DNA of 53,627 bases from Candidatus Doudnabacteria bacterium (lineage in GTDB: Bacteria; Patescibacteriota; Doudnabacteria; UBA920). The stretch is from NCBI GenBank assembly GCA_963788395.1, contig CAWBGV010000024.1, positions 1-53,627 on the forward strand, in the 5' to 3' direction. A model generated the notes under the pieces. That model saw only the letters and a list, made by a program, of their open reading frames with translations, was not told the origin of the DNA and made no database searches. The position numbers and the translations under genes are program-made. Positions 1 to 53,627 of this stretch are shown one piece after another. Position 1 is the first letter of the stretch, and each line of letters starts with the position of its first letter.

Positions 1-878
1 CCAGACTAATGATGCAGCGTGTCGGCGAATGCAGCGAAGGTATCAACCGCCTGCACAATCTCAGCAAGCAGCGGCCGGAAATTGTTGACGGCCCCGAAGT
101 TCGGCACGATCTTGAAATCCCTGAACACCTGACTGTCCAATTCCGCGGTGTCACTTTCTGCTATCCTGGCCACGCCAAGGAGGCAGTCCGTAACATGAGC
201 TTGATGATCAACGACGGCGAGGAGGTTGCTGTTGTTGGACCGTCTGGCTCCGGCAAGACCACTTTAAGAAGATTGCTGATCCGGTTATTTGGAGTCACGG
301 ATGGCGAAATTCTCATTGGCGGTATACCTATCAAGCAGTGGCCATTGGAAAAGCTTCGATCATTGTTTGCTTACGTGCCACAGGGAGACGAGGTGTTTAT
401 ATTCGATAGCGATATCGAGCAAAACATTCGATTCTCACAGCAGGAGGCGACAGATCAAGAGGTGACCAAAGCAGCCAGGCAAGCCGGGCTTCAGCAGTTC
501 ATTGAATCCCTGCCCGATGGTTTTAAGACCAAAGTCGGCGAGAAAGGAATGAAGCTGTCGGGCGGCCAAAAGCAGCGCATGGCTTTGGCCCGCGCCATTG
601 TCAGCGGCCGCAGGTTCCTGATTCTGGATGAGGCAACCAGTTCCGTAGACGCCTTAACCGAACAGGACATTCAGCACGAACTTAAGGAAGTGCTGAGAGG
701 GGTTACATCAATCGTGATTGCCCACCGGATGCCTACCATTTGGGGCGCGGACAAAATCGTGGTCATGAACAACGGCTGTAAGGAAACCGAAGGGACACAC
801 CACGATCTCATGACTGACACCGATGGAATCTACCACCGAATGGTCAGCTTGAAAACGACTCACAATCATTTAGTCTAG
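1..878 (+). CDS. ABC exporter (ABCB/MsbA-like), C-terminal nucleotide-binding part; 5' end outside window
   Basis: Walker A GPSGSGKT, signature LSGGQKQR, Walker B LILDEATS, H-loop IAHR. Confidence 0.92.
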   Translation, partial: RLMMQRVGECSEGINRLHNLSKQRPEIVDGPEVRHDLEIPEHLTVQFRGVTFCYPGHAKEAVRNMSLMINDGEEVAVVGPSGSGKTTLRRLLIRLFGVTDGEILIGGIPIKQWPLEKLRSLFAYVPQGDEVFIFDSDIEQNIRFSQQEATDQEVTKAARQAGLQQFIESLPDGFKTKVGEKGMKLSGGQKQRMALARAIVSGRRFLILDEATSSVDALTEQDIQHELKEVLRGVTSIVIAHRMPTIWGADKIVVMNNGCKETEGTHHDLMTDTDGIYHRMVSLKTTHNHLV

Positions 879-901
879 GCTTAACGTATTTTACGTTGCC
901 G

Positions 902-930
902 GGCGGCTCTGCACAAGGAGCCGCCTTTTT
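902..930 (+). terminator. Intrinsic terminator
   Basis: GGCGGCTC-N8-GAGCCGCC followed by TTTTT just after the ABC gene. Confidence 0.8.
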
Positions 931-1253
931 CGATTTGACAGCTTTCTAACCGCAAGGTAACATACGCCAAATTGCATAGATTATAACCCTTGTTAAGGCT
1001 TGCAGGCACAAGGCGTTGCAATATTGGTGTTTTTCGTTATAATACGAGAAATCCACTTTTTGAAACCTATCAGCGCAAGCTGGGGAGTAAAAGAGTGGAT
1101 TTTTCGTTTAGGAACTCCGCACACCGAACTCACCACAAGTGGCTTAAAAATGAATTTGTTAACCTCGGGTCGTGAGGTAGAAAATTTTATTTTTCTTTTA
1201 AGCCTGTGGATAAAGATGTGCTAATTTTAGGAACCTCTAATAAATTTAAAGCC

Positions 1254-1282
1254 TTGTTTCTTAGTGAACGTTCGTTCATAAT
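1254..1282 (+). promoter_or_regulatory. Putative integrase promoter with palindromic operator in the spacer
   Basis: TTGTTT-N17-CATAAT; TGAAC-GTTC-GTTCA at 1265-1278. Confidence 0.45.
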
Positions 1283-1288
1283 AGATTC

Positions 1289-2468
1289 ATGACTCCTCAA
1301 CAAACAGATGAGCCAAATTCAAATAGACAGTTTACGAAAACCCCATCAAGGTCTTTCGTTGCAGAAACTTTTGGAAGGATATATTCGATGTCCAAGCCTA
1401 CAAAAACTTTCAGCGAGGCCGGCCAAGAGTTTCTCTATTGGTGCCAATATGGCAGATCCGAAGCCATTGCCAAAACCACGCTCAAAACTTATACCAGAAC
1501 ATTGGAACTTATTGCCAAGCATTTTGGGAGATGTCCCAGTTACCGAGGTTACGCTCGAGCATGTCCTGAATTTAAAAAAGGATTTTTTGGATCGGGGTGC
1601 TAAGCCGGGTTATTTGAATAAGGTGGTGATGCTGGTTCGGTCGGTTATAAAACACGCAGCAGAAAAAATGCATTTACCAGTTATGCCTTGGCGCGAGATT
1701 GAGCTGCCAAGAAAGCCACGGCCGGAAGTGAGGTATTTAAGACAGAGCGAATTGGATAGGGCGATGTCTTTCATTCATACCGACACTTTGCAAGGCATCC
1801 GCTTTAAAGCCGTGTTTACGGCCATGCTGGACACGGGCATGCGTATTTCCGAGGTTTTGTCGCTAAACAGGGATTCTATTGAATGGGGCGACAAGTCAGC
1901 ATATATTATTGGTAAGGGTAACAAAAAACGAAAGGTGCTATTTCAGGACTGGTCATTGTGGTGGATCCAACAATATTTACCTAACCGAAAGGATAAGCAT
2001 GAGGCTATGTTCGTTTCTCACCAAAGCGGCTATCCCATAGCGCGACTTCAAACCAATGATGTGCAGCGGGTATTCCGGAGAATTGCCCTCAAGGCAGGTT
2101 TGGAAAAATTCACGCCACACACGGCCAGAAAAACAGCGGGATCAACCATGTGGAATAACGGGGCAGATATTCAGGACGTGCAGGTATTTTTAGGCCACGA
2201 AAAATTGCAAACTACTCAAATTTACATTGGAAAAAATTATGACCGTGTCCGGGAGGCGCAAAGCCGGACCTTACAGTATCGAGCTGTGGATGTGGGGGTT
2301 ACAGCAGTCATCAGGTGGGCAAAGGGCTATGACAAATGCGGAAACTGCGGCAAAACCGATAAGCCCCATGGCGCAAAAGGTTATTGCATTAATTGCTACA
2401 TGAATTTAAAGAATGCGCGAATACGGGCAGAACAGTCGCAAACCGTCGAGAAACCGGTGCCAATTTAG
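1289..2468 (+). CDS. Tyrosine recombinase/integrase with C-terminal Cys/His zinc-finger-like tail; one frameshift near 1525
   Basis: Catalytic motifs GMRISE, IGKGNK, HTARK, LGH, TQIY. N-terminal core-binding part is in the 1289-1603 frame (..TYTRTLELIAKHFG) and joins the 1308-2468 frame at a G run. Confidence 0.9.
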
Positions 2469-2505
2469 ACTTGCATTTGTATACCGGTTATGTTAATATG
2501 GATGT

Positions 2506-2694
2506 ATGCACAAGCAAAAGCTTAGTCGGAATATGGCAGTGGTGCTGTTAAGGAAGGCTGATCCAAAAGTCTTCACTTTTGACGAATTAGCCCAATTATT
2601 TGAGGTTCAGAAGCATGTGGTGCATAAAGTGTTTCTGCGTGATAAAGATAAATATAACTTGCCAAACGAAAGTCTAGTAAATTCAAAGGTTTGA
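2506..2694 (+). CDS. Small putative helix-turn-helix protein (possible regulator or directionality factor)
   Basis: 62 aa, FTFDELAQLFEVQKHVVHKVFLR HTH-like pattern, directly after integrase. Confidence 0.5.
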   Translation: MHKQKLSRNMAVVLLRKADPKVFTFDELAQLFEVQKHVVHKVFLRDKDKYNLPNESLVNSKV

Positions 2695-2808
2695 TAAGTT
2701 CAGTAAATCTTGTATACCCTTCAAATCAAAATTTGGCAAAGTTCTTTAAAAAATTGGTGTTTATATAAAAGTAGTAAAGAAAATTTTGGCTCAATGATTG
2801 ATGCTTTA

Positions 2809-3150
2809 TCACACTGGGCTGAGTTCGATCCCCGCCCATCCCACCAAGATATTACAGAGAGGTTCTTTTCCAACTTTTTGCAAAGCCTCCTGCAGGTAAA
2901 ACCATTGATTCTGTGGGACAAACTGCAGTTCACGGTTTTTTAAAAACAGGTTCAAGCCGAAGATTTTTTGGGCAAAGGATTTTTTGTGCGTTAGGTCGGG
3001 TGAAAGCGTTATTTCGCCCAGCGTTTGCGCCTCTTCCAGCCACTGCCGGTAGGGTTCGAGCCAAGCTTTCTGGTTATGTTCAAGACGGGCAATTTGCTCT
3101 TGGAGTGTCTTCTTCTCCGAGGTCAGGTTATTCTTCTCATCCTTGAACGG
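2809..3150 (-). pseudogene. C-terminal remnant of a large serine recombinase reading into the tRNA fragment
   Basis: Start-less open frame FKDEKNNLTSEKKTLQEQIARLEHNQKAWLEPYRQWLEEAQTLGEITLSPDLTHKKSFAQKIFGLNLFLKNRE...LVGWAGIEL; resembles tails of CPR tRNA-adjacent recombinases (recognised from memory). Confidence 0.7.
2821..2846 (+). other. tRNA 3' fragment (T-loop to CCA, Leu-like); probable attR site
   Basis: GTTCGATC-CCCGC-CCATCCC-A-CCA; upstream bases cannot form the T-stem or 5' half; next to an integrase. Confidence 0.75.
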
Positions 3151-3240
3151 ATGTTTGATAGAATAACATCGGAAAAAGCTAAAGAGTTGGCAAGACCGAT
3201 GTTCGAAGATGCAATCAATAAATTAATGAGCAGCAAATAA
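3151..3240 (+). pseudogene. C-terminal remnant of a gene (possibly HD-domain) heading the cassette
   Basis: MFDRITSEKAKELARPMFEDAINKL; abuts the recombinase remnant and ends 4 nt before the next gene. Confidence 0.35.
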
Positions 3241-3244
3241 TTAT

Positions 3245-3592
3245 ATGAAACTGACAAGGGAGCAAGCGGTTCCAAAATCTAAACATGGTATTAATTTATG
3301 GGTTTACCAAGTGGACCGACAAGAAGCTGGCCTAGTGTATGTTGAAGTGGAAGAAGGCCATTTTCAAGAATTTTACGACAAAGAGAGCACGTTTATTTAC
3401 TACATCATCGAGGGTGAAGGAACATTTTATTTGAACGGCGAAGCTGTTCCTGTTAAGGCCACAGACGCCATAGTTGCGCCGCCCATGACTAAAATTTATT
3501 ATATTGGCAAAATGAAAATGACATTAGTAACCGCTCCCGCATGGAAGCCGGAAAATGAAGTTCATGTAAGGTATATAGAAAAACCACAATAA
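3245..3592 (+). CDS. Cupin-domain protein
   Basis: YYIIEGEGTFYLNGE...VAPPMTK cupin pattern. Confidence 0.8.
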   Translation: MKLTREQAVPKSKHGINLWVYQVDRQEAGLVYVEVEEGHFQEFYDKESTFIYYIIEGEGTFYLNGEAVPVKATDAIVAPPMTKIYYIGKMKMTLVTAPAWKPENEVHVRYIEKPQ

Positions 3593-3596
3593 TTTT

Positions 3597-4115
3597 ATGA
3601 CCCAAGTAGAAAATGTAAAAGTTAATATTCCTGTAGTATCGGCAATTATTGAAAGACTGCATAAAGGCGAGAAAGAAATATTAGTGCAAACACGTTGGAA
3701 GCCAGAACGAGACCCTATCTATTCTGGCACTTTAGAAATACCAGCAGGGTGGATAGACGAATACGAAAACGTTTATGATGCTTTGAAGCGAGAAGTATTG
3801 GAAGAAACTGGTTTAAAAATAACAAAGATAACCCCTGATATTAAAACTAAAATCCATAGCCCTAAAGATGACGGCTCTTTCGCCTTTGTTCCTTTTTGCT
3901 GCCAACAGCAAATAAAGGGTGGCAAACCCTGGGTCGGCTTTGTATTCCTCTGTGAAGTTGATGATACTGAGCCTATAGCGCAAGCGGAAGAAGTTAAAAA
4001 TATAAAATGGATTAAGAAGGCGGAATTAAAGGATATATTTACTAAAACTCCAGAAAAAATCTTTACCCTACAGTTAGGAGTTCTGGATTATTATTTTAAC
4101 TACAATGAATCTTAA
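3597..4115 (+). CDS. NUDIX hydrolase
   Basis: Nudix box GWIDEYENVYDALKREVLEETGL. Confidence 0.9.
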   Translation: MTQVENVKVNIPVVSAIIERLHKGEKEILVQTRWKPERDPIYSGTLEIPAGWIDEYENVYDALKREVLEETGLKITKITPDIKTKIHSPKDDGSFAFVPFCCQQQIKGGKPWVGFVFLCEVDDTEPIAQAEEVKNIKWIKKAELKDIFTKTPEKIFTLQLGVLDYYFNYNES

Positions 4116-4710
4116 AGACACATATAATAAAATAGCCAAAGATTGGTTTAACGACCACAAGGAGAGTGACTGGTGGAGTGAGATTGCTCTTAAGTTTTTA
4201 GGTTATCTGAAAAAAGGAGATAAAATTTTAGATGTCGGCTGCGGTGCGGGTTTGAAGACTAAGTATCTGATAGAACAGGGCTTTGAGGCTGTGGGTATTG
4301 ATTTTTCCGAAGAGATGGTTAAGCTGGCCAAAAATTACTGCCCCCAAGGGACGTTTTACGTAAAGGATATTAAAGAGCCTTTGAATCTCGGCACATTCGA
4401 CGGCATCTTTGCCCAAGCCGTGCTGTTGCACATTCCAAAGGCAGAAGTAGTGGGGGTGCTTCAAAATTTTTACAACAGCCTGAAGTCCGGTGGCTGCTTA
4501 TATCTGGCCGTTAAAGGGTTAAAGCAGGGCGAGCCAGAAGAACAAATGGTAAAGGAAAATGATTATAATTACGAATACGAAAGATTCTTTAGTTTTTTTA
4601 CTGTGGCAGAAATTAAAAATAATCTTGACCAGTTAGGCATGCAAATCTTGGATGAAACAGTTATCTCCAGGGGCGATACCGACTGGGTTATTGTTATTGC
4701 TAAAAAATAA
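4105..4710 (+). CDS. Class I SAM-dependent methyltransferase
   Basis: ILDVGCGAG motif I, GIDFS, FDGIFAQAVLLH. Confidence 0.9.
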   Translation: MNLKDTYNKIAKDWFNDHKESDWWSEIALKFLGYLKKGDKILDVGCGAGLKTKYLIEQGFEAVGIDFSEEMVKLAKNYCPQGTFYVKDIKEPLNLGTFDGIFAQAVLLHIPKAEVVGVLQNFYNSLKSGGCLYLAVKGLKQGEPEEQMVKENDYNYEYERFFSFFTVAEIKNNLDQLGMQILDETVISRGDTDWVIVIAKK

Positions 4711-4721
4711 GTTTAACAATT

Positions 4722-5084
4722 ATGGACTTTACATCAACCGATTTACCCATAGAGAATGAATACCCCAAGCTCGTCAGGGATAATATTCCGCAGATTATCG
4801 AACAAAAAACTGGCAAGCAGCCGCCCATGCGAATTTTAACAGACGACAACGAATTTAAGGAGTTCCTGCTTAGAAAAGTTGTTGAGGAAGCTATTGAATT
4901 GCAACACTCGGCAGAACACGGAAATCTTGAAGAAGAGTTAGCTGATGTGATGGAATTAGTAGAAAGTATATTGGCATTAAAAGGAATTTCTAAAGAAAAT
5001 TTGGCTGCTATTCAAAAAGAGAAGCGCCAAAAGAATGGTGGATTTGGAAAGCGTATTTTAATGCTTTCAAAAAAATTAGATTAA
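4722..5084 (+). CDS. MazG-like NTP pyrophosphohydrolase
   Basis: YPKLVRDNIP, KVVEEAIE, EELADVME motifs. Confidence 0.85.
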   Translation: MDFTSTDLPIENEYPKLVRDNIPQIIEQKTGKQPPMRILTDDNEFKEFLLRKVVEEAIELQHSAEHGNLEEELADVMELVESILALKGISKENLAAIQKEKRQKNGGFGKRILMLSKKLD

Positions 5085-5090
5085 ATTTTT

Positions 5091-5522
5091 ATGTCGAAAA
5101 ATTCTATTGGGGTAGGCGTAGTCATTGTTGTAAAAAATGACGACAAAATATTGTTTGGAAAACGATTAGTAAAAGTTGGCCACGGACAATGGGGCTTGCC
5201 TGGAGGCCATTTGGAGTTGGGAGAGTCAATGATGGCTGGAGCCAAACGGGAATTATTGGAAGAGACTGGACTTATAGTGGATAATTTGGAATTTATCAAC
5301 ATTACGAATGACCCTCGTTCAGGCGATAAAAATTCAGATGAAGAACATTGGATACATATAGTTTTTTTAGCCAAAGGCGTGCACGGTGAACCTAAAAATA
5401 CCGAACCGGACAAATGCGAGGCTTGGGAATGGTTTAGTATAAACAAACTGCCAGAGCCTATATTTTACGGCCACAAAAAATTAATGGAAGCTGTCTTAAA
5501 AAATCAGCTAATAAGCGACTAA
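5091..5522 (+). CDS. NUDIX hydrolase (NUDT15-like)
   Basis: GGHLELGESMMAGAKRELLEETGL; EPDKCEAWEWF. Confidence 0.9.
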   Translation: MSKNSIGVGVVIVVKNDDKILFGKRLVKVGHGQWGLPGGHLELGESMMAGAKRELLEETGLIVDNLEFINITNDPRSGDKNSDEEHWIHIVFLAKGVHGEPKNTEPDKCEAWEWFSINKLPEPIFYGHKKLMEAVLKNQLISD

Positions 5523-5526
5523 CTTT

Positions 5527-6219
5527 ATGCATGAAGGTTTAGGACGAGAAATTTCAATTGAGGATATTCTACCTCTTAGGACCTGGGAGCGGGAAATGAC
5601 TGATGCTTTAGAAACTATTCCTGAGGAAGTCACAGATCACAAACAATATATTCGGGATCATGCCTTATTTGCCGCACGGTTTATTATCAAAGGCAAGGAC
5701 GAGCAGCTTAATCAGTTAATAGACCGAGCAATGGCACAAGCACCGGAAGGTAATTTGCGCGAGAGTGCCCTGGCTATCGCCCGCAACCTGCACGAGTTTG
5801 TGCAAACGAATTTTTCACCACGGGAGCTAGAGCAGAGTATCCGTGATTACATCCAAAATCGCAGCGACGAAACAATAAACGAGCTTCTGCATTACAGCAT
5901 CAACAAAGACACAGAGCTTTACTTGCACGTCAGCCCTGCTAAAACATTAAGCCTGCAAGAGCAGCTAAAGCTTTTAAGGGAAGGGTTGCCGATTTTGGCA
6001 CAAAAATTGCAGAACGATCCAAAGTTGGCTAAAGTAGAAACCATTGGAGCGGTTTCATGGATTGTTGCCGCCAATCCCGGGCTACTTACTAGAATTGGTT
6101 TTACTTATAAAGGCAACTTGGATGAAAAACGTAAAGCCGAAAGTTTCCCCGGCGATCCAAGTGATATCGGCGAAGCTTACATTTCCCGTGAGGATTTTTT
6201 GAAAAAATATTCAAAATAA
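5527..6219 (+). CDS. Hypothetical protein
   Basis: 230 aa ORF tightly coupled to the cassette. Confidence 0.7.
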   Translation: MHEGLGREISIEDILPLRTWEREMTDALETIPEEVTDHKQYIRDHALFAARFIIKGKDEQLNQLIDRAMAQAPEGNLRESALAIARNLHEFVQTNFSPRELEQSIRDYIQNRSDETINELLHYSINKDTELYLHVSPAKTLSLQEQLKLLREGLPILAQKLQNDPKLAKVETIGAVSWIVAANPGLLTRIGFTYKGNLDEKRKAESFPGDPSDIGEAYISREDFLKKYSK

Positions 6220-6302
6220 CACTTATTGCAAATTTCCACTCCAAAAACGATTTTGACAAAACGTTTAAAAAGTCTACACTTAAGATAATTAACCATAACT
6301 AT

Positions 6303-6719
6303 ATGACCAGTAAACAATACATCCAAAAATATTGGCCGATAATTGTAGTGGTTGTTGTAATCGTAGTAGGCGGTTACATTGCCACGCGGCATGCTAAAAC
6401 TAACAGTACCGCCGATCAAAAAAATAGTGCTCAAAACGGTTCCATGCAGACTGCGCTGACGCAGGGTCATTCAACCATTACTATGGCGCCGGCTAAAGCG
6501 GCCGGCAAAATGATGCCGCCTGCCACCGGCCAAATCTGGCAAGGCACACTGGAACAATCCAATAATCCGGCCAAAGGCAACCTGATGCTGGTCACGCCCG
6601 ACCACACGTTTTATCTCCGCACCAGCCGGGACTTTAGTTCGCTCATTGGCAAAAAAGTCAACGTCAGCTACAGCGGCAGCTTAACCAACTTTAGCCTGAC
6701 CAACATAACCCCACAATAA
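6303..6719 (+). CDS. Hypothetical N-terminally anchored protein
   Basis: N-terminal TM helix; TTGACA/TACACT promoter-like boxes upstream. Confidence 0.7.
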   Translation: MTSKQYIQKYWPIIVVVVVIVVGGYIATRHAKTNSTADQKNSAQNGSMQTALTQGHSTITMAPAKAAGKMMPPATGQIWQGTLEQSNNPAKGNLMLVTPDHTFYLRTSRDFSSLIGKKVNVSYSGSLTNFSLTNITPQ

Positions 6720-6746
6720 TTTCGTCATAAAACCTAACACCCCCCA

Positions 6747-6795
6747 GCATGCTCCATACTTCATGTTGTATGCTTCATGCTTCATACCTCATATT
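6747..6795. repeat. Degenerate 7-bp tandem repeat, 7 units
   Basis: gcatgct ccatact tcatgtt gtatgct tcatgct tcatacc tcatatt. Confidence 0.8.
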
Positions 6796-6800
6796 TTCCC

Positions 6801-7691
6801 ATGCTCCTACAAACCTTTCACGATTTTCCTGACTACGAACTACTAGATACCGGCGCCGGCTATCGCCTGGAGCGCTGGGGCCGGGTTATTTTACAGCGGC
6901 CGGATCCCCAGATTATTTGGCCCAAGTCGCTGCCCGAGAATGCCTGGGAGCAAAACTGGGCCGCATTTCAGAGCGGGTCGGACAATTGGAAAATAAATAA
7001 AATACCTCCCAAACCTTGGCTCATACAATTTCGCGACGTCAAATTTATTTTAAAACTTTCGCCGTTTAAACACACCGGCTTATTTGCCGAACAAGCGGCC
7101 CAGTGGGAATGGATGTTGCATAAAATTTCAAATGACAAATTACCACTATCAAGTAAATCTCAAAATACCAAATTCAAAATCCTAAATTTGTTTGCTTACA
7201 CTGGCGGGGCGACAGTGGTCTTGGCTAAGGCGGGTTGTTTTGTGACCCACGTAGATGCCAGCAAGCCTGCCATTGGCTGGGCCAAAGAAAACCAGGCCTT
7301 AAACCGCCTGCCGGCCGATTCGGTCCGCTGGATACTGGACGATGCCGCCAAATTTGTGCAGCGCGAACTCAAACGCGGCGCTCGCTACGACGGGATTATT
7401 ATGGACCCTCCGGCTTTTGGCCATTCCCCTACCGGCAAGACCTGGAAGTTCAACAAAGACTTACCGCGGCTGCTTTCTGATTGTATTAAACTGCTCTCGG
7501 CCGAAGCCAAATTTCTGGTTATCAACGGCTACGCCACTAACTCTTCGGCGCTGGCTTTAAACAACATTTTAGAGGACGCCACTGCGCCGCTGGGTGGGAC
7601 AGTAGAATTTGGAGAACTCTGCCTAAAACAAAAAACCCATCGAATGATTTCGACTGGAATTTTTGCCAGGTGGCAGCACAGTGTTAAATAA
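6801..7691 (+). CDS. SAM-dependent methyltransferase, RlmI/RlmK-related family
   Basis: DYELLDTG, RLERWG, HTGLFAEQ, LNLFAYTGG, IIMDPPAF. Confidence 0.85.
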   Translation: MLLQTFHDFPDYELLDTGAGYRLERWGRVILQRPDPQIIWPKSLPENAWEQNWAAFQSGSDNWKINKIPPKPWLIQFRDVKFILKLSPFKHTGLFAEQAAQWEWMLHKISNDKLPLSSKSQNTKFKILNLFAYTGGATVVLAKAGCFVTHVDASKPAIGWAKENQALNRLPADSVRWILDDAAKFVQRELKRGARYDGIIMDPPAFGHSPTGKTWKFNKDLPRLLSDCIKLLSAEAKFLVINGYATNSSALALNNILEDATAPLGGTVEFGELCLKQKTHRMISTGIFARWQHSVK

Positions 7692-7756
7692 ACGTTTATT
7701 GTTATCGCCAAAAAAAAATTGTCATTATCCCGAATTGAGATTGCTTCCGCCGGTGA

Positions 7757-8131
7757 CTAGACTTCCAAGTATCCCAGAACCTTTTCCTGCAAATCGTCCA
7801 AATTCAAACTGCCTTTAATCAAATATTCTTTAACGCCCTGGCCGAGCATTAATTTTTTTAGTTCCGGCTTATCTAAATTCGTTAAAATCAGCACCGCTAC
7901 ATTCTGCAGCCGGGGCTGGCTTTTGATATAATCTAAAATTTCCTGGCTGCCGTCATCTTTGGTCAGCAATAAATCGAGCAAGACGACCTCCGGCGTAATT
8001 TTACCCAAAATTTCTATCGCTTCATGGGGAGTACTAGCCGCGTAGACATCCATTTCCCAGGTATCGAACTTTTGACGCAAAGTGTTAAGGATCAGGGTAT
8101 CGTCATCGATAATGAGGATAGTGTGTTTCAT
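7757..8131 (-). CDS. Single-domain response regulator receiver
   Basis: ILIIDDD, VLLDLLL, LTN, YLIK. Confidence 0.9.
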   Translation of the reverse strand: MKHTILIIDDDTLILNTLRQKFDTWEMDVYAASTPHEAIEILGKITPEVVLLDLLLTKDDGSQEILDYIKSQPRLQNVAVLILTNLDKPELKKLMLGQGVKEYLIKGSLNLDDLQEKVLGYLEV

Positions 8132-8134
8132 ATA

Positions 8135-8686
8135 TTAAATTTCGCTTGGGTCCGCCACTCGCTGGCCCAAAATGACCAGGAAGACTAATGGCGCCAGGAG
8201 CCAGACAAAACTAGCAGGATCCTTTATAAATAAAGTCTGGATAAGCGGGCTAAAATTTTGAACCGTGCCTGCGGGCAAATACGTTAAAATAGTATTGATT
8301 AATAACCCAATTTGTAAAAAAGCAAATACCAGTCCAAACACCATGGCCAGGGCCTGCCGACCATCTGCCGATGTCCGAAAAGCGTACCGGCCCAGCATCA
8401 TAAAAACCACTAAAAAAATCAGCACAAAAGCCGCCAACTGCTGAAGCGCGTTTAAAGACGAAGGTAAATTTTTGGTAATCGTGTCGGTTAAAAACGGCGC
8501 CTCTATAACCAGCAGCTTGGAAATGTACAAACTCATCAAGATATTAATAATCCGGCCGCGGCCGGCGGTAAAGGCGTAGAGTACCGAAGCCAGCACCCAT
8601 CCCAATAAGATAAACAGGTCCCAGGATGGCTGGCGCCAGTTGAAATTATGGATAAGTTGAGTAGTTTCACTGACCGGAATATTCAT
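8135..8686 (-). CDS. Multi-pass membrane protein (CvpA-like topology)
   Basis: About five hydrophobic segments in 183 aa. Confidence 0.65.
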   Translation of the reverse strand: MNIPVSETTQLIHNFNWRQPSWDLFILLGWVLASVLYAFTAGRGRIINILMSLYISKLLVIEAPFLTDTITKNLPSSLNALQQLAAFVLIFLVVFMMLGRYAFRTSADGRQALAMVFGLVFAFLQIGLLINTILTYLPAGTVQNFSPLIQTLFIKDPASFVWLLAPLVFLVILGQRVADPSEI

Positions 8687-8790
8687 GGATTGTACTTTGG
8701 TTTCGCTGTATGTTCACTTCAAGTCGCTGAAAGAAGTTTTATGTATTATAGCATGAAGCAGGGTTGGAAGCAAAAAAGCTTAGGATAAAG

Positions 8791-8866
8791 CGCAAAATCC
8801 GAAATCCGAAATAATTAATAAATTAAAATATTAAAATTTGTTTCGTGCTTCGTATTTCGGATTTGC
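8791..8866. repeat. Inverted repeat built from 7-bp units
   Basis: AAATCCGAAATCCGAAAT ... TTTCGTGCTTCGTATTTCGGATTT downstream of dnaJ. Confidence 0.7.
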
Positions 8867-8871
8867 CAATA

Positions 8872-10020
8872 TTACCTAAAACTGTCTTTAACGTTATCCC
8901 AAAAACCACTGTCAACTTCTACGGTTTCTCCCCGCTCCTGGGCCAGTTCGCGCAAGAGCTCTTTTTCCCGTTTGGAAAGTTTTTTAGGAACCACAACCCG
9001 GACCGTAACCAATAAGTCACCGCGGCCGGATTGATTAATAATAGGCACGCCTTTATCTTTGATTTTCAAGACCGTGCCGGATTGAGTACCGGCCGGAATT
9101 TTTAATTCAATGTCGCCGTCCAAAGTCTTGGTATTGATCTTGGCACCCAGCGACGCTTGAGTAAAACTAATCGGCAGCTCTTTCAGTAAATTAAAACCGT
9201 CGCGAGTAAACTCCTGAGAAGGGGCCACGCGCATGACTAAAAACAAATCCCCGGGCTGAGATCCGCGATAGCCAGCTTCACCTTCTCCAGCCACGCGAAT
9301 ACGCTGGCCGTTATCGATGCCGGCCGGAATAGTTACTCGTAACGTTTTTTCTTGACGCAAACTACCGCTGCCGCCGCAAGTCTTGCAGGCAACTTCCGGA
9401 ACTTTGCCCGTGCCCTGGCAACGGTCACAGATGGTGGCTGATGCTATGTTGCCAAAAATTGTCCTGCGCGTAGTCCGAATCTGGCCCTGGCCGTGGCACT
9501 TGGGACAAGTCACCACTTTGCTGCCTGGCTCAGCCCCGCTGCCTTTGCAGGTCTGGCAAATATCGCGCTTTTCCAGGGTCACGTTTTTTTCCGTGCCAAA
9601 AACCGCCTCTTCAAAAGTCAGGTTCAGCCCCATTTCCAAATCTATCCCACGATTCCTGCGTCCTGATTGCTGGCGGTTGCCGAATAGGTCGCCAAAAATA
9701 TCTCCTAAATCTGAACCAAAATCAAAATTGGCGCCATTAAAATCCCAGCCCTGGCCGCCGCCGCTAAAACCTTCAAACGGATTGCCGCCAAAACCGCCGC
9801 GCTGGGCTTGGTCGAACGTTTGGCCGTAAGTATCATACTGCTGGCGTTTTTCCGGACTGCCCAAGACCTGGTAAGCTTCGTTGACTTGCTTGAACTTTTC
9901 CTCATTCCCCGCGCCTTTGTCGGGATGATATTGGTGGGCCAGCTTGCGGTAGGCGCGTTTGATTTCATCATCGCTGGAAGTTTTTGGTACGCCTAAAATG
10001 TCATAATAATTTTTTGCCAT
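8872..10020 (-). CDS. dnaJ: Chaperone DnaJ
   Basis: J domain HPD, G/F region, four CxxCxGxG repeats. Confidence 0.97.
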   Translation of the reverse strand: MAKNYYDILGVPKTSSDDEIKRAYRKLAHQYHPDKGAGNEEKFKQVNEAYQVLGSPEKRQQYDTYGQTFDQAQRGGFGGNPFEGFSGGGQGWDFNGANFDFGSDLGDIFGDLFGNRQQSGRRNRGIDLEMGLNLTFEEAVFGTEKNVTLEKRDICQTCKGSGAEPGSKVVTCPKCHGQGQIRTTRRTIFGNIASATICDRCQGTGKVPEVACKTCGGSGSLRQEKTLRVTIPAGIDNGQRIRVAGEGEAGYRGSQPGDLFLVMRVAPSQEFTRDGFNLLKELPISFTQASLGAKINTKTLDGDIELKIPAGTQSGTVLKIKDKGVPIINQSGRGDLLVTVRVVVPKKLSKREKELLRELAQERGETVEVDSGFWDNVKDSFR

Positions 10021-10039
10021 AGATACACTGTCATTTTAA

Positions 10040-10103
10040 CATCTTATCATTTTATCACCCTGACTTGGCATAATAAAATGATAAGATGATAGTAAGATAA
10101 AAT
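10040..10103. repeat. 16-bp perfect inverted repeat within 8-bp periodic units
   Basis: CATCTTATCATTTTAT (10040-10055) and ATAAAATGATAAGATG (10073-10088). Confidence 0.75.
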
Positions 10104-10111
10104 CTACCCCA

Positions 10112-10423
10112 CTACTCTGTCTTAAATCCAATCTTCTGGTCGGGCACGACCGCTAAACTGATGGTGCCGTATTTATCTTCGTACCGCTGCAAATTCTCCT
10201 GCAGCATTCCGAGTATGCGCTTGGCGTGGCTGGGCGACAGAATTACCCTGGCCACGGCCTGGGGCAGCGGAGGTACTAGTTGAAAAAAATCGAGCACAAA
10301 TTCTTCCCCGGAATGAGTAAACCCAACCTGAACCATGTTGGAGTACACACCCTTAGCCACTTCATCACTCATTTTAATTTGAACTTGTTGACCGCCTTCG
10401 GCCGGTGTATTTTCTTGAGACAT
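10112..10423 (-). CDS. DUF3467-like protein
   Basis: GVYSN...EEFVLDF...ARVILSPSHAKR...YEDKYG. Confidence 0.85.
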   Translation of the reverse strand: MSQENTPAEGGQQVQIKMSDEVAKGVYSNMVQVGFTHSGEEFVLDFFQLVPPLPQAVARVILSPSHAKRILGMLQENLQRYEDKYGTISLAVVPDQKIGFKTE

Positions 10424-10437
10424 AAATTCTCCGTAAT

Positions 10438-11165
10438 TTAATTTTTCAACTGCGCAACTTCATTAAGTTCCGCCTGACAATAATCAGCCGGAACTACCGA
10501 AAGATGCGCCGGCGTTTCCACCAGCGGGTCCATGATACAACTGGGGTCGGAACTTGTTGGCAATCCCAATTGCGTCCCAAACTCATGCAGCAGCGCCGCG
10601 GTCTGATCTTGGGCCATAGCCGCAGCACCCCCGCCGGTCGCGGCCAGCAGTTGCTGGTCGGACAACACAATTCCATATTCCTGGTACGTCCGGCTGACCG
10701 TATTATTGGGGGAACTGAACGACTGGGCGTAGACTAAAAATATTTCCGGGCTGCCCAGAGCCGCCTGACGGTGATATTCTCCCACTAACGCAAGTAATTG
10801 CGCGTCGGTCAGCGGCCCGGTTGGCGCGTCATCGCCGGTAACCATAGTCACCGGACGGCCGGTCAATTGCTGGACTTCATTCTGAAAATTTTGCAGTACA
10901 CTATTGTTCAGATCAACATCTAAAGTAGTGCCGGGAGTTTGGACTACAATAAAAGTAATAGGATTGCTGCCTTTGAGGTACCAATTGCGCGCATCACCGG
11001 CCTGGTGCAGCCCAAACAGGCTCCGGACCAGCTGGTATCTGCCAGGGTGTAGCGGGTAGACTGGTTAAAACTGCTATTGGGATTGCCTTGAGCCAAGTAC
11101 TTGATGTAGCAAGAGACCCCGATCAAAAAAATAAACAGCAGCACGCAAAAGGTTTTAAAAGACAT
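10438..11165 (-). CDS. Membrane-anchored metallopeptidase-like protein, frameshifted
   Basis: N-terminal TM; LLHEFGTQLGL and CIMDP (metzincin-like, second His absent as read). Confidence 0.5.
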
Positions 11166-11168
11166 AAG

Positions 11169-13051
11169 TTATTTTACTTCTTTAAATTCCGCATCTACCG
11201 GACCACTACTGGGGCCGGGATTATTGCCTGGTTGCGGGCCGGTTTGTCCCGACTCAGGTTGGCTTGCCGCTGGGCCTTATCACTGGTCTCATACATAGCC
11301 GCGCCTACTTTTTGGATAGCAGCGGAAAGTTCGTCGGTCGCTTTTTTAATTGCATCCGCATCGTCTTTATCTTTTATATCTTTTAAGGCTTTAATTTTTT
11401 CCTCAACCGCGGTCTTGTCTTCTGGTTTAATTTTATCGCTCGCGTCTTTTAACGTCTTTTCGGAAATACCAATCAGAGTATCGGCCTGGTTGCGCATATC
11501 CACAGTTTCTTTGCGCTTGCGATCTTCTTCGGCGTGGGCCTCGGCTTCTTTTTTCATCCGTTCGATTTCGTCTTTACTGAGGTTGGATGAACCCTGAATG
11601 GTAATATGGCTTTCTTTGTTGGTGGCCTTGTCTTTAGCTTTGACGCTTAAAATTCCGTTGGCATCGATATCAAAGGTCACTTCAATCTGGGGAACGCCGC
11701 GCGGCGCCGGAGGGATGCCGTCTAAATATAAACTTCCCGAGAGATTTGTTGTCTTTGGCAAATTCGCGCTCGCCCTGCAGCACGTGGACTTCCACCGAAG
11801 TCTGGTTGTCGGCAAAAGTAGAAAATGTTTGGCTTTTAGAAGTCGGCACGCGTCGTATTGCGTTCGATCATGGGCGTCCGCACGCCGCCGGCAGTTTCAA
11901 TCCCCAAAGTCAACGGTGTGACATCGAGCAATAAAATTTCTTTGCCTTGCACGTCCCCGCCCAAAATGCCGGCCTGGATGGCCGCGCCCTTGGCTACGGC
12001 TTCCATCGGGTCAATGCCGCCTTCCACCTGCTTGCCAATATACTCTTCCACAAACTTTTTAACCGCCGGCATGCGGGTCGGGCCGCCGATTAAAATTATT
12101 TTATCTATTTGCTGCGGAGTCAGCTTGGCGTCGGAAATAGCTTGCTCCACCGGATGGCGCATGCTTTCAACAATCGGCTTTATAAGCTCTTCCAGTTTAG
12201 CGCGGGTAATCTTCATTTGCAGATGCTTGGGTCCGTTGGCGTCGGCCGTAATAAAAGGCAGGTTGATATCGGTTTCCAAAGTAGTGGAAAGTTCAATTTT
12301 GGCTTTTTCCGCGGCTTCGCGCACGCGGTTGATGGCCATTTTATCCTGATTAAGATCCATATTGTTTTCCTTTTTAAAGGTATCAACAATATAATCAATT
12401 AAAGCTTTGTCCATATCTTTACCGCCCAGCTGGGTATCGCCGGTAGTGGATTTGACTTCAAACGTGGCTTGGTTATCGACTTCGCTAAAATCCATGATGG
12501 TCACGTCCGAGCGTTCCGCCGCCCAAATCAAACACTAATATTTTTTGGTCTTTTGAGGTGCTTTTATCGAGCCCATAAGCAAAGGCTGCCGCGGTCGGCT
12601 CGTTAATAACGCGCACAACTTCCAGTCCGGCAATTTCGCCGGCGTTCTTGGTGGCCTGGCTCTGGGCATCGTCAAAATAGGCCGGGACAGTAATCACCGC
12701 TTTAGCTACCGGCGCCCCTAAAAAGGTTTCCGCGTCTTTCTTGATTTTTTGTAAGATAAAAGCGCTGATTTGTTCCGGTGAATATTCTTTACCGTTAATG
12801 GTGTAGCGAAAGTTGGTGCCCATTTTGCGCTTGGCTTCGTAAACAGTCCCTTCCGGATTGGTCACCGCCTGCCGGCGCGCCGGCTCCCCTACCAACAGTT
12901 GCCCCTCTTTGGTAAAAGCCACGTACGACGGAAAAGCCTTACCGCCTAAAGAAGCGCCTTCAGCCGCCGGAATAATCACCGGCTTGCCGCCTTCCATAAC
13001 CGCCGCGGCGCTGTTAGATGTTCCTAAATCGATCCCTATGATTTTTGACAT
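11169..13051 (-). CDS. dnaK: Chaperone DnaK, several apparent indel errors
   Basis: [49 protein letters not shown] across consecutive frames; ends AEFKEVK*. Confidence 0.97.
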
Positions 13052-13057
13052 AAAATA

Positions 13058-13446
13058 TTATCCTTTCGTGTTATCTTCTTTATAATAAAAAATCTCTTTA
13101 TTCTCGTTTTGATTTGTCGCGGAAGCAGATTTTAAAATTATTGTAAAAAAATTTTTCGTGTTTGTCTTTCTCATAAACAAAAAAAGGGGGGTCAGTCCGC
13201 TCCATTCCATATGAATAATGTCTTCCGCTCTAATTTTCAACTGTACGATTTTCTCGTACACTTGACTTCCCTCTAGTTTAAGACTTTTTTTAAATCCGAC
13301 CAGTATCTGCGGGGTATGCTGCTACCAGTTAAAATCGCTACCACATCCATAATGCTAAAATACCATTTTTCGTCTTTTACAACCCAAACTCGCCGCACAG
13401 TAGCGTTTTCAAAATTTATGATGGATTTTTGAGATTTATCCGGCAT
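13058..13446 (-). pseudogene. Truncated Bro-N (phage antirepressor-like) gene
   Basis: MPDKSQKSIINFENATVRRVWVVKDEKWYFSIMDVVAILTGSSIPRRYWSDLKK / EGSQVYEKIVQLKIRAED, then similarity ends. Confidence 0.75.
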
Positions 13447-13455
13447 AATTTTTAC

Positions 13456-13749
13456 TTAAAGCTCCTCTATGCTAAAAGTCCTAAACTGATCTAAGGTTAA
13501 ACCTATTATATTTTTGCTGGCTAATAACTTTTTGGAAGTATCAAACTGCTTATCAAACTCGTCTTTTAGCCTGACAAAAACGTTACCCTCGGAATCATCC
13601 GAAATCCGCTTTAAGTGGAGAATAATTTTGTGTTTGTTGAGCACTTTGCCGGTAATGACACAGTCACTGCCATCCAAAACTTTTATGCTCTTGGCTTTAT
13701 CTTCCGACTCCATAATTTCTCCGACCTCGAACATTTCTTGAATCGTCAT
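13456..13749 (-). CDS. Hypothetical protein
   Basis: 97 aa ORF with GAAAGGA upstream, inside the chaperone operon. Confidence 0.65.
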   Translation of the reverse strand: MTIQEMFEVGEIMESEDKAKSIKVLDGSDCVITGKVLNKHKIILHLKRISDDSEGNVFVRLKDEFDKQFDTSKKLLASKNIIGLTLDQFRTFSIEEL

Positions 13750-13770
13750 AGATTCCTTTCTGCTTGCTTG

Positions 13771-14307
13771 TTACAGTTTCTTTTTACTAATAATTACCTG
13801 GCTCGGCCGAATAACTTTGCCGTTGAGTTCGAATCCCGTTTGTAATTCATCCACCACGGTGCCGTCTGGGGCTTCCGATTCCACTTCCCTGACCGCTTCG
13901 TGAAAATTCGGATCAAATTTTTTGCCCAGAGCCTGAATTTTTTTAACGCCCAATTCTTCCAAAGTCTTATCTAATTGCAAAATAATTCCATTAACGCCGG
14001 TCTGCCAGTTTTTATAGTCCCCAACAAACTTGTCACTTGTTTCTTGCATCTTGCCGCTAACCGACGGCATATGGCGAAGCGCCTGTTCTAAACTGTCCAA
14101 TGCCGGCAAGAGCTTAGCCACTGTTACTTCCCGCGCAAATTCTACCAATTCTTTATTTTCAGCCTCTTTGCGCCGGCGATAATTATCAAAGTCAGCCGCT
14201 GTGCGTTTCCACCCGTTAATGGCTTCGTTGAGATCGCGTTGGATCTGTTCAATAGAAACATCAGTACTCGGGATATTTAATTGGTCATCTTGAGGTTCCT
14301 CGGACAT
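13771..14307 (-). CDS. grpE: Nucleotide exchange factor GrpE
   Basis: ADFDNYRRR, FDPNFHEAV, GFELNGKVIRPSQV. Confidence 0.97.
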   Translation of the reverse strand: MSEEPQDDQLNIPSTDVSIEQIQRDLNEAINGWKRTAADFDNYRRRKEAENKELVEFAREVTVAKLLPALDSLEQALRHMPSVSGKMQETSDKFVGDYKNWQTGVNGIILQLDKTLEELGVKKIQALGKKFDPNFHEAVREVESEAPDGTVVDELQTGFELNGKVIRPSQVIISKKKL

Positions 14308-14343
14308 AGATATTAAGTAAAATTTATTATTAACTGTTAAATT

Positions 14344-15096
14344 TTATTTAATGAAAAATAGCATGAAAATTGCCGCTCCGCCGCCCAACAACTTAGCAAT
14401 ATATTCCATGAGCGAGAGATTTTTTTCGTACTTCATGCTCTTGGGGCCAATTAAGCCAATCACGCCTTTTTTCCCGGAAGGCAGCTGCAGGCCGGAGACT
14501 ATCATCGAGTAATCGCTTTTTTTGGACAGCATGATTTCTTTCCCAATCCGAGCTTCCGCGCCTTTGCCGCCATATTCGGCGATCATCTGTTCGGCATGGT
14601 CGTCTATTTCATCAAAAAATTTGGCAATTTCTTTGGCATCCTCGGCCGGCAAGGCGGGATTGGAAAGCAGGTTAGACAGGCCAACGGTCGAAACTTCTTC
14701 GGGCAACAGCGTAAACGAGGCTTGCTGGGTGTGTTCGGAAAGTAATTTCGCCAGGCGGCGGCCCATTTCAACGTGCGCCATTTGCAGTTTAACCAATTCG
14801 CGCTTAAGCAGCTCTTGTTCTTTGACGGACAACTTGACCCGATCCATTAATTGATTTACAAAATACCGAAAACCCTTATCGGTTGGCACGCGGCCGGCCG
14901 AGGTATGAGGCTGGGCAATATAGCCGGATTTTTCTAAAGCCGCCATTTCGTTGCGGATAGTAGCCGGGCTAACTCCCAGTTCATACTTTTCCACGATTTC
15001 CTGGCTGGATACCGGCTGGGACGTATCGCAATTTTCCTTGACAATTGCAGCCAATATTTTAGCCTGACGGTTGGTTAGTTCCTGGGTTTCATTCAT
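14344..15096 (-). CDS. hrcA: Heat-inducible repressor HrcA (compact form)
   Basis: SPATIRNEMAALE, QPHTSAGRVPTDKGFRYFV, GLIGPKSMKY. Confidence 0.95.
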   Translation of the reverse strand: MNETQELTNRQAKILAAIVKENCDTSQPVSSQEIVEKYELGVSPATIRNEMAALEKSGYIAQPHTSAGRVPTDKGFRYFVNQLMDRVKLSVKEQELLKRELVKLQMAHVEMGRRLAKLLSEHTQQASFTLLPEEVSTVGLSNLLSNPALPAEDAKEIAKFFDEIDDHAEQMIAEYGGKGAEARIGKEIMLSKKSDYSMIVSGLQLPSGKKGVIGLIGPKSMKYEKNLSLMEYIAKLLGGGAAIFMLFFIK

Positions 15097-15127
15097 AGAA
15101 TAATCGCTAATAAAATCCGATAAAAAT

Positions 15128-15163
15128 ATCGTACCATTAGCAGTCAGGGGTGTCAAGTGCTAA
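15128..15163 (-). promoter_or_regulatory. CIRCE operator overlapping a sigma70 promoter
   Basis: Minus strand TTAGCACTT-N9-GACTGCTAA (15137-15163); TTGACA-N17-TACGAT with extended -10 TG. Confidence 0.92.
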
Positions 15164-15262
15164 CTACATTCATTATTTAATTTAACTTTTCTTTAGCGTA
15201 TCTTCAGGGGGTATTTTTTATACTATAACTAATTATTATTAAACAGTTTTGTGTGACTTGCT

Positions 15263-15380
15263 GAGTCGCTCAGGCCTTCCGCGCCAGACATTTTTTCGTT
15301 CCGAACATTTCTGATCCGCCTCTGGCGGAAAACGAAATGTGAGTCACAAAAAATGTCCGCCGCTCCAGGCCGCGCGACTC
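15263..15380. repeat. Nested palindromic element (REP/MITE-like)
   Basis: GAGTCGC/GCGACTC, GACATTTTTT/AAAAAATGTC and ACATTTC/GAAATGT arms around a TCCGCC-TCT-GGCGGA core. Confidence 0.7.
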
Positions 15381-15405
15381 CAAGCCGTACAAACTCAAAA
15401 CATCT

Positions 15406-16580
15406 ATGCTTAACAAAATCATAATTGTTATATGTGTTATTACCGCCCCGGGCTTGGCGCAGGCCGCCGCAGTCATTCATCACGTAGCGAGTCTGTCCCG
15501 TCAAAGTCGCAACAGGTCGCGCTACCTGCTTTGCGCACGTAATTAGCGATAGCAAAAATAAGCCGCAAATCACGATCGCGCCTTACGGCTTCGGCCCGGC
15601 ACAACTGCGGGCTGCCTATGGCGTATCCGGCCGTGCCAAAGGTTTGCCCTTGGTGGCGATTGTGGACGCTTATAACAATTAACCCCTTCCAAAACGACCT
15701 GGCCGTGTTTAGTCGGCAATTTGGATTGCCGGAATTGCCGCCTTGCCAAACGGATATTAAAAAATCCGCAATCCCCTGCCTTCAAAAAGTCAATCAAACC
15801 AGTTGGGCCCAAATGGCCGGGTATAATACCGGCTGGTTACGGAAACCGCACTGGATGCCGAAGCGGTTCATGCTTGTGCGAAAATTGCAGCATTTTACTA
15901 GTAGAAGCAACGTCACCGACAATGAAAAATTTAATGGCCGCGGAAAATTTTGCGCTGAGCCAAAACGCGGCCGCGGTTTCTAACTCCTGGGGCGGCCCGG
16001 AATTCGCCGCCAGACATCCTACGACAAAATTTTTAACCATCCCGGCATGGCGATTACGGTCAGTTCCGGCGATAATGGTTACGGAACGCAATACCCGGCG
16101 GCTTCACCGTACGTTACAGCCGTAGGCGGTACTTCGTTGTTTATGAATGGGAATATTTATAAAGACGAAAATGCCTGGTCCGGCGCCGGCAGCGGGTGCA
16201 GCCAATACGAGACTAAACCGGTGTGGCAAACAGACAAGCTATGCCCGGGACGAACCGTGGCCGATGTTTCCGCGGTCGCCGACCCGGCTACGGGCTTTGC
16301 AATTTATACCCAAAGCGCGCCCAATTCCAAGCATGGTTGGCTGCAAGCCGGCGGTACCAGCCTGGCCGCGCCGCTGATTGCAGCCATATACGCCCTTGGA
16401 AGCATATCAAATACCCAACTGGCGAACAGCCTCCCGTATGTTCAAGGCAACAAACAAAATCTTCATGATGTCGTCGGGGGTACCAACGGCGACTGTGGCA
16501 GCAGCTATCTCTGCGCCGCCAAAACCAAATACGACGGCCCAACGGGCTTGGGAACGCCAAAGGGGACAGGAGCGTTTTGA
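15406..16580 (+). CDS. Secreted S53 (sedolisin/kumamolisin-like) peptidase, multiple frameshifts
   Basis: ETALDAE, VSNSWGG, SSGDNG, DVSAVADP, GGTSLAAP, YDGPTGLGTP. Confidence 0.85.
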
Positions 16581-16951
16581 GACCTCAAGAATAAATTTCT
16601 TCTTAATTTCGAATAAAAAAATTTAAAAAATAAACCTTAATTGTTAAAGAAATCCAACCACTCAAAAATCCTCCGGAGCCGCCGCATCCTAAGATTGGTT
16701 TTCGGACTTAAAAACCCGTCCGAAACAGCCACTGGGGGGATTTGGCTTTCGGGCGGGTTTTTTAAGACCCATTTTGGCAAAAACTAATGGGGTTGCTAAG
16801 ACGTAAATACTTTTGGGATGTCCCACTGATCTCCGCCGCAAAGCGGGGGTGAAAAATTTTATCCTCAAGCATCTTGTATTCTTTCCAAAGACCTTCATCC
16901 GGTTAGGCTGTTTAACCGGATGAAAGCTTGGACTTTATTTTGAACACTCAG

Positions 16952-17432
16952 TTATCTTGTTACCATAATCGGATCATTCCCTACCGAAGGTTCGGTAGTA
17001 GGCGCGGAAATGGTCACGCGGCCGGTGGAAGTAACGCTCATCTGATAACCAGTATCATAATCCGTAGGATTATGCCGGTAACCAATAGACGGATCGTATG
17101 GCAATTGAGCTATATAAGTTGGGGTTAAGCAACTTAAATATGCCTTCGGCCGATGAATATTGGTAAAAGTTCCGTTGGAAGCGCCGGCAAGTATAGGCTT
17201 GGCCGTCGATAGTAAAGCTGCCGTCGAAGACACCTTTGTTATCGGCCATGCGCTGGCCAATAGCGTTTAAAATACTGGTCACATCGCTTTCGCGCTGGGC
17301 ATTGCGCGACAGCGCAAACTGGCGCGCCGGGTTAACCGCTACCAAGACAATGGCCGCCAAAATAGCAATAATGCCAATAACAACTAAAATTTCAATGAGT
17401 GTGAACCCTTCCTGTTGCTTGTGTTTTTTCAT
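16952..17432 (-). CDS. Type IV pilin, frameshifted
   Basis: GFTLIEILVVIGIIAILAAIVLVAVNPARQF; C-terminal PTYIAQLPYDP. Confidence 0.9.
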
Positions 17433-17530
17433 ACATCCTTTCTCTTTTGCCACTGGTGCTTAACCAAATGGCAAATATTAAACTCTAAATATCCGACCTT
17501 TATTTTTATTTTGGCAGTTCCTGCCCGAGA

Positions 17531-17893
17531 TCAGAGAAAAATCCCCGCTGCTGAGGCTGGCCTGAAGCCTGGTGTAACTGAGTTGGGACCCGAGCTTGGC
17601 GCGGTCGCGGTAGCAGTCACGACCACCACAGCAGCTTCAAAAACTACCGGCTCAATCTGGCAACTGGCCTGGTTAATACCTATAATTTCATTTCCCAAAT
17701 AGTGCGGGTCCTCTAAAAATTTATTTCGCGCTTCCTGCAGGCAAGATTGGGCCAAGTAAAAACTTGATTGCTTAAACTCGTTATCCAGGGCTTCTTTGCC
17801 GCCAAAAAACCCAAAGCACTGATTGCCGAACTGATTAACAGCAGCAATACACACAATTATTACCGAAAGTATGGCAATGTAACCTTGTTGCAT
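17531..17893 (-). CDS. PilX-like minor pilin
   Basis: GYIAILSVIIV...SFYLAQSCLQEA; cluster position. Confidence 0.6.
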   Translation of the reverse strand: MQQGYIAILSVIIVCIAAVNQFGNQCFGFFGGKEALDNEFKQSSFYLAQSCLQEARNKFLEDPHYLGNEIIGINQASCQIEPVVFEAAVVVVTATATAPSSGPNSVTPGFRPASAAGIFL

Positions 17894-18345
17894 ATGTAGA
17901 TAGATTACTGATGAAGGGAGAGTAAAGCAGTAAAAGATAGATCCTGGAGCGCAAAACTAACATGCAGGCCAGCCGGGAGGGGTTGGTATTGAGATTTCGC
18001 AAAGCAAAATCATCGGCATTCAGCGGCAGGGCGTTGAGCAGCAGATGACCGTTGGCCTCTGAAAAAACTTGCGGTTGCCCAGTCGTGGCAAAGGGAGTAA
18101 TTTGCAGCTGCGTGCCGGACACAGTAAATGATTGCGCATTACTAAAAATCCAATAAAATTTATGAACTAAAAAATTACCTCAGCCTGCGCGAACATTTTT
18201 GCCGCAGATGCTCGCTGCTTAAAAGCTCCTGGTAAACAACCGAAAGCAACAACCCAAAAATAATGGCCAGTAACCCAATATATAAAAGAGTCTCCAGCAG
18301 CGTAAAACCTGTACGCGTATTCTTACCAATTAATTTGTCCAACAT
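17890..18345 (-). CDS. Prepilin-type minor pilin, frameshifted; 3' end approximate
   Basis: MLDKLIGKNTRTGFTLLETLLYIGLLAII read directly from the DNA. Confidence 0.7.
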
Positions 18346-18768
18346 TATTTACCGAAATAATTATTTTTCGCTTGCCATCCGTTAAGGTAACGCTGCCGGG
18401 CACGGCGCAGTCTCCGGACAGAGTTTGAAACACTACCTCCAAACCGGTATTGCTGATGGTGGGGGCGGCTGGGTATGATTGGTCGGCGCCCTGGACCCGG
18501 GCGGCATACGACTGGCCCGGAACAGAACATAATTGTCAGGTTCTATTTTTAGGCCATGCGGCTGTTGCTGAAGATTATCTACAGATTCGCTCCGGGCTTT
18601 TTGCAGCAAACCGACGACTAAATTTTGTTCCGTACCAAAAACATAACTGTTATAAAAATCAAAACTAAAAACTAGGCCGGCGGCAGCCACAACGCTGAAC
18701 ACAGCTATGACTACGACCATTTCGATTAAAGTAAATCCGCTACGGATGTAATTTTTGGGTGATTGCAT
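18345..18768 (-). CDS. Prepilin-type minor pilin (FimT/GspH-like), frameshifted
   Basis: GFTLIEMVVVIAV...LQKARSES. Confidence 0.8.
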
Positions 18769-19783
18769 ACATCGGAGTAATTATTGATATGGCCACAAAA
18801 CCGACTATGCCCCCCATTAAGACCATAAGCACCGGTTCAATCAGGCTGGATAAATTTTTAGTCAGTTCGGTTAATTCGTTTTCAAAATTGCCGGCTAAAT
18901 ATAAGAAGCAGTCCCCCAGATAGCCGGTCGTCTCCCACCCCAACTACCTGGGAGACCATGGCGGCCAGGCGGCCGGATGGACTTGCAAGTATTCCTCAAT
19001 ACTCCCGCCGCTTTGGACAAATGCGGTCAGACCCACTATGTGTTCTTTATAAACTCCATTTTCCAAAGACCGCGCCGTGGCGGCTAAAGCCTGGTCTATG
19101 GCCATACCGCCCTGCAAGAGTAACCCCAAAGTTCTGCAGGTATTGGCCAAGTAGTAACAACTCAGTAGTTGCCCTGCCACCGGCAACCGCAAAATAAAAC
19201 GCTGGATAAACCTTTTGTACGCTGCCAGCCGGCGCAAGAACAACATACCGGTTGTGGCCAAAGCTGCTGCTGCTAGCAAAATCCCCCAATCATGCAGGCA
19301 GGCATTACTGACAACTAAAAGCAAACGGGTTGTAACCGGCAAAGGTACGTTCATACCAATAAAAATAGGCAGAACTTTTGGGAAGACTACGGTCACCAGG
19401 GCGGCGACTAAACCCAAGGTCGCAACCATAATTAAAATTGGATAAAATAGCGCGCCTAAAATTTTTCGCCGCAGTGATTGCTTTTTTTGCATTTCTTCGG
19501 CTAAAAAGTGCAGGCTCTGGGTTAAGATTCCCCCCTGTTCCCCTATGGCCAGCAAACTGATGGTAAATTCTCCAAATGTTGCCCGAAATTTTTGCAGCGC
19601 AGCAGAAAGATAGCGGCCATTGGAAACATCGGCAATCACCTGATCAAGCATGTTACGGGCAGATTTGTTTTTTATTTGCCTGCGTACCAATTGCAAACTA
19701 TCCAGCAGCGGGACGCCGGCTTTCATTAAAAATTCCATCCGCTTAATGAACAAAATTTGTTCTTTTGAAGATAAATATTTCAT
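18740..19783 (-). CDS. pilC: Type IV pilus platform protein (PilC/GspF family), frameshift near 18945
   Basis: AGVPLLDSL, GEQGG, ALFYP, GETTG, SSLIEP. Confidence 0.9.
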
Positions 19784-19814
19784 GGTTTTATAATCCTCTG
19801 GTTATTTTTAATTT

Positions 19815-21032
19815 TTATGCCTGCAGTAATTTTAAGATTTCCGCCAATGAGGTTTTACCTGCCGCGGCTTTACGCAGCCCGTCGGCTTCCATACTGACCA
19901 TGCCTTCTGCGGCGGCGAGCTGAGATAGCTCCGCGGCAGATGCTCCGGCTAAAATAGCCTGCCTCATAACGGGGCTGATGCACAAAATTTCCTGTACGGC
20001 AATGCGCCCCAAGAACCCGCTGTGATGGCAGGCCTTGCAGCCTCCGCTTTGGCCGAATTTTTTATGAGTGGCGGCCACCGAAAGCGGCAGCAGCTCGGCC
20101 AACGCTTCCCGCTCCCGCGAACCCAGTTCCTGCCACTGCCTACAGCGCGGGCAGAGCTTCCGGACTAAACGCTGGCTGATTATTAAATGAATAGTGGCGG
20201 CTAAAATGTACGGTTTAATGCCCATGTCCAACAAACGGGGTAAGGTAGTTGCGGCGTTGCTGGTGTGCAGGGTAGAAATTAATAAGTGTCCGGTTAAGGC
20301 CGCCTGCATGGCGATGGTCGCGGTTTCGGTATCGCGAATTTCGCCGACCATAATAATGTTGGGATCCTGCCGTAAAATACTGCGCAAGCCCTGAGCAAAG
20401 TTTAAGCCGCTCCGGGCGTTGGCTTGGACCTGCTGGATTCCGGCCAGGGAATATTCAATTGGATCTTCTACTGTAATAATTGAAACTTCGGGAGTATTAA
20501 GCATTTTCAATAAGGTATAAATGGTGGTGGTTTTACCGCTGCCGGTTGGCCCGGTGACTAAAATTGCGCCGTGGGAACGCCGCAGCGCGACCAAAATTTT
20601 TTGCTGATTAACCGAAGAAAAACCCAATTGTTCCAAACTCTGGTACTCCAAGGAATCGGCAAGTAAGCGCAAGACGGCGTTTTCGCCGTAAAAAGTGGGC
20701 ATAATCGAAACGCGAACATCTACCGCGCCGTGATCCGGCGAATCGAAACGAAAGCGGCCATCCTGCGGGGCTTGGTGTTCATCGGTCCGCAAACCGGAAA
20801 GAATTTTAATCCGGGTAATTATTTCCTGCTGTAATTCTTTGGATAAATCCCCTGCCGCGTATAGCAAGCCATCAATACGCAATCTAATCACCAATCCACT
20901 GCGGGTCGGGTGGAAATGGATATCGGAAGCGTTCAGCTTAATGGCGTGGGCCAAAACTATGTTAATTAATTCTGTAACTGGCGGCAGAGTCCTGTTGGTT
21001 GAAAACAAGCTGAGTTCAAAAGTTTCCGACAT
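19815..21032 (-). CDS. PilB/GspE-family assembly ATPase (no long N-terminal domain)
   Basis: ASDIH, GPTGSGKTT, TVEDPIE, LRQDPNIIMVGEIRD, TGHL, tetracysteine motif. Confidence 0.93.
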   Translation of the reverse strand: MSETFELSLFSTNRTLPPVTELINIVLAHAIKLNASDIHFHPTRSGLVIRLRIDGLLYAAGDLSKELQQEIITRIKILSGLRTDEHQAPQDGRFRFDSPDHGAVDVRVSIMPTFYGENAVLRLLADSLEYQSLEQLGFSSVNQQKILVALRRSHGAILVTGPTGSGKTTTIYTLLKMLNTPEVSIITVEDPIEYSLAGIQQVQANARSGLNFAQGLRSILRQDPNIIMVGEIRDTETATIAMQAALTGHLLISTLHTSNAATTLPRLLDMGIKPYILAATIHLIISQRLVRKLCPRCRQWQELGSREREALAELLPLSVAATHKKFGQSGGCKACHHSGFLGRIAVQEILCISPVMRQAILAGASAAELSQLAAAEGMVSMEADGLRKAAAGKTSLAEILKLLQA

Positions 21033-21160
21033 GAATGTACTTTAAATGATTCATGCTGAAGAAGTTTTAAATTTAAGTTAGTGAAAAAATAAATTAGTGG
21101 ATAACCTGTTAGCGACAACAAAAAACCGCCTGAAGAAAGGCGGAAAAAATGGAAAATTTT

Positions 21161-21753
21161 TTATTTTAAATCGGCAAAAACTAAATATCGTTCTAAAGCT
21201 GTACCTACGGGATACGAGGTCTGGAGGGTGAGCATTTTTTGGTTTAGGTTTTGCTGGAGATACTGAGTGTTAGATGGAGATACTATTTGGGTGCCGGTGA
21301 CGGTATAGGTAAATACGGTTCCGGCGTCGTTGGAAATTATGATTTGATCGCCCAAAGCAATTTTGGGCAGCAGGGCAAAAATGGTTTTGTAGTGGCCATG
21401 GGACCAAATGTAGTCTGAACTGTGGCCAAAAATATAACAATTCCCAAGCTGGCCCGGTAGGCCGTGCCCGGATAGTGCACAACCCCGCTGAGCAAATCTG
21501 CCTGCCAGACGCTTTCGGTTGTGGCTGTGGCGTATATAATAGGCGCGGAAATCCCCAGTGACGGCACAAACAGCATGTTCGGCGCACCCCGAGCGGCCAC
21601 AGCTGTGGTAGTTGTAATTTTGAGATGACGTGTAAAATCGTACCGAATATTTTGCCACATGTAGTTCCAGTTAAGCAATGTAAAAAGAACGATAAAAATA
21701 CCCGCGGCTAACAAGAAGAAAAACACTATTTTTTTGAACAACAAAATACTCAT
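21161..21753 (-). CDS. Sortase-family protein, frameshifted; Ser at the catalytic Cys position
   Basis: N-terminal TM, GVVHYPGT, FGHSS, TLQTSYP, downstream R. Confidence 0.85.
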
Positions 21754-21786
21754 AAAAAATTAGCTACTACTCTCCCATTATACAAT

Positions 21787-21819
21787 AAAAACCCCGCCCG
21801 AACATCGGACGGGGTTTTA
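21787..21819. terminator. Bidirectional intrinsic terminator
   Basis: AAAACCCCG...CGGGGTTTT hairpin. Confidence 0.8.
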
Positions 21820-21826
21820 TAAAAAA

Positions 21827-24461
21827 TTATTTTCTCTTGCGCAGCGCGCCATAAGCTCCGGCCAAACTCAGCATAGCCACACTCAACACCTCTTCCCCCG
21901 GAATCCCAGTCCGCGGCAACCGAGTAGTAGAAGCCCCCAAAACCTCACCGGTGGGCGTAGGCGCCGGGGTTGGAGATAGGAACGAGGCTGGCACATGGGT
22001 AGTAGCTCCCAAAACTTCTGGTACTCCACCAGAGCCTGAACCTGAAGAGCCTCCGGTACCACAATTACCTAAACAAAATCCACCGCCTCCGCCATTTGAG
22101 CCCGAAAAACCACCGCCTCCGCCATTGCTTGCACTCTGGGTGCCCGCGTCAATTTCGGCGCCTTCAACTTCGGGAGACCCATGTGATACCGGACGGAAAT
22201 AATAATCAGTGTCAAATCCAAACCTGTTCATGTCACCAAATGTTTCAATTACCTTGGTGCTATCCTCAACTGTAGAAAATGCATATCCATAGTTAGGAGG
22301 CGAAGCGGATAATACAGAAGGGTGGGAAACGGTATCATAAATTACGCGACTAGTTGCCAAATGACTAGTTTGCCAGGTTATTGTCACGGAATGCAAACCA
22401 ACTCCGGTCACCTCTTCATCAAATATTTCCAGATCATCACCAGAGCCTGTGTTTACCGTGACTGTGGAAGTAGCAGTATTGTTATCTGTATCTATATCGG
22501 TCTGGTCAGCGGAAACAGTGGCAACATTAGTGATCGTATTATCATCAGGATTGGCATTAACAGTGGCGGCGATCGTTGTTGTCGCAGAATCACCATGCGG
22601 CAAATCACCTATAGTCCAAAGATTAGTGCTTGTTGCGTAACTGCCTTGGGTTGAAGAAGAAGAGTAGAACGTTAAAACCGAAGGTAATACATCATTTGCA
22701 TCAACAGTTGTTGCGTCATCTGGACCATTATTAGTGACCACCAATGTATAGTTTATTGTATCACCAACATTTACTGCAGTTTTATCGGCGACCTTGGTTA
22801 TAGTTAAATCCGCGGAACCATTTCCTTCATCGCCTCCCTCCCCATTATCACCGCCGCTTGGTGCAGTATTGGTTATGGTGCAAGTTACTACGTCTCCCGG
22901 GTTTATAGTCCCGCTGCAACCTGGGGAAAGGGTTTTGGTATAACCTAAACTATCAGCTTCGTCTACACTATAGGAGCCAGCAAATAAAGTAACTATTTTT
23001 CCATCGGAATCACCCGGAAGGGTAGGCTGAGATACGTGAGTACCGGTAATATCTACCGTAAAATCAGAAGGAACGTTAGTGCCACCAACAACGTTAGTAA
23101 CAACTTCGAGCTGAGGAGAAATATCGTTAAAGGTAATTGTACAAGTTTTACTGTCGTTATCTACTAAAGTTCCAGCGCAATCGGCGGATTTAAAGAAAGT
23201 GTAATCCACAAACGGATATGGCGGAGAAATGCTGTAGTCTCCGGGGTCAAATTTGACTCCGGTGCCAGAACCTGAACCCGGAAATGAAGCCAGTGAAGGA
23301 TTGGTGCCTGTAGGATCGATGGTAAAATCGGAAGGTCCTTTGGTGCCATTATCATCGTTTTGGACAACTACAACTACGTTAACTTGAGCGCTGGCAGGAG
23401 GAGGAGTTGGTTCAAAATGGCTAGAAGTGGAGATGGCGGAATAGGAGTAGGTGTAGGAACAAATGTGTTCGTTATATTACAAGTAATAGCACTAGTGTCG
23501 GCAACGGTACCGCTACAGCCAGAATCAAGGTTAATGTTGTAATTAGAAGAGTTAGAAGTGGTCGATTCGGTTACCGCATAATTATCACCAACATTGACAT
23601 TGTATTGTTGACGTATCGGCGGCTGCACCGTTGAAAACAGTAGTGGTACTATCGGTCACCAAAAGGTTAAAATCCGAAGAAACCGCGAGCCGCCATTGTT
23701 TGTAAGGTTAACTGTTAGTGGAGCGACAGGGATAGGCTGTTCATTAGTAATAGTACAAGTTACATCTTCGCCTATATTCAATCTACCGGAACAACCGGCT
23801 GAGAGACTTTCAATATAGCCTTCGCTATGAGTCGCTGACATTATAAGGCCCGGCGCTAATTGATACTTGAGTACCATCTTCGCTCCTGGAAAGGTTCATT
23901 CGTAATACCTGCGCCACTAACATTCATTTCAAATTCGCTAGCAACTTTATCTCCCCCATGATTAATAACATGCTTAATTACTGTTAGCGTGGGCTGTTCA
24001 TCTTGAGCGATCATTGTGCAGGTTACTGACTGTCCCTTGGTAATACTACCGGAGCAATTAATACCATTGGATGGTGCAAAAAAATAACCTGGGATGTGAG
24101 TTACTGAAACTGAATAAGGTCCTGGATCTAAGGTAACAGTAACACCCGAACTGCTTCCATTAAAATTACTTTGCGACACATCCGTACCGGTAACAGTAGT
24201 CAAAAAATTCGATGACTGATCGGTACCACCATAATTATTGTTCACAATAGTGACAACATTTAAAGTAGCACTACCGCTAGCTGCTGCTGTGTGGGTAGGA
24301 AACTGACTGATTGAAAAAGCACATATTGCTAAAAGTAAGAACGAACTTACAACAGCTTTAATTTTCCAATTCATAGAAAACCTTCTGCGCTGTACCGGTT
24401 GAAATTCTTTAATATCCCGAACAGGATGTATTTTAAACTTTACTTTTCTGGCCATAAACAT
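21827..24461 (-). CDS. Large surface protein with repeated Ig-like domains, DUF11-like and Fn3-like domains and LPRTG sorting signal; several frameshifts
   Basis: Repeats ending C.G.I..G..VTCTITN; ADLTITK..YTLVVTNNGP; ITWQT..ATSRVIY; EVLGA motifs; LPRTG, TM, RKRK. Confidence 0.8.
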
Positions 24462-24534
24462 TTTTAATTATTGATTAAATACTTAATTTTTAAATAAGGT
24501 GGGGGTGGGACAATTTATGCCCGCCCCCCTTTTG

Positions 24535-25129
24535 CTAAGCGATGCTTCGCCTCCGCCGAAACATCAGCCCCATACCAAACAGGCCGCTGCCGATCAAACC
24601 CGCAGTTGCCACTTCTGGTGTACTTGTTACCGGCGCAGTTGGCACTTCGGTGGTGCCAATGTTTGCTTGAGCAGTTAAGTCAGACGTCCTTCTGTCGGTG
24701 GCCGTGTAGTTTTGGAGCGTTAGGGTAGAACTGTCCGGGCTCTGAATAACGAAAAGGCCCAAATCAACCCCCGTGGATCCGCCGTCAACCTGGGAACCTC
24801 CCCGAGTAAATGTCATGTTCTGTATAGTCGGACTATCCACCGGCGCCGTTGTTGGCGGCATCAGCCCCAGCAATGCTGAGGTGGCTGTCCAACCAGCAGG
24901 TATGACGTCTCCCGAAACAACGCAGAGGGCGCAATCGTAAATCGTTGAAATAGGAGCCGCTGACGATCGAACTTCCTTGATCAAGAAACGCGTCGTAAGT
25001 CACTGTACTACCCAAAAAACCCGTTTCTGTGATAAAAATGGTGGCTGATTTGCCTTGCGGAGAAAATGCTTCCGCAAACACAAAAGCAAGCAGGCAAGCA
25101 ACCCATGGGGTTGCCCTTTTGTAGCTCAT
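24535..25129 (-). CDS. PEP-CTERM-type surface protein 1, one frameshift
   Basis: Signal peptide; C-terminus TPEVATAGLIGSGLFGMGLMFRRRR; GGAGG RBS. Confidence 0.8.
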
Positions 25130-25174
25130 TGATCCTCCATGTAAACCGAGTCTAGGCCTAACCGAAACCCCCGG

Positions 25175-25270
25175 AAAACAAAAAGCACCCCAAATTACGA
25201 AGTGCTATTAAGTAGGCGAAGTTGCGCCTAGGTCTAATCTAACTATAAGGATTTAATAAAAATAAGTCAA
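25175..25270 (-). promoter_or_regulatory. Sigma70 promoter plus leader terminator-like hairpin
   Basis: TTGACT-N17-TATAGT; AGCACTTC-N7-GGGGTGCT-TTTTG. Confidence 0.7.
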
Positions 25271-25397
25271 GAAAAAAGTAAAGAAATGTTAAAAGCGTTT
25301 ATGTTGGTTAGTTACTCAAAAATTCTTTAATAATATGAGCTTTTTTAATCTTAAAATTCAGACTAAATAAAAAAGACAGGGAATAACGGAATCCCTG

Positions 25398-26480
25398 TCA
25401 TACCGAAGCTGCCATCTTAGCTTGTGTGTTCACCTTCCCTTTATTTGTTAAAGAAAGAGGCTTTTCAACACAAAGGTATACAGCCGCCCCAGTGGTGATC
25501 GTCATGGCCACTCCAATAAAAAACAGCGCGAAGAATTGAAGTGAATTGGTGGCATTATGAAAACTAACTAACCACCTTAGACCGTTCAGCACCAATCCGT
25601 GGGATCATAATACGAATAACTTATATTACCCATACTCCTTAAAGCCGCCGTTGAAAATGTTTTGTGCAGAATTCCTTTGAAGTTAAGCGCATACAATAAT
25701 CCCAAAAATATCATCAAGTTAAGTGGAAAGCTCATGGAAATACCAGTCCAGGCTCCGCCATAGATGAAGGCAAAAGCGACCAGGAGCATTATAGACAGAT
25801 ACTCTCCCCACTTATTCATGTAGCACTTTAATGCAGTCTGTTTGGTTACCTCGAACACAATAATCCCCGTGACAAAGGTAATAAGGCGAGGATACCTCAG
25901 CAAGTGATACTGGGCCAAAACGTTAGCACCGTAAACAAACTTAACCAAAAATACAGCCTTTGCTTACTCGACAGGCGACACATGCCCAGGAATGAAAACC
26001 CAAGCGGGATAGTGAGGTAAAAGAACAACTCATAACTTAATGACCAAGACACTGTTATTATGGGCGTTATGTTAAATATGCCGGGGAGCATACAAACATT
26101 CTCAGCCACATAAATAACCGCTTGGTATATTGAGTGAGGTAACTTTGAGTACTGTGGTATCACCACAGATATCCCGACATAAATTGCGAGAACAACCAGA
26201 AATGTTGGATATAGCCGATGGATGCGTCGTTTTAAGTACTGCCTATAATTCTGACGCTTTTCTAACACTATTCCATAAAGCAAAAATCCACTGATGCCGA
26301 AAAATATATCTACCCCCGTATTTCCTAACACCCTGCACTCTGGAAGAATCGAAACCATAAATTACCAGATCCCGAGTCACCAAACATTACATTAAAATGA
26401 ACCATGAAGACTGCTAGGGCAGCGAAACCTCGCAGGCCTTCTAAGGACACTAGGCGAGCTTGATCTTTCTCTTGTGACAA
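25398..26480 (-). CDS. Acyltransferase family 3 (OafA-like), frameshifted
   Basis: LEGLRGFAALAVFMVH, GVDIFFGISGF, RRIHRLYP, WSLSYELFFY, GNISYSYY. Confidence 0.9.
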
Positions 26481-26635
26481 TTCACTCCTCCTGCTAAAAA
26501 CTTGCGAATTTAACACCCAACAACTGTCTTAAAATGATACTCTATCCTAACAAAAAAATTTGGAATAATCAAAAAATAAAAAATATCGGGCGGTTCGCAA
26601 GTGCGAAACCGCCCGTCAAGGTTGTTAATCTTGGG

Positions 26636-27279
26636 TTAGTGCTTCGAAGTTTTCCGGCGCCTAAATAACGAGACCGCCAGCAGCCCTCCGCCGACTAACA
26701 ATGTGGTGGTGGGTTCCGGTATAGTCCCCGGCACTGGCACTGGACCAACTGTACTATCGGTCGTTCCAGCATCGGATCCTATGTCCTTCGTGGCCTGACT
26801 GGTAAACGTACCATTCGTAAGCACATCGGATAAGGAGTCAACCTGGAAACCGGAAAAGGTTACACCGTTCGCGCCGCCCTGCACGACTGCGCCGGTGTAA
26901 TCAAATGTAACGTTCATCACAATGGGACTATCGAAGGAAGTCCCGTTGATTGTGCCGGGAGTAGTCCCGACCAATTGCTCAGTGTATCCCCAATCTGTGG
27001 CCATCCCGCTGACGCCGGCAAAGTTACCGATGTCGTAGATGGTAAAAAAGGTACCAGCTGGATTGCACTGCACAGGGCCCCCAGGTCCAGGACACGTAGC
27101 GCCATTAGTGGCTACCGGTCTGCCCGCTCGTCCTGCGTTAGAAACGCAGAATAGTTATAACCCCATTCATTCGGGGCGATTTGGGTTGCGCTGTTCTCGA
27201 TGACGATGATACTCGCCGCCGCTGACATTGAAAAAGCAAGCACTCCGAAAAGCACTGCCGCGAGAAACTTCTTACACAT
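26636..27279 (-). CDS. PEP-CTERM surface protein 2, frameshifted
   Basis: MCKKFLAAVLFGVLAFSMSAAAS signal; C-terminus IPEPTTTLLVGGGLLAVSLFRRRK; AGGAGG RBS. Confidence 0.88.
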
Positions 27280-27335
27280 TCATTTCCTCCTAAGGTTGGG
27301 TAATCAAGGCATTACGGAAAGAATCTCCGTAACAC

Positions 27336-27413
27336 AAAAAGCATCCCTATATGGAATGCCTAGCGTTTTTCCTGAACCGGTTTAACTATAAGGAATAATT
27401 TAAAATAAGTCAA
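27336..27413 (-). promoter_or_regulatory. Sigma70 promoter plus leader terminator-like hairpin, homologous to 25175-25270
   Basis: TTGACT-N17-TATAGT; GCATTCC-N5-GGGATGC-TTTTTG. Confidence 0.7.
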
Positions 27414-27595
27414 GGGGAGTGAACAAAATTTTTGCTTTAAACATAGAGGTTTTTATCCTTTTTCTCACATTTTCGACTCGTAATACTACCTCTGTGTACG
27501 TTTCAACAAGTCTTTGTGAATAAATATAAAAAAATCCAAACAGTCGCAAGCATTTAACTCTTGACTGTTTGGAATTACACTTCTACGGTGGGGCT

Positions 27596-28876
27596 CTAAA
27601 CACCAACTCTTGTAAATCTCTTTACGCCGTCGCACACTGCGACAGTCGCAAGAAACAACAATAGGCCTTCTATAGGGAAACGGTAGCGGGGAGAAACCTG
27701 GATAACATAGTAGACGAGGGGGTAGATGACTATGGCAGTACCCAATAGCAACCCAACTATATATTTTCTTTTGAGCAGTAGTACAACACTTCCTCCAATT
27801 CCTAAGATACTGATGCTTCCTTCAAAAATTGTTTGCCAAATCCGTCGCATGTGAGGAAACCAAAAAAGAAAAATCCGATTGGCAGACAACCGCAAGAAAG
27901 TTTTTGGGTGGGAACGAATCCACTGCAGAGCCTCCTGTTTTTTTTGCAAGTTGTAGACCACTTCACCCCATTTATGAACCTTATCTCTCTCTGCTGAACT
28001 AAAGAAGGGGTGAAATAATTTAAAAGCATCAAGTCCAATGTTCTTTTCAAGGTCAGCCGTCATGAAATTGTTATTAGAAACCATCAACTCCAACCCGAAG
28101 TTTGTCCGAGTCACAATTAAACTTCTAAAAACAATGTAATTTCTTATTGTCCATGGTGTTAATACTAAAATTGTGGCTAACGAGGCTCCTGCAAGGAACT
28201 TCAAAAAGTGACGCCTCTCTTCTTGATAGAGCATGAGTCCCAATCCAAACCAGACGAACAATACTGGAAAGGTAGCAGCATTCAGCAAGCACGTTAAGCC
28301 GATTAGTATTCCTGCCAAAAAACCATTACGCATTGAGAATAGTTTCCTGGTCCAAAAATAACTAATGAGACAGCAAAGGAGAATTAACGCTAAGAATGTA
28401 AATGGAGCGTCAAAAACACCGAAGGCTTGAAACCAGTAGTTGACTGGCATCAAAGCACCTACACAACCCGCTATTAAACCTGTGCTTACAGGCAACCTAC
28501 AACTCAGCGCAAGAACGGGCAATAAAGCATAGCCACCAGCGCTTGCGGCACAGGCACTCCAAGAAACAAAAAAAGAAGCCAGGTGCCCAGTACCAAACAA
28601 TTTAATCAACATTGCTATAAAAAATGGGTGCAGAGGCATACAATGACCAGTAGGTCCGACATGTGGACCATATGCATCAGCGTACGTGCCATAGCTTGCT
28701 AGTGACAATGCTACATTGGTTGGTTCTACCATTACTAAGTCTCCAATCCCTTTTATAAACAGGAGTGCGAGTCTGATGGAAAAACCTGCCAAAAAAAGTA
28801 GAACAACGCCCCAAATAACTAGGGAATACTGGTTGCGCACATCCAGTACAACAAACTTGCTCGTCTCTTTGTACAC
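27596..28876 (-). CDS. Polytopic GT-C-like (ArnT/PMT-related) glycosyltransferase
   Basis: Many TM helices; PWTIRNY, TNFGLEL, RYRFPIE motifs; own TTGACT-N17-TATGAT promoter. Confidence 0.7.
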   Translation of the reverse strand: MYKETSKFVVLDVRNQYSLVIWGVVLLFLAGFSIRLALLFIKGIGDLVMVEPTNVALSLASYGTYADAYGPHVGPTGHCMPLHPFFIAMLIKLFGTGHLASFFVSWSACAASAGGYALLPVLALSCRLPVSTGLIAGCVGALMPVNYWFQAFGVFDAPFTFLALILLCCLISYFWTRKLFSMRNGFLAGILIGLTCLLNAATFPVLFVWFGLGLMLYQEERRHFLKFLAGASLATILVLTPWTIRNYIVFRSLIVTRTNFGLELMVSNNNFMTADLEKNIGLDAFKLFHPFFSSAERDKVHKWGEVVYNLQKKQEALQWIRSHPKTFLRLSANRIFLFWFPHMRRIWQTIFEGSISILGIGGSVVLLLKRKYIVGLLLGTAIVIYPLVYYVIQVSPRYRFPIEGLLLFLATVAVCDGVKRFTRVGV

Positions 28877-29029
28877 TTTATCCTCCTACAATAATTGAAC
28901 CGATTGTTTTAAGATCAGCCCACAATCATAAATTAATTTATCCTTATAGTCAAGGCTCGCACTTTTTATTTAAATTTGTACCGTTGACATACAGCATAAT
29001 TGATGTATACTCATTGCAAAGGAGAGACA

Positions 29030-29182
29030 ATGAACGAAAAGTATTTGTACACGATAGTAATTGTTTTTGCCATTGTTTTGGCTGGTCTTTGCATAAAGTA
29101 CATACTGCGACCGATCAGGTCAAAAAAGGAAACAGAAAAAAACAATGCCTGGCTGCAGATGCATGACCACTCTAAATACTAA
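29030..29182 (+). CDS. Small single-pass membrane protein
   Basis: TTGACA-N16-TATACT promoter, AAGGAG RBS, CGGGGAGCCATGGCTCCCCG hairpin after the stop. Confidence 0.65.
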   Translation: MNEKYLYTIVIVFAIVLAGLCIKYILRPIRSKKETEKNNAWLQMHDHSKY

Positions 29183-29908
29183 CCTTACGGGGAGCCATGG
29201 CTCCCCGATTTATTTTAAAAAATTGGATAAAACCCAAAAATCGCAGTACTTGACTTTAAAGAAATAATAAAGATACAATAAAGCACTAATTAGTATTAGT
29301 AAGAACGGAGGAATTGTGAAAAAAGTTTGTATCTATTTGTTGAACTATCTGGCTAGCTTGTTGATAGGAGGCCCACTTTCCTTAGTGGAAAAATGGAGCG
29401 CATTCGACGGCAAGCATTACACGGGACGGTAACCTCTCCGCTCAATTCAACCCTATCGCGACCGTGCGAAATAGCTAAAAGACATACCGAGTCTTACGAA
29501 AAAAAACTTAGGAGCCATAGGAATGAAAATTGCCGGTCGTTTGACCATCGCGCTCTACACCGGCGGATTGTTTGGGCTTCTGGGCCTGGCTTTTGTTCGC
29601 CGCCATCGCGTCTAACCAACTTTTGGCACAGCCGTTCACTTTCTTGCACTGTGCCTATGGCAAAAAGAAAGTATCCTCCTCCAACGAGTTGGGACATCCA
29701 CACAGATGTCCCGGCTCGTCTTTTTTGTGGGTTGCGGCTGCGAGACTTTCAGAAATTCGTTGCGAAAAAAGAGCTCAGGTCAAAATCCTGGCATAGATTG
29801 CTTCGTCGTCGGATGTCGTACCGGAGGTAAATCCGCCTTCGAGGGACTTGACAGGTTTTTACCAAAGTTATATTATTCATCTATCTAATACTTAGACAGT
29901 CTAATAAT

Positions 29909-30328
29909 ATGGTTTCGGCGGAAATAGATACCATTACCTCCAAATTCTTTGCCATAGGAAGAAAACTGAAACACAAAGCCAGCAGCGGGCCGCTCCAGGA
30001 GCTGACCGTTGCCCAAATGGAAGCTTTGCGTTTTTTAGCCGAAAAAAACGGCGCCTCCATGAAGGACCTGTCCGTCTTTTTAGCCATCACTCCCCCTTCC
30101 GCCACCGTACTTATAGACCGCCTGGTTAGGCTCCAGCTGGTTAGCCGCCAGCGCGATCCCAAAAGCCGGCGCAACGTCCATTTACAGCTCACCAAAAAAG
30201 GCGCCGCCATCATGAACAAAAGCCTTAAAGAATACTGTCGGCGCATGAAAACCTTGCTTCAATCACTTACATCTCACGAACAATTAACCATGCTGCATCT
30301 TTTACACAAAATGACGCAGTCCCAATAA
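29909..30328 (+). CDS. MarR-family regulator
   Basis: LTVAQMEALRFL, ITPPSATVLIDRLV, DPKSRRNVHLQLT. Confidence 0.92.
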   Translation: MVSAEIDTITSKFFAIGRKLKHKASSGPLQELTVAQMEALRFLAEKNGASMKDLSVFLAITPPSATVLIDRLVRLQLVSRQRDPKSRRNVHLQLTKKGAAIMNKSLKEYCRRMKTLLQSLTSHEQLTMLHLLHKMTQSQ

Positions 30329-30336
30329 CCCCCCTT

Positions 30337-31875
30337 ATGAATAAATATACCTGGTCCATACTCATAGCCGTCATAATAATTGCCGGGGTTAGCGTCTACA
30401 TAGAACACAGCCTGACTCAGCGCCCCCATTACACCTTGGTCAGCGTTACCAAAACCAACCTGACCGAAGGCGTAACCGCCAACGGCAGCGTTGACGCCGC
30501 CCAAGACTTAACCCTGTCTTTCCAAATTGGCGGCACCGTCAGCCAAGTTCCCGTGGTTGTCGGCCAGCAAGTCACCCAAGACGAAACCTTGGCCGAATTA
30601 GATCCCAAAAGCGCCCAAGCCGGCATAGCCCAGGCCACCGCCGCCTTAGACGCCGCCCAGGCCAGTTACCAAAAAACCTTAGACGGCGCCACCAGCGCCC
30701 AAATTCAGGTTGCCCAGGCCGCCGTCACCGCCGCCCAAACCGCCTTAAGCAACGCCACCACCACCCTGGCCACCACCCAGGCCCAGCAGACCACCGCCGT
30801 TAATAACGCTTACATTACCCTCCTCAACACCCCCTTAAGCGCCGTCCCCGGTTCCGGCAACTCCGATGCCGTCACCGCCACCATCACCGGTACCTACACC
30901 GGCACCCAGCAAGGCACTTACAACATCACCCTCTACGCCACCGGCGGCGGAGAAAGCTTTACCTATAGCGGCTTAGAAAGCGGCAGCGGCCCGGTTCGGA
31001 CCCAGCCCGCCGCCTTAGGCACCAAAGGTTTATATATCCAATTCAGCGCCATGCCTTCCTTAAGCGACACCTGGACTGTTAGCATTCCCAATACCTATGC
31101 CGCGGCTTACGTAGCCAATTCCAACGCCTACCAAGCCGCCCTCCAAACCCAGAGCCAGGCCATGAACGCCGCCCGGGACGCCGTTAACTCCGCCCAGGCC
31201 GCCCTAACCCAAGCCCAAGCCAGCTTAGCACTGACCCAGGCCGCCGCCCGACCCGAAGACGTCGCCGCAGCCCAGGCCCAGGTTGGCACCGCCCAGGCCG
31301 CCTTAGAAACCGCCCAAAATAATTACGGCTACTCGTTTATCACCGCGCCGCTGGCCGGCACCATTACCGAAGTCGACGCCAAAATCGGCCAGACCGCCAG
31401 TCCCGGCACTCCTGAAATCAAAATGATTTCCGGCAACCAATTTCAAATTGACGCCTACGTTTCCCAAAACGACTTAAGCAAAATCAAAGTCAGCGATCCC
31501 GCTCAAGTCACCTTAGACGCTTATGGCGACCAAACCAACTTCCCCGCCACCGTTATAGATATCGACCCCGCCGCCACCACCATCAACAACGTCCAGTCTT
31601 ATAAAGTCACCTTACAATTTAATAACAACGACAGCCGCATCAAAACCGGCATGGCCGCCAACATTACCATTACCAACCAAACCAAAAATGGCGTCTTGGC
31701 CATTCCCCAAACCGCCGTCATCACCCAAAACAACCAGACCTACGTATTAAAACAGACTCCCAGCGGCCAGCCCCAGCAGGTTCAAATCCAAACCGGAATC
31801 AGCGGATTAAACGGAATGACCGAAATCACCTCGGGTTTAAACGAAGGAGATCAAATTGTCAGTTTTGGACAGTAG
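30337..31875 (+). CDS. Efflux adaptor (membrane fusion protein) with inserted beta domain
   Basis: TM anchor, lipoyl halves, long Ala/Gln coiled coil, ITAPLAGTI, GLNEGD. Confidence 0.88.
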   Translation: MNKYTWSILIAVIIIAGVSVYIEHSLTQRPHYTLVSVTKTNLTEGVTANGSVDAAQDLTLSFQIGGTVSQVPVVVGQQVTQDETLAELDPKSAQAGIAQATAALDAAQASYQKTLDGATSAQIQVAQAAVTAAQTALSNATTTLATTQAQQTTAVNNAYITLLNTPLSAVPGSGNSDAVTATITGTYTGTQQGTYNITLYATGGGESFTYSGLESGSGPVRTQPAALGTKGLYIQFSAMPSLSDTWTVSIPNTYAAAYVANSNAYQAALQTQSQAMNAARDAVNSAQAALTQAQASLALTQAAARPEDVAAAQAQVGTAQAALETAQNNYGYSFITAPLAGTITEVDAKIGQTASPGTPEIKMISGNQFQIDAYVSQNDLSKIKVSDPAQVTLDAYGDQTNFPATVIDIDPAATTINNVQSYKVTLQFNNNDSRIKTGMAANITITNQTKNGVLAIPQTAVITQNNQTYVLKQTPSGQPQQVQIQTGISGLNGMTEITSGLNEGDQIVSFGQ

Positions 31876-31940
31876 ATAGGAACTAGGGGGAGGGATTAAA
31901 GATTCATAATTGAGAACTAGTAATTAGTAATAAGATACTT

Positions 31941-32612
31941 ATGGCTAACCAAACATCCGAACAACAAACCACTGCCGCCGCACCGGCACAGCAGTCAATT
32001 TTGCAAAATAAATGGGTACGCAGCGCCGGAGTAATCGTCCTGGTGTTGATCATTGCCGGCGGCTGGTTATACTGGCAAAGCTCGCAGACCCGCGTAGGTA
32101 TCGACACCTCCCAAATTATCGCCCCGACTATTAACCTCTCCCCCACCACTACCGGAATTTTGCAAAACATTTACGTTAACGAAGGCGACCAAGTCCCCGC
32201 CAATACCGTGGTGGCTTTAGTTGGTACCGAATTAATTAAAACCACCGTCGCCGGAGTTATTACCTCCGTCCAAAACAACGTCGGCACCGTCTACAGCCCC
32301 GGCCAGACCGTTGTCACCATGATCGACCCGACCCAGTTGCGGGTCATCGGCACTATTGATGAAAACAAAGGCCTTGACCGCATTGCCGTTGGACAAGAAG
32401 CCAGCTTTACCGTCGACGCCTTCGGGTCCCAAAAATTCCAGGGCGTAGTCGACGAAATCAGCCCCATGGCCAACCAGTCCAGCGTTGTCTTTAACATTTC
32501 CGATGAACGCGTCACCCAGCAGTTTAACGTCAAAGTCCGGTACGACGTCAACCAGTACCCGCAGCTCAAAAATGGGATGTCGGCCAAGCTGACGATCTAT
32601 ACAAACAATTAG
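31941..32612 (+). CDS. Short HlyD/EmrA-like adaptor lacking the helical hairpin
   Basis: VNEGDQV, IDENKGL, FTVDAF, LKNGMSA. Confidence 0.82.
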   Translation: MANQTSEQQTTAAAPAQQSILQNKWVRSAGVIVLVLIIAGGWLYWQSSQTRVGIDTSQIIAPTINLSPTTTGILQNIYVNEGDQVPANTVVALVGTELIKTTVAGVITSVQNNVGTVYSPGQTVVTMIDPTQLRVIGTIDENKGLDRIAVGQEASFTVDAFGSQKFQGVVDEISPMANQSSVVFNISDERVTQQFNVKVRYDVNQYPQLKNGMSAKLTIYTNN

Positions 32613-32639
32613 CCTGTCAAGTTCAAATAAAACACTTCC

Positions 32640-34160
32640 ATGCCGGACGCCCAAACAATTACAACCGAACAAACCACACCCACCGAAAACTCCTCCCTGA
32701 AATGGTGGGTGCTTTTAACTGTAATTATTGGAACATTTTTGGGCCGGCTGGACCAGACCATTGTTAATTTGGCATTGCCTAAAATTATCACCGACTTTAG
32801 CATCTCGGTCAGCGCCGCCGGCTGGATCGCCACCGCTTACATTTTAGCCAACGCCATCTTCGTGCCTATTTGGGGAAAATTGGGCGATACCATTGGCCGC
32901 AAAAAAGTTTACATCTTAGGATTTTCTATTTTTATTTTTGGCTCGGTTCTGGCCGGACTGTCCTGGAACCTGAGCTCCATGATTGTCTTCCGGGTTATCC
33001 AGTCCATTGCCGGCTCCGCCGACTACCCCACTGCCATGGCCATTTTGGCCGTCACCTTTAAAGAAGGCAAAGAACGCGCCCAGGCTTTGGGCATTTGGTC
33101 GTCTTCCTTTGCCGCCGCCGCCGTGTTCGGCCCCTTAATTGGCGGACCATTAATAGATAACTTTGGCTGGCGCTCGGTATTTTTAGTCAACTTACCTGTG
33201 GGGATCATCGGCCTGTTTATGGCCATCACCTTTGTGCAAGAATCGGTATCGGAAGTAAAAACAACCTACTTTGATTGGTGGGGGGCCATAACTTTGGGCA
33301 TTGCCTTAAGCGCCCTGGTGCTGGTGCTGGACCAGGGCACCACCTGGGGCTGGACCGCGCTGTATTCCTGGCTCTGCTATTTTGCCACGGTTTTGTTTAC
33401 CTATATTTTTGTGCTGGTAGAACATCATGCCAAAGAGCCGATTGTCGACTTAAAATTCTTCAAAATTCCAGCCTTTGTCAACACCCTGGCCAACAACTTT
33501 ATTGTCTTTATGGGAATGATGGGCAGCGTCTTTTTAATTCCCATTTTTGCCCAAACTTTTATGGGCTATAACGCCACCCAAAGCGGCTACCTGTTTATTC
33601 CCATGGCCGCGGCTTTGATGCTGGCCGCCCCGATTGGCGGCAGCTTGATTGGCCGGGTTAAACCGCAGTACGTTATTGCGGCCAGCACCCTGGTGGCGGC
33701 AATTGGTATTTATTTATTTTCGGTGTATTTAGATCCCCGCTCCAGCGCGATAGATATTATTATCCCGTTGGCAATTATGGCCTTTGGCCTGGGTTTTGGC
33801 ATGGCCCAGCGCACCAATATTGTAGCCCAGGTGGTTGACCCGCACGAAATCGGCATCGCCTCTTCTATTTTGGCTTTGGTCCGCAACATTGCCGGCGCCT
33901 TTGGCATCGCGATATTCGGTACCATTTTGAACAACGCGACTAATCACAACGTTTTGATTCTCGGCCGCGACAGCATTTTGCAAAATGCCAACCCGCTGAA
34001 TTACCAAACTTTTATTCAATTAATTATTTTAAAAGCCGAGGTTGCCGGCTACGCCACGGTCTTTTACTTTGCCGCGGCTTTGGTTTTTTTCGGCGCCATC
34101 ACCGCCCTATGGATCCGAGTCACCCGCGACCAGCCCAATGTGCATATTATGATTGAATAA
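32640..34160 (+). CDS. DHA2 (EmrB/QacA) MFS efflux permease
   Basis: LDQTIVNLALP, GKLGDTIGRKK, GPLIGG, WRSVFLVNLPVG. Confidence 0.93.
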   Translation: MPDAQTITTEQTTPTENSSLKWWVLLTVIIGTFLGRLDQTIVNLALPKIITDFSISVSAAGWIATAYILANAIFVPIWGKLGDTIGRKKVYILGFSIFIFGSVLAGLSWNLSSMIVFRVIQSIAGSADYPTAMAILAVTFKEGKERAQALGIWSSSFAAAAVFGPLIGGPLIDNFGWRSVFLVNLPVGIIGLFMAITFVQESVSEVKTTYFDWWGAITLGIALSALVLVLDQGTTWGWTALYSWLCYFATVLFTYIFVLVEHHAKEPIVDLKFFKIPAFVNTLANNFIVFMGMMGSVFLIPIFAQTFMGYNATQSGYLFIPMAAALMLAAPIGGSLIGRVKPQYVIAASTLVAAIGIYLFSVYLDPRSSAIDIIIPLAIMAFGLGFGMAQRTNIVAQVVDPHEIGIASSILALVRNIAGAFGIAIFGTILNNATNHNVLILGRDSILQNANPLNYQTFIQLIILKAEVAGYATVFYFAAALVFFGAITALWIRVTRDQPNVHIMIE

Positions 34161-34162
34161 AC

Positions 34163-34363
34163 TACCCCGCAGCAAGCTGACGGGGTATCAACTGCAAATT
34201 GTCATTGCGAGCGAGTGTCCGCCAGAGGCGGATACGCCATCCGAGCGCGGCAATCTAAACCCCGTATGTCGAGCAGAGAATGCTTCCGCCTCCGTCCGCC
34301 ATAGGCGGACTGCGGCGGACAGGTCGTCGTCAAGGGAAATACGAACAGCTCCTCGCAATGACA
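34163..34363. repeat. Composite of palindromic mobile-like repeats
   Basis: TACCCCG-CAGCAAGCTGA-CGGGGTA hairpin; GTCATTGCGAG...CTCGCAATGAC element containing two TCCGCC-N3-GGCGGA units. Confidence 0.8.
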
Positions 34364-34423
34364 TTGCAAAAAACTGACCTGTCTTCGCGGCCCCCAAATA
34401 AGAGCTAGAAACAGCTCAGAATA

Positions 34424-35215
34424 TTATTGTTCCCTAACTTTGCTCGCCACCACTTGCACACTGCCGGAAAGATGTTTTCCCCATACCCTTACTCCCCCGT
34501 CCATGGGCAACTGACTGAATAAAATAGGTTGGCCCTTGCCATCTAAAATTTGAGCGTGGCTAATATCTACCCCATAAATTGCATTATTACTTCCAGCTAC
34601 AGTCAGCGCATCAGCTCCGCGCATTCTTAGAGCTCCAGTAAAATAAATAGCGATCATTCTAATTTTAGCCTGTACCAACGTAGCATTCACCGTAGCGTAA
34701 GTTCTATCCCAAACACCTTTGACCGTAACATTCATCCCCGGCTCTAAATCTTTTAACCCCACGCTCGTACTATTTTGCTGGAAAACTGTCAGCATATTGG
34801 TTTGAATAGTTTGAAACCCCCATTGCTTACTCAGCATAGACAACGTAGCTGCCCACGGATTAATAGTTACAATTTTCCCGGTAAAAGTTCCGCGGTGCGG
34901 ATACAAAGAGAGGTCGCGAATTAACGTAGCTAATATAATATTTCCCCCCTGTCCCAAACCCGTGATTTGAAGCTTGTCCCCTACTATAATATCGCCAACC
35001 TGCATGGCGGTTCCGTTTTTGCGAATCAGAGTTGCGTCCCAAGTCTGGATAAAATAAATCGCAGCGCTAACCGTAGCCAGGGTAATTTGACTGCCGTTTA
35101 CACCCGGATTAATGGCCGTGACTGTACCTAAAAAAGTTTGCGGAGCAGCGGCTTGGGAGACCTGAGGAATTACTATCCAAATTGACGTAATAAATACCAA
35201 AAGTATTTTTTTCAT
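34424..35215 (-). CDS. Secreted protein with three DUF5666-like OB-type repeats
   Basis: Signal peptide; GTVTAIN...VGDKLQITG repeated pattern. Confidence 0.65.
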   Translation of the reverse strand: MKKILLVFITSIWIVIPQVSQAAAPQTFLGTVTAINPGVNGSQITLATVSAAIYFIQTWDATLIRKNGTAMQVGDIIVGDKLQITGLGQGGNIILATLIRDLSLYPHRGTFTGKIVTINPWAATLSMLSKQWGFQTIQTNMLTVFQQNSTSVGLKDLEPGMNVTVKGVWDRTYATVNATLVQAKIRMIAIYFTGALRMRGADALTVAGSNNAIYGVDISHAQILDGKGQPILFSQLPMDGGVRVWGKHLSGSVQVVASKVREQ

Positions 35216-35401
35216 ATGGGTATATTAATAGTCAGTTTTAGTACCATACCATAAGAGGACTGAAGTTTCTTTAAAGATAAAATAAAGTTTTTGTCACTCC
35301 TCGCAATGACAAACTCTATAATCGAGAGAGTAAACACAAATATTTAAAAACATCAGTTTATTTTGATAAACTGATGTTTCCAACTAGCTTACTCCAGCGA
35401 G

Positions 35402-35917
35402 CTATCGTAATTGCAAATACAACTTAGCTCCGGTCGGTGCCACTAACTGCCGCTGAATCGGCCAGCCGGGCAGCGGCCAGTAATAACTAATCACCCGCGC
35501 GCCGGGTTTTAATTCCCGTTCCAGCTTTTGCTGAAGCTGGGCGGTTTTTTTCGGCATCAAAAAAAAGTAGACAACATCGGCGTCCTTAAAATCGCTGGCC
35601 CAAAAATCCCGAAATCTTAAACGCATACTGCCGGTCGCCGTACGCGCTTGTCGCAACTTTCTCCACCACGCCAAGCCCAACGGCAACAAAGAAACTTCCA
35701 ACCCAATAGCCGTCGCCCCCGCCTGGCTGGCGGCAGCCAACAGCCGGCCGTCGCCGCAGCCCAGATCGTAAAAAATCTCTCCGGGACGCAATTGGGCCAG
35801 TTCTAAAAAACTGCTCACATCCACTGCCCGCGTCGGAAACCACGGCGCGCCTACTAAAGATCCATAGGCAAACGTCAGCGCAATAATCAACACCACCAAA
35901 ATAAGTGCCAAGGCCAT
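35402..35917 (-). CDS. Membrane-anchored class I SAM methyltransferase
   Basis: GAPWFPT, YDLGCGDGR, ADVVYFFL, LKPGARVISY. Confidence 0.88.
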   Translation of the reverse strand: MALALILVVLIIALTFAYGSLVGAPWFPTRAVDVSSFLELAQLRPGEIFYDLGCGDGRLLAAASQAGATAIGLEVSLLPLGLAWWRKLRQARTATGSMRLRFRDFWASDFKDADVVYFFLMPKKTAQLQQKLERELKPGARVISYYWPLPGWPIQRQLVAPTGAKLYLQLR

Positions 35918-35926
35918 AAACCAAGA

Positions 35927-36460
35927 CTAATGAAAAAAAGTAAACGTATCTACCACATGATTCCAAAAATCGGTTACCGGAAAACTGGTGTTATTGGCGG
36001 CGCCACTAATCGCAATTTGAACTTCGTAATTGGTATTATAAAAATCGTACGGCAATTGGGTGGGGTCGGCAGCCAAGCGCGGGTTCACCGAAGGCGGCAA
36101 ACGCCGATAGACCACCTTTTGATTGTTTTTAGAAAAGCCCGGACTGTTTAAGTTCGGAGACTGGTCGTAATAAATAACCTGGACCGTAACTAAAACCGGC
36201 GCACGGTTAATTCCAATTTGGGAGAAAGTTAAGACGCAGGCTTGGTTGTTGGTAGGAGGTTCTTGGTGGACTTGGGTATGGACGCTCCAAAGCGCGGGCA
36301 GCGGATATTTAAAACTAAAACCAGTCTCGGCTAATCCGGGGCAAGAAAATGTTTGGAGGGTACCCAAATTGCCTCCATAGAGCTTAAAACTCGCGATCGC
36401 GGCCATAACAATTACAATTACCAAAACAATAGAAACCAGGAGCTTTTTATTCATAATCAA
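35927..36460 (-). CDS. Hypothetical anchored protein (PsbP-like)
   Basis: N-terminal TM, GFSFKYP, C-terminal VVDTFTF. Confidence 0.6.
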   Translation of the reverse strand: MIMNKKLLVSIVLVIVIVMAAIASFKLYGGNLGTLQTFSCPGLAETGFSFKYPLPALWSVHTQVHQEPPTNNQACVLTFSQIGINRAPVLVTVQVIYYDQSPNLNSPGFSKNNQKVVYRRLPPSVNPRLAADPTQLPYDFYNTNYEVQIAISGAANNTSFPVTDFWNHVVDTFTFFH

Positions 36461-36634
36461 TTCGACTAGGCTTACAAATAATTATACCTAGTTTAGCAGA
36501 TTTTGACAAAATGAGCCTACTTTCTAATCAAAAAAGCTTTGGAGTGAATCCAAAGCTTTTTTCATACTTGCAAACGGTCCGGGGTCATAACTCCCTTAAT
36601 TTTGCAACTGTGGGTGTTCCAAAATTAAATCCTT

Positions 36635-37330
36635 TTAGTTAGTTGGCGTAGGTTTTTGGAACATGGCTCCATCTACAATATTCTTGGCAGTTACCGTAGT
36701 GCCCGAGGTTGTCCCTTGGACGTTTAAGCTATCGCCGACTTGAATATTGGAAACAGAGGAAGAGGAAACTTTCTCGACATTGGCGCCGGAAGCATTAACT
36801 GTATACGTGGTTCCATTTTTACCGGTTAAGGTAATAGTCTTGCCATTAATGGCAGAAACAGTTCCCATGGCTCCCTGCATACCGCGGCCACCGAAGTGGC
36901 CACCCATAAACATACCGTCAGTTATTTTAGTGGCGGTAATGGTCGTACCCGAAACGGTACCCTGGACCATAATGTTGTCACCAACAGCGATGCTGGAAAC
37001 AGGAATAGTGGTGGGCGTTGGGCGCGGTTGGTTCGTCTGGCCGCTGGTGGACGGCGCAGTAAACTTTTCTATCGTGGCATTGGTAGCGTCAACCGTATAG
37101 GTAGTACCGGTCTTCTTATCCGTCATAGTGATGGTGTTGCCATTAACCGCGGTGACTGCTCCGGCGGCAGCCGGAGGAGTGAAAGCCTGGGTATGCCGGC
37201 TAGTTTGAGTGGTAGTGGTGGTGCCGGTAGTAGTCGTGGTCGCGGCATGGGTTTGAAACCCAATGGTGGCAATCGTGCCAGCCGCTAAACCGAGAACGCT
37301 GAACAGAACGGCTATCTTTTTTGATCTCAT
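36635..37330 (-). CDS. Secreted Thr-rich protein with two DUF5666-like repeats
   Basis: GAVTAVNGNTITM..YTVDA..VGDNIMVQGT occurs twice in similar form. Confidence 0.75.
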   Translation of the reverse strand: MRSKKIAVLFSVLGLAAGTIATIGFQTHAATTTTTGTTTTTQTSRHTQAFTPPAAAGAVTAVNGNTITMTDKKTGTTYTVDATNATIEKFTAPSTSGQTNQPRPTPTTIPVSSIAVGDNIMVQGTVSGTTITATKITDGMFMGGHFGGRGMQGAMGTVSAINGKTITLTGKNGTTYTVNASGANVEKVSSSSVSNIQVGDSLNVQGTTSGTTVTAKNIVDGAMFQKPTPTN

Positions 37331-37573
37331 GTATTTGGTTCCTTGAAAAAATTATTTTTTCTTCAGATCGACCTTTCGCTAACTACTACAAAGACCTTTC
37401 GGGTATAATTTCGCCGGCAATATTTTAAGCGTTAAGTAACCAGAAAAATATTTTGATGAAATAAAATGAAATTTTATTTTGTACAATGCTATTTATTTTC
37501 CTCAAAACTTTTTTTAAAATATGTATCGACAATTTCTATGCCATTTTCTATCTTATTTAAGACCGTAAAAGCC

Positions 37574-37646
37574 TTGACATTAGCCTAAGATTTAGGTATA
37601 TTGATATGAAACAAAAAACCGTTAAAACTAACGGTTTTTTTGTTTC
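37574..37646 (+). promoter_or_regulatory. Sigma70 promoter immediately followed by a long hairpin with U-tract
   Basis: TTGACA-N17-TATATT; GAAACAAAAAACCGTTA-AAAC-TAACGGTTTTTTTGTTTC. Confidence 0.7.
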
Positions 37647-37758
37647 TCCTTAACAATTGTGAAGAGGATTTTTTGCCGCGGTAGGTCCCGTTCGGCACAC
37701 CCATAACCACTGACTGCTGCCACAGTTAAAACCCTTGACCAAAACATGGGAGAACTGT

Positions 37759-39370
37759 ATGAAGTTTGCAACATTCTTCGGAGGGGCAGCACTGCTGGCC
37801 CTACTAACCCTGACCCTCAGCAACCACAACGCAGTTGGACAAACTCTTTTGTCCAACCCGGGAGGTGATACTAACCCGCCGGTAGACCCCGGCGATCCTT
37901 ACGATGGAGTCGCTCCATCGCCACAAGCCTATCAGATCCCCACACCGAACATGTACGTAGCCGCCGGTTCCGACTCAGCGTATGCCGGAATCAACGGAGC
38001 GCTCAACTGGTGTATTGTGGGCGGTTCCAATCCGTACGTTTCCATACCCATCGGAAGGGAAAAAATGCCGGTTTGGCAGCCTCCCAACGGTGGCGTAGTG
38101 GCTTATCCTGGAAATCCGGAATTAGTCACCGCCCAGCTGGATGTAATGTTTTACGCTTTAGGCGTCGGCCAAGAGTTGGCCATACGGATCAACTCCAACG
38201 AGGTGTTTGAACTAACCTCTACGCAGAACGAAAGCTGGGGACAGTCTGACCACACAAATCCCCGCCAGCATTCTTCACTGGGCCCAAAATTTTGGAGGGA
38301 CTTTAACTCCCGGATACAACTCGGTGGAGATTGTCAACTATACGGAAGGGGCCTGTACTTCGATTGCTTATGCGAGCATTCGCGTAGGCTCGCCCCAACC
38401 GGTGTTCGCCATCCACGGTCTCGGCGGCAGCCCGGCCAGTTTTACTGGTCTGGCTAGTTCGTTCATTCCTTATGGCAATCCGGTCTACCTGCTTAACCTC
38501 CAGGATCAGACTATCTCCGCCCGAGGGGCAGACATGCGTCAGCAGTTAGCCAATTTTTCGGCCCAAACCGGAATTTGGAACTCGCATTTCGTTTGTCACT
38601 CCGCCGGCTGCTTGACCTATGAGTACGCCTTTGGACAAGCCTCGGCTCAACCACTACCTTGTCCCATTTCGGTCAGCGCCATCGCCGCGCCATTTCTAGG
38701 CAGTCCGCTCGCGGATTACTACTTTGATTCGGCTGGCGCCACTGACAAGACCAACTTGGGGAAACTTGGCCCGCTCAACACCACAATTTTGGACGCCGTC
38801 CTGGCCTACCTGGGCAATCAACCCGGTATTATCCAGGGCTTGCGCCCATCGGTCAGGCAAGGCGTTACTGCTTCGCTTTGGCCAAGTCTGCCGCACCAGC
38901 GGTGGATGAACGTTCCGGGAAACATTCCCATCCCCTACTTTGCCTACTCGGGCGATGCGAACTGGGGACAAGGAAGCGTTAATATCACCTCGCAACAAAC
39001 CGCGGGGTTCCCGCTTATCACCCCCTCCTTGGGTGCAGCGTTGTACAATTTTGTGGGCCAAACCGCCGACACCAAGGCCATTGTCCAACAAGTTTGCGGT
39101 TGGACTACGGTCGCGGGCACCGCGGTTGACCTCTGTCAGAATGTGAAGATAGTAATTCCCATAACTCGTCCGGCCGGCCAGTTTCTGACCAACGATTTTA
39201 TTGTTGATGAGAACAGCGCCAACCCTGCCGGCTACCAGCAGCACCGCGGTATTCACGCGCACCACTTAGACATAGTCGGTGTGTCGCAAAACCAGGTCGC
39301 CGCCAACATTCATGCCAACGACACCGTGTTGTTGGCCATTTGGGTTGTAACCCGTCCCATAGGAAACTAG
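37759..39370 (+). CDS. Secreted alpha/beta hydrolase (lipase/PGAP1-like), frameshift near 38250-38330
   Basis: Signal peptide; IHGLGG, VCHSAG nucleophile elbow, APFLGSPLAD, NDFIVDENSA, late His. Confidence 0.8.
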
Positions 39371-39378
39371 GAGACACC

Positions 39379-39993
39379 ATGAAATTGATTACGGTACTGT
39401 GGATCCTTCTCGCGATAGTTTCAATGGGATGCGGACAAACGACTCCCAACGGCACGACTGTCGCAACTATTCGTCACGACCCTTTTATTTGGGGGCACGA
39501 CGAAATTCAGCCACTGGTTAGTTGCTTCTTAAGGCGTAGTCGGAACAGGCTGCTGATTAACGCTTACCCCTATTCCTACGACGCCGATACAGAAAGCGAC
39601 TTTAGCGCCAAAAATTATTCAGACACGCCCGCAGTTGTTGATCTGAATACAAAAACTCTTGCCCCCGCCGCTTTAAAGGAGTGGCAGGAAGCGACTCCGC
39701 TAACGCTGATTCCGCCTGCCGGCACCTTTGCGTGGAAATGGCACGGCCATGGTCTCTCACTCGATCCTGGTCCGATACTAACACTCACTGTTGACGGTTC
39801 AAAGTATCAGGTCATTAATGTTCCAAGAGAAGTCAGCAGAGCGTTCGGCCTGGTTCGCGGCGGCGCGGCGGCCAGCGAAACTTTTGCCGCAGAAGCAAAA
39901 CTTTTCCAGGATGGGGACAGTGCAGTACTGGTCATCCCCGCAGGCCTGGATGGCGACAAACTCATGTTCGTAAAAATCGGAGGTCAAAAATGA
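39379..39993 (+). CDS. Putative lipoprotein
   Basis: MKLITVLWILLAIVSMGC lipobox-like; AGGAG RBS; directly after the lipase. Confidence 0.7.
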   Translation: MKLITVLWILLAIVSMGCGQTTPNGTTVATIRHDPFIWGHDEIQPLVSCFLRRSRNRLLINAYPYSYDADTESDFSAKNYSDTPAVVDLNTKTLAPAALKEWQEATPLTLIPPAGTFAWKWHGHGLSLDPGPILTLTVDGSKYQVINVPREVSRAFGLVRGGAAASETFAAEAKLFQDGDSAVLVIPAGLDGDKLMFVKIGGQK

Positions 39994-41093
39994 AAAACGG
40001 ACAAAAAATCTTGATAGTACTCTTGGCCAGTTCTGCCTTGTTCGGACAGGACCGGAGCGTACAATCGAGCGCAAAGTTTATCACCTCGTACACGCTGGGA
40101 TCGGGTCTCAACCAATACACTTTCCCGGTCGATACTACCCAGGGTTTCACCTTGTTCGCCTCTTCGGCTCCTGTGACCATGGAAGCCCACTTATACGGGC
40201 CCACGGGCACGGAAATCTTGCCCGTCCTAACCGGCGAACCGGCTCGGGGAAATAGCGATTACATCTGGCAAACCAGCACCAGCATTCCCGGAATTTACAC
40301 TTTAGCCGCTAACGGCAATGTGCCAGTTTTGGGAAAAAACAACGATCCCATCTACCTGTTCAACCACCTGACGTTCCAGCTCTACCTGGCCGACAGCCAA
40401 ACTCAATTGGTTGCGGTGCCCTGGCAACTGGTTGTCCCGCTGGGCGGCAAAATCTACTTCAGTTATTTTGTAGTAGATAATGACCAGCTGATGCCTATCT
40501 CCGAGTATCTACTCGGCGCGGTGTGCACCCCGGCTAATGGGAGTATGGTCGTTGCCAATGGCGCTGCCTCAAACGATCCTCAGCATATTAATTCGTTTGA
40601 ATGCGACGCCACCACCACCGGCGATTGGTACATCACGGTCTTTGCCAAGGGCCGCAACAGTGCCGGTTACAATTTTATCAGGTCAGAGAACCTGACCGTC
40701 AACGTTTCGGCCAACGTACCCAGCATCAGGCTGGGCAGCGCCGGTCCGATTCAGTCGACGTTAGGGATCAAGTCAATCCCCTACACCATGGGGATTACGA
40801 CCAGCCAGAGCAACGTCGCCACCATCCTGCTGACGCTGGCGACCAGCTCGGGAGCAACTCAAACCATCCGCAACGACCTTCAGCTCACGAACGGCGTTCA
40901 AAATCTGACCCTGCAGATTGGCGGCCTCCAGCTGTTGCCGCTACTGCAGCAGGCGACGACGAATACCAATCAGGTGGTGAGCGTATACCTAACCAGGGTT
41001 ACAATCACATATTCGGGAGACGCCTATCCGTGCCTCGATCTCCCGATGTCGCCGACTTACATAGGAGGATATACATTAAAAGAAATTCAATAA
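39990..41093 (+). CDS. Secreted beta-rich hypothetical protein
   Basis: Signal peptide ending ALFG-Q; overlaps previous stop; GGAGG RBS. Confidence 0.75.
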   Translation: MKNGQKILIVLLASSALFGQDRSVQSSAKFITSYTLGSGLNQYTFPVDTTQGFTLFASSAPVTMEAHLYGPTGTEILPVLTGEPARGNSDYIWQTSTSIPGIYTLAANGNVPVLGKNNDPIYLFNHLTFQLYLADSQTQLVAVPWQLVVPLGGKIYFSYFVVDNDQLMPISEYLLGAVCTPANGSMVVANGAASNDPQHINSFECDATTTGDWYITVFAKGRNSAGYNFIRSENLTVNVSANVPSIRLGSAGPIQSTLGIKSIPYTMGITTSQSNVATILLTLATSSGATQTIRNDLQLTNGVQNLTLQIGGLQLLPLLQQATTNTNQVVSVYLTRVTITYSGDAYPCLDLPMSPTYIGGYTLKEIQ

Positions 41094-41095
41094 GC

Positions 41096-41128
41096 AACAG
41101 GCGGAGACACTTGTCTCCGCCTGTTTTT
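41096..41128 (+). terminator. Intrinsic terminator
   Basis: AACAGGCGGAGACA-CT-TGTCTCCGCCTGTT-TTT. Confidence 0.88.
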
Positions 41129-41225
41129 ATATTATCTATAAATTAATTACTATCAACACTTTGCAGGGTCGCGTAAACCACTAAGTTATCGCTGTAGCGG
41201 CCAAGGCTTGGTATCTAAGTACGCT

Positions 41226-41519
41226 TTACATAACTTGATAGATTTCACGGTTCCCGGTCAGGTACATTTCCGTGTACCCTTTCATTTTCGCCATGGACTC
41301 CTGCATTTCCGGAGTAGGATTCTTATGGGCTTCAAACGCCGCTTCGTACTCGCTTAAATTTTCGTACTGGGATACCATAATCACCCGGTTGTACTGGCCG
41401 GTCATGTCGGTCATCACCCGGATAAAATTTTTGTCGCTGGCCATAACTTCTTTAAATAATTTGGCCAGCTTAGAGGCATTTCCCGGTTTACTGACAAAAA
41501 TATCATTGACTATAATCAT
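41226..41519 (-). CDS. NIPSNAP/dimeric alpha-beta barrel-like protein
   Basis: KPGNASKLAKLFKE, RVMTDMTG, GNREIYQ. Confidence 0.65.
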   Translation of the reverse strand: MIIVNDIFVSKPGNASKLAKLFKEVMASDKNFIRVMTDMTGQYNRVIMVSQYENLSEYEAAFEAHKNPTPEMQESMAKMKGYTEMYLTGNREIYQVM

Positions 41520-41559
41520 AATTCTCACCCCCTTTCATTTTAGCGAATCAGCTGATCAG

Positions 41560-41783
41560 CTATTGTGCTTCCGCAAATTTTTTCAGTCCATCGGCCGTAG
41601 AATTCCAGCCTTCGGCAAAATTTTCGGGCGCCAGGTCTGGATTATCCGACGGGAAAGCTTGAGTAAAGTTAAACCGTAATTCTAAACGCGTTTGGTTATC
41701 TTGTGCAAACAGTTGGTACGAAACTACCGAGTTGCCCGGCAGGCCAGCGCCGGCGGAGCGTTAATTACTCTGGTAATGGCCAA
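41560..41783 (-). pseudogene. SRPBCC/AHSA1-like remnant with internal deletion
   Basis: LAITRVINAPPALACRA followed almost directly by VVSYQLFAQDNQTRLEL...FAEGWNSTADGLKKFAE*. Confidence 0.65.
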
Positions 41784-41936
41784 GTCCCCCTTATCGAGAT
41801 TGGAAGCGTAGCGTACTTGGAAGGCATCCGAGGGCGGGACTTGGCCGTACGCACATCTCAACGAGACCGCCACCAGAAGAACAATAAAAGAGCTTGGGTG
41901 CGTAGTGTTATTGCCTCTCTGGAACAGTATCAGGAC
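41784..41936. repeat. Direct repeat copy 1 (5' part of a truncated DAFQVRYASNL gene on the minus strand)
   Basis: About 10 differences by eye from 46032-46183 over about 152 bp. Confidence 0.92.
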
Positions 41937-42208
41937 CGGCCTTGTAAGGAATACTCTTCAGATGGCGTAGCCAGAAGAAGTATATCCTGTCTTGCGATAG
42001 TCCTTTTTGAGCAGCCCCGCCAATGGGTTCGTAGGAAGTTCTCGCGAGCCGCCGACCTTAACCGTATAGCCCGATTGAGCTAGGTACCAAATAAAATCTG
42101 TTTGACGCAGCCTTTTTCTGGTGCTACGCTTAGGCCACATTAACAGAATTAATGTTGGCTGCGGGCAGCAATCGGCGCGCCCCCGCTCCGCAAAAGGAGT
42201 TCGAAAGT

Positions 42209-43159
42209 ATGAAAACTCCACTTGTCCTCGGAAGCGTCGCCCTGGTTGTTCTTCTAACCGGAAGTATTTACCTGCTTGTTGCGGCGCCTCATGGTGGCCC
42301 TCAAAGCGTGACTTCGCAGCTTACGCCAGTAACTAGTCATACTTATGAATCGCGACTAACAGGATCGGACGCTACTCCTAGCGCGACGACGACACCAGCT
42401 ATTGGAACACCTACCACAGACCCGACGTTGATCTCAATCAACACGCCGACCGCCACCGCCACCGTCACGCACTCCATTGATTGGGTTAGCATATCACCAC
42501 CGAGTATTACAGCAGGGGCTTCAAGTCCAGTGACGGTTACGGCACAGATTACAGATCCCGCTGTTATTAGGAACAGCGTCAACCTAGTCTACATGCCGCC
42601 ATCGGGGGCTCCGACTGTTATTGCGACTTTGAACGATGCCGGCGTCAATGGCGACCTGACTGCCGACGATAACATATTCTCGCTCACGACAACAACCCTG
42701 TTTTCGACTTATCGGGTTGGTACGGTTCAGCTCGCAGTATCCGCCGCATTCACTGGGACCCTCAGCCGCGCCCAGAGCACTTTCCAGTTTGGCATAGATG
42801 CTCCTGTCTCGACCGCAGGCTGGGTGCCACTTACAGACTCCCAGCGACTCTTTTCTATACAGGTACCTTCGGCATGGAATCTTCATACAACCGAGAACCC
42901 GACCGACGGCGAGGACATCAAGAGTGTTGATTTTGCGTTTCCGGACGGCACCGTAGTGTTTTCAATTTTTATTTATACTCCCGATGCTTGGGCATTGATT
43001 CAAACTGGCGGCGAACCAGCGCCCGCGCTCGTTGGGCAGACACATCAGTACATATTTGGCGAAGCTGATTCCCAGGCTGAGATACTCAATGAGTCAGTTA
43101 GCGAGACTGACATCTTCAAGGCACTGCCTCAGATTCTGGCGACGTTTCGGGCATTCTGA
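42209..43159 (+). CDS. Anchored protein, MKTP paralog 1 (choice-of-anchor X-like motif plus PsbP-like C-terminus)
   Basis: AAGGAG RBS; TM; LNDAGVNGDLTADDNIFS; FSIQVPSAW...QILATFR. Confidence 0.75.
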   Translation: MKTPLVLGSVALVVLLTGSIYLLVAAPHGGPQSVTSQLTPVTSHTYESRLTGSDATPSATTTPAIGTPTTDPTLISINTPTATATVTHSIDWVSISPPSITAGASSPVTVTAQITDPAVIRNSVNLVYMPPSGAPTVIATLNDAGVNGDLTADDNIFSLTTTTLFSTYRVGTVQLAVSAAFTGTLSRAQSTFQFGIDAPVSTAGWVPLTDSQRLFSIQVPSAWNLHTTENPTDGEDIKSVDFAFPDGTVVFSIFIYTPDAWALIQTGGEPAPALVGQTHQYIFGEADSQAEILNESVSETDIFKALPQILATFRAF

Positions 43160-43186
43160 ATCGAAGAGGGATGGGCAGGTGATATC

Positions 43187-43600
43187 ATGTGTCGCGGACT
43201 CCTTGTTTTTCTGATATTGGGTAGCGCCGGATCTTCGCCGGCCCAAACACAGTCATGTGACGCCGACGTGCATCCGGCATGCAGCAGCGCCAATCAATCT
43301 GCGGGATGTGTTCTTGATACTTTCGATAACGTCCCAGCCTATTATAACGGTTCATACAACGGAAAAATTAAGTCGTGGGCCTTATGCTCTGACGGGTGGT
43401 TGTACCAATGTCCGGAATTTGTACGCAGATTTTATCGTATTGCCGAACACCAGGAAACCTCAACCCCCGCATGGGCTGACTTGCACAAGTAGGTCGCAAA
43501 TACCTCCTTGAGCGACCTTGGACCACCGCAACCAAAATCCCAAGCCCTTCGTGTGGACTGCGGACGCGGATCTGATCTTGGGAAAAGTCGAAAGACTTTG
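43187..43600 (+). pseudogene. Secreted CHAP-like amidase, disrupted or truncated
   Basis: Signal peptide; NVPAYYNG...WLYQCPEFVRRFY (GspS-type CHAP Cys motif); 3' end approximate. Confidence 0.6.
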
Positions 43601-43681
43601 TCAACGTATTTCCAACTCAGGACACTAGCCGTGCATCTTCAATATAAGTAATCCCGGCACTAACACTTAACACACACAAAT

Positions 43682-44702
43682 ATGCAGCACACAAGTGTAA
43701 ATAGAATTATCCTGCTCTCTATGATTACTTTAATGGCCTTCGGATGCACTTCGACTCATCCGGCCTCTACCGTTCCTACTCCTTCACACCTAGCGGCGAC
43801 AAGTCAGCCTCAACCTGTTCAGTCCCAAGCTAATGTACTAGAGCCCGCGCAGAATTCGAATGATCCGTATCGCGACATTATCGATGTGGGCACTGCGGAT
43901 CAGCAGACGATACCGGGCAAATATCAGTGCGGTAAATATACCGTCACGCCGCCTATCAGCGATGAGCCGGACGACAACCGCATAGTGAATCCGCCAGCCG
44001 TGTTTCTCGAGCCCATTCATAAGTTACTGATCACGGATCTAGACAACTCACAAGAGAGTTACAGTTATGACGTAACGTTCACTTCTACATGTCAACAATT
44101 ATACTATGTGGACTTTGAAGACGCTGGCGCTACTAGCATCCATGTTGTAGATCTACGCTCGGGTGCGCGATCAGTCGTCACAATTCCGAACTCTGCACTC
44201 CCTCGCACATACCAACACGTAAAGCACACTCTTGTGTTTCTTTACGATATCGATTCTTAGTCACTTACTATTATGGTTTGATGCAGGAGAGGGGCCTAGC
44301 GGCGTTCTAAACAGTGAGTTTCAAGCAATATATGACATCGATGCTAGGACTCTGCACTTCATAGATGATACGGTCGCCGATGACCCGAGTTCTGCCTACC
44401 GCACCGATGACGGATTTGGTGACGGTATTGCGCTACTGGACGACGCGACCGACACGCTGATTCTCTTCGGAAATACTAATGGCGACGGAGACGTCACTAG
44501 CCGCACGGAAATCAATCTCAAAACCGGCGTGCAAACCACGACCGCTTTACCGCAGCCCGAGGATCCAGAGGATCCGTTGGGTTTACCGGTGCCAGCCACA
44601 TACTGTACTGTCCATAACCCCTCCGTTGGCATGAGTAAAGACGATTACACAGCGTGTCGCGATGAGTGGCTAAGCAGGCTTGTGCCGAACGAAGACAGGT
44701 AA
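43682..44702 (+). CDS. Putative acidic lipoprotein, frameshift near 44250
   Basis: LMAFGC lipobox; two overlapping frames; convergent with the CHAP gene. Confidence 0.6.
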
Positions 44703-44733
44703 TTCTCGATTCGAGGGGCACTCCCTGCCGCGC

Positions 44734-46180
44734 TCACCGATAATAACCCGTCGCGACTTTCGTAGCGCTGAATTGGGAGTGAATGCCACCTCCCGCTTTG
44801 ATCTGTTTAACGCCAGCGGCGGACGTCGTAACCATGAAAGTACTCGCAACAGTTGACGCTTGTTCTCCCCAAGCCGGTGAGGCATTCATCTCGCCAATCG
44901 TAAAACTATACGTCGTGGTGTAGGGGACACCAGGTGCCGGATTGGGCGGTACCGTCTTTGTAGTGACCGTCGAAATAATAATTGCTGTGTGCTCTTCAGT
45001 GAAATCCACAACGTCCCATTGGTTCGGAATATAGGTCGCTGTGATCGGCCCGACAGTGTAATAGGCTGGGACAGGAATGGGGCGACCCTGGGCGAGCAGT
45101 TGGTTTGCAACATACCACGTGCACTGCCCATAGCCGCGTCCATAGATCGTTTCGACTACGCCACCTGGATTCGGTAATGGCAGCGTGGCGCTGGAGCCAT
45201 CAGGTGCCGTTATGGTGACAGAAACCATAGAAGAACCACATTCTTGTGATTGAATTGAAAACAAACAGCTTGCTGCGAATGAGGGGATAAATTCTATTCG
45301 GGTATTCTTCCAGCATGTAATAGAAGACGGAGGGACGGTAATCGAGGAATTCGAAAAAGATAGACTGCCCATCGATTGACCGCATCCCTCAGGAGGACAG
45401 AATCCGGTCCCCTCCAGTATCCAGTTCGGCTTGACACTCACTCCTCCACTTGAAATTTTTGACGTACCTTTGCAAGGGCTCGACGTTTGGCAGACATCTA
45501 CGGCATAGAAAAGGTAGTATTTGCCGGGTGTTTTCGGGCCTCCTACCGCGCCGACATCCGGCTGCCCTTGCCACTGCGCGGATTGAACTAAGTTTCCCCA
45601 GTCCCAACCGCTAATGCTGGTCAACGTAATTTTTGTGTAGACACCTGAAAATGCTATCACTGCTCCTTCTGTGAGGGTCTGCGTCTGCGGCGGCGGCGTT
45701 TATAACCAGCGACAGGGTTAAACGCGACCGTATAGGTGTTTACTGGGACGGTACGTGAAACTGGAAATGGCCCTGAAGTCGGAAATCCTGGTACCGGCGG
45801 CGTCAGACTAAAAGCGGCGGTAGGGACATTACTGTTAATCGTAAGAGTCCCGGACTGCTGCACGTACACCCCATTGAAAACAATTGTTGCGTTCGCGGAC
45901 ACTGTTTGGTTTGGCTAGCAGGTACGGTGTAACCGGTAGCAACTCCGTACGAAAGTGTAGACATTGGCACAGAGCGAGCCTGAAACCGGGTTGCCTCCGA
46001 GCGCGCCAACGTTGGTGATGTTAATGAAGGCGTCACCCTTATCGAGATTGGAAGCGTAGCGAACTTGGAAGGCGTCCGAGGGCGGTACTTGGCCGTACGT
46101 ACATCTCAACGAGACCGCCACCAGAAGAGCGACAAAAGAGCTTAGGTGCGTAGTGTTATTGCCCTCTGGAACAGTATCAG
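44734..46180 (-). CDS. Secreted multidomain protein: DAFQVRYASNL N-terminus, Ig/PEGA-like repeats, C-terminal CHAP amidase; frameshifted, start approximate
   Basis: Consecutive frames 45915-46307, 45803-46036, 45657-45902, 44734-45660; GYGQCTWYV, HTAII, IGEMNA. Confidence 0.72.
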
Positions 46181-46183
46181 GAC
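46032..46183. repeat. Direct repeat copy 2
   Basis: Near-identical to 41784-41936. Confidence 0.92.
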
Positions 46184-46475
46184 TTCGGTATCCCTCAAAT
46201 CGTCCAAATGGCGTAGTCAGCGGACTTATTACCAGCGACTCGAACCATACACATCTGCAACAAACGGCAAGGTTATATCGATCTTCCCCACGCGATAGAA
46301 AGGGCACGTGAGTAGCTCACTTGAGCTATATAACCCTCTTGATCGGGGCTGCCGGAAAGGATTGACGCGGCCCAGAACAGGTGATACGCTTAGGCTACAT
46401 TAACAGCCGTAAATGTTGAGTGTGAGCAGCATCGGCGCTCCCACTTCGCAACATCGCTTTAAGGAGTTCAAGAAT

Positions 46476-47429
46476 ATGAAAACTCCAATCATTTTCGGAA
46501 TACTCGCTTCAGTGGTCCTTGCCCTCGGTGGTGTCTGGCTGCTCTCAGCCGAACCACATGGCAGCCCTCAAAACGTCCTGTCGCATGCGCCGCCTCTGGT
46601 TCACACATCGCAAGCGACAGGTTCTGACGCAGTCCCTCACGCTACAACGGTACCGACTATAGGAACGCCGAGCACAAGCCCAACGTTAATAGCTGTAAAT
46701 ACTCCGACTGTCGTCACAGTGACTGTTCTGATCACCGATCCAACGCTAATTTCAGACAGCGCTAATCTACTTCGTCTCGGAGCCACCGGTACTTTACCTA
46801 CGATTCTCGGTGTCATGCATGATTCCGGCGCCGGGGTTTATACGTTACAGGTCACTGTCAATGAATCCGTTCCGGGAACAATTCAACTACAAGTGTCAGC
46901 TGCGTTCAAAGGGCTACTTAAGCGTGTGCTATCTCCTGTCTTCACCATACAAGTCTGGAACTCCTACTCGTTACCGAGCGCTCCCGTCTCCTTCGACTTT
47001 CCTTATCTCTCAAATACACCGAAACCGACAGTCAGCAGCATTTCGGGAGGCTCGGTTGCTTTGGATATCCCAACAAAGGGGGGCGTACAACTCCCCGTAT
47101 TTATAATGACTTTAGCAGCGGGCGACGGGACCTCCTCGCTTCCGCTGTGGTTCGCACAGAATATCGATACGTCCAACGTACTCTCCTCTAGTGGCGTCTA
47201 CACTCTCACGACCCTGCAAGACGGTCGCGAAGTTCTTCTATTAACCGGTGGCGTTCCCGTAGAGTGGGACGGCGGTCCTCTGTCGCAAGCCTACGTGATG
47301 TCATCTGATAGAACAAGTGTACTAATTATTCAACTCTCTCAAGACGATCCCCTTTCCGATTATGGTGTCACTTCGCAGCAGGCGGCTGACATCGTCAATG
47401 CTATGACCCAGACTGTTACGTTCAGATAA
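46476..47429 (+). CDS. Anchored protein, MKTP paralog 2
   Basis: AAGGAG RBS; N-terminal half aligns with paralog 1 (PHG.PQ.V.S, TGSDA.P.ATT.P.IGTP, ITDP, VSAAF.G.L.R); C-terminal half differs. Confidence 0.75.
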   Translation: MKTPIIFGILASVVLALGGVWLLSAEPHGSPQNVLSHAPPLVHTSQATGSDAVPHATTVPTIGTPSTSPTLIAVNTPTVVTVTVLITDPTLISDSANLLRLGATGTLPTILGVMHDSGAGVYTLQVTVNESVPGTIQLQVSAAFKGLLKRVLSPVFTIQVWNSYSLPSAPVSFDFPYLSNTPKPTVSSISGGSVALDIPTKGGVQLPVFIMTLAAGDGTSSLPLWFAQNIDTSNVLSSSGVYTLTTLQDGREVLLLTGGVPVEWDGGPLSQAYVMSSDRTSVLIIQLSQDDPLSDYGVTSQQAADIVNAMTQTVTFR

Positions 47430-47441
47430 CCGGGTGAGCGC

Positions 47442-47930
47442 ATGGCCAAGACTAAATCCCGCCTTCTTATTGTCTTTATCACCTTCGTTCTCTTGCTGGG
47501 CACAACCGATTGCGTCGAAGCTGCTGACCCACCACAAATCTCAGTCACGCCCCGCGCCGCCGAGCTTAGCCAGCCAGATCTTACTTTTACTATTACAATT
47601 ACAAACTCGACTTTTCCGCCAAACCCAACAGTGTTTTGGAATGAAATCCGCGTTCCGACCGCAGTCGGCGCAAATAATACGCAAATTGTGGTTACCCTCC
47701 TACCGTCTGACGTAGGCACGATTCCGAAGATCACGCCCGTGCTAACTGCTGCGGATATCTCGGGAACGATGCTCAAAGTTGTCGGCGGGCCAAACCCTCA
47801 CGTTCACCCTTCAGTTTACAAGTAAGTCGCCGGTGGCGGGTTTTACGATGTCTGCCGCAGGTCAGTCAACAATTGAAGGGCAGACGCTTAACCTATCCGC
47901 ACTGCCGGGCGCGAGTGGTGCAACAGACCA
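47442..47930 (+). CDS. Secreted Ig-like (IPT/PKD-like) protein, frameshifted and cut at the junction
   Basis: Signal peptide; PQISVTP...TITITNSTF; PVAGFTMSA continuation. Confidence 0.55.
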
Positions 47931-47939
47931 CGAACCATT

Positions 47940-48295
47940 CGATTGCGGCCATAAACCTCGTGGCGTTCGAGATGGAAGCCGGGCTCGTCTTTCGGCCGGT
48001 TGACGATGAAGGAGAACCGGATCGACTCCCAGCCGGCTGGAATTGAACGCCGACATCCGGATGTAGCGGTCGCCATAGACCTTGCGGCATCGTCAAGCTC
48101 CATCACACGCCGGCGGCATCCCGCAGGTCGAACATCGGCAGCCCCCACATCTCCCAATAGTGTTGCGGGGTGCGGATCGTCGGTGAATTCGATATTCACC
48201 GCCCAGCCATTGTCGAGGCAATACTGCACCTGCCGGGAGATCTGCTCGTCGGTGAGATCCGGCAGGAACGAAAAGCAGCCTTGGGTGACGCGCAT
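47940..48295 (-). CDS. cbbS: RubisCO small subunit (red type), 3'-truncated, frameshifted
   Basis: [41 protein letters not shown]. Confidence 0.93.
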
Positions 48296-48306
48296 GGTCC
48301 TGCTCC

Positions 48307-49817
<1,511 letters not shown>

Positions 49818-50899
49818 TCATTCGGCGGCACGCGCCATCGCCGATACGCGGATCGAGCGCGCCGGACCGATAGCGCCTCGCCATCTCCGCAAGCGGGATC
49901 ACCTTGATCTTGCGGCGTGGCCGGCGGTGCCGAACTGCTCGAACCGCTCCCGGCAGAGCTCGCGCATCGCGTCCATCGCCGGCTTGAGGAATTTGCGCGG
50001 GTCGAATTCGCTCCTGGTCTGCGGTCGCGACCTTGCGGAAGGCTGCCGTCATCGCCAGCCGGCAGTCGGTGTCGATATTGACCTTGCGGACGCCGTGCCT
50101 GATGCCGCGGACGATCTCCTCGACCGGCACGCCCCAGGTCTGCGGCATCTCGCCGCCAAACTGGTTGAACAGGTCCTGCAAGGCTGCGGCACCGAGGACG
50201 AGCCATGCATCACCAGATGCGTGTTCGGCAGCCGGCGGTGGATTTCCTCGACCACCTTCATCGCCAGGATCTCGCCGTCCGGCTTGCGCGAGAATTTGTA
50301 GGCGCCATGCGAGGTGCCCATCGCGATCGCCAGCGCATCGACCCCGGTGGCGCGAACGAAGTCGACCGCCTGGTCCGGATCGGTCAGCAACTGGTCGTGG
50401 CTGACCTTGCCTTCGACGCCGTGGCCGTCTTCCTGTTCGCCGCCGCCATGCTCGAGCGAGCCGAGCACCCCGAGTTCGCCCTCCACCGAGGCGCCGATCC
50501 AGTGCGCCATCTCGACCACGCGGCGGGTGATGTCGACATTGTAGTCATAATCCGCGGCCGTCTTGGCATCGGCCTTGAGCGAGCCGTCCATCATGACAGA
50601 GGTAAAGCCGTGTTGAGCGCCGTGGCGCAGGTGGCCTCCTCGTTGCCATGGTCCTGATGCAGGCAGAGTGGAATCTGCGGATACATTTGCTCGAGCGCGT
50701 CGATCATCTTCGACAGCATGATATCGTTGGCGTAGGAGCGCGCGCCGCGCGAGGCCTGGATGATGACGGGCGCATCGACGGCCGCCGCCGCTTCCATGAT
50801 CGCCAGACCCTGCTCCATGTTGTTGATGTTGAACGCCGGTACGCCATAGTCATGCTCGGCGGCATGGTCCAGCAATTGCCTCAGGGTAATTCGCGCCAT
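49818..50899 (-). CDS. cbbA: Class II fructose-bisphosphate aldolase, frameshifted
   Basis: [52 protein letters not shown]. Confidence 0.95.
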
Positions 50900-50941
50900 G
50901 GCGCTCTCCGGTCAAGGCGTGGATGAAGCGTCAAGGCATCC

Positions 50942-52960
50942 TCATCGCGACATGCAACGCCGCGCCGCGGCTCCGCGACAGCGTCGGCGGTGATACCGAA
51001 TTCGCGATACAGCACCTCCGCCGGCGCGGATGCGCCGAAGCCGGTCATGCCGACGAATTCGCCGTCATCGCCGAGCCAGCGCATCCAGTCGCCCTCGACC
51101 GCAGCCTCGACACCGACTCGCGGAGCGCTGCCCAGAACGGCGGTGCGGTATTCGCGCGATTGCCGGCGGAACAGATCGAAACACGGCGCCGAAACCACCG
51201 CCGCGCGGACGTTGTCCTGCGCCAGCAGATCCGCGGCCTTCAGGGCAATCGCGACCTCGGAGCCCGTCGCGATCAGGGTAACGTCGCGGCCCTCGTCCGG
51301 TTCGACCACCACATAGGCGCCATAGCGACACCTGATTGGCGGTTGCATTCGCGTCGCGAAAGGCTGGCAACGCCTGCCGCGACAGACACAGCACCGACGG
51401 ATGGTCTCCGCCCGCAGCGCACAGTCCCAGGCCTCGGCGGTCTCGACGGCGTCGCCGGGCCGAAACACCAGCAGGCCGGGGATCGCCCGCAACGCGGCGA
51501 GATGCTCGACCGGCTGATGGGTCGGCCCGTCCTCGCCGAGCCCGATGGAATCGTGCGTCATCACATGGATGACCCGGATTCCCATCAGCGCCGCAAGCCG
51601 GATCGCCGGACGGCTGTAGTCGGCGAAGGTAAGAAACGTGCCGCCATAGGGAATGAATCCGCCGTGCAGCGCGATGCCGTTCATCGCCGCCGCCATCGCA
51701 TGCTCGCGGACGCCGTAATGAACGTAGTCGCCTTCGAAGAAATCCGGCCGCACCGGTCGCTGCGTCTTGGCGCGGGTCAGATTGGAATGGGTGAGATCGG
51801 CCGAGCCGCCCAGCAGGTTCGGCAAGGCTTCCGCGATCGCGTCGAGCACCAGTTGCGAGGCCTGCCGGGTGGCGATGGCGGGCCGCTCGCGTGCCGAACC
51901 GGGTCCGAAGCTGGTCCATGGCGGCGCTGTAGCCGCCGGGCAGTTTCCGGTTCAGCGCATCGTGAAACGGCGAGCGCCGCGCGAGTGGTGATGAGCGCCG
52001 GGTCCGCTCGATCCAGCTTCGCCGGGCCGCCTGCCCCCGCGCGCCGATCTTGCGCCATTGCTCGGCGCATGGGTCCGGGAATCTCGAATGGCGGATAGGG
52101 CCAGTCCAAGGCGGCGCGGGTGTTGGCGACCTCGTCGGCGCCAAGTGGCGCGCCGTGGGCTTTTTCGCTGCCCTGTCGGTTCGGTGCGCCGAAGCCGATC
52201 ACGGTGCGGCAGGCGATCAGCGTCGGCCGATCGTTGTTGCGCGCGCTCTCGATCGCCGCAGCGATGGCTTCGGGATCGTGCCCGTCGATGCGGCAGGTCG
52301 ACCAGCCCGAGGCCTGGAACCGCGTCAATTGGTCATCCGAACAGCACAGCGAGGTCGATCCGTCGATCGAAATCTGGTTGTCGTCGAACAGCACGATCAG
52401 CCGCTTGAGCCGGAGGTGCCCGGCGAGCGAAATCGCCTCGTGGCTGAGGCCTTCCATCAGGCAGCCGTCGCCCGCGATCACATAGGTATAGTGATCGACG
52501 AGATCGTCGCCGAAGCGGGCGTTCATCAGCCGCTCGGCGAGCGCCATGCCGACCGCGGTCGCGATGCCCTGCCCGAGCGGGCCGGTGGTGGTCTCGACCC
52601 CCGGCGTATGGCCATATTCGGGATGGCCCGGCGTCTTCGACCCCCACTGCCGGAAAGCCCTGAGCTCGTCCAGCGTCACGCCTTCGTAGCCGGTCAGATG
52701 CAACAGCGCATAGAGCAGCATCGAGCCGTGACCGGCGGACAGCACGAAACGGTCGCGATCCGGCCAGGCCGGATCGGCCGGATCGAATTGAGGAAGCGCG
52801 AGAACAGCACGGTGGCGACGTCGGCCATGCCCATCGGCATGCCCGGATGACCCGATTTCGCCTGCTCGACCGCATCGATGGCCAGAAACCGGATCGCGTT
52901 GGCCATTTCGGCATGCGACACATCCGGGCGGTCGCGAGATGTCAGTGCATGAACACTCAT
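50942..52960 (-). CDS. cbbT: Transketolase, frameshifted
   Basis: [52 protein letters not shown]. Confidence 0.95.
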
Positions 52961-53627
52961 ACCGTGCGCCTCTTGCGTTCCATCAGTTGCAGGATCAGGG
53001 GGGTGAGGATGAGCTGCATCGCGAGGTCGAGCTTGGCGCCATGGATCACGATCGAATTGGCGCGTGACATGAAGCTGTTGGGAATCATCGACAGCAGATA
53101 GGGAAAATCGATGCCGCGCGGATTCTTCAGCCGGATCACCACCATCGATTCGTCCGGCGTCGGGATCCAGCGCGCGATGAAGGGATTGGACGTATCCACC
53201 GTCGGCACGCGCTGGAAGTTGATGTCGGTCTCGGCGAACTGCGGACAGATGTAGTTCACGTAATCCGGCATCCGCCGCAGAATGGTATCGGTCACTGCCT
53301 CCTGGCTGTAGCCGCGGTCGCTGCGGTCGCGATGCAGCTTCTCGATCCATTCCAGGTTGATGACGGGGACCACGCCGATCTTGAGATCGGCATGCTGGGC
53401 GATGTTGACCTTCTCGGTGACGACGGCGCCATGGAGACCTTCATAAAATAGCAGGTCTGACTTTTCCGGCAGCGGGCCCCAGTCGGTGAACGTGCCCGGC
53501 TCGCCGCCATACAGTTTGGCCTCATCGTCGTCGTGGACGTAGTGCCGGGTGGTGCCGGTGCCGGATTCGCCGTAATCGCGGAACACCCGCTCGAGCTCCT
53601 CGAACAGATTGGTCTCGGGGCTGAAAT
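52957..53627 (-). CDS. cbbP: Phosphoribulokinase, 5' end outside window
   Basis: [34 protein letters not shown]; ATGA overlap with cbbT. Confidence 0.96.

Follow-up and report, generated by a model that had tools for sequence, protein, structure and literature searches.

Two related genes with PEP-CTERM-type tails in a Patescibacteria genome without a detected exosortase

How do proteins with PEP-CTERM tails come to be encoded in a bacterium that uses sortase, and what might the tails do there? Until now a strict association with exosortase and an outer membrane has been part of the definition of this type of tail. According to Haft et al. (2006, PMC1569441), PEP-CTERM is confined to bacteria with an outer membrane and EpsH is present in every PEP-CTERM-positive genome. 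The two genes considered here, A and B, lie on a contig of 53,627 nucleotides from a Candidatus Doudnabacteria bin, which we analysed over its whole length (the window; Table 1). The initial annotation had placed two paralogous PEP-CTERM proteins in a CPR-type genome beside a sortase/LPXTG system, and both a sortase and an LPRTG-tailed DUF11/SpaA_2 surface protein are indeed encoded directly downstream.

Table 1. Coordinates of genes A and B, their parts and their neighbours in the window.
Feature	Position	Strand	Remarks
Type IV pilus PilC (T2SSF) and PilB (T2SSE)	18944..21032	-	
Sortase	21161..21753	-	PF04203, E 6e-18; one frameshift
LPXTG-type surface protein	21827..24461	-	SpaA_2 repeats, DUF11, LPRTG; ~878 aa
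Gene A	24535..25129	-	divergent paralogue, ~198 aa, without two-Cys loop
Gene A, pieces	N 24947-25129; C 24535-24945	-	one extra base at 24946
Promoter-like block, gene A	25242..25270	-	TTGACT-N17-TATAGT
Acyltransferase family 3 membrane protein	25398..26516	-	between A and B, four frame pieces
Gene B	26636..27279	-	~214 aa, predicted exported beta-sandwich protein, 'TFFTIYD' PEP-CTERM family
Gene B, pieces	N 27115-27279; C 26636-27118	-	1-nt deficit at 27113-27118
Promoter-like block, gene B	27385..27413	-	TTGACT-N17-TATAGT
GT-C / GT39 (PMT_2)-like polytopic membrane protein	27596..28876	-	426 aa, intact

Structure and reading frames of genes A and B

A and B are real paralogous genes. Their ectodomains share 36% identity across 108 aa (blastp E 3e-9), and the motifs Y.AFL, TIYD and DSP..N.TF of the core claimed for them in the initial annotation are common to both, as is the C-terminal succession of P-E-(P/V), hydrophobic helix and RRR (..GTIPEPTTT.. 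in B; ..TSTPEVATA.. in A, which ends in TPEV, helix and RRRR). The N-termini likewise resemble signal peptides as claimed, with a basic start, a hydrophobic core and an A-x-A-like site by inspection only, and the structure model of a homologue has a helix at residues 2-17. The LPRTG of the neighbouring gene has no counterpart in A or B, where an LPXTG-like motif before the C-terminal helix is absent.

Both genes match the profile of their family (E 2.5e-68 for B and 1.8e-40 for A), but the two tails fare differently against curated models. That of gene B exceeds the cut-offs of TIGR02595 (23.8 vs 16) and PF07589 (23.1 vs 20.7), whereas that of gene A has no TIGR02595 match, reaches no PEP-CTERM model at its cut-off and scores 14.3 bits with MYXO-CTERM (TIGR03901; cut-off 20). 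The description of two paralogous PEP-CTERM proteins is thus upheld for homology and for the tail of B and fails for the tail of A. NF038129, the best whole-protein match in NCBIfam (cut-off 65 bits), gives 30.2 bits for the C-terminal piece of B and 15.1 for A, and full-length homologues, at 22-28 bits, also fall below the cut-off.

Neither gene is a single open frame in the present assembly. The initial annotation crossed one frame change in each without mention, and its span of 24535-27279 for the two genes also contains the unrelated Acyl_transf_3 gene. The frame change in gene A is a surplus base in 'tat ttc a acg att'; in gene B one C is missing in 'gac c(c)g gta', where homologues read DERLDPxATNG. 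Each is probably an assembly indel, because dnaK, of which the genome has a single copy, is likewise split, by two 1-nt insertions; genes for FBA and transketolase in the foreign, high-GC end of this contig are also split. Programmed frameshifting was rejected, as A and B would have to shift in opposite directions and dnaK is broken in the same way. As a practical caution, indels are rife in the assembly used here and some of its contigs have chimeric ends.

Alternatively, A, B and much of the 21-27 kb region might be decaying pseudogenes of an imported island, functionless for want of an exosortase. Interruptions are found in A, B, the acyltransferase gene (three breaks), the LPXTG-type gene (about 4-5 in a three-frame reading) and the sortase gene (one), and the frameshift density between 21.1 and 27.3 kb (about 10 per 6.2 kb) is ~3x a rough window-wide estimate, which leaves some room for real decay of the region. 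Gene A, moreover, has neither the Cys loop nor the motif's second Pro. Nevertheless, similar interruptions affect the one copy of dnaK and, on the same contig, the foreign genes of the Calvin cycle, the frames of A and B are clean but for one indel each, all columns invariant across our 16-row family alignment (A1) are kept, and both predicted promoters are intact. We therefore consider decay unlikely.

The promoter-like blocks upstream of A and B are 87.5% identical over 32 nt (blastn E 1e-4). Their common pattern occurs at only four sites in the 1.29-Mb genome, two of which are these blocks, and there is no third copy of the shared promoter/5'UTR blocks in the genome; comparison with the upstream regions of Acidobacteria-type loci returned chance 11-13-mers only. 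The paralogy of A and B may thus go back to a duplication in which the promoter was copied too. In the free tree they are not sisters and the branch of gene A is long (2.06), but a sister relationship is not rejected by the AU test (p 0.32).

Protein family, neighbouring genes and chromosomal setting

A and B belong to a family of ~210-aa beta-sandwich proteins with 1716 representative clusters at E<=1e-3. When contigs of species genomes were scanned with a narrower alignment (A2), 22 of 25 related loci were from Acidobacteriota, and gene B falls inside a clade with 100/97 support whose 34 rows comprise 17 Acidobacteriota, one Myxococcota, one Planctomycetota and 15 unlabelled sequences. The phylogeny proposed as a check in the initial annotation therefore bears out its impression of Acidobacteria-like genes, with gene B nested and gene A on its long branch. 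The best relative of gene B (P0002) is 57% identical. The family itself was not found in 60 relatives of the bin, where the tails alone matched, and tblastn with the GT-C gene, the acyltransferase pieces and the flanking genes detected no synteny of the island genes at the 25 Acidobacteria-type loci.

An AF2 model (pLDDT 94.2) predicts a beta-sandwich with a terminal helix. Neither Foldseek (E<=1e-3) nor a profile searched against PDB sequences yielded a PDB match; in a wide VIA-align comparison YcnI came first with a Z of 8.2, and modules of the cohesin, CBM, pilin and adhesin types had Z 6-7.5, values that would be expected of any common beta-sandwich. The family resembles the flocculation-associated protein PepA (NF033554) and the NF038129 proteins, which are small (~200-260 aa), exported and PEP-CTERM-tailed, and some of its members have weak profile matches to these models that reach past the tail (26-37 bits). 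All such scores are far below the cut-offs of 80 and 65 bits; the A/B family is a separate one that has no name as yet.

The neighbouring GT39-like gene has best matches of 42-48% identity, two of them named Bryobacteraceae, with PF13231 in remoter matches and Acidobacteriota / PMT_2 as the protein-atlas lead; it was not found in the 60 relatives. The gene between A and B matches PF01757 (E 2.2e-16 on the piece 25897-26358). PilC and PilB mark a conserved surface-gene locus that PEP-CTERM genes adjoin in several relatives. An Rfam gathering scan and a tRNA scan of the window returned nothing.

The genome is of CPR type as annotated, the best named matches of its DnaJ being 'Patescibacteria group bacterium' at 71-73% identity. 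Patescibacteria genes flank the segment on both sides, and synteny with a genome of the same genus (G001) runs to PilB and resumes at MarR. By tetranucleotide distance, 22.5-28.5 kb falls within the genome's 64th-79th percentile range, so that the segment, which the initial annotation had allowed might be misassembled, looks native. The 3' end of the contig is chimeric: between 47.9 and 53.6 kb it has a GC content of 0.65, the tetranucleotide distance exceeds the 99th percentile, and the genes include RuBisCO small chain, FBA and transketolase.

This chimeric end, high-GC ends on six other contigs of the bin and the Acidobacteriota-type relatives of three neighbouring genes could together suggest that a segment of an Acidobacteria-like organism was joined into a Patescibacteria contig during assembly or binning. 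A misjoin at the A/B segment is nonetheless unlikely because of its native composition and the Patescibacteria genes on either side, which would require two internal misjoins. The GC content of the GT39-like gene is 0.43, compared with 0.57-0.63 for the Acidobacteria loci, no Acidobacteria protein is more than 42-57% identical, and PEP-CTERM genes of relatives sit in the interior of contigs that measure 1.21 Mb, 274 kb and 235 kb. An artefact is thus very improbable.

Rather, A and B appear to belong to the Patescibacteria chromosome and, with the GT39-like gene, may form a ~4.5-kb island from an Acidobacteriota (Bryobacterales-like) donor, seated in the lineage's variable surface-gene region by the type IV pilus and sortase genes.

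Exosortase, outer membrane and the reading of the tails

We searched the whole bin, 60 relatives and about 400 genomes of the phylum for exosortase and Omp85. The bin has no match to PF09721 or TIGR04178, which extends to the full bin, as the initial annotation had proposed, the absence it had noted in the window; the bin is 76.7% complete, so an exosortase could sit in the missing part. Across the bin and its relatives, none of 61 genomes exceeded the cut-offs of these models, although 53 of the relatives have a completeness of at least 90%. Among 401 other Patescibacteria, PF09721 was positive in 17, all of them without a TIGR02595 match. Omp85 (PF01103) was likewise found in 0 of 61 genomes, the control being positive in seven diderm genomes.

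The tails are no oddity of this bin, which has five PEP-CTERM genes: they occur in 16 of the 61 genomes of the order, often by type IV pilus and sortase genes, and some of the relatives' genes occupy syntenic orthologous slots. The initial annotation had named as evidence against itself an own exosortase together with vertical spread of the proteins in the lineage. Half of this holds for the tail type, which is widespread and in part syntenic; the A/B family is not found in relatives, and an own exosortase was not detected.

A comparison with known systems shows resemblances to two of them. With the PEP-CTERM/exosortase systems (EpsH, XrtA) of diderm, EPS-producing bacteria the locus shares small unrelated ectodomains behind N-termini that by inspection resemble signal peptides, (V/I)PEP with a ~20-residue helix and Arg cluster, several genes per genome and glycan-modifying neighbours (the acyltransferase and the GT39-like protein); it differs in that the bin and its 60 relatives have no detected exosortase or Omp85 and the organism uses sortase/LPXTG. 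With the LPXTG/sortase systems of monoderms it shares the tail layout of motif, helix and basic cluster and the locus itself, the sortase and an LPRTG substrate lying 0.1-3 kb downstream of A and B, but the motif is PEP/PEV rather than LPXTG and the local sortase has Ser for the catalytic Cys (LTLQTSYPVG), with His and Arg kept. In an intact orthologue from a relative (G024) aligned to solved sortases, Ser also stands under the catalytic Cys. The LPXTG-type gene itself matches PF19403 and PF01345 and has the tail 'TRLPRTG...RKRK'.

We give about an even chance to the explanation that this is an imported, Acidobacteriota-derived surface-protein island on a Patescibacteria chromosome whose tails serve as membrane anchors without exosortase cleavage. 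The proteins would be exported by Sec through the putative N-terminal signal peptide and display the beta-sandwich domain outside the cell, perhaps as adhesins or matrix-binding proteins. In a cell that lacks both an outer membrane and an exosortase, the tail would act only as a C-terminal membrane anchor, by its hydrophobic helix and Arg cluster.

The tails might instead be read by an enzyme that cannot be recognised as an exosortase, either the Ser-for-Cys sortase of the locus, which retains His and Arg, or some membrane protease, and we regard this as a possibility of some substance, if a minority one. Among 33 distinct tails from 16 genomes, 31 have the exact (V/T)PEP and a Gly-rich helix; these include six CPR clusters, shared between genera, in which (V/T)PEP is exact at 29-49% ectodomain identity, a hint of selection on the motif and hence of a reader. 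However, this conservation is partly circular, since the tails were gathered through the motif itself and the sample is biased, and the two tails found through their ectodomains are both degenerate (PEV in gene A; PET in a G015 protein that is the 53% identical orthologue of a G033 protein). PEP-CTERM genes lie within a few kb of a sortase and LPXTG adhesin in five genomes (G000, G001, G024, G025 and G033), but the one in G014 is set among housekeeping genes, at a distance from every sortase. The sortase as a co-occurring reader was rejected, as neither copy number (2.1 in PEP-positive vs 2.0 in PEP-negative genomes) nor the Ser variant (also in five PEP-negative genomes) tracks the presence of PEP-CTERM. 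If such a reader does exist, this monoderm lineage would have in PEP-CTERM a second sorting signal that functions.

CPR bacteria generally have an episymbiotic lifestyle, and with the donor phylum this is what could favour the proposal, based on the initial annotation, that A and B serve in mimicry of a host's surface and that an Acidobacteria host supplies the exosortase which processes them or on which they depend. We nevertheless hold it to be extremely unlikely. No data tie the genome to a particular host, and the sequence identities of 42-57% point to an old or unsampled donor rather than to present-day mimicry. We know of no route by which the protein of a foreign cell would reach an exosortase. 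In the model of Haft et al. (2006, PMC1569441), exosortase is an inner-membrane enzyme, and the proteins on which it acts are inserted in that same membrane. Our literature search for a CPR-Acidobacteria host link found nothing relevant.

Implications for the lineage

Our literature searches found no work on PEP-CTERM in CPR/Patescibacteria or monoderms, or without exosortase, and orphan PEP-CTERM tails appear from these genomes to be a wider pattern in this bacterial family on which we found no paper. About a third of genomes in a monoderm lineage (13 of roughly 37 in this family) carry canonical tails without exosortase or outer membrane, so the tail would be either a plain membrane anchor or the target of a second reader. 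More speculatively, in this one Patescibacteria family the tail may be an exosortase-independent display signal with an unrecognised reader (possibly the Ser-type sortase) and a fixed chromosomal slot restocked with PEP-CTERM ectodomains from diderms such as Bryobacterales; we find this doubtful, but if it were so, those diderm neighbours would be candidate hosts.

Type IV pili are thought to mediate host contact. The putative transfer of a multi-gene surface island from Acidobacteriota to a CPR bacterium, beside pilus genes, would be a concrete case of its kind and may offer a lead for host assignment.

Structure and leaders of genes A and B

The window comprises one entire contig (C24). In it, the two paralogous genes A and B flank an acyltransferase gene, and a gene for a polytopic membrane protein lies upstream of gene B (see table). 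Neither paralog forms a single open frame in the window assembly. After read-through, both encode products of about 200-214 aa with a start that by inspection resembles a signal peptide, the motifs Y.AFL, TFFTIYD and DSP..N.TF, and a tail consisting of IPEP, a helix and RRRK in gene B and of TPEV, a helix and RRRR in gene A. The initial annotation regarded both as PEP-CTERM proteins. Profile searches bear this out for gene B, whose tail exceeds the cut-offs of TIGR02595 (23.8 vs 16) and PF07589 (23.1 vs 20.7), but not for gene A, whose tail passed the cut-off of no model. The top whole-protein NCBIfam model, NF038129, remained below its cut-off (30 of the 65 bits needed). For the nearest relative of full length, AF2 gave a confident model (pLDDT 94.2) in which a beta-sandwich is accompanied by a signal helix and a terminal helix; its fold matches generic sandwich modules only.

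Coordinates of selected genes in the window
Feature	Position	Strand	Remarks
Tyrosine recombinase	1308-2468		Phage_integrase, E 7e-39; near contig 5' end
dnaK	11195-13051		three pieces; sole copy in genome
Sortase	21161-21753		two pieces
LPXTG gene	24461->21827		about 4-5 breaks
Gene A	24535-25129	minus	frame change ~24946, one surplus base
Acyl_transf_3 gene	25398-26516	minus	between gene A and gene B; four pieces
Gene B	26636-27279	minus	frame change 27113-27118, one C missing
Polytopic membrane protein, 426 aa	27596-28876	minus	upstream of gene B

Genes A and B have in common a promoter-like block (TTGACT-N17-TATAGT) that occurs nowhere else in the genome. A second block, GGG(G/A)TGCTTTTTGT.TT.CGG...TTTC.GT.A.GCCT, is found on the minus strand at 25149-25192 and 27301-27349; it belongs to the 5'UTR, within leaders of about 110-130 nt, is likewise unique to these two genes in the genome and had no Rfam match. 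Because both blocks are common only to genes A and B, a single acquisition followed by duplication is the simplest history of the pair.

Affinities of the family and its neighbor

The genome itself is that of a Patescibacteria member, and the best named relatives of its DnaJ are from "Patescibacteria group bacterium" (71-73% identity) and Doudnabacteria (66%). The family of genes A and B is large and has no name (1716, 934 and 87 representative clusters at E<=1e-3, 1e-10 and 1e-30, respectively). Among species-representative genomes, 25 loci encode a family relative, and 22 of these are, going by record title, from Acidobacteriota, mainly Bryobacterales/Bryobacteraceae but also Pyrinomonadaceae, Terriglobia, Thermoanaerobaculia and Acidoferrales; Planctomycetota, Myxococcota and Armatimonadota contribute one each. 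A 41-row tree combined these 25 loci with 14 database proteins and with genes A and B; L035-L037 were represented by the matched segment alone, and the partial sequence P0013 and the window-derived piece P0001 were excluded. Gene B fell within a 34-row clade (support 100/97), nearest to database protein P0002 and a Bryobacteraceae sequence, and gene A formed a long branch (2.06) grouped with a different Acidobacteriota subgroup. A sister relationship of the two was not rejected by the AU test (p 0.32). The counts of loci and the placement of gene B thus uphold the earlier impression that the genes are Acidobacteria-like.

The 426-aa neighbor is GT39/PMT_2-like, and its best relatives are 42-48% identical, two of them named Bryobacteraceae. 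Among the 60 related genomes of the order, neither this protein nor the gene A/gene B family was found, the tails alone being matched. Given these Acidobacteriota-type relatives and the lack of matches in those 60 genomes, the segment from 24.5 to 28.9 kb (about 4.5 kb) appears to be an island of Acidobacteriota origin, although the 25 donor-type loci showed no synteny for its genes.

Integrity of the contig

The initial annotation had raised the possibility that this segment is misassembled. At its 3' end (47888-53627) the contig is almost certainly chimeric, with sequence of a high-GC autotroph joined on: the GC of this end is 0.65, its tetranucleotide distance exceeds the 99th percentile, and its genes, all frameshifted, are those of the Calvin cycle (RuBisCO small-chain domain, class II fructose-bisphosphate aldolase, transketolase). 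Similar high-GC ends occur on six other contigs (C26, C27, C19, C31, C36 and C30). The island is different and does not look like a misjoin; its tetranucleotide distance is at the 64th-79th percentile and Patescibacteria genes flank it on either side. The GC3 of the PEP-CTERM genes is near the 80th percentile of the genome, and the GC of the GT39-like gene is 0.43, compared with 0.57-0.63 in donor-type loci. Synteny with a genome of the same genus (G001) extends up to PilB (19037-20978) and resumes from MarR (29906), so that 21.0-29.9 kb is a region variable within the genus.

Elsewhere, about 10 kb (37735-47776; GC 0.51-0.55, tetranucleotide distance at the 82nd-92nd percentile) holds ORFs with no Pfam match at E<=1e-4, some of them frameshifted, and is possibly a cassette that is mobile or specific to the lineage. 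Next after the tyrosine recombinase gene come genes for NUDIX, cupin and methyltransferase proteins (GC 0.38-0.43).

Interrupted genes are spread along the whole contig, and the assembly is indel-prone. The breaks in dnaK are two 1-base insertions within the motifs DLGGGT-DV and ERNTT-(I/V)P, and that in gene B lies where homologs have DERLDPxATNG. Since single-copy dnaK and other genes of the contig, including the sortase, LPXTG, acyltransferase, class II aldolase and transketolase genes, are split alike, the breaks in genes A and B are probably assembly indels. Break density at 21.1-27.3 kb is above a rough estimate for the whole window.

Distribution and possible working of the tails

TIGR02595 matched over its cut-off in 16 of the 61 genomes of the order (source bin counted), in 12 of 36 other genomes of the same family and in none of 14 control genomes; in an even phylum sample it matched in only 9 of 401, four of the nine being from this order. 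Three further PEP-CTERM-tailed ORFs are on contigs C14, C22 and C41 of the bin, and relatives' genomes are 0.6-1.8 Mb in size. Binning error is made less likely by the sizes of some of the contigs that hold matches (1.21 Mb, 274 kb and 235 kb). The loci examined contain 33 distinct PEP-tailed ORFs from 16 genomes in 23 sequence clusters, six of them common to more than one genome (five across genera), with ectodomain identities of 29-49%. Eight of 20 relatives' loci adjoin HrcA, UvrA, PilB/PilC or sortase, a ninth (G001:C31) has a sortase by Pfam, and three genomes (G024, G025 and G033) have the window's order of sortase, ELPRTG adhesin and PEP-CTERM gene. In two relatives, an Ala/Pro/Lys-rich single-pass membrane protein with an internal VPEP adjoins PEP-CTERM genes (L040:6999-8324 and L046:3108-4109).

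The lack of an exosortase first remarked in the window extends to the whole bin (1.29 Mb, 41 contigs, completeness 76.7%, contamination 4.2%) and its 60 relatives: PF09721 matched in 0/61 genomes and TIGR04178 in 0/61 over cut-off, its two weak matches both being in genomes with no PEP-CTERM match. In the phylum sample, PF09721 matched 17 of 401 genomes (10 of 17 over cut-off), none of which is among the nine PEP-CTERM-positive ones. Omp85 had no match in any of the 61 genomes, with control matches in seven diderms. According to Haft et al. 2006 (PMC1569441), PEP-CTERM is restricted to outer-membrane bacteria and EpsH is in all PEP-CTERM-positive genomes; relative to the system as described there, the signal is kept here but neither an outer-membrane marker nor an exosortase was found. 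Our literature search found no publication on PEP-CTERM in CPR or monoderms.

That an enzyme other than a recognized exosortase reads the tails is a serious rival explanation, because exact PEP is retained in diverged orthologs, albeit in a biased sample. Against it, the two tails reached via the ectodomain and not via the tail have both lost the second proline (PEV in gene A, PET in an ortholog from G015 that is 53% identical to a G033 protein). In the small sortase encoded at the window's pilus/adhesin locus, Ser takes the place of the catalytic Cys, and His and Arg are retained. Such Ser-for-Cys sortases (LTLQTS(Y/W)PxG), 13 genes in 12 genomes (the window's own, L040:19221-19805, L041:3386-4012 and 10 further loci), are however present in PEP-negative genomes too, and sortase copy number is alike in PEP-positive and PEP-negative genomes (2.1 vs 2.0).

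In G018 (L082, G018:C2, 7285-9396), an ELPRTG (sortase-type) protein of 703 aa has as its N-terminal domain the PEP-CTERM-cluster ectodomain common to proteins of G019, G036 and G000:C14; the anchors are thus interchangeable. With neither outer membrane nor exosortase, the economical reading, and the most likely working, is membrane retention: the gene A and gene B proteins would be exported by Sec, after which the C-terminal helix and Arg cluster would hold them in the cell membrane, where each may serve as a displayed binding module.
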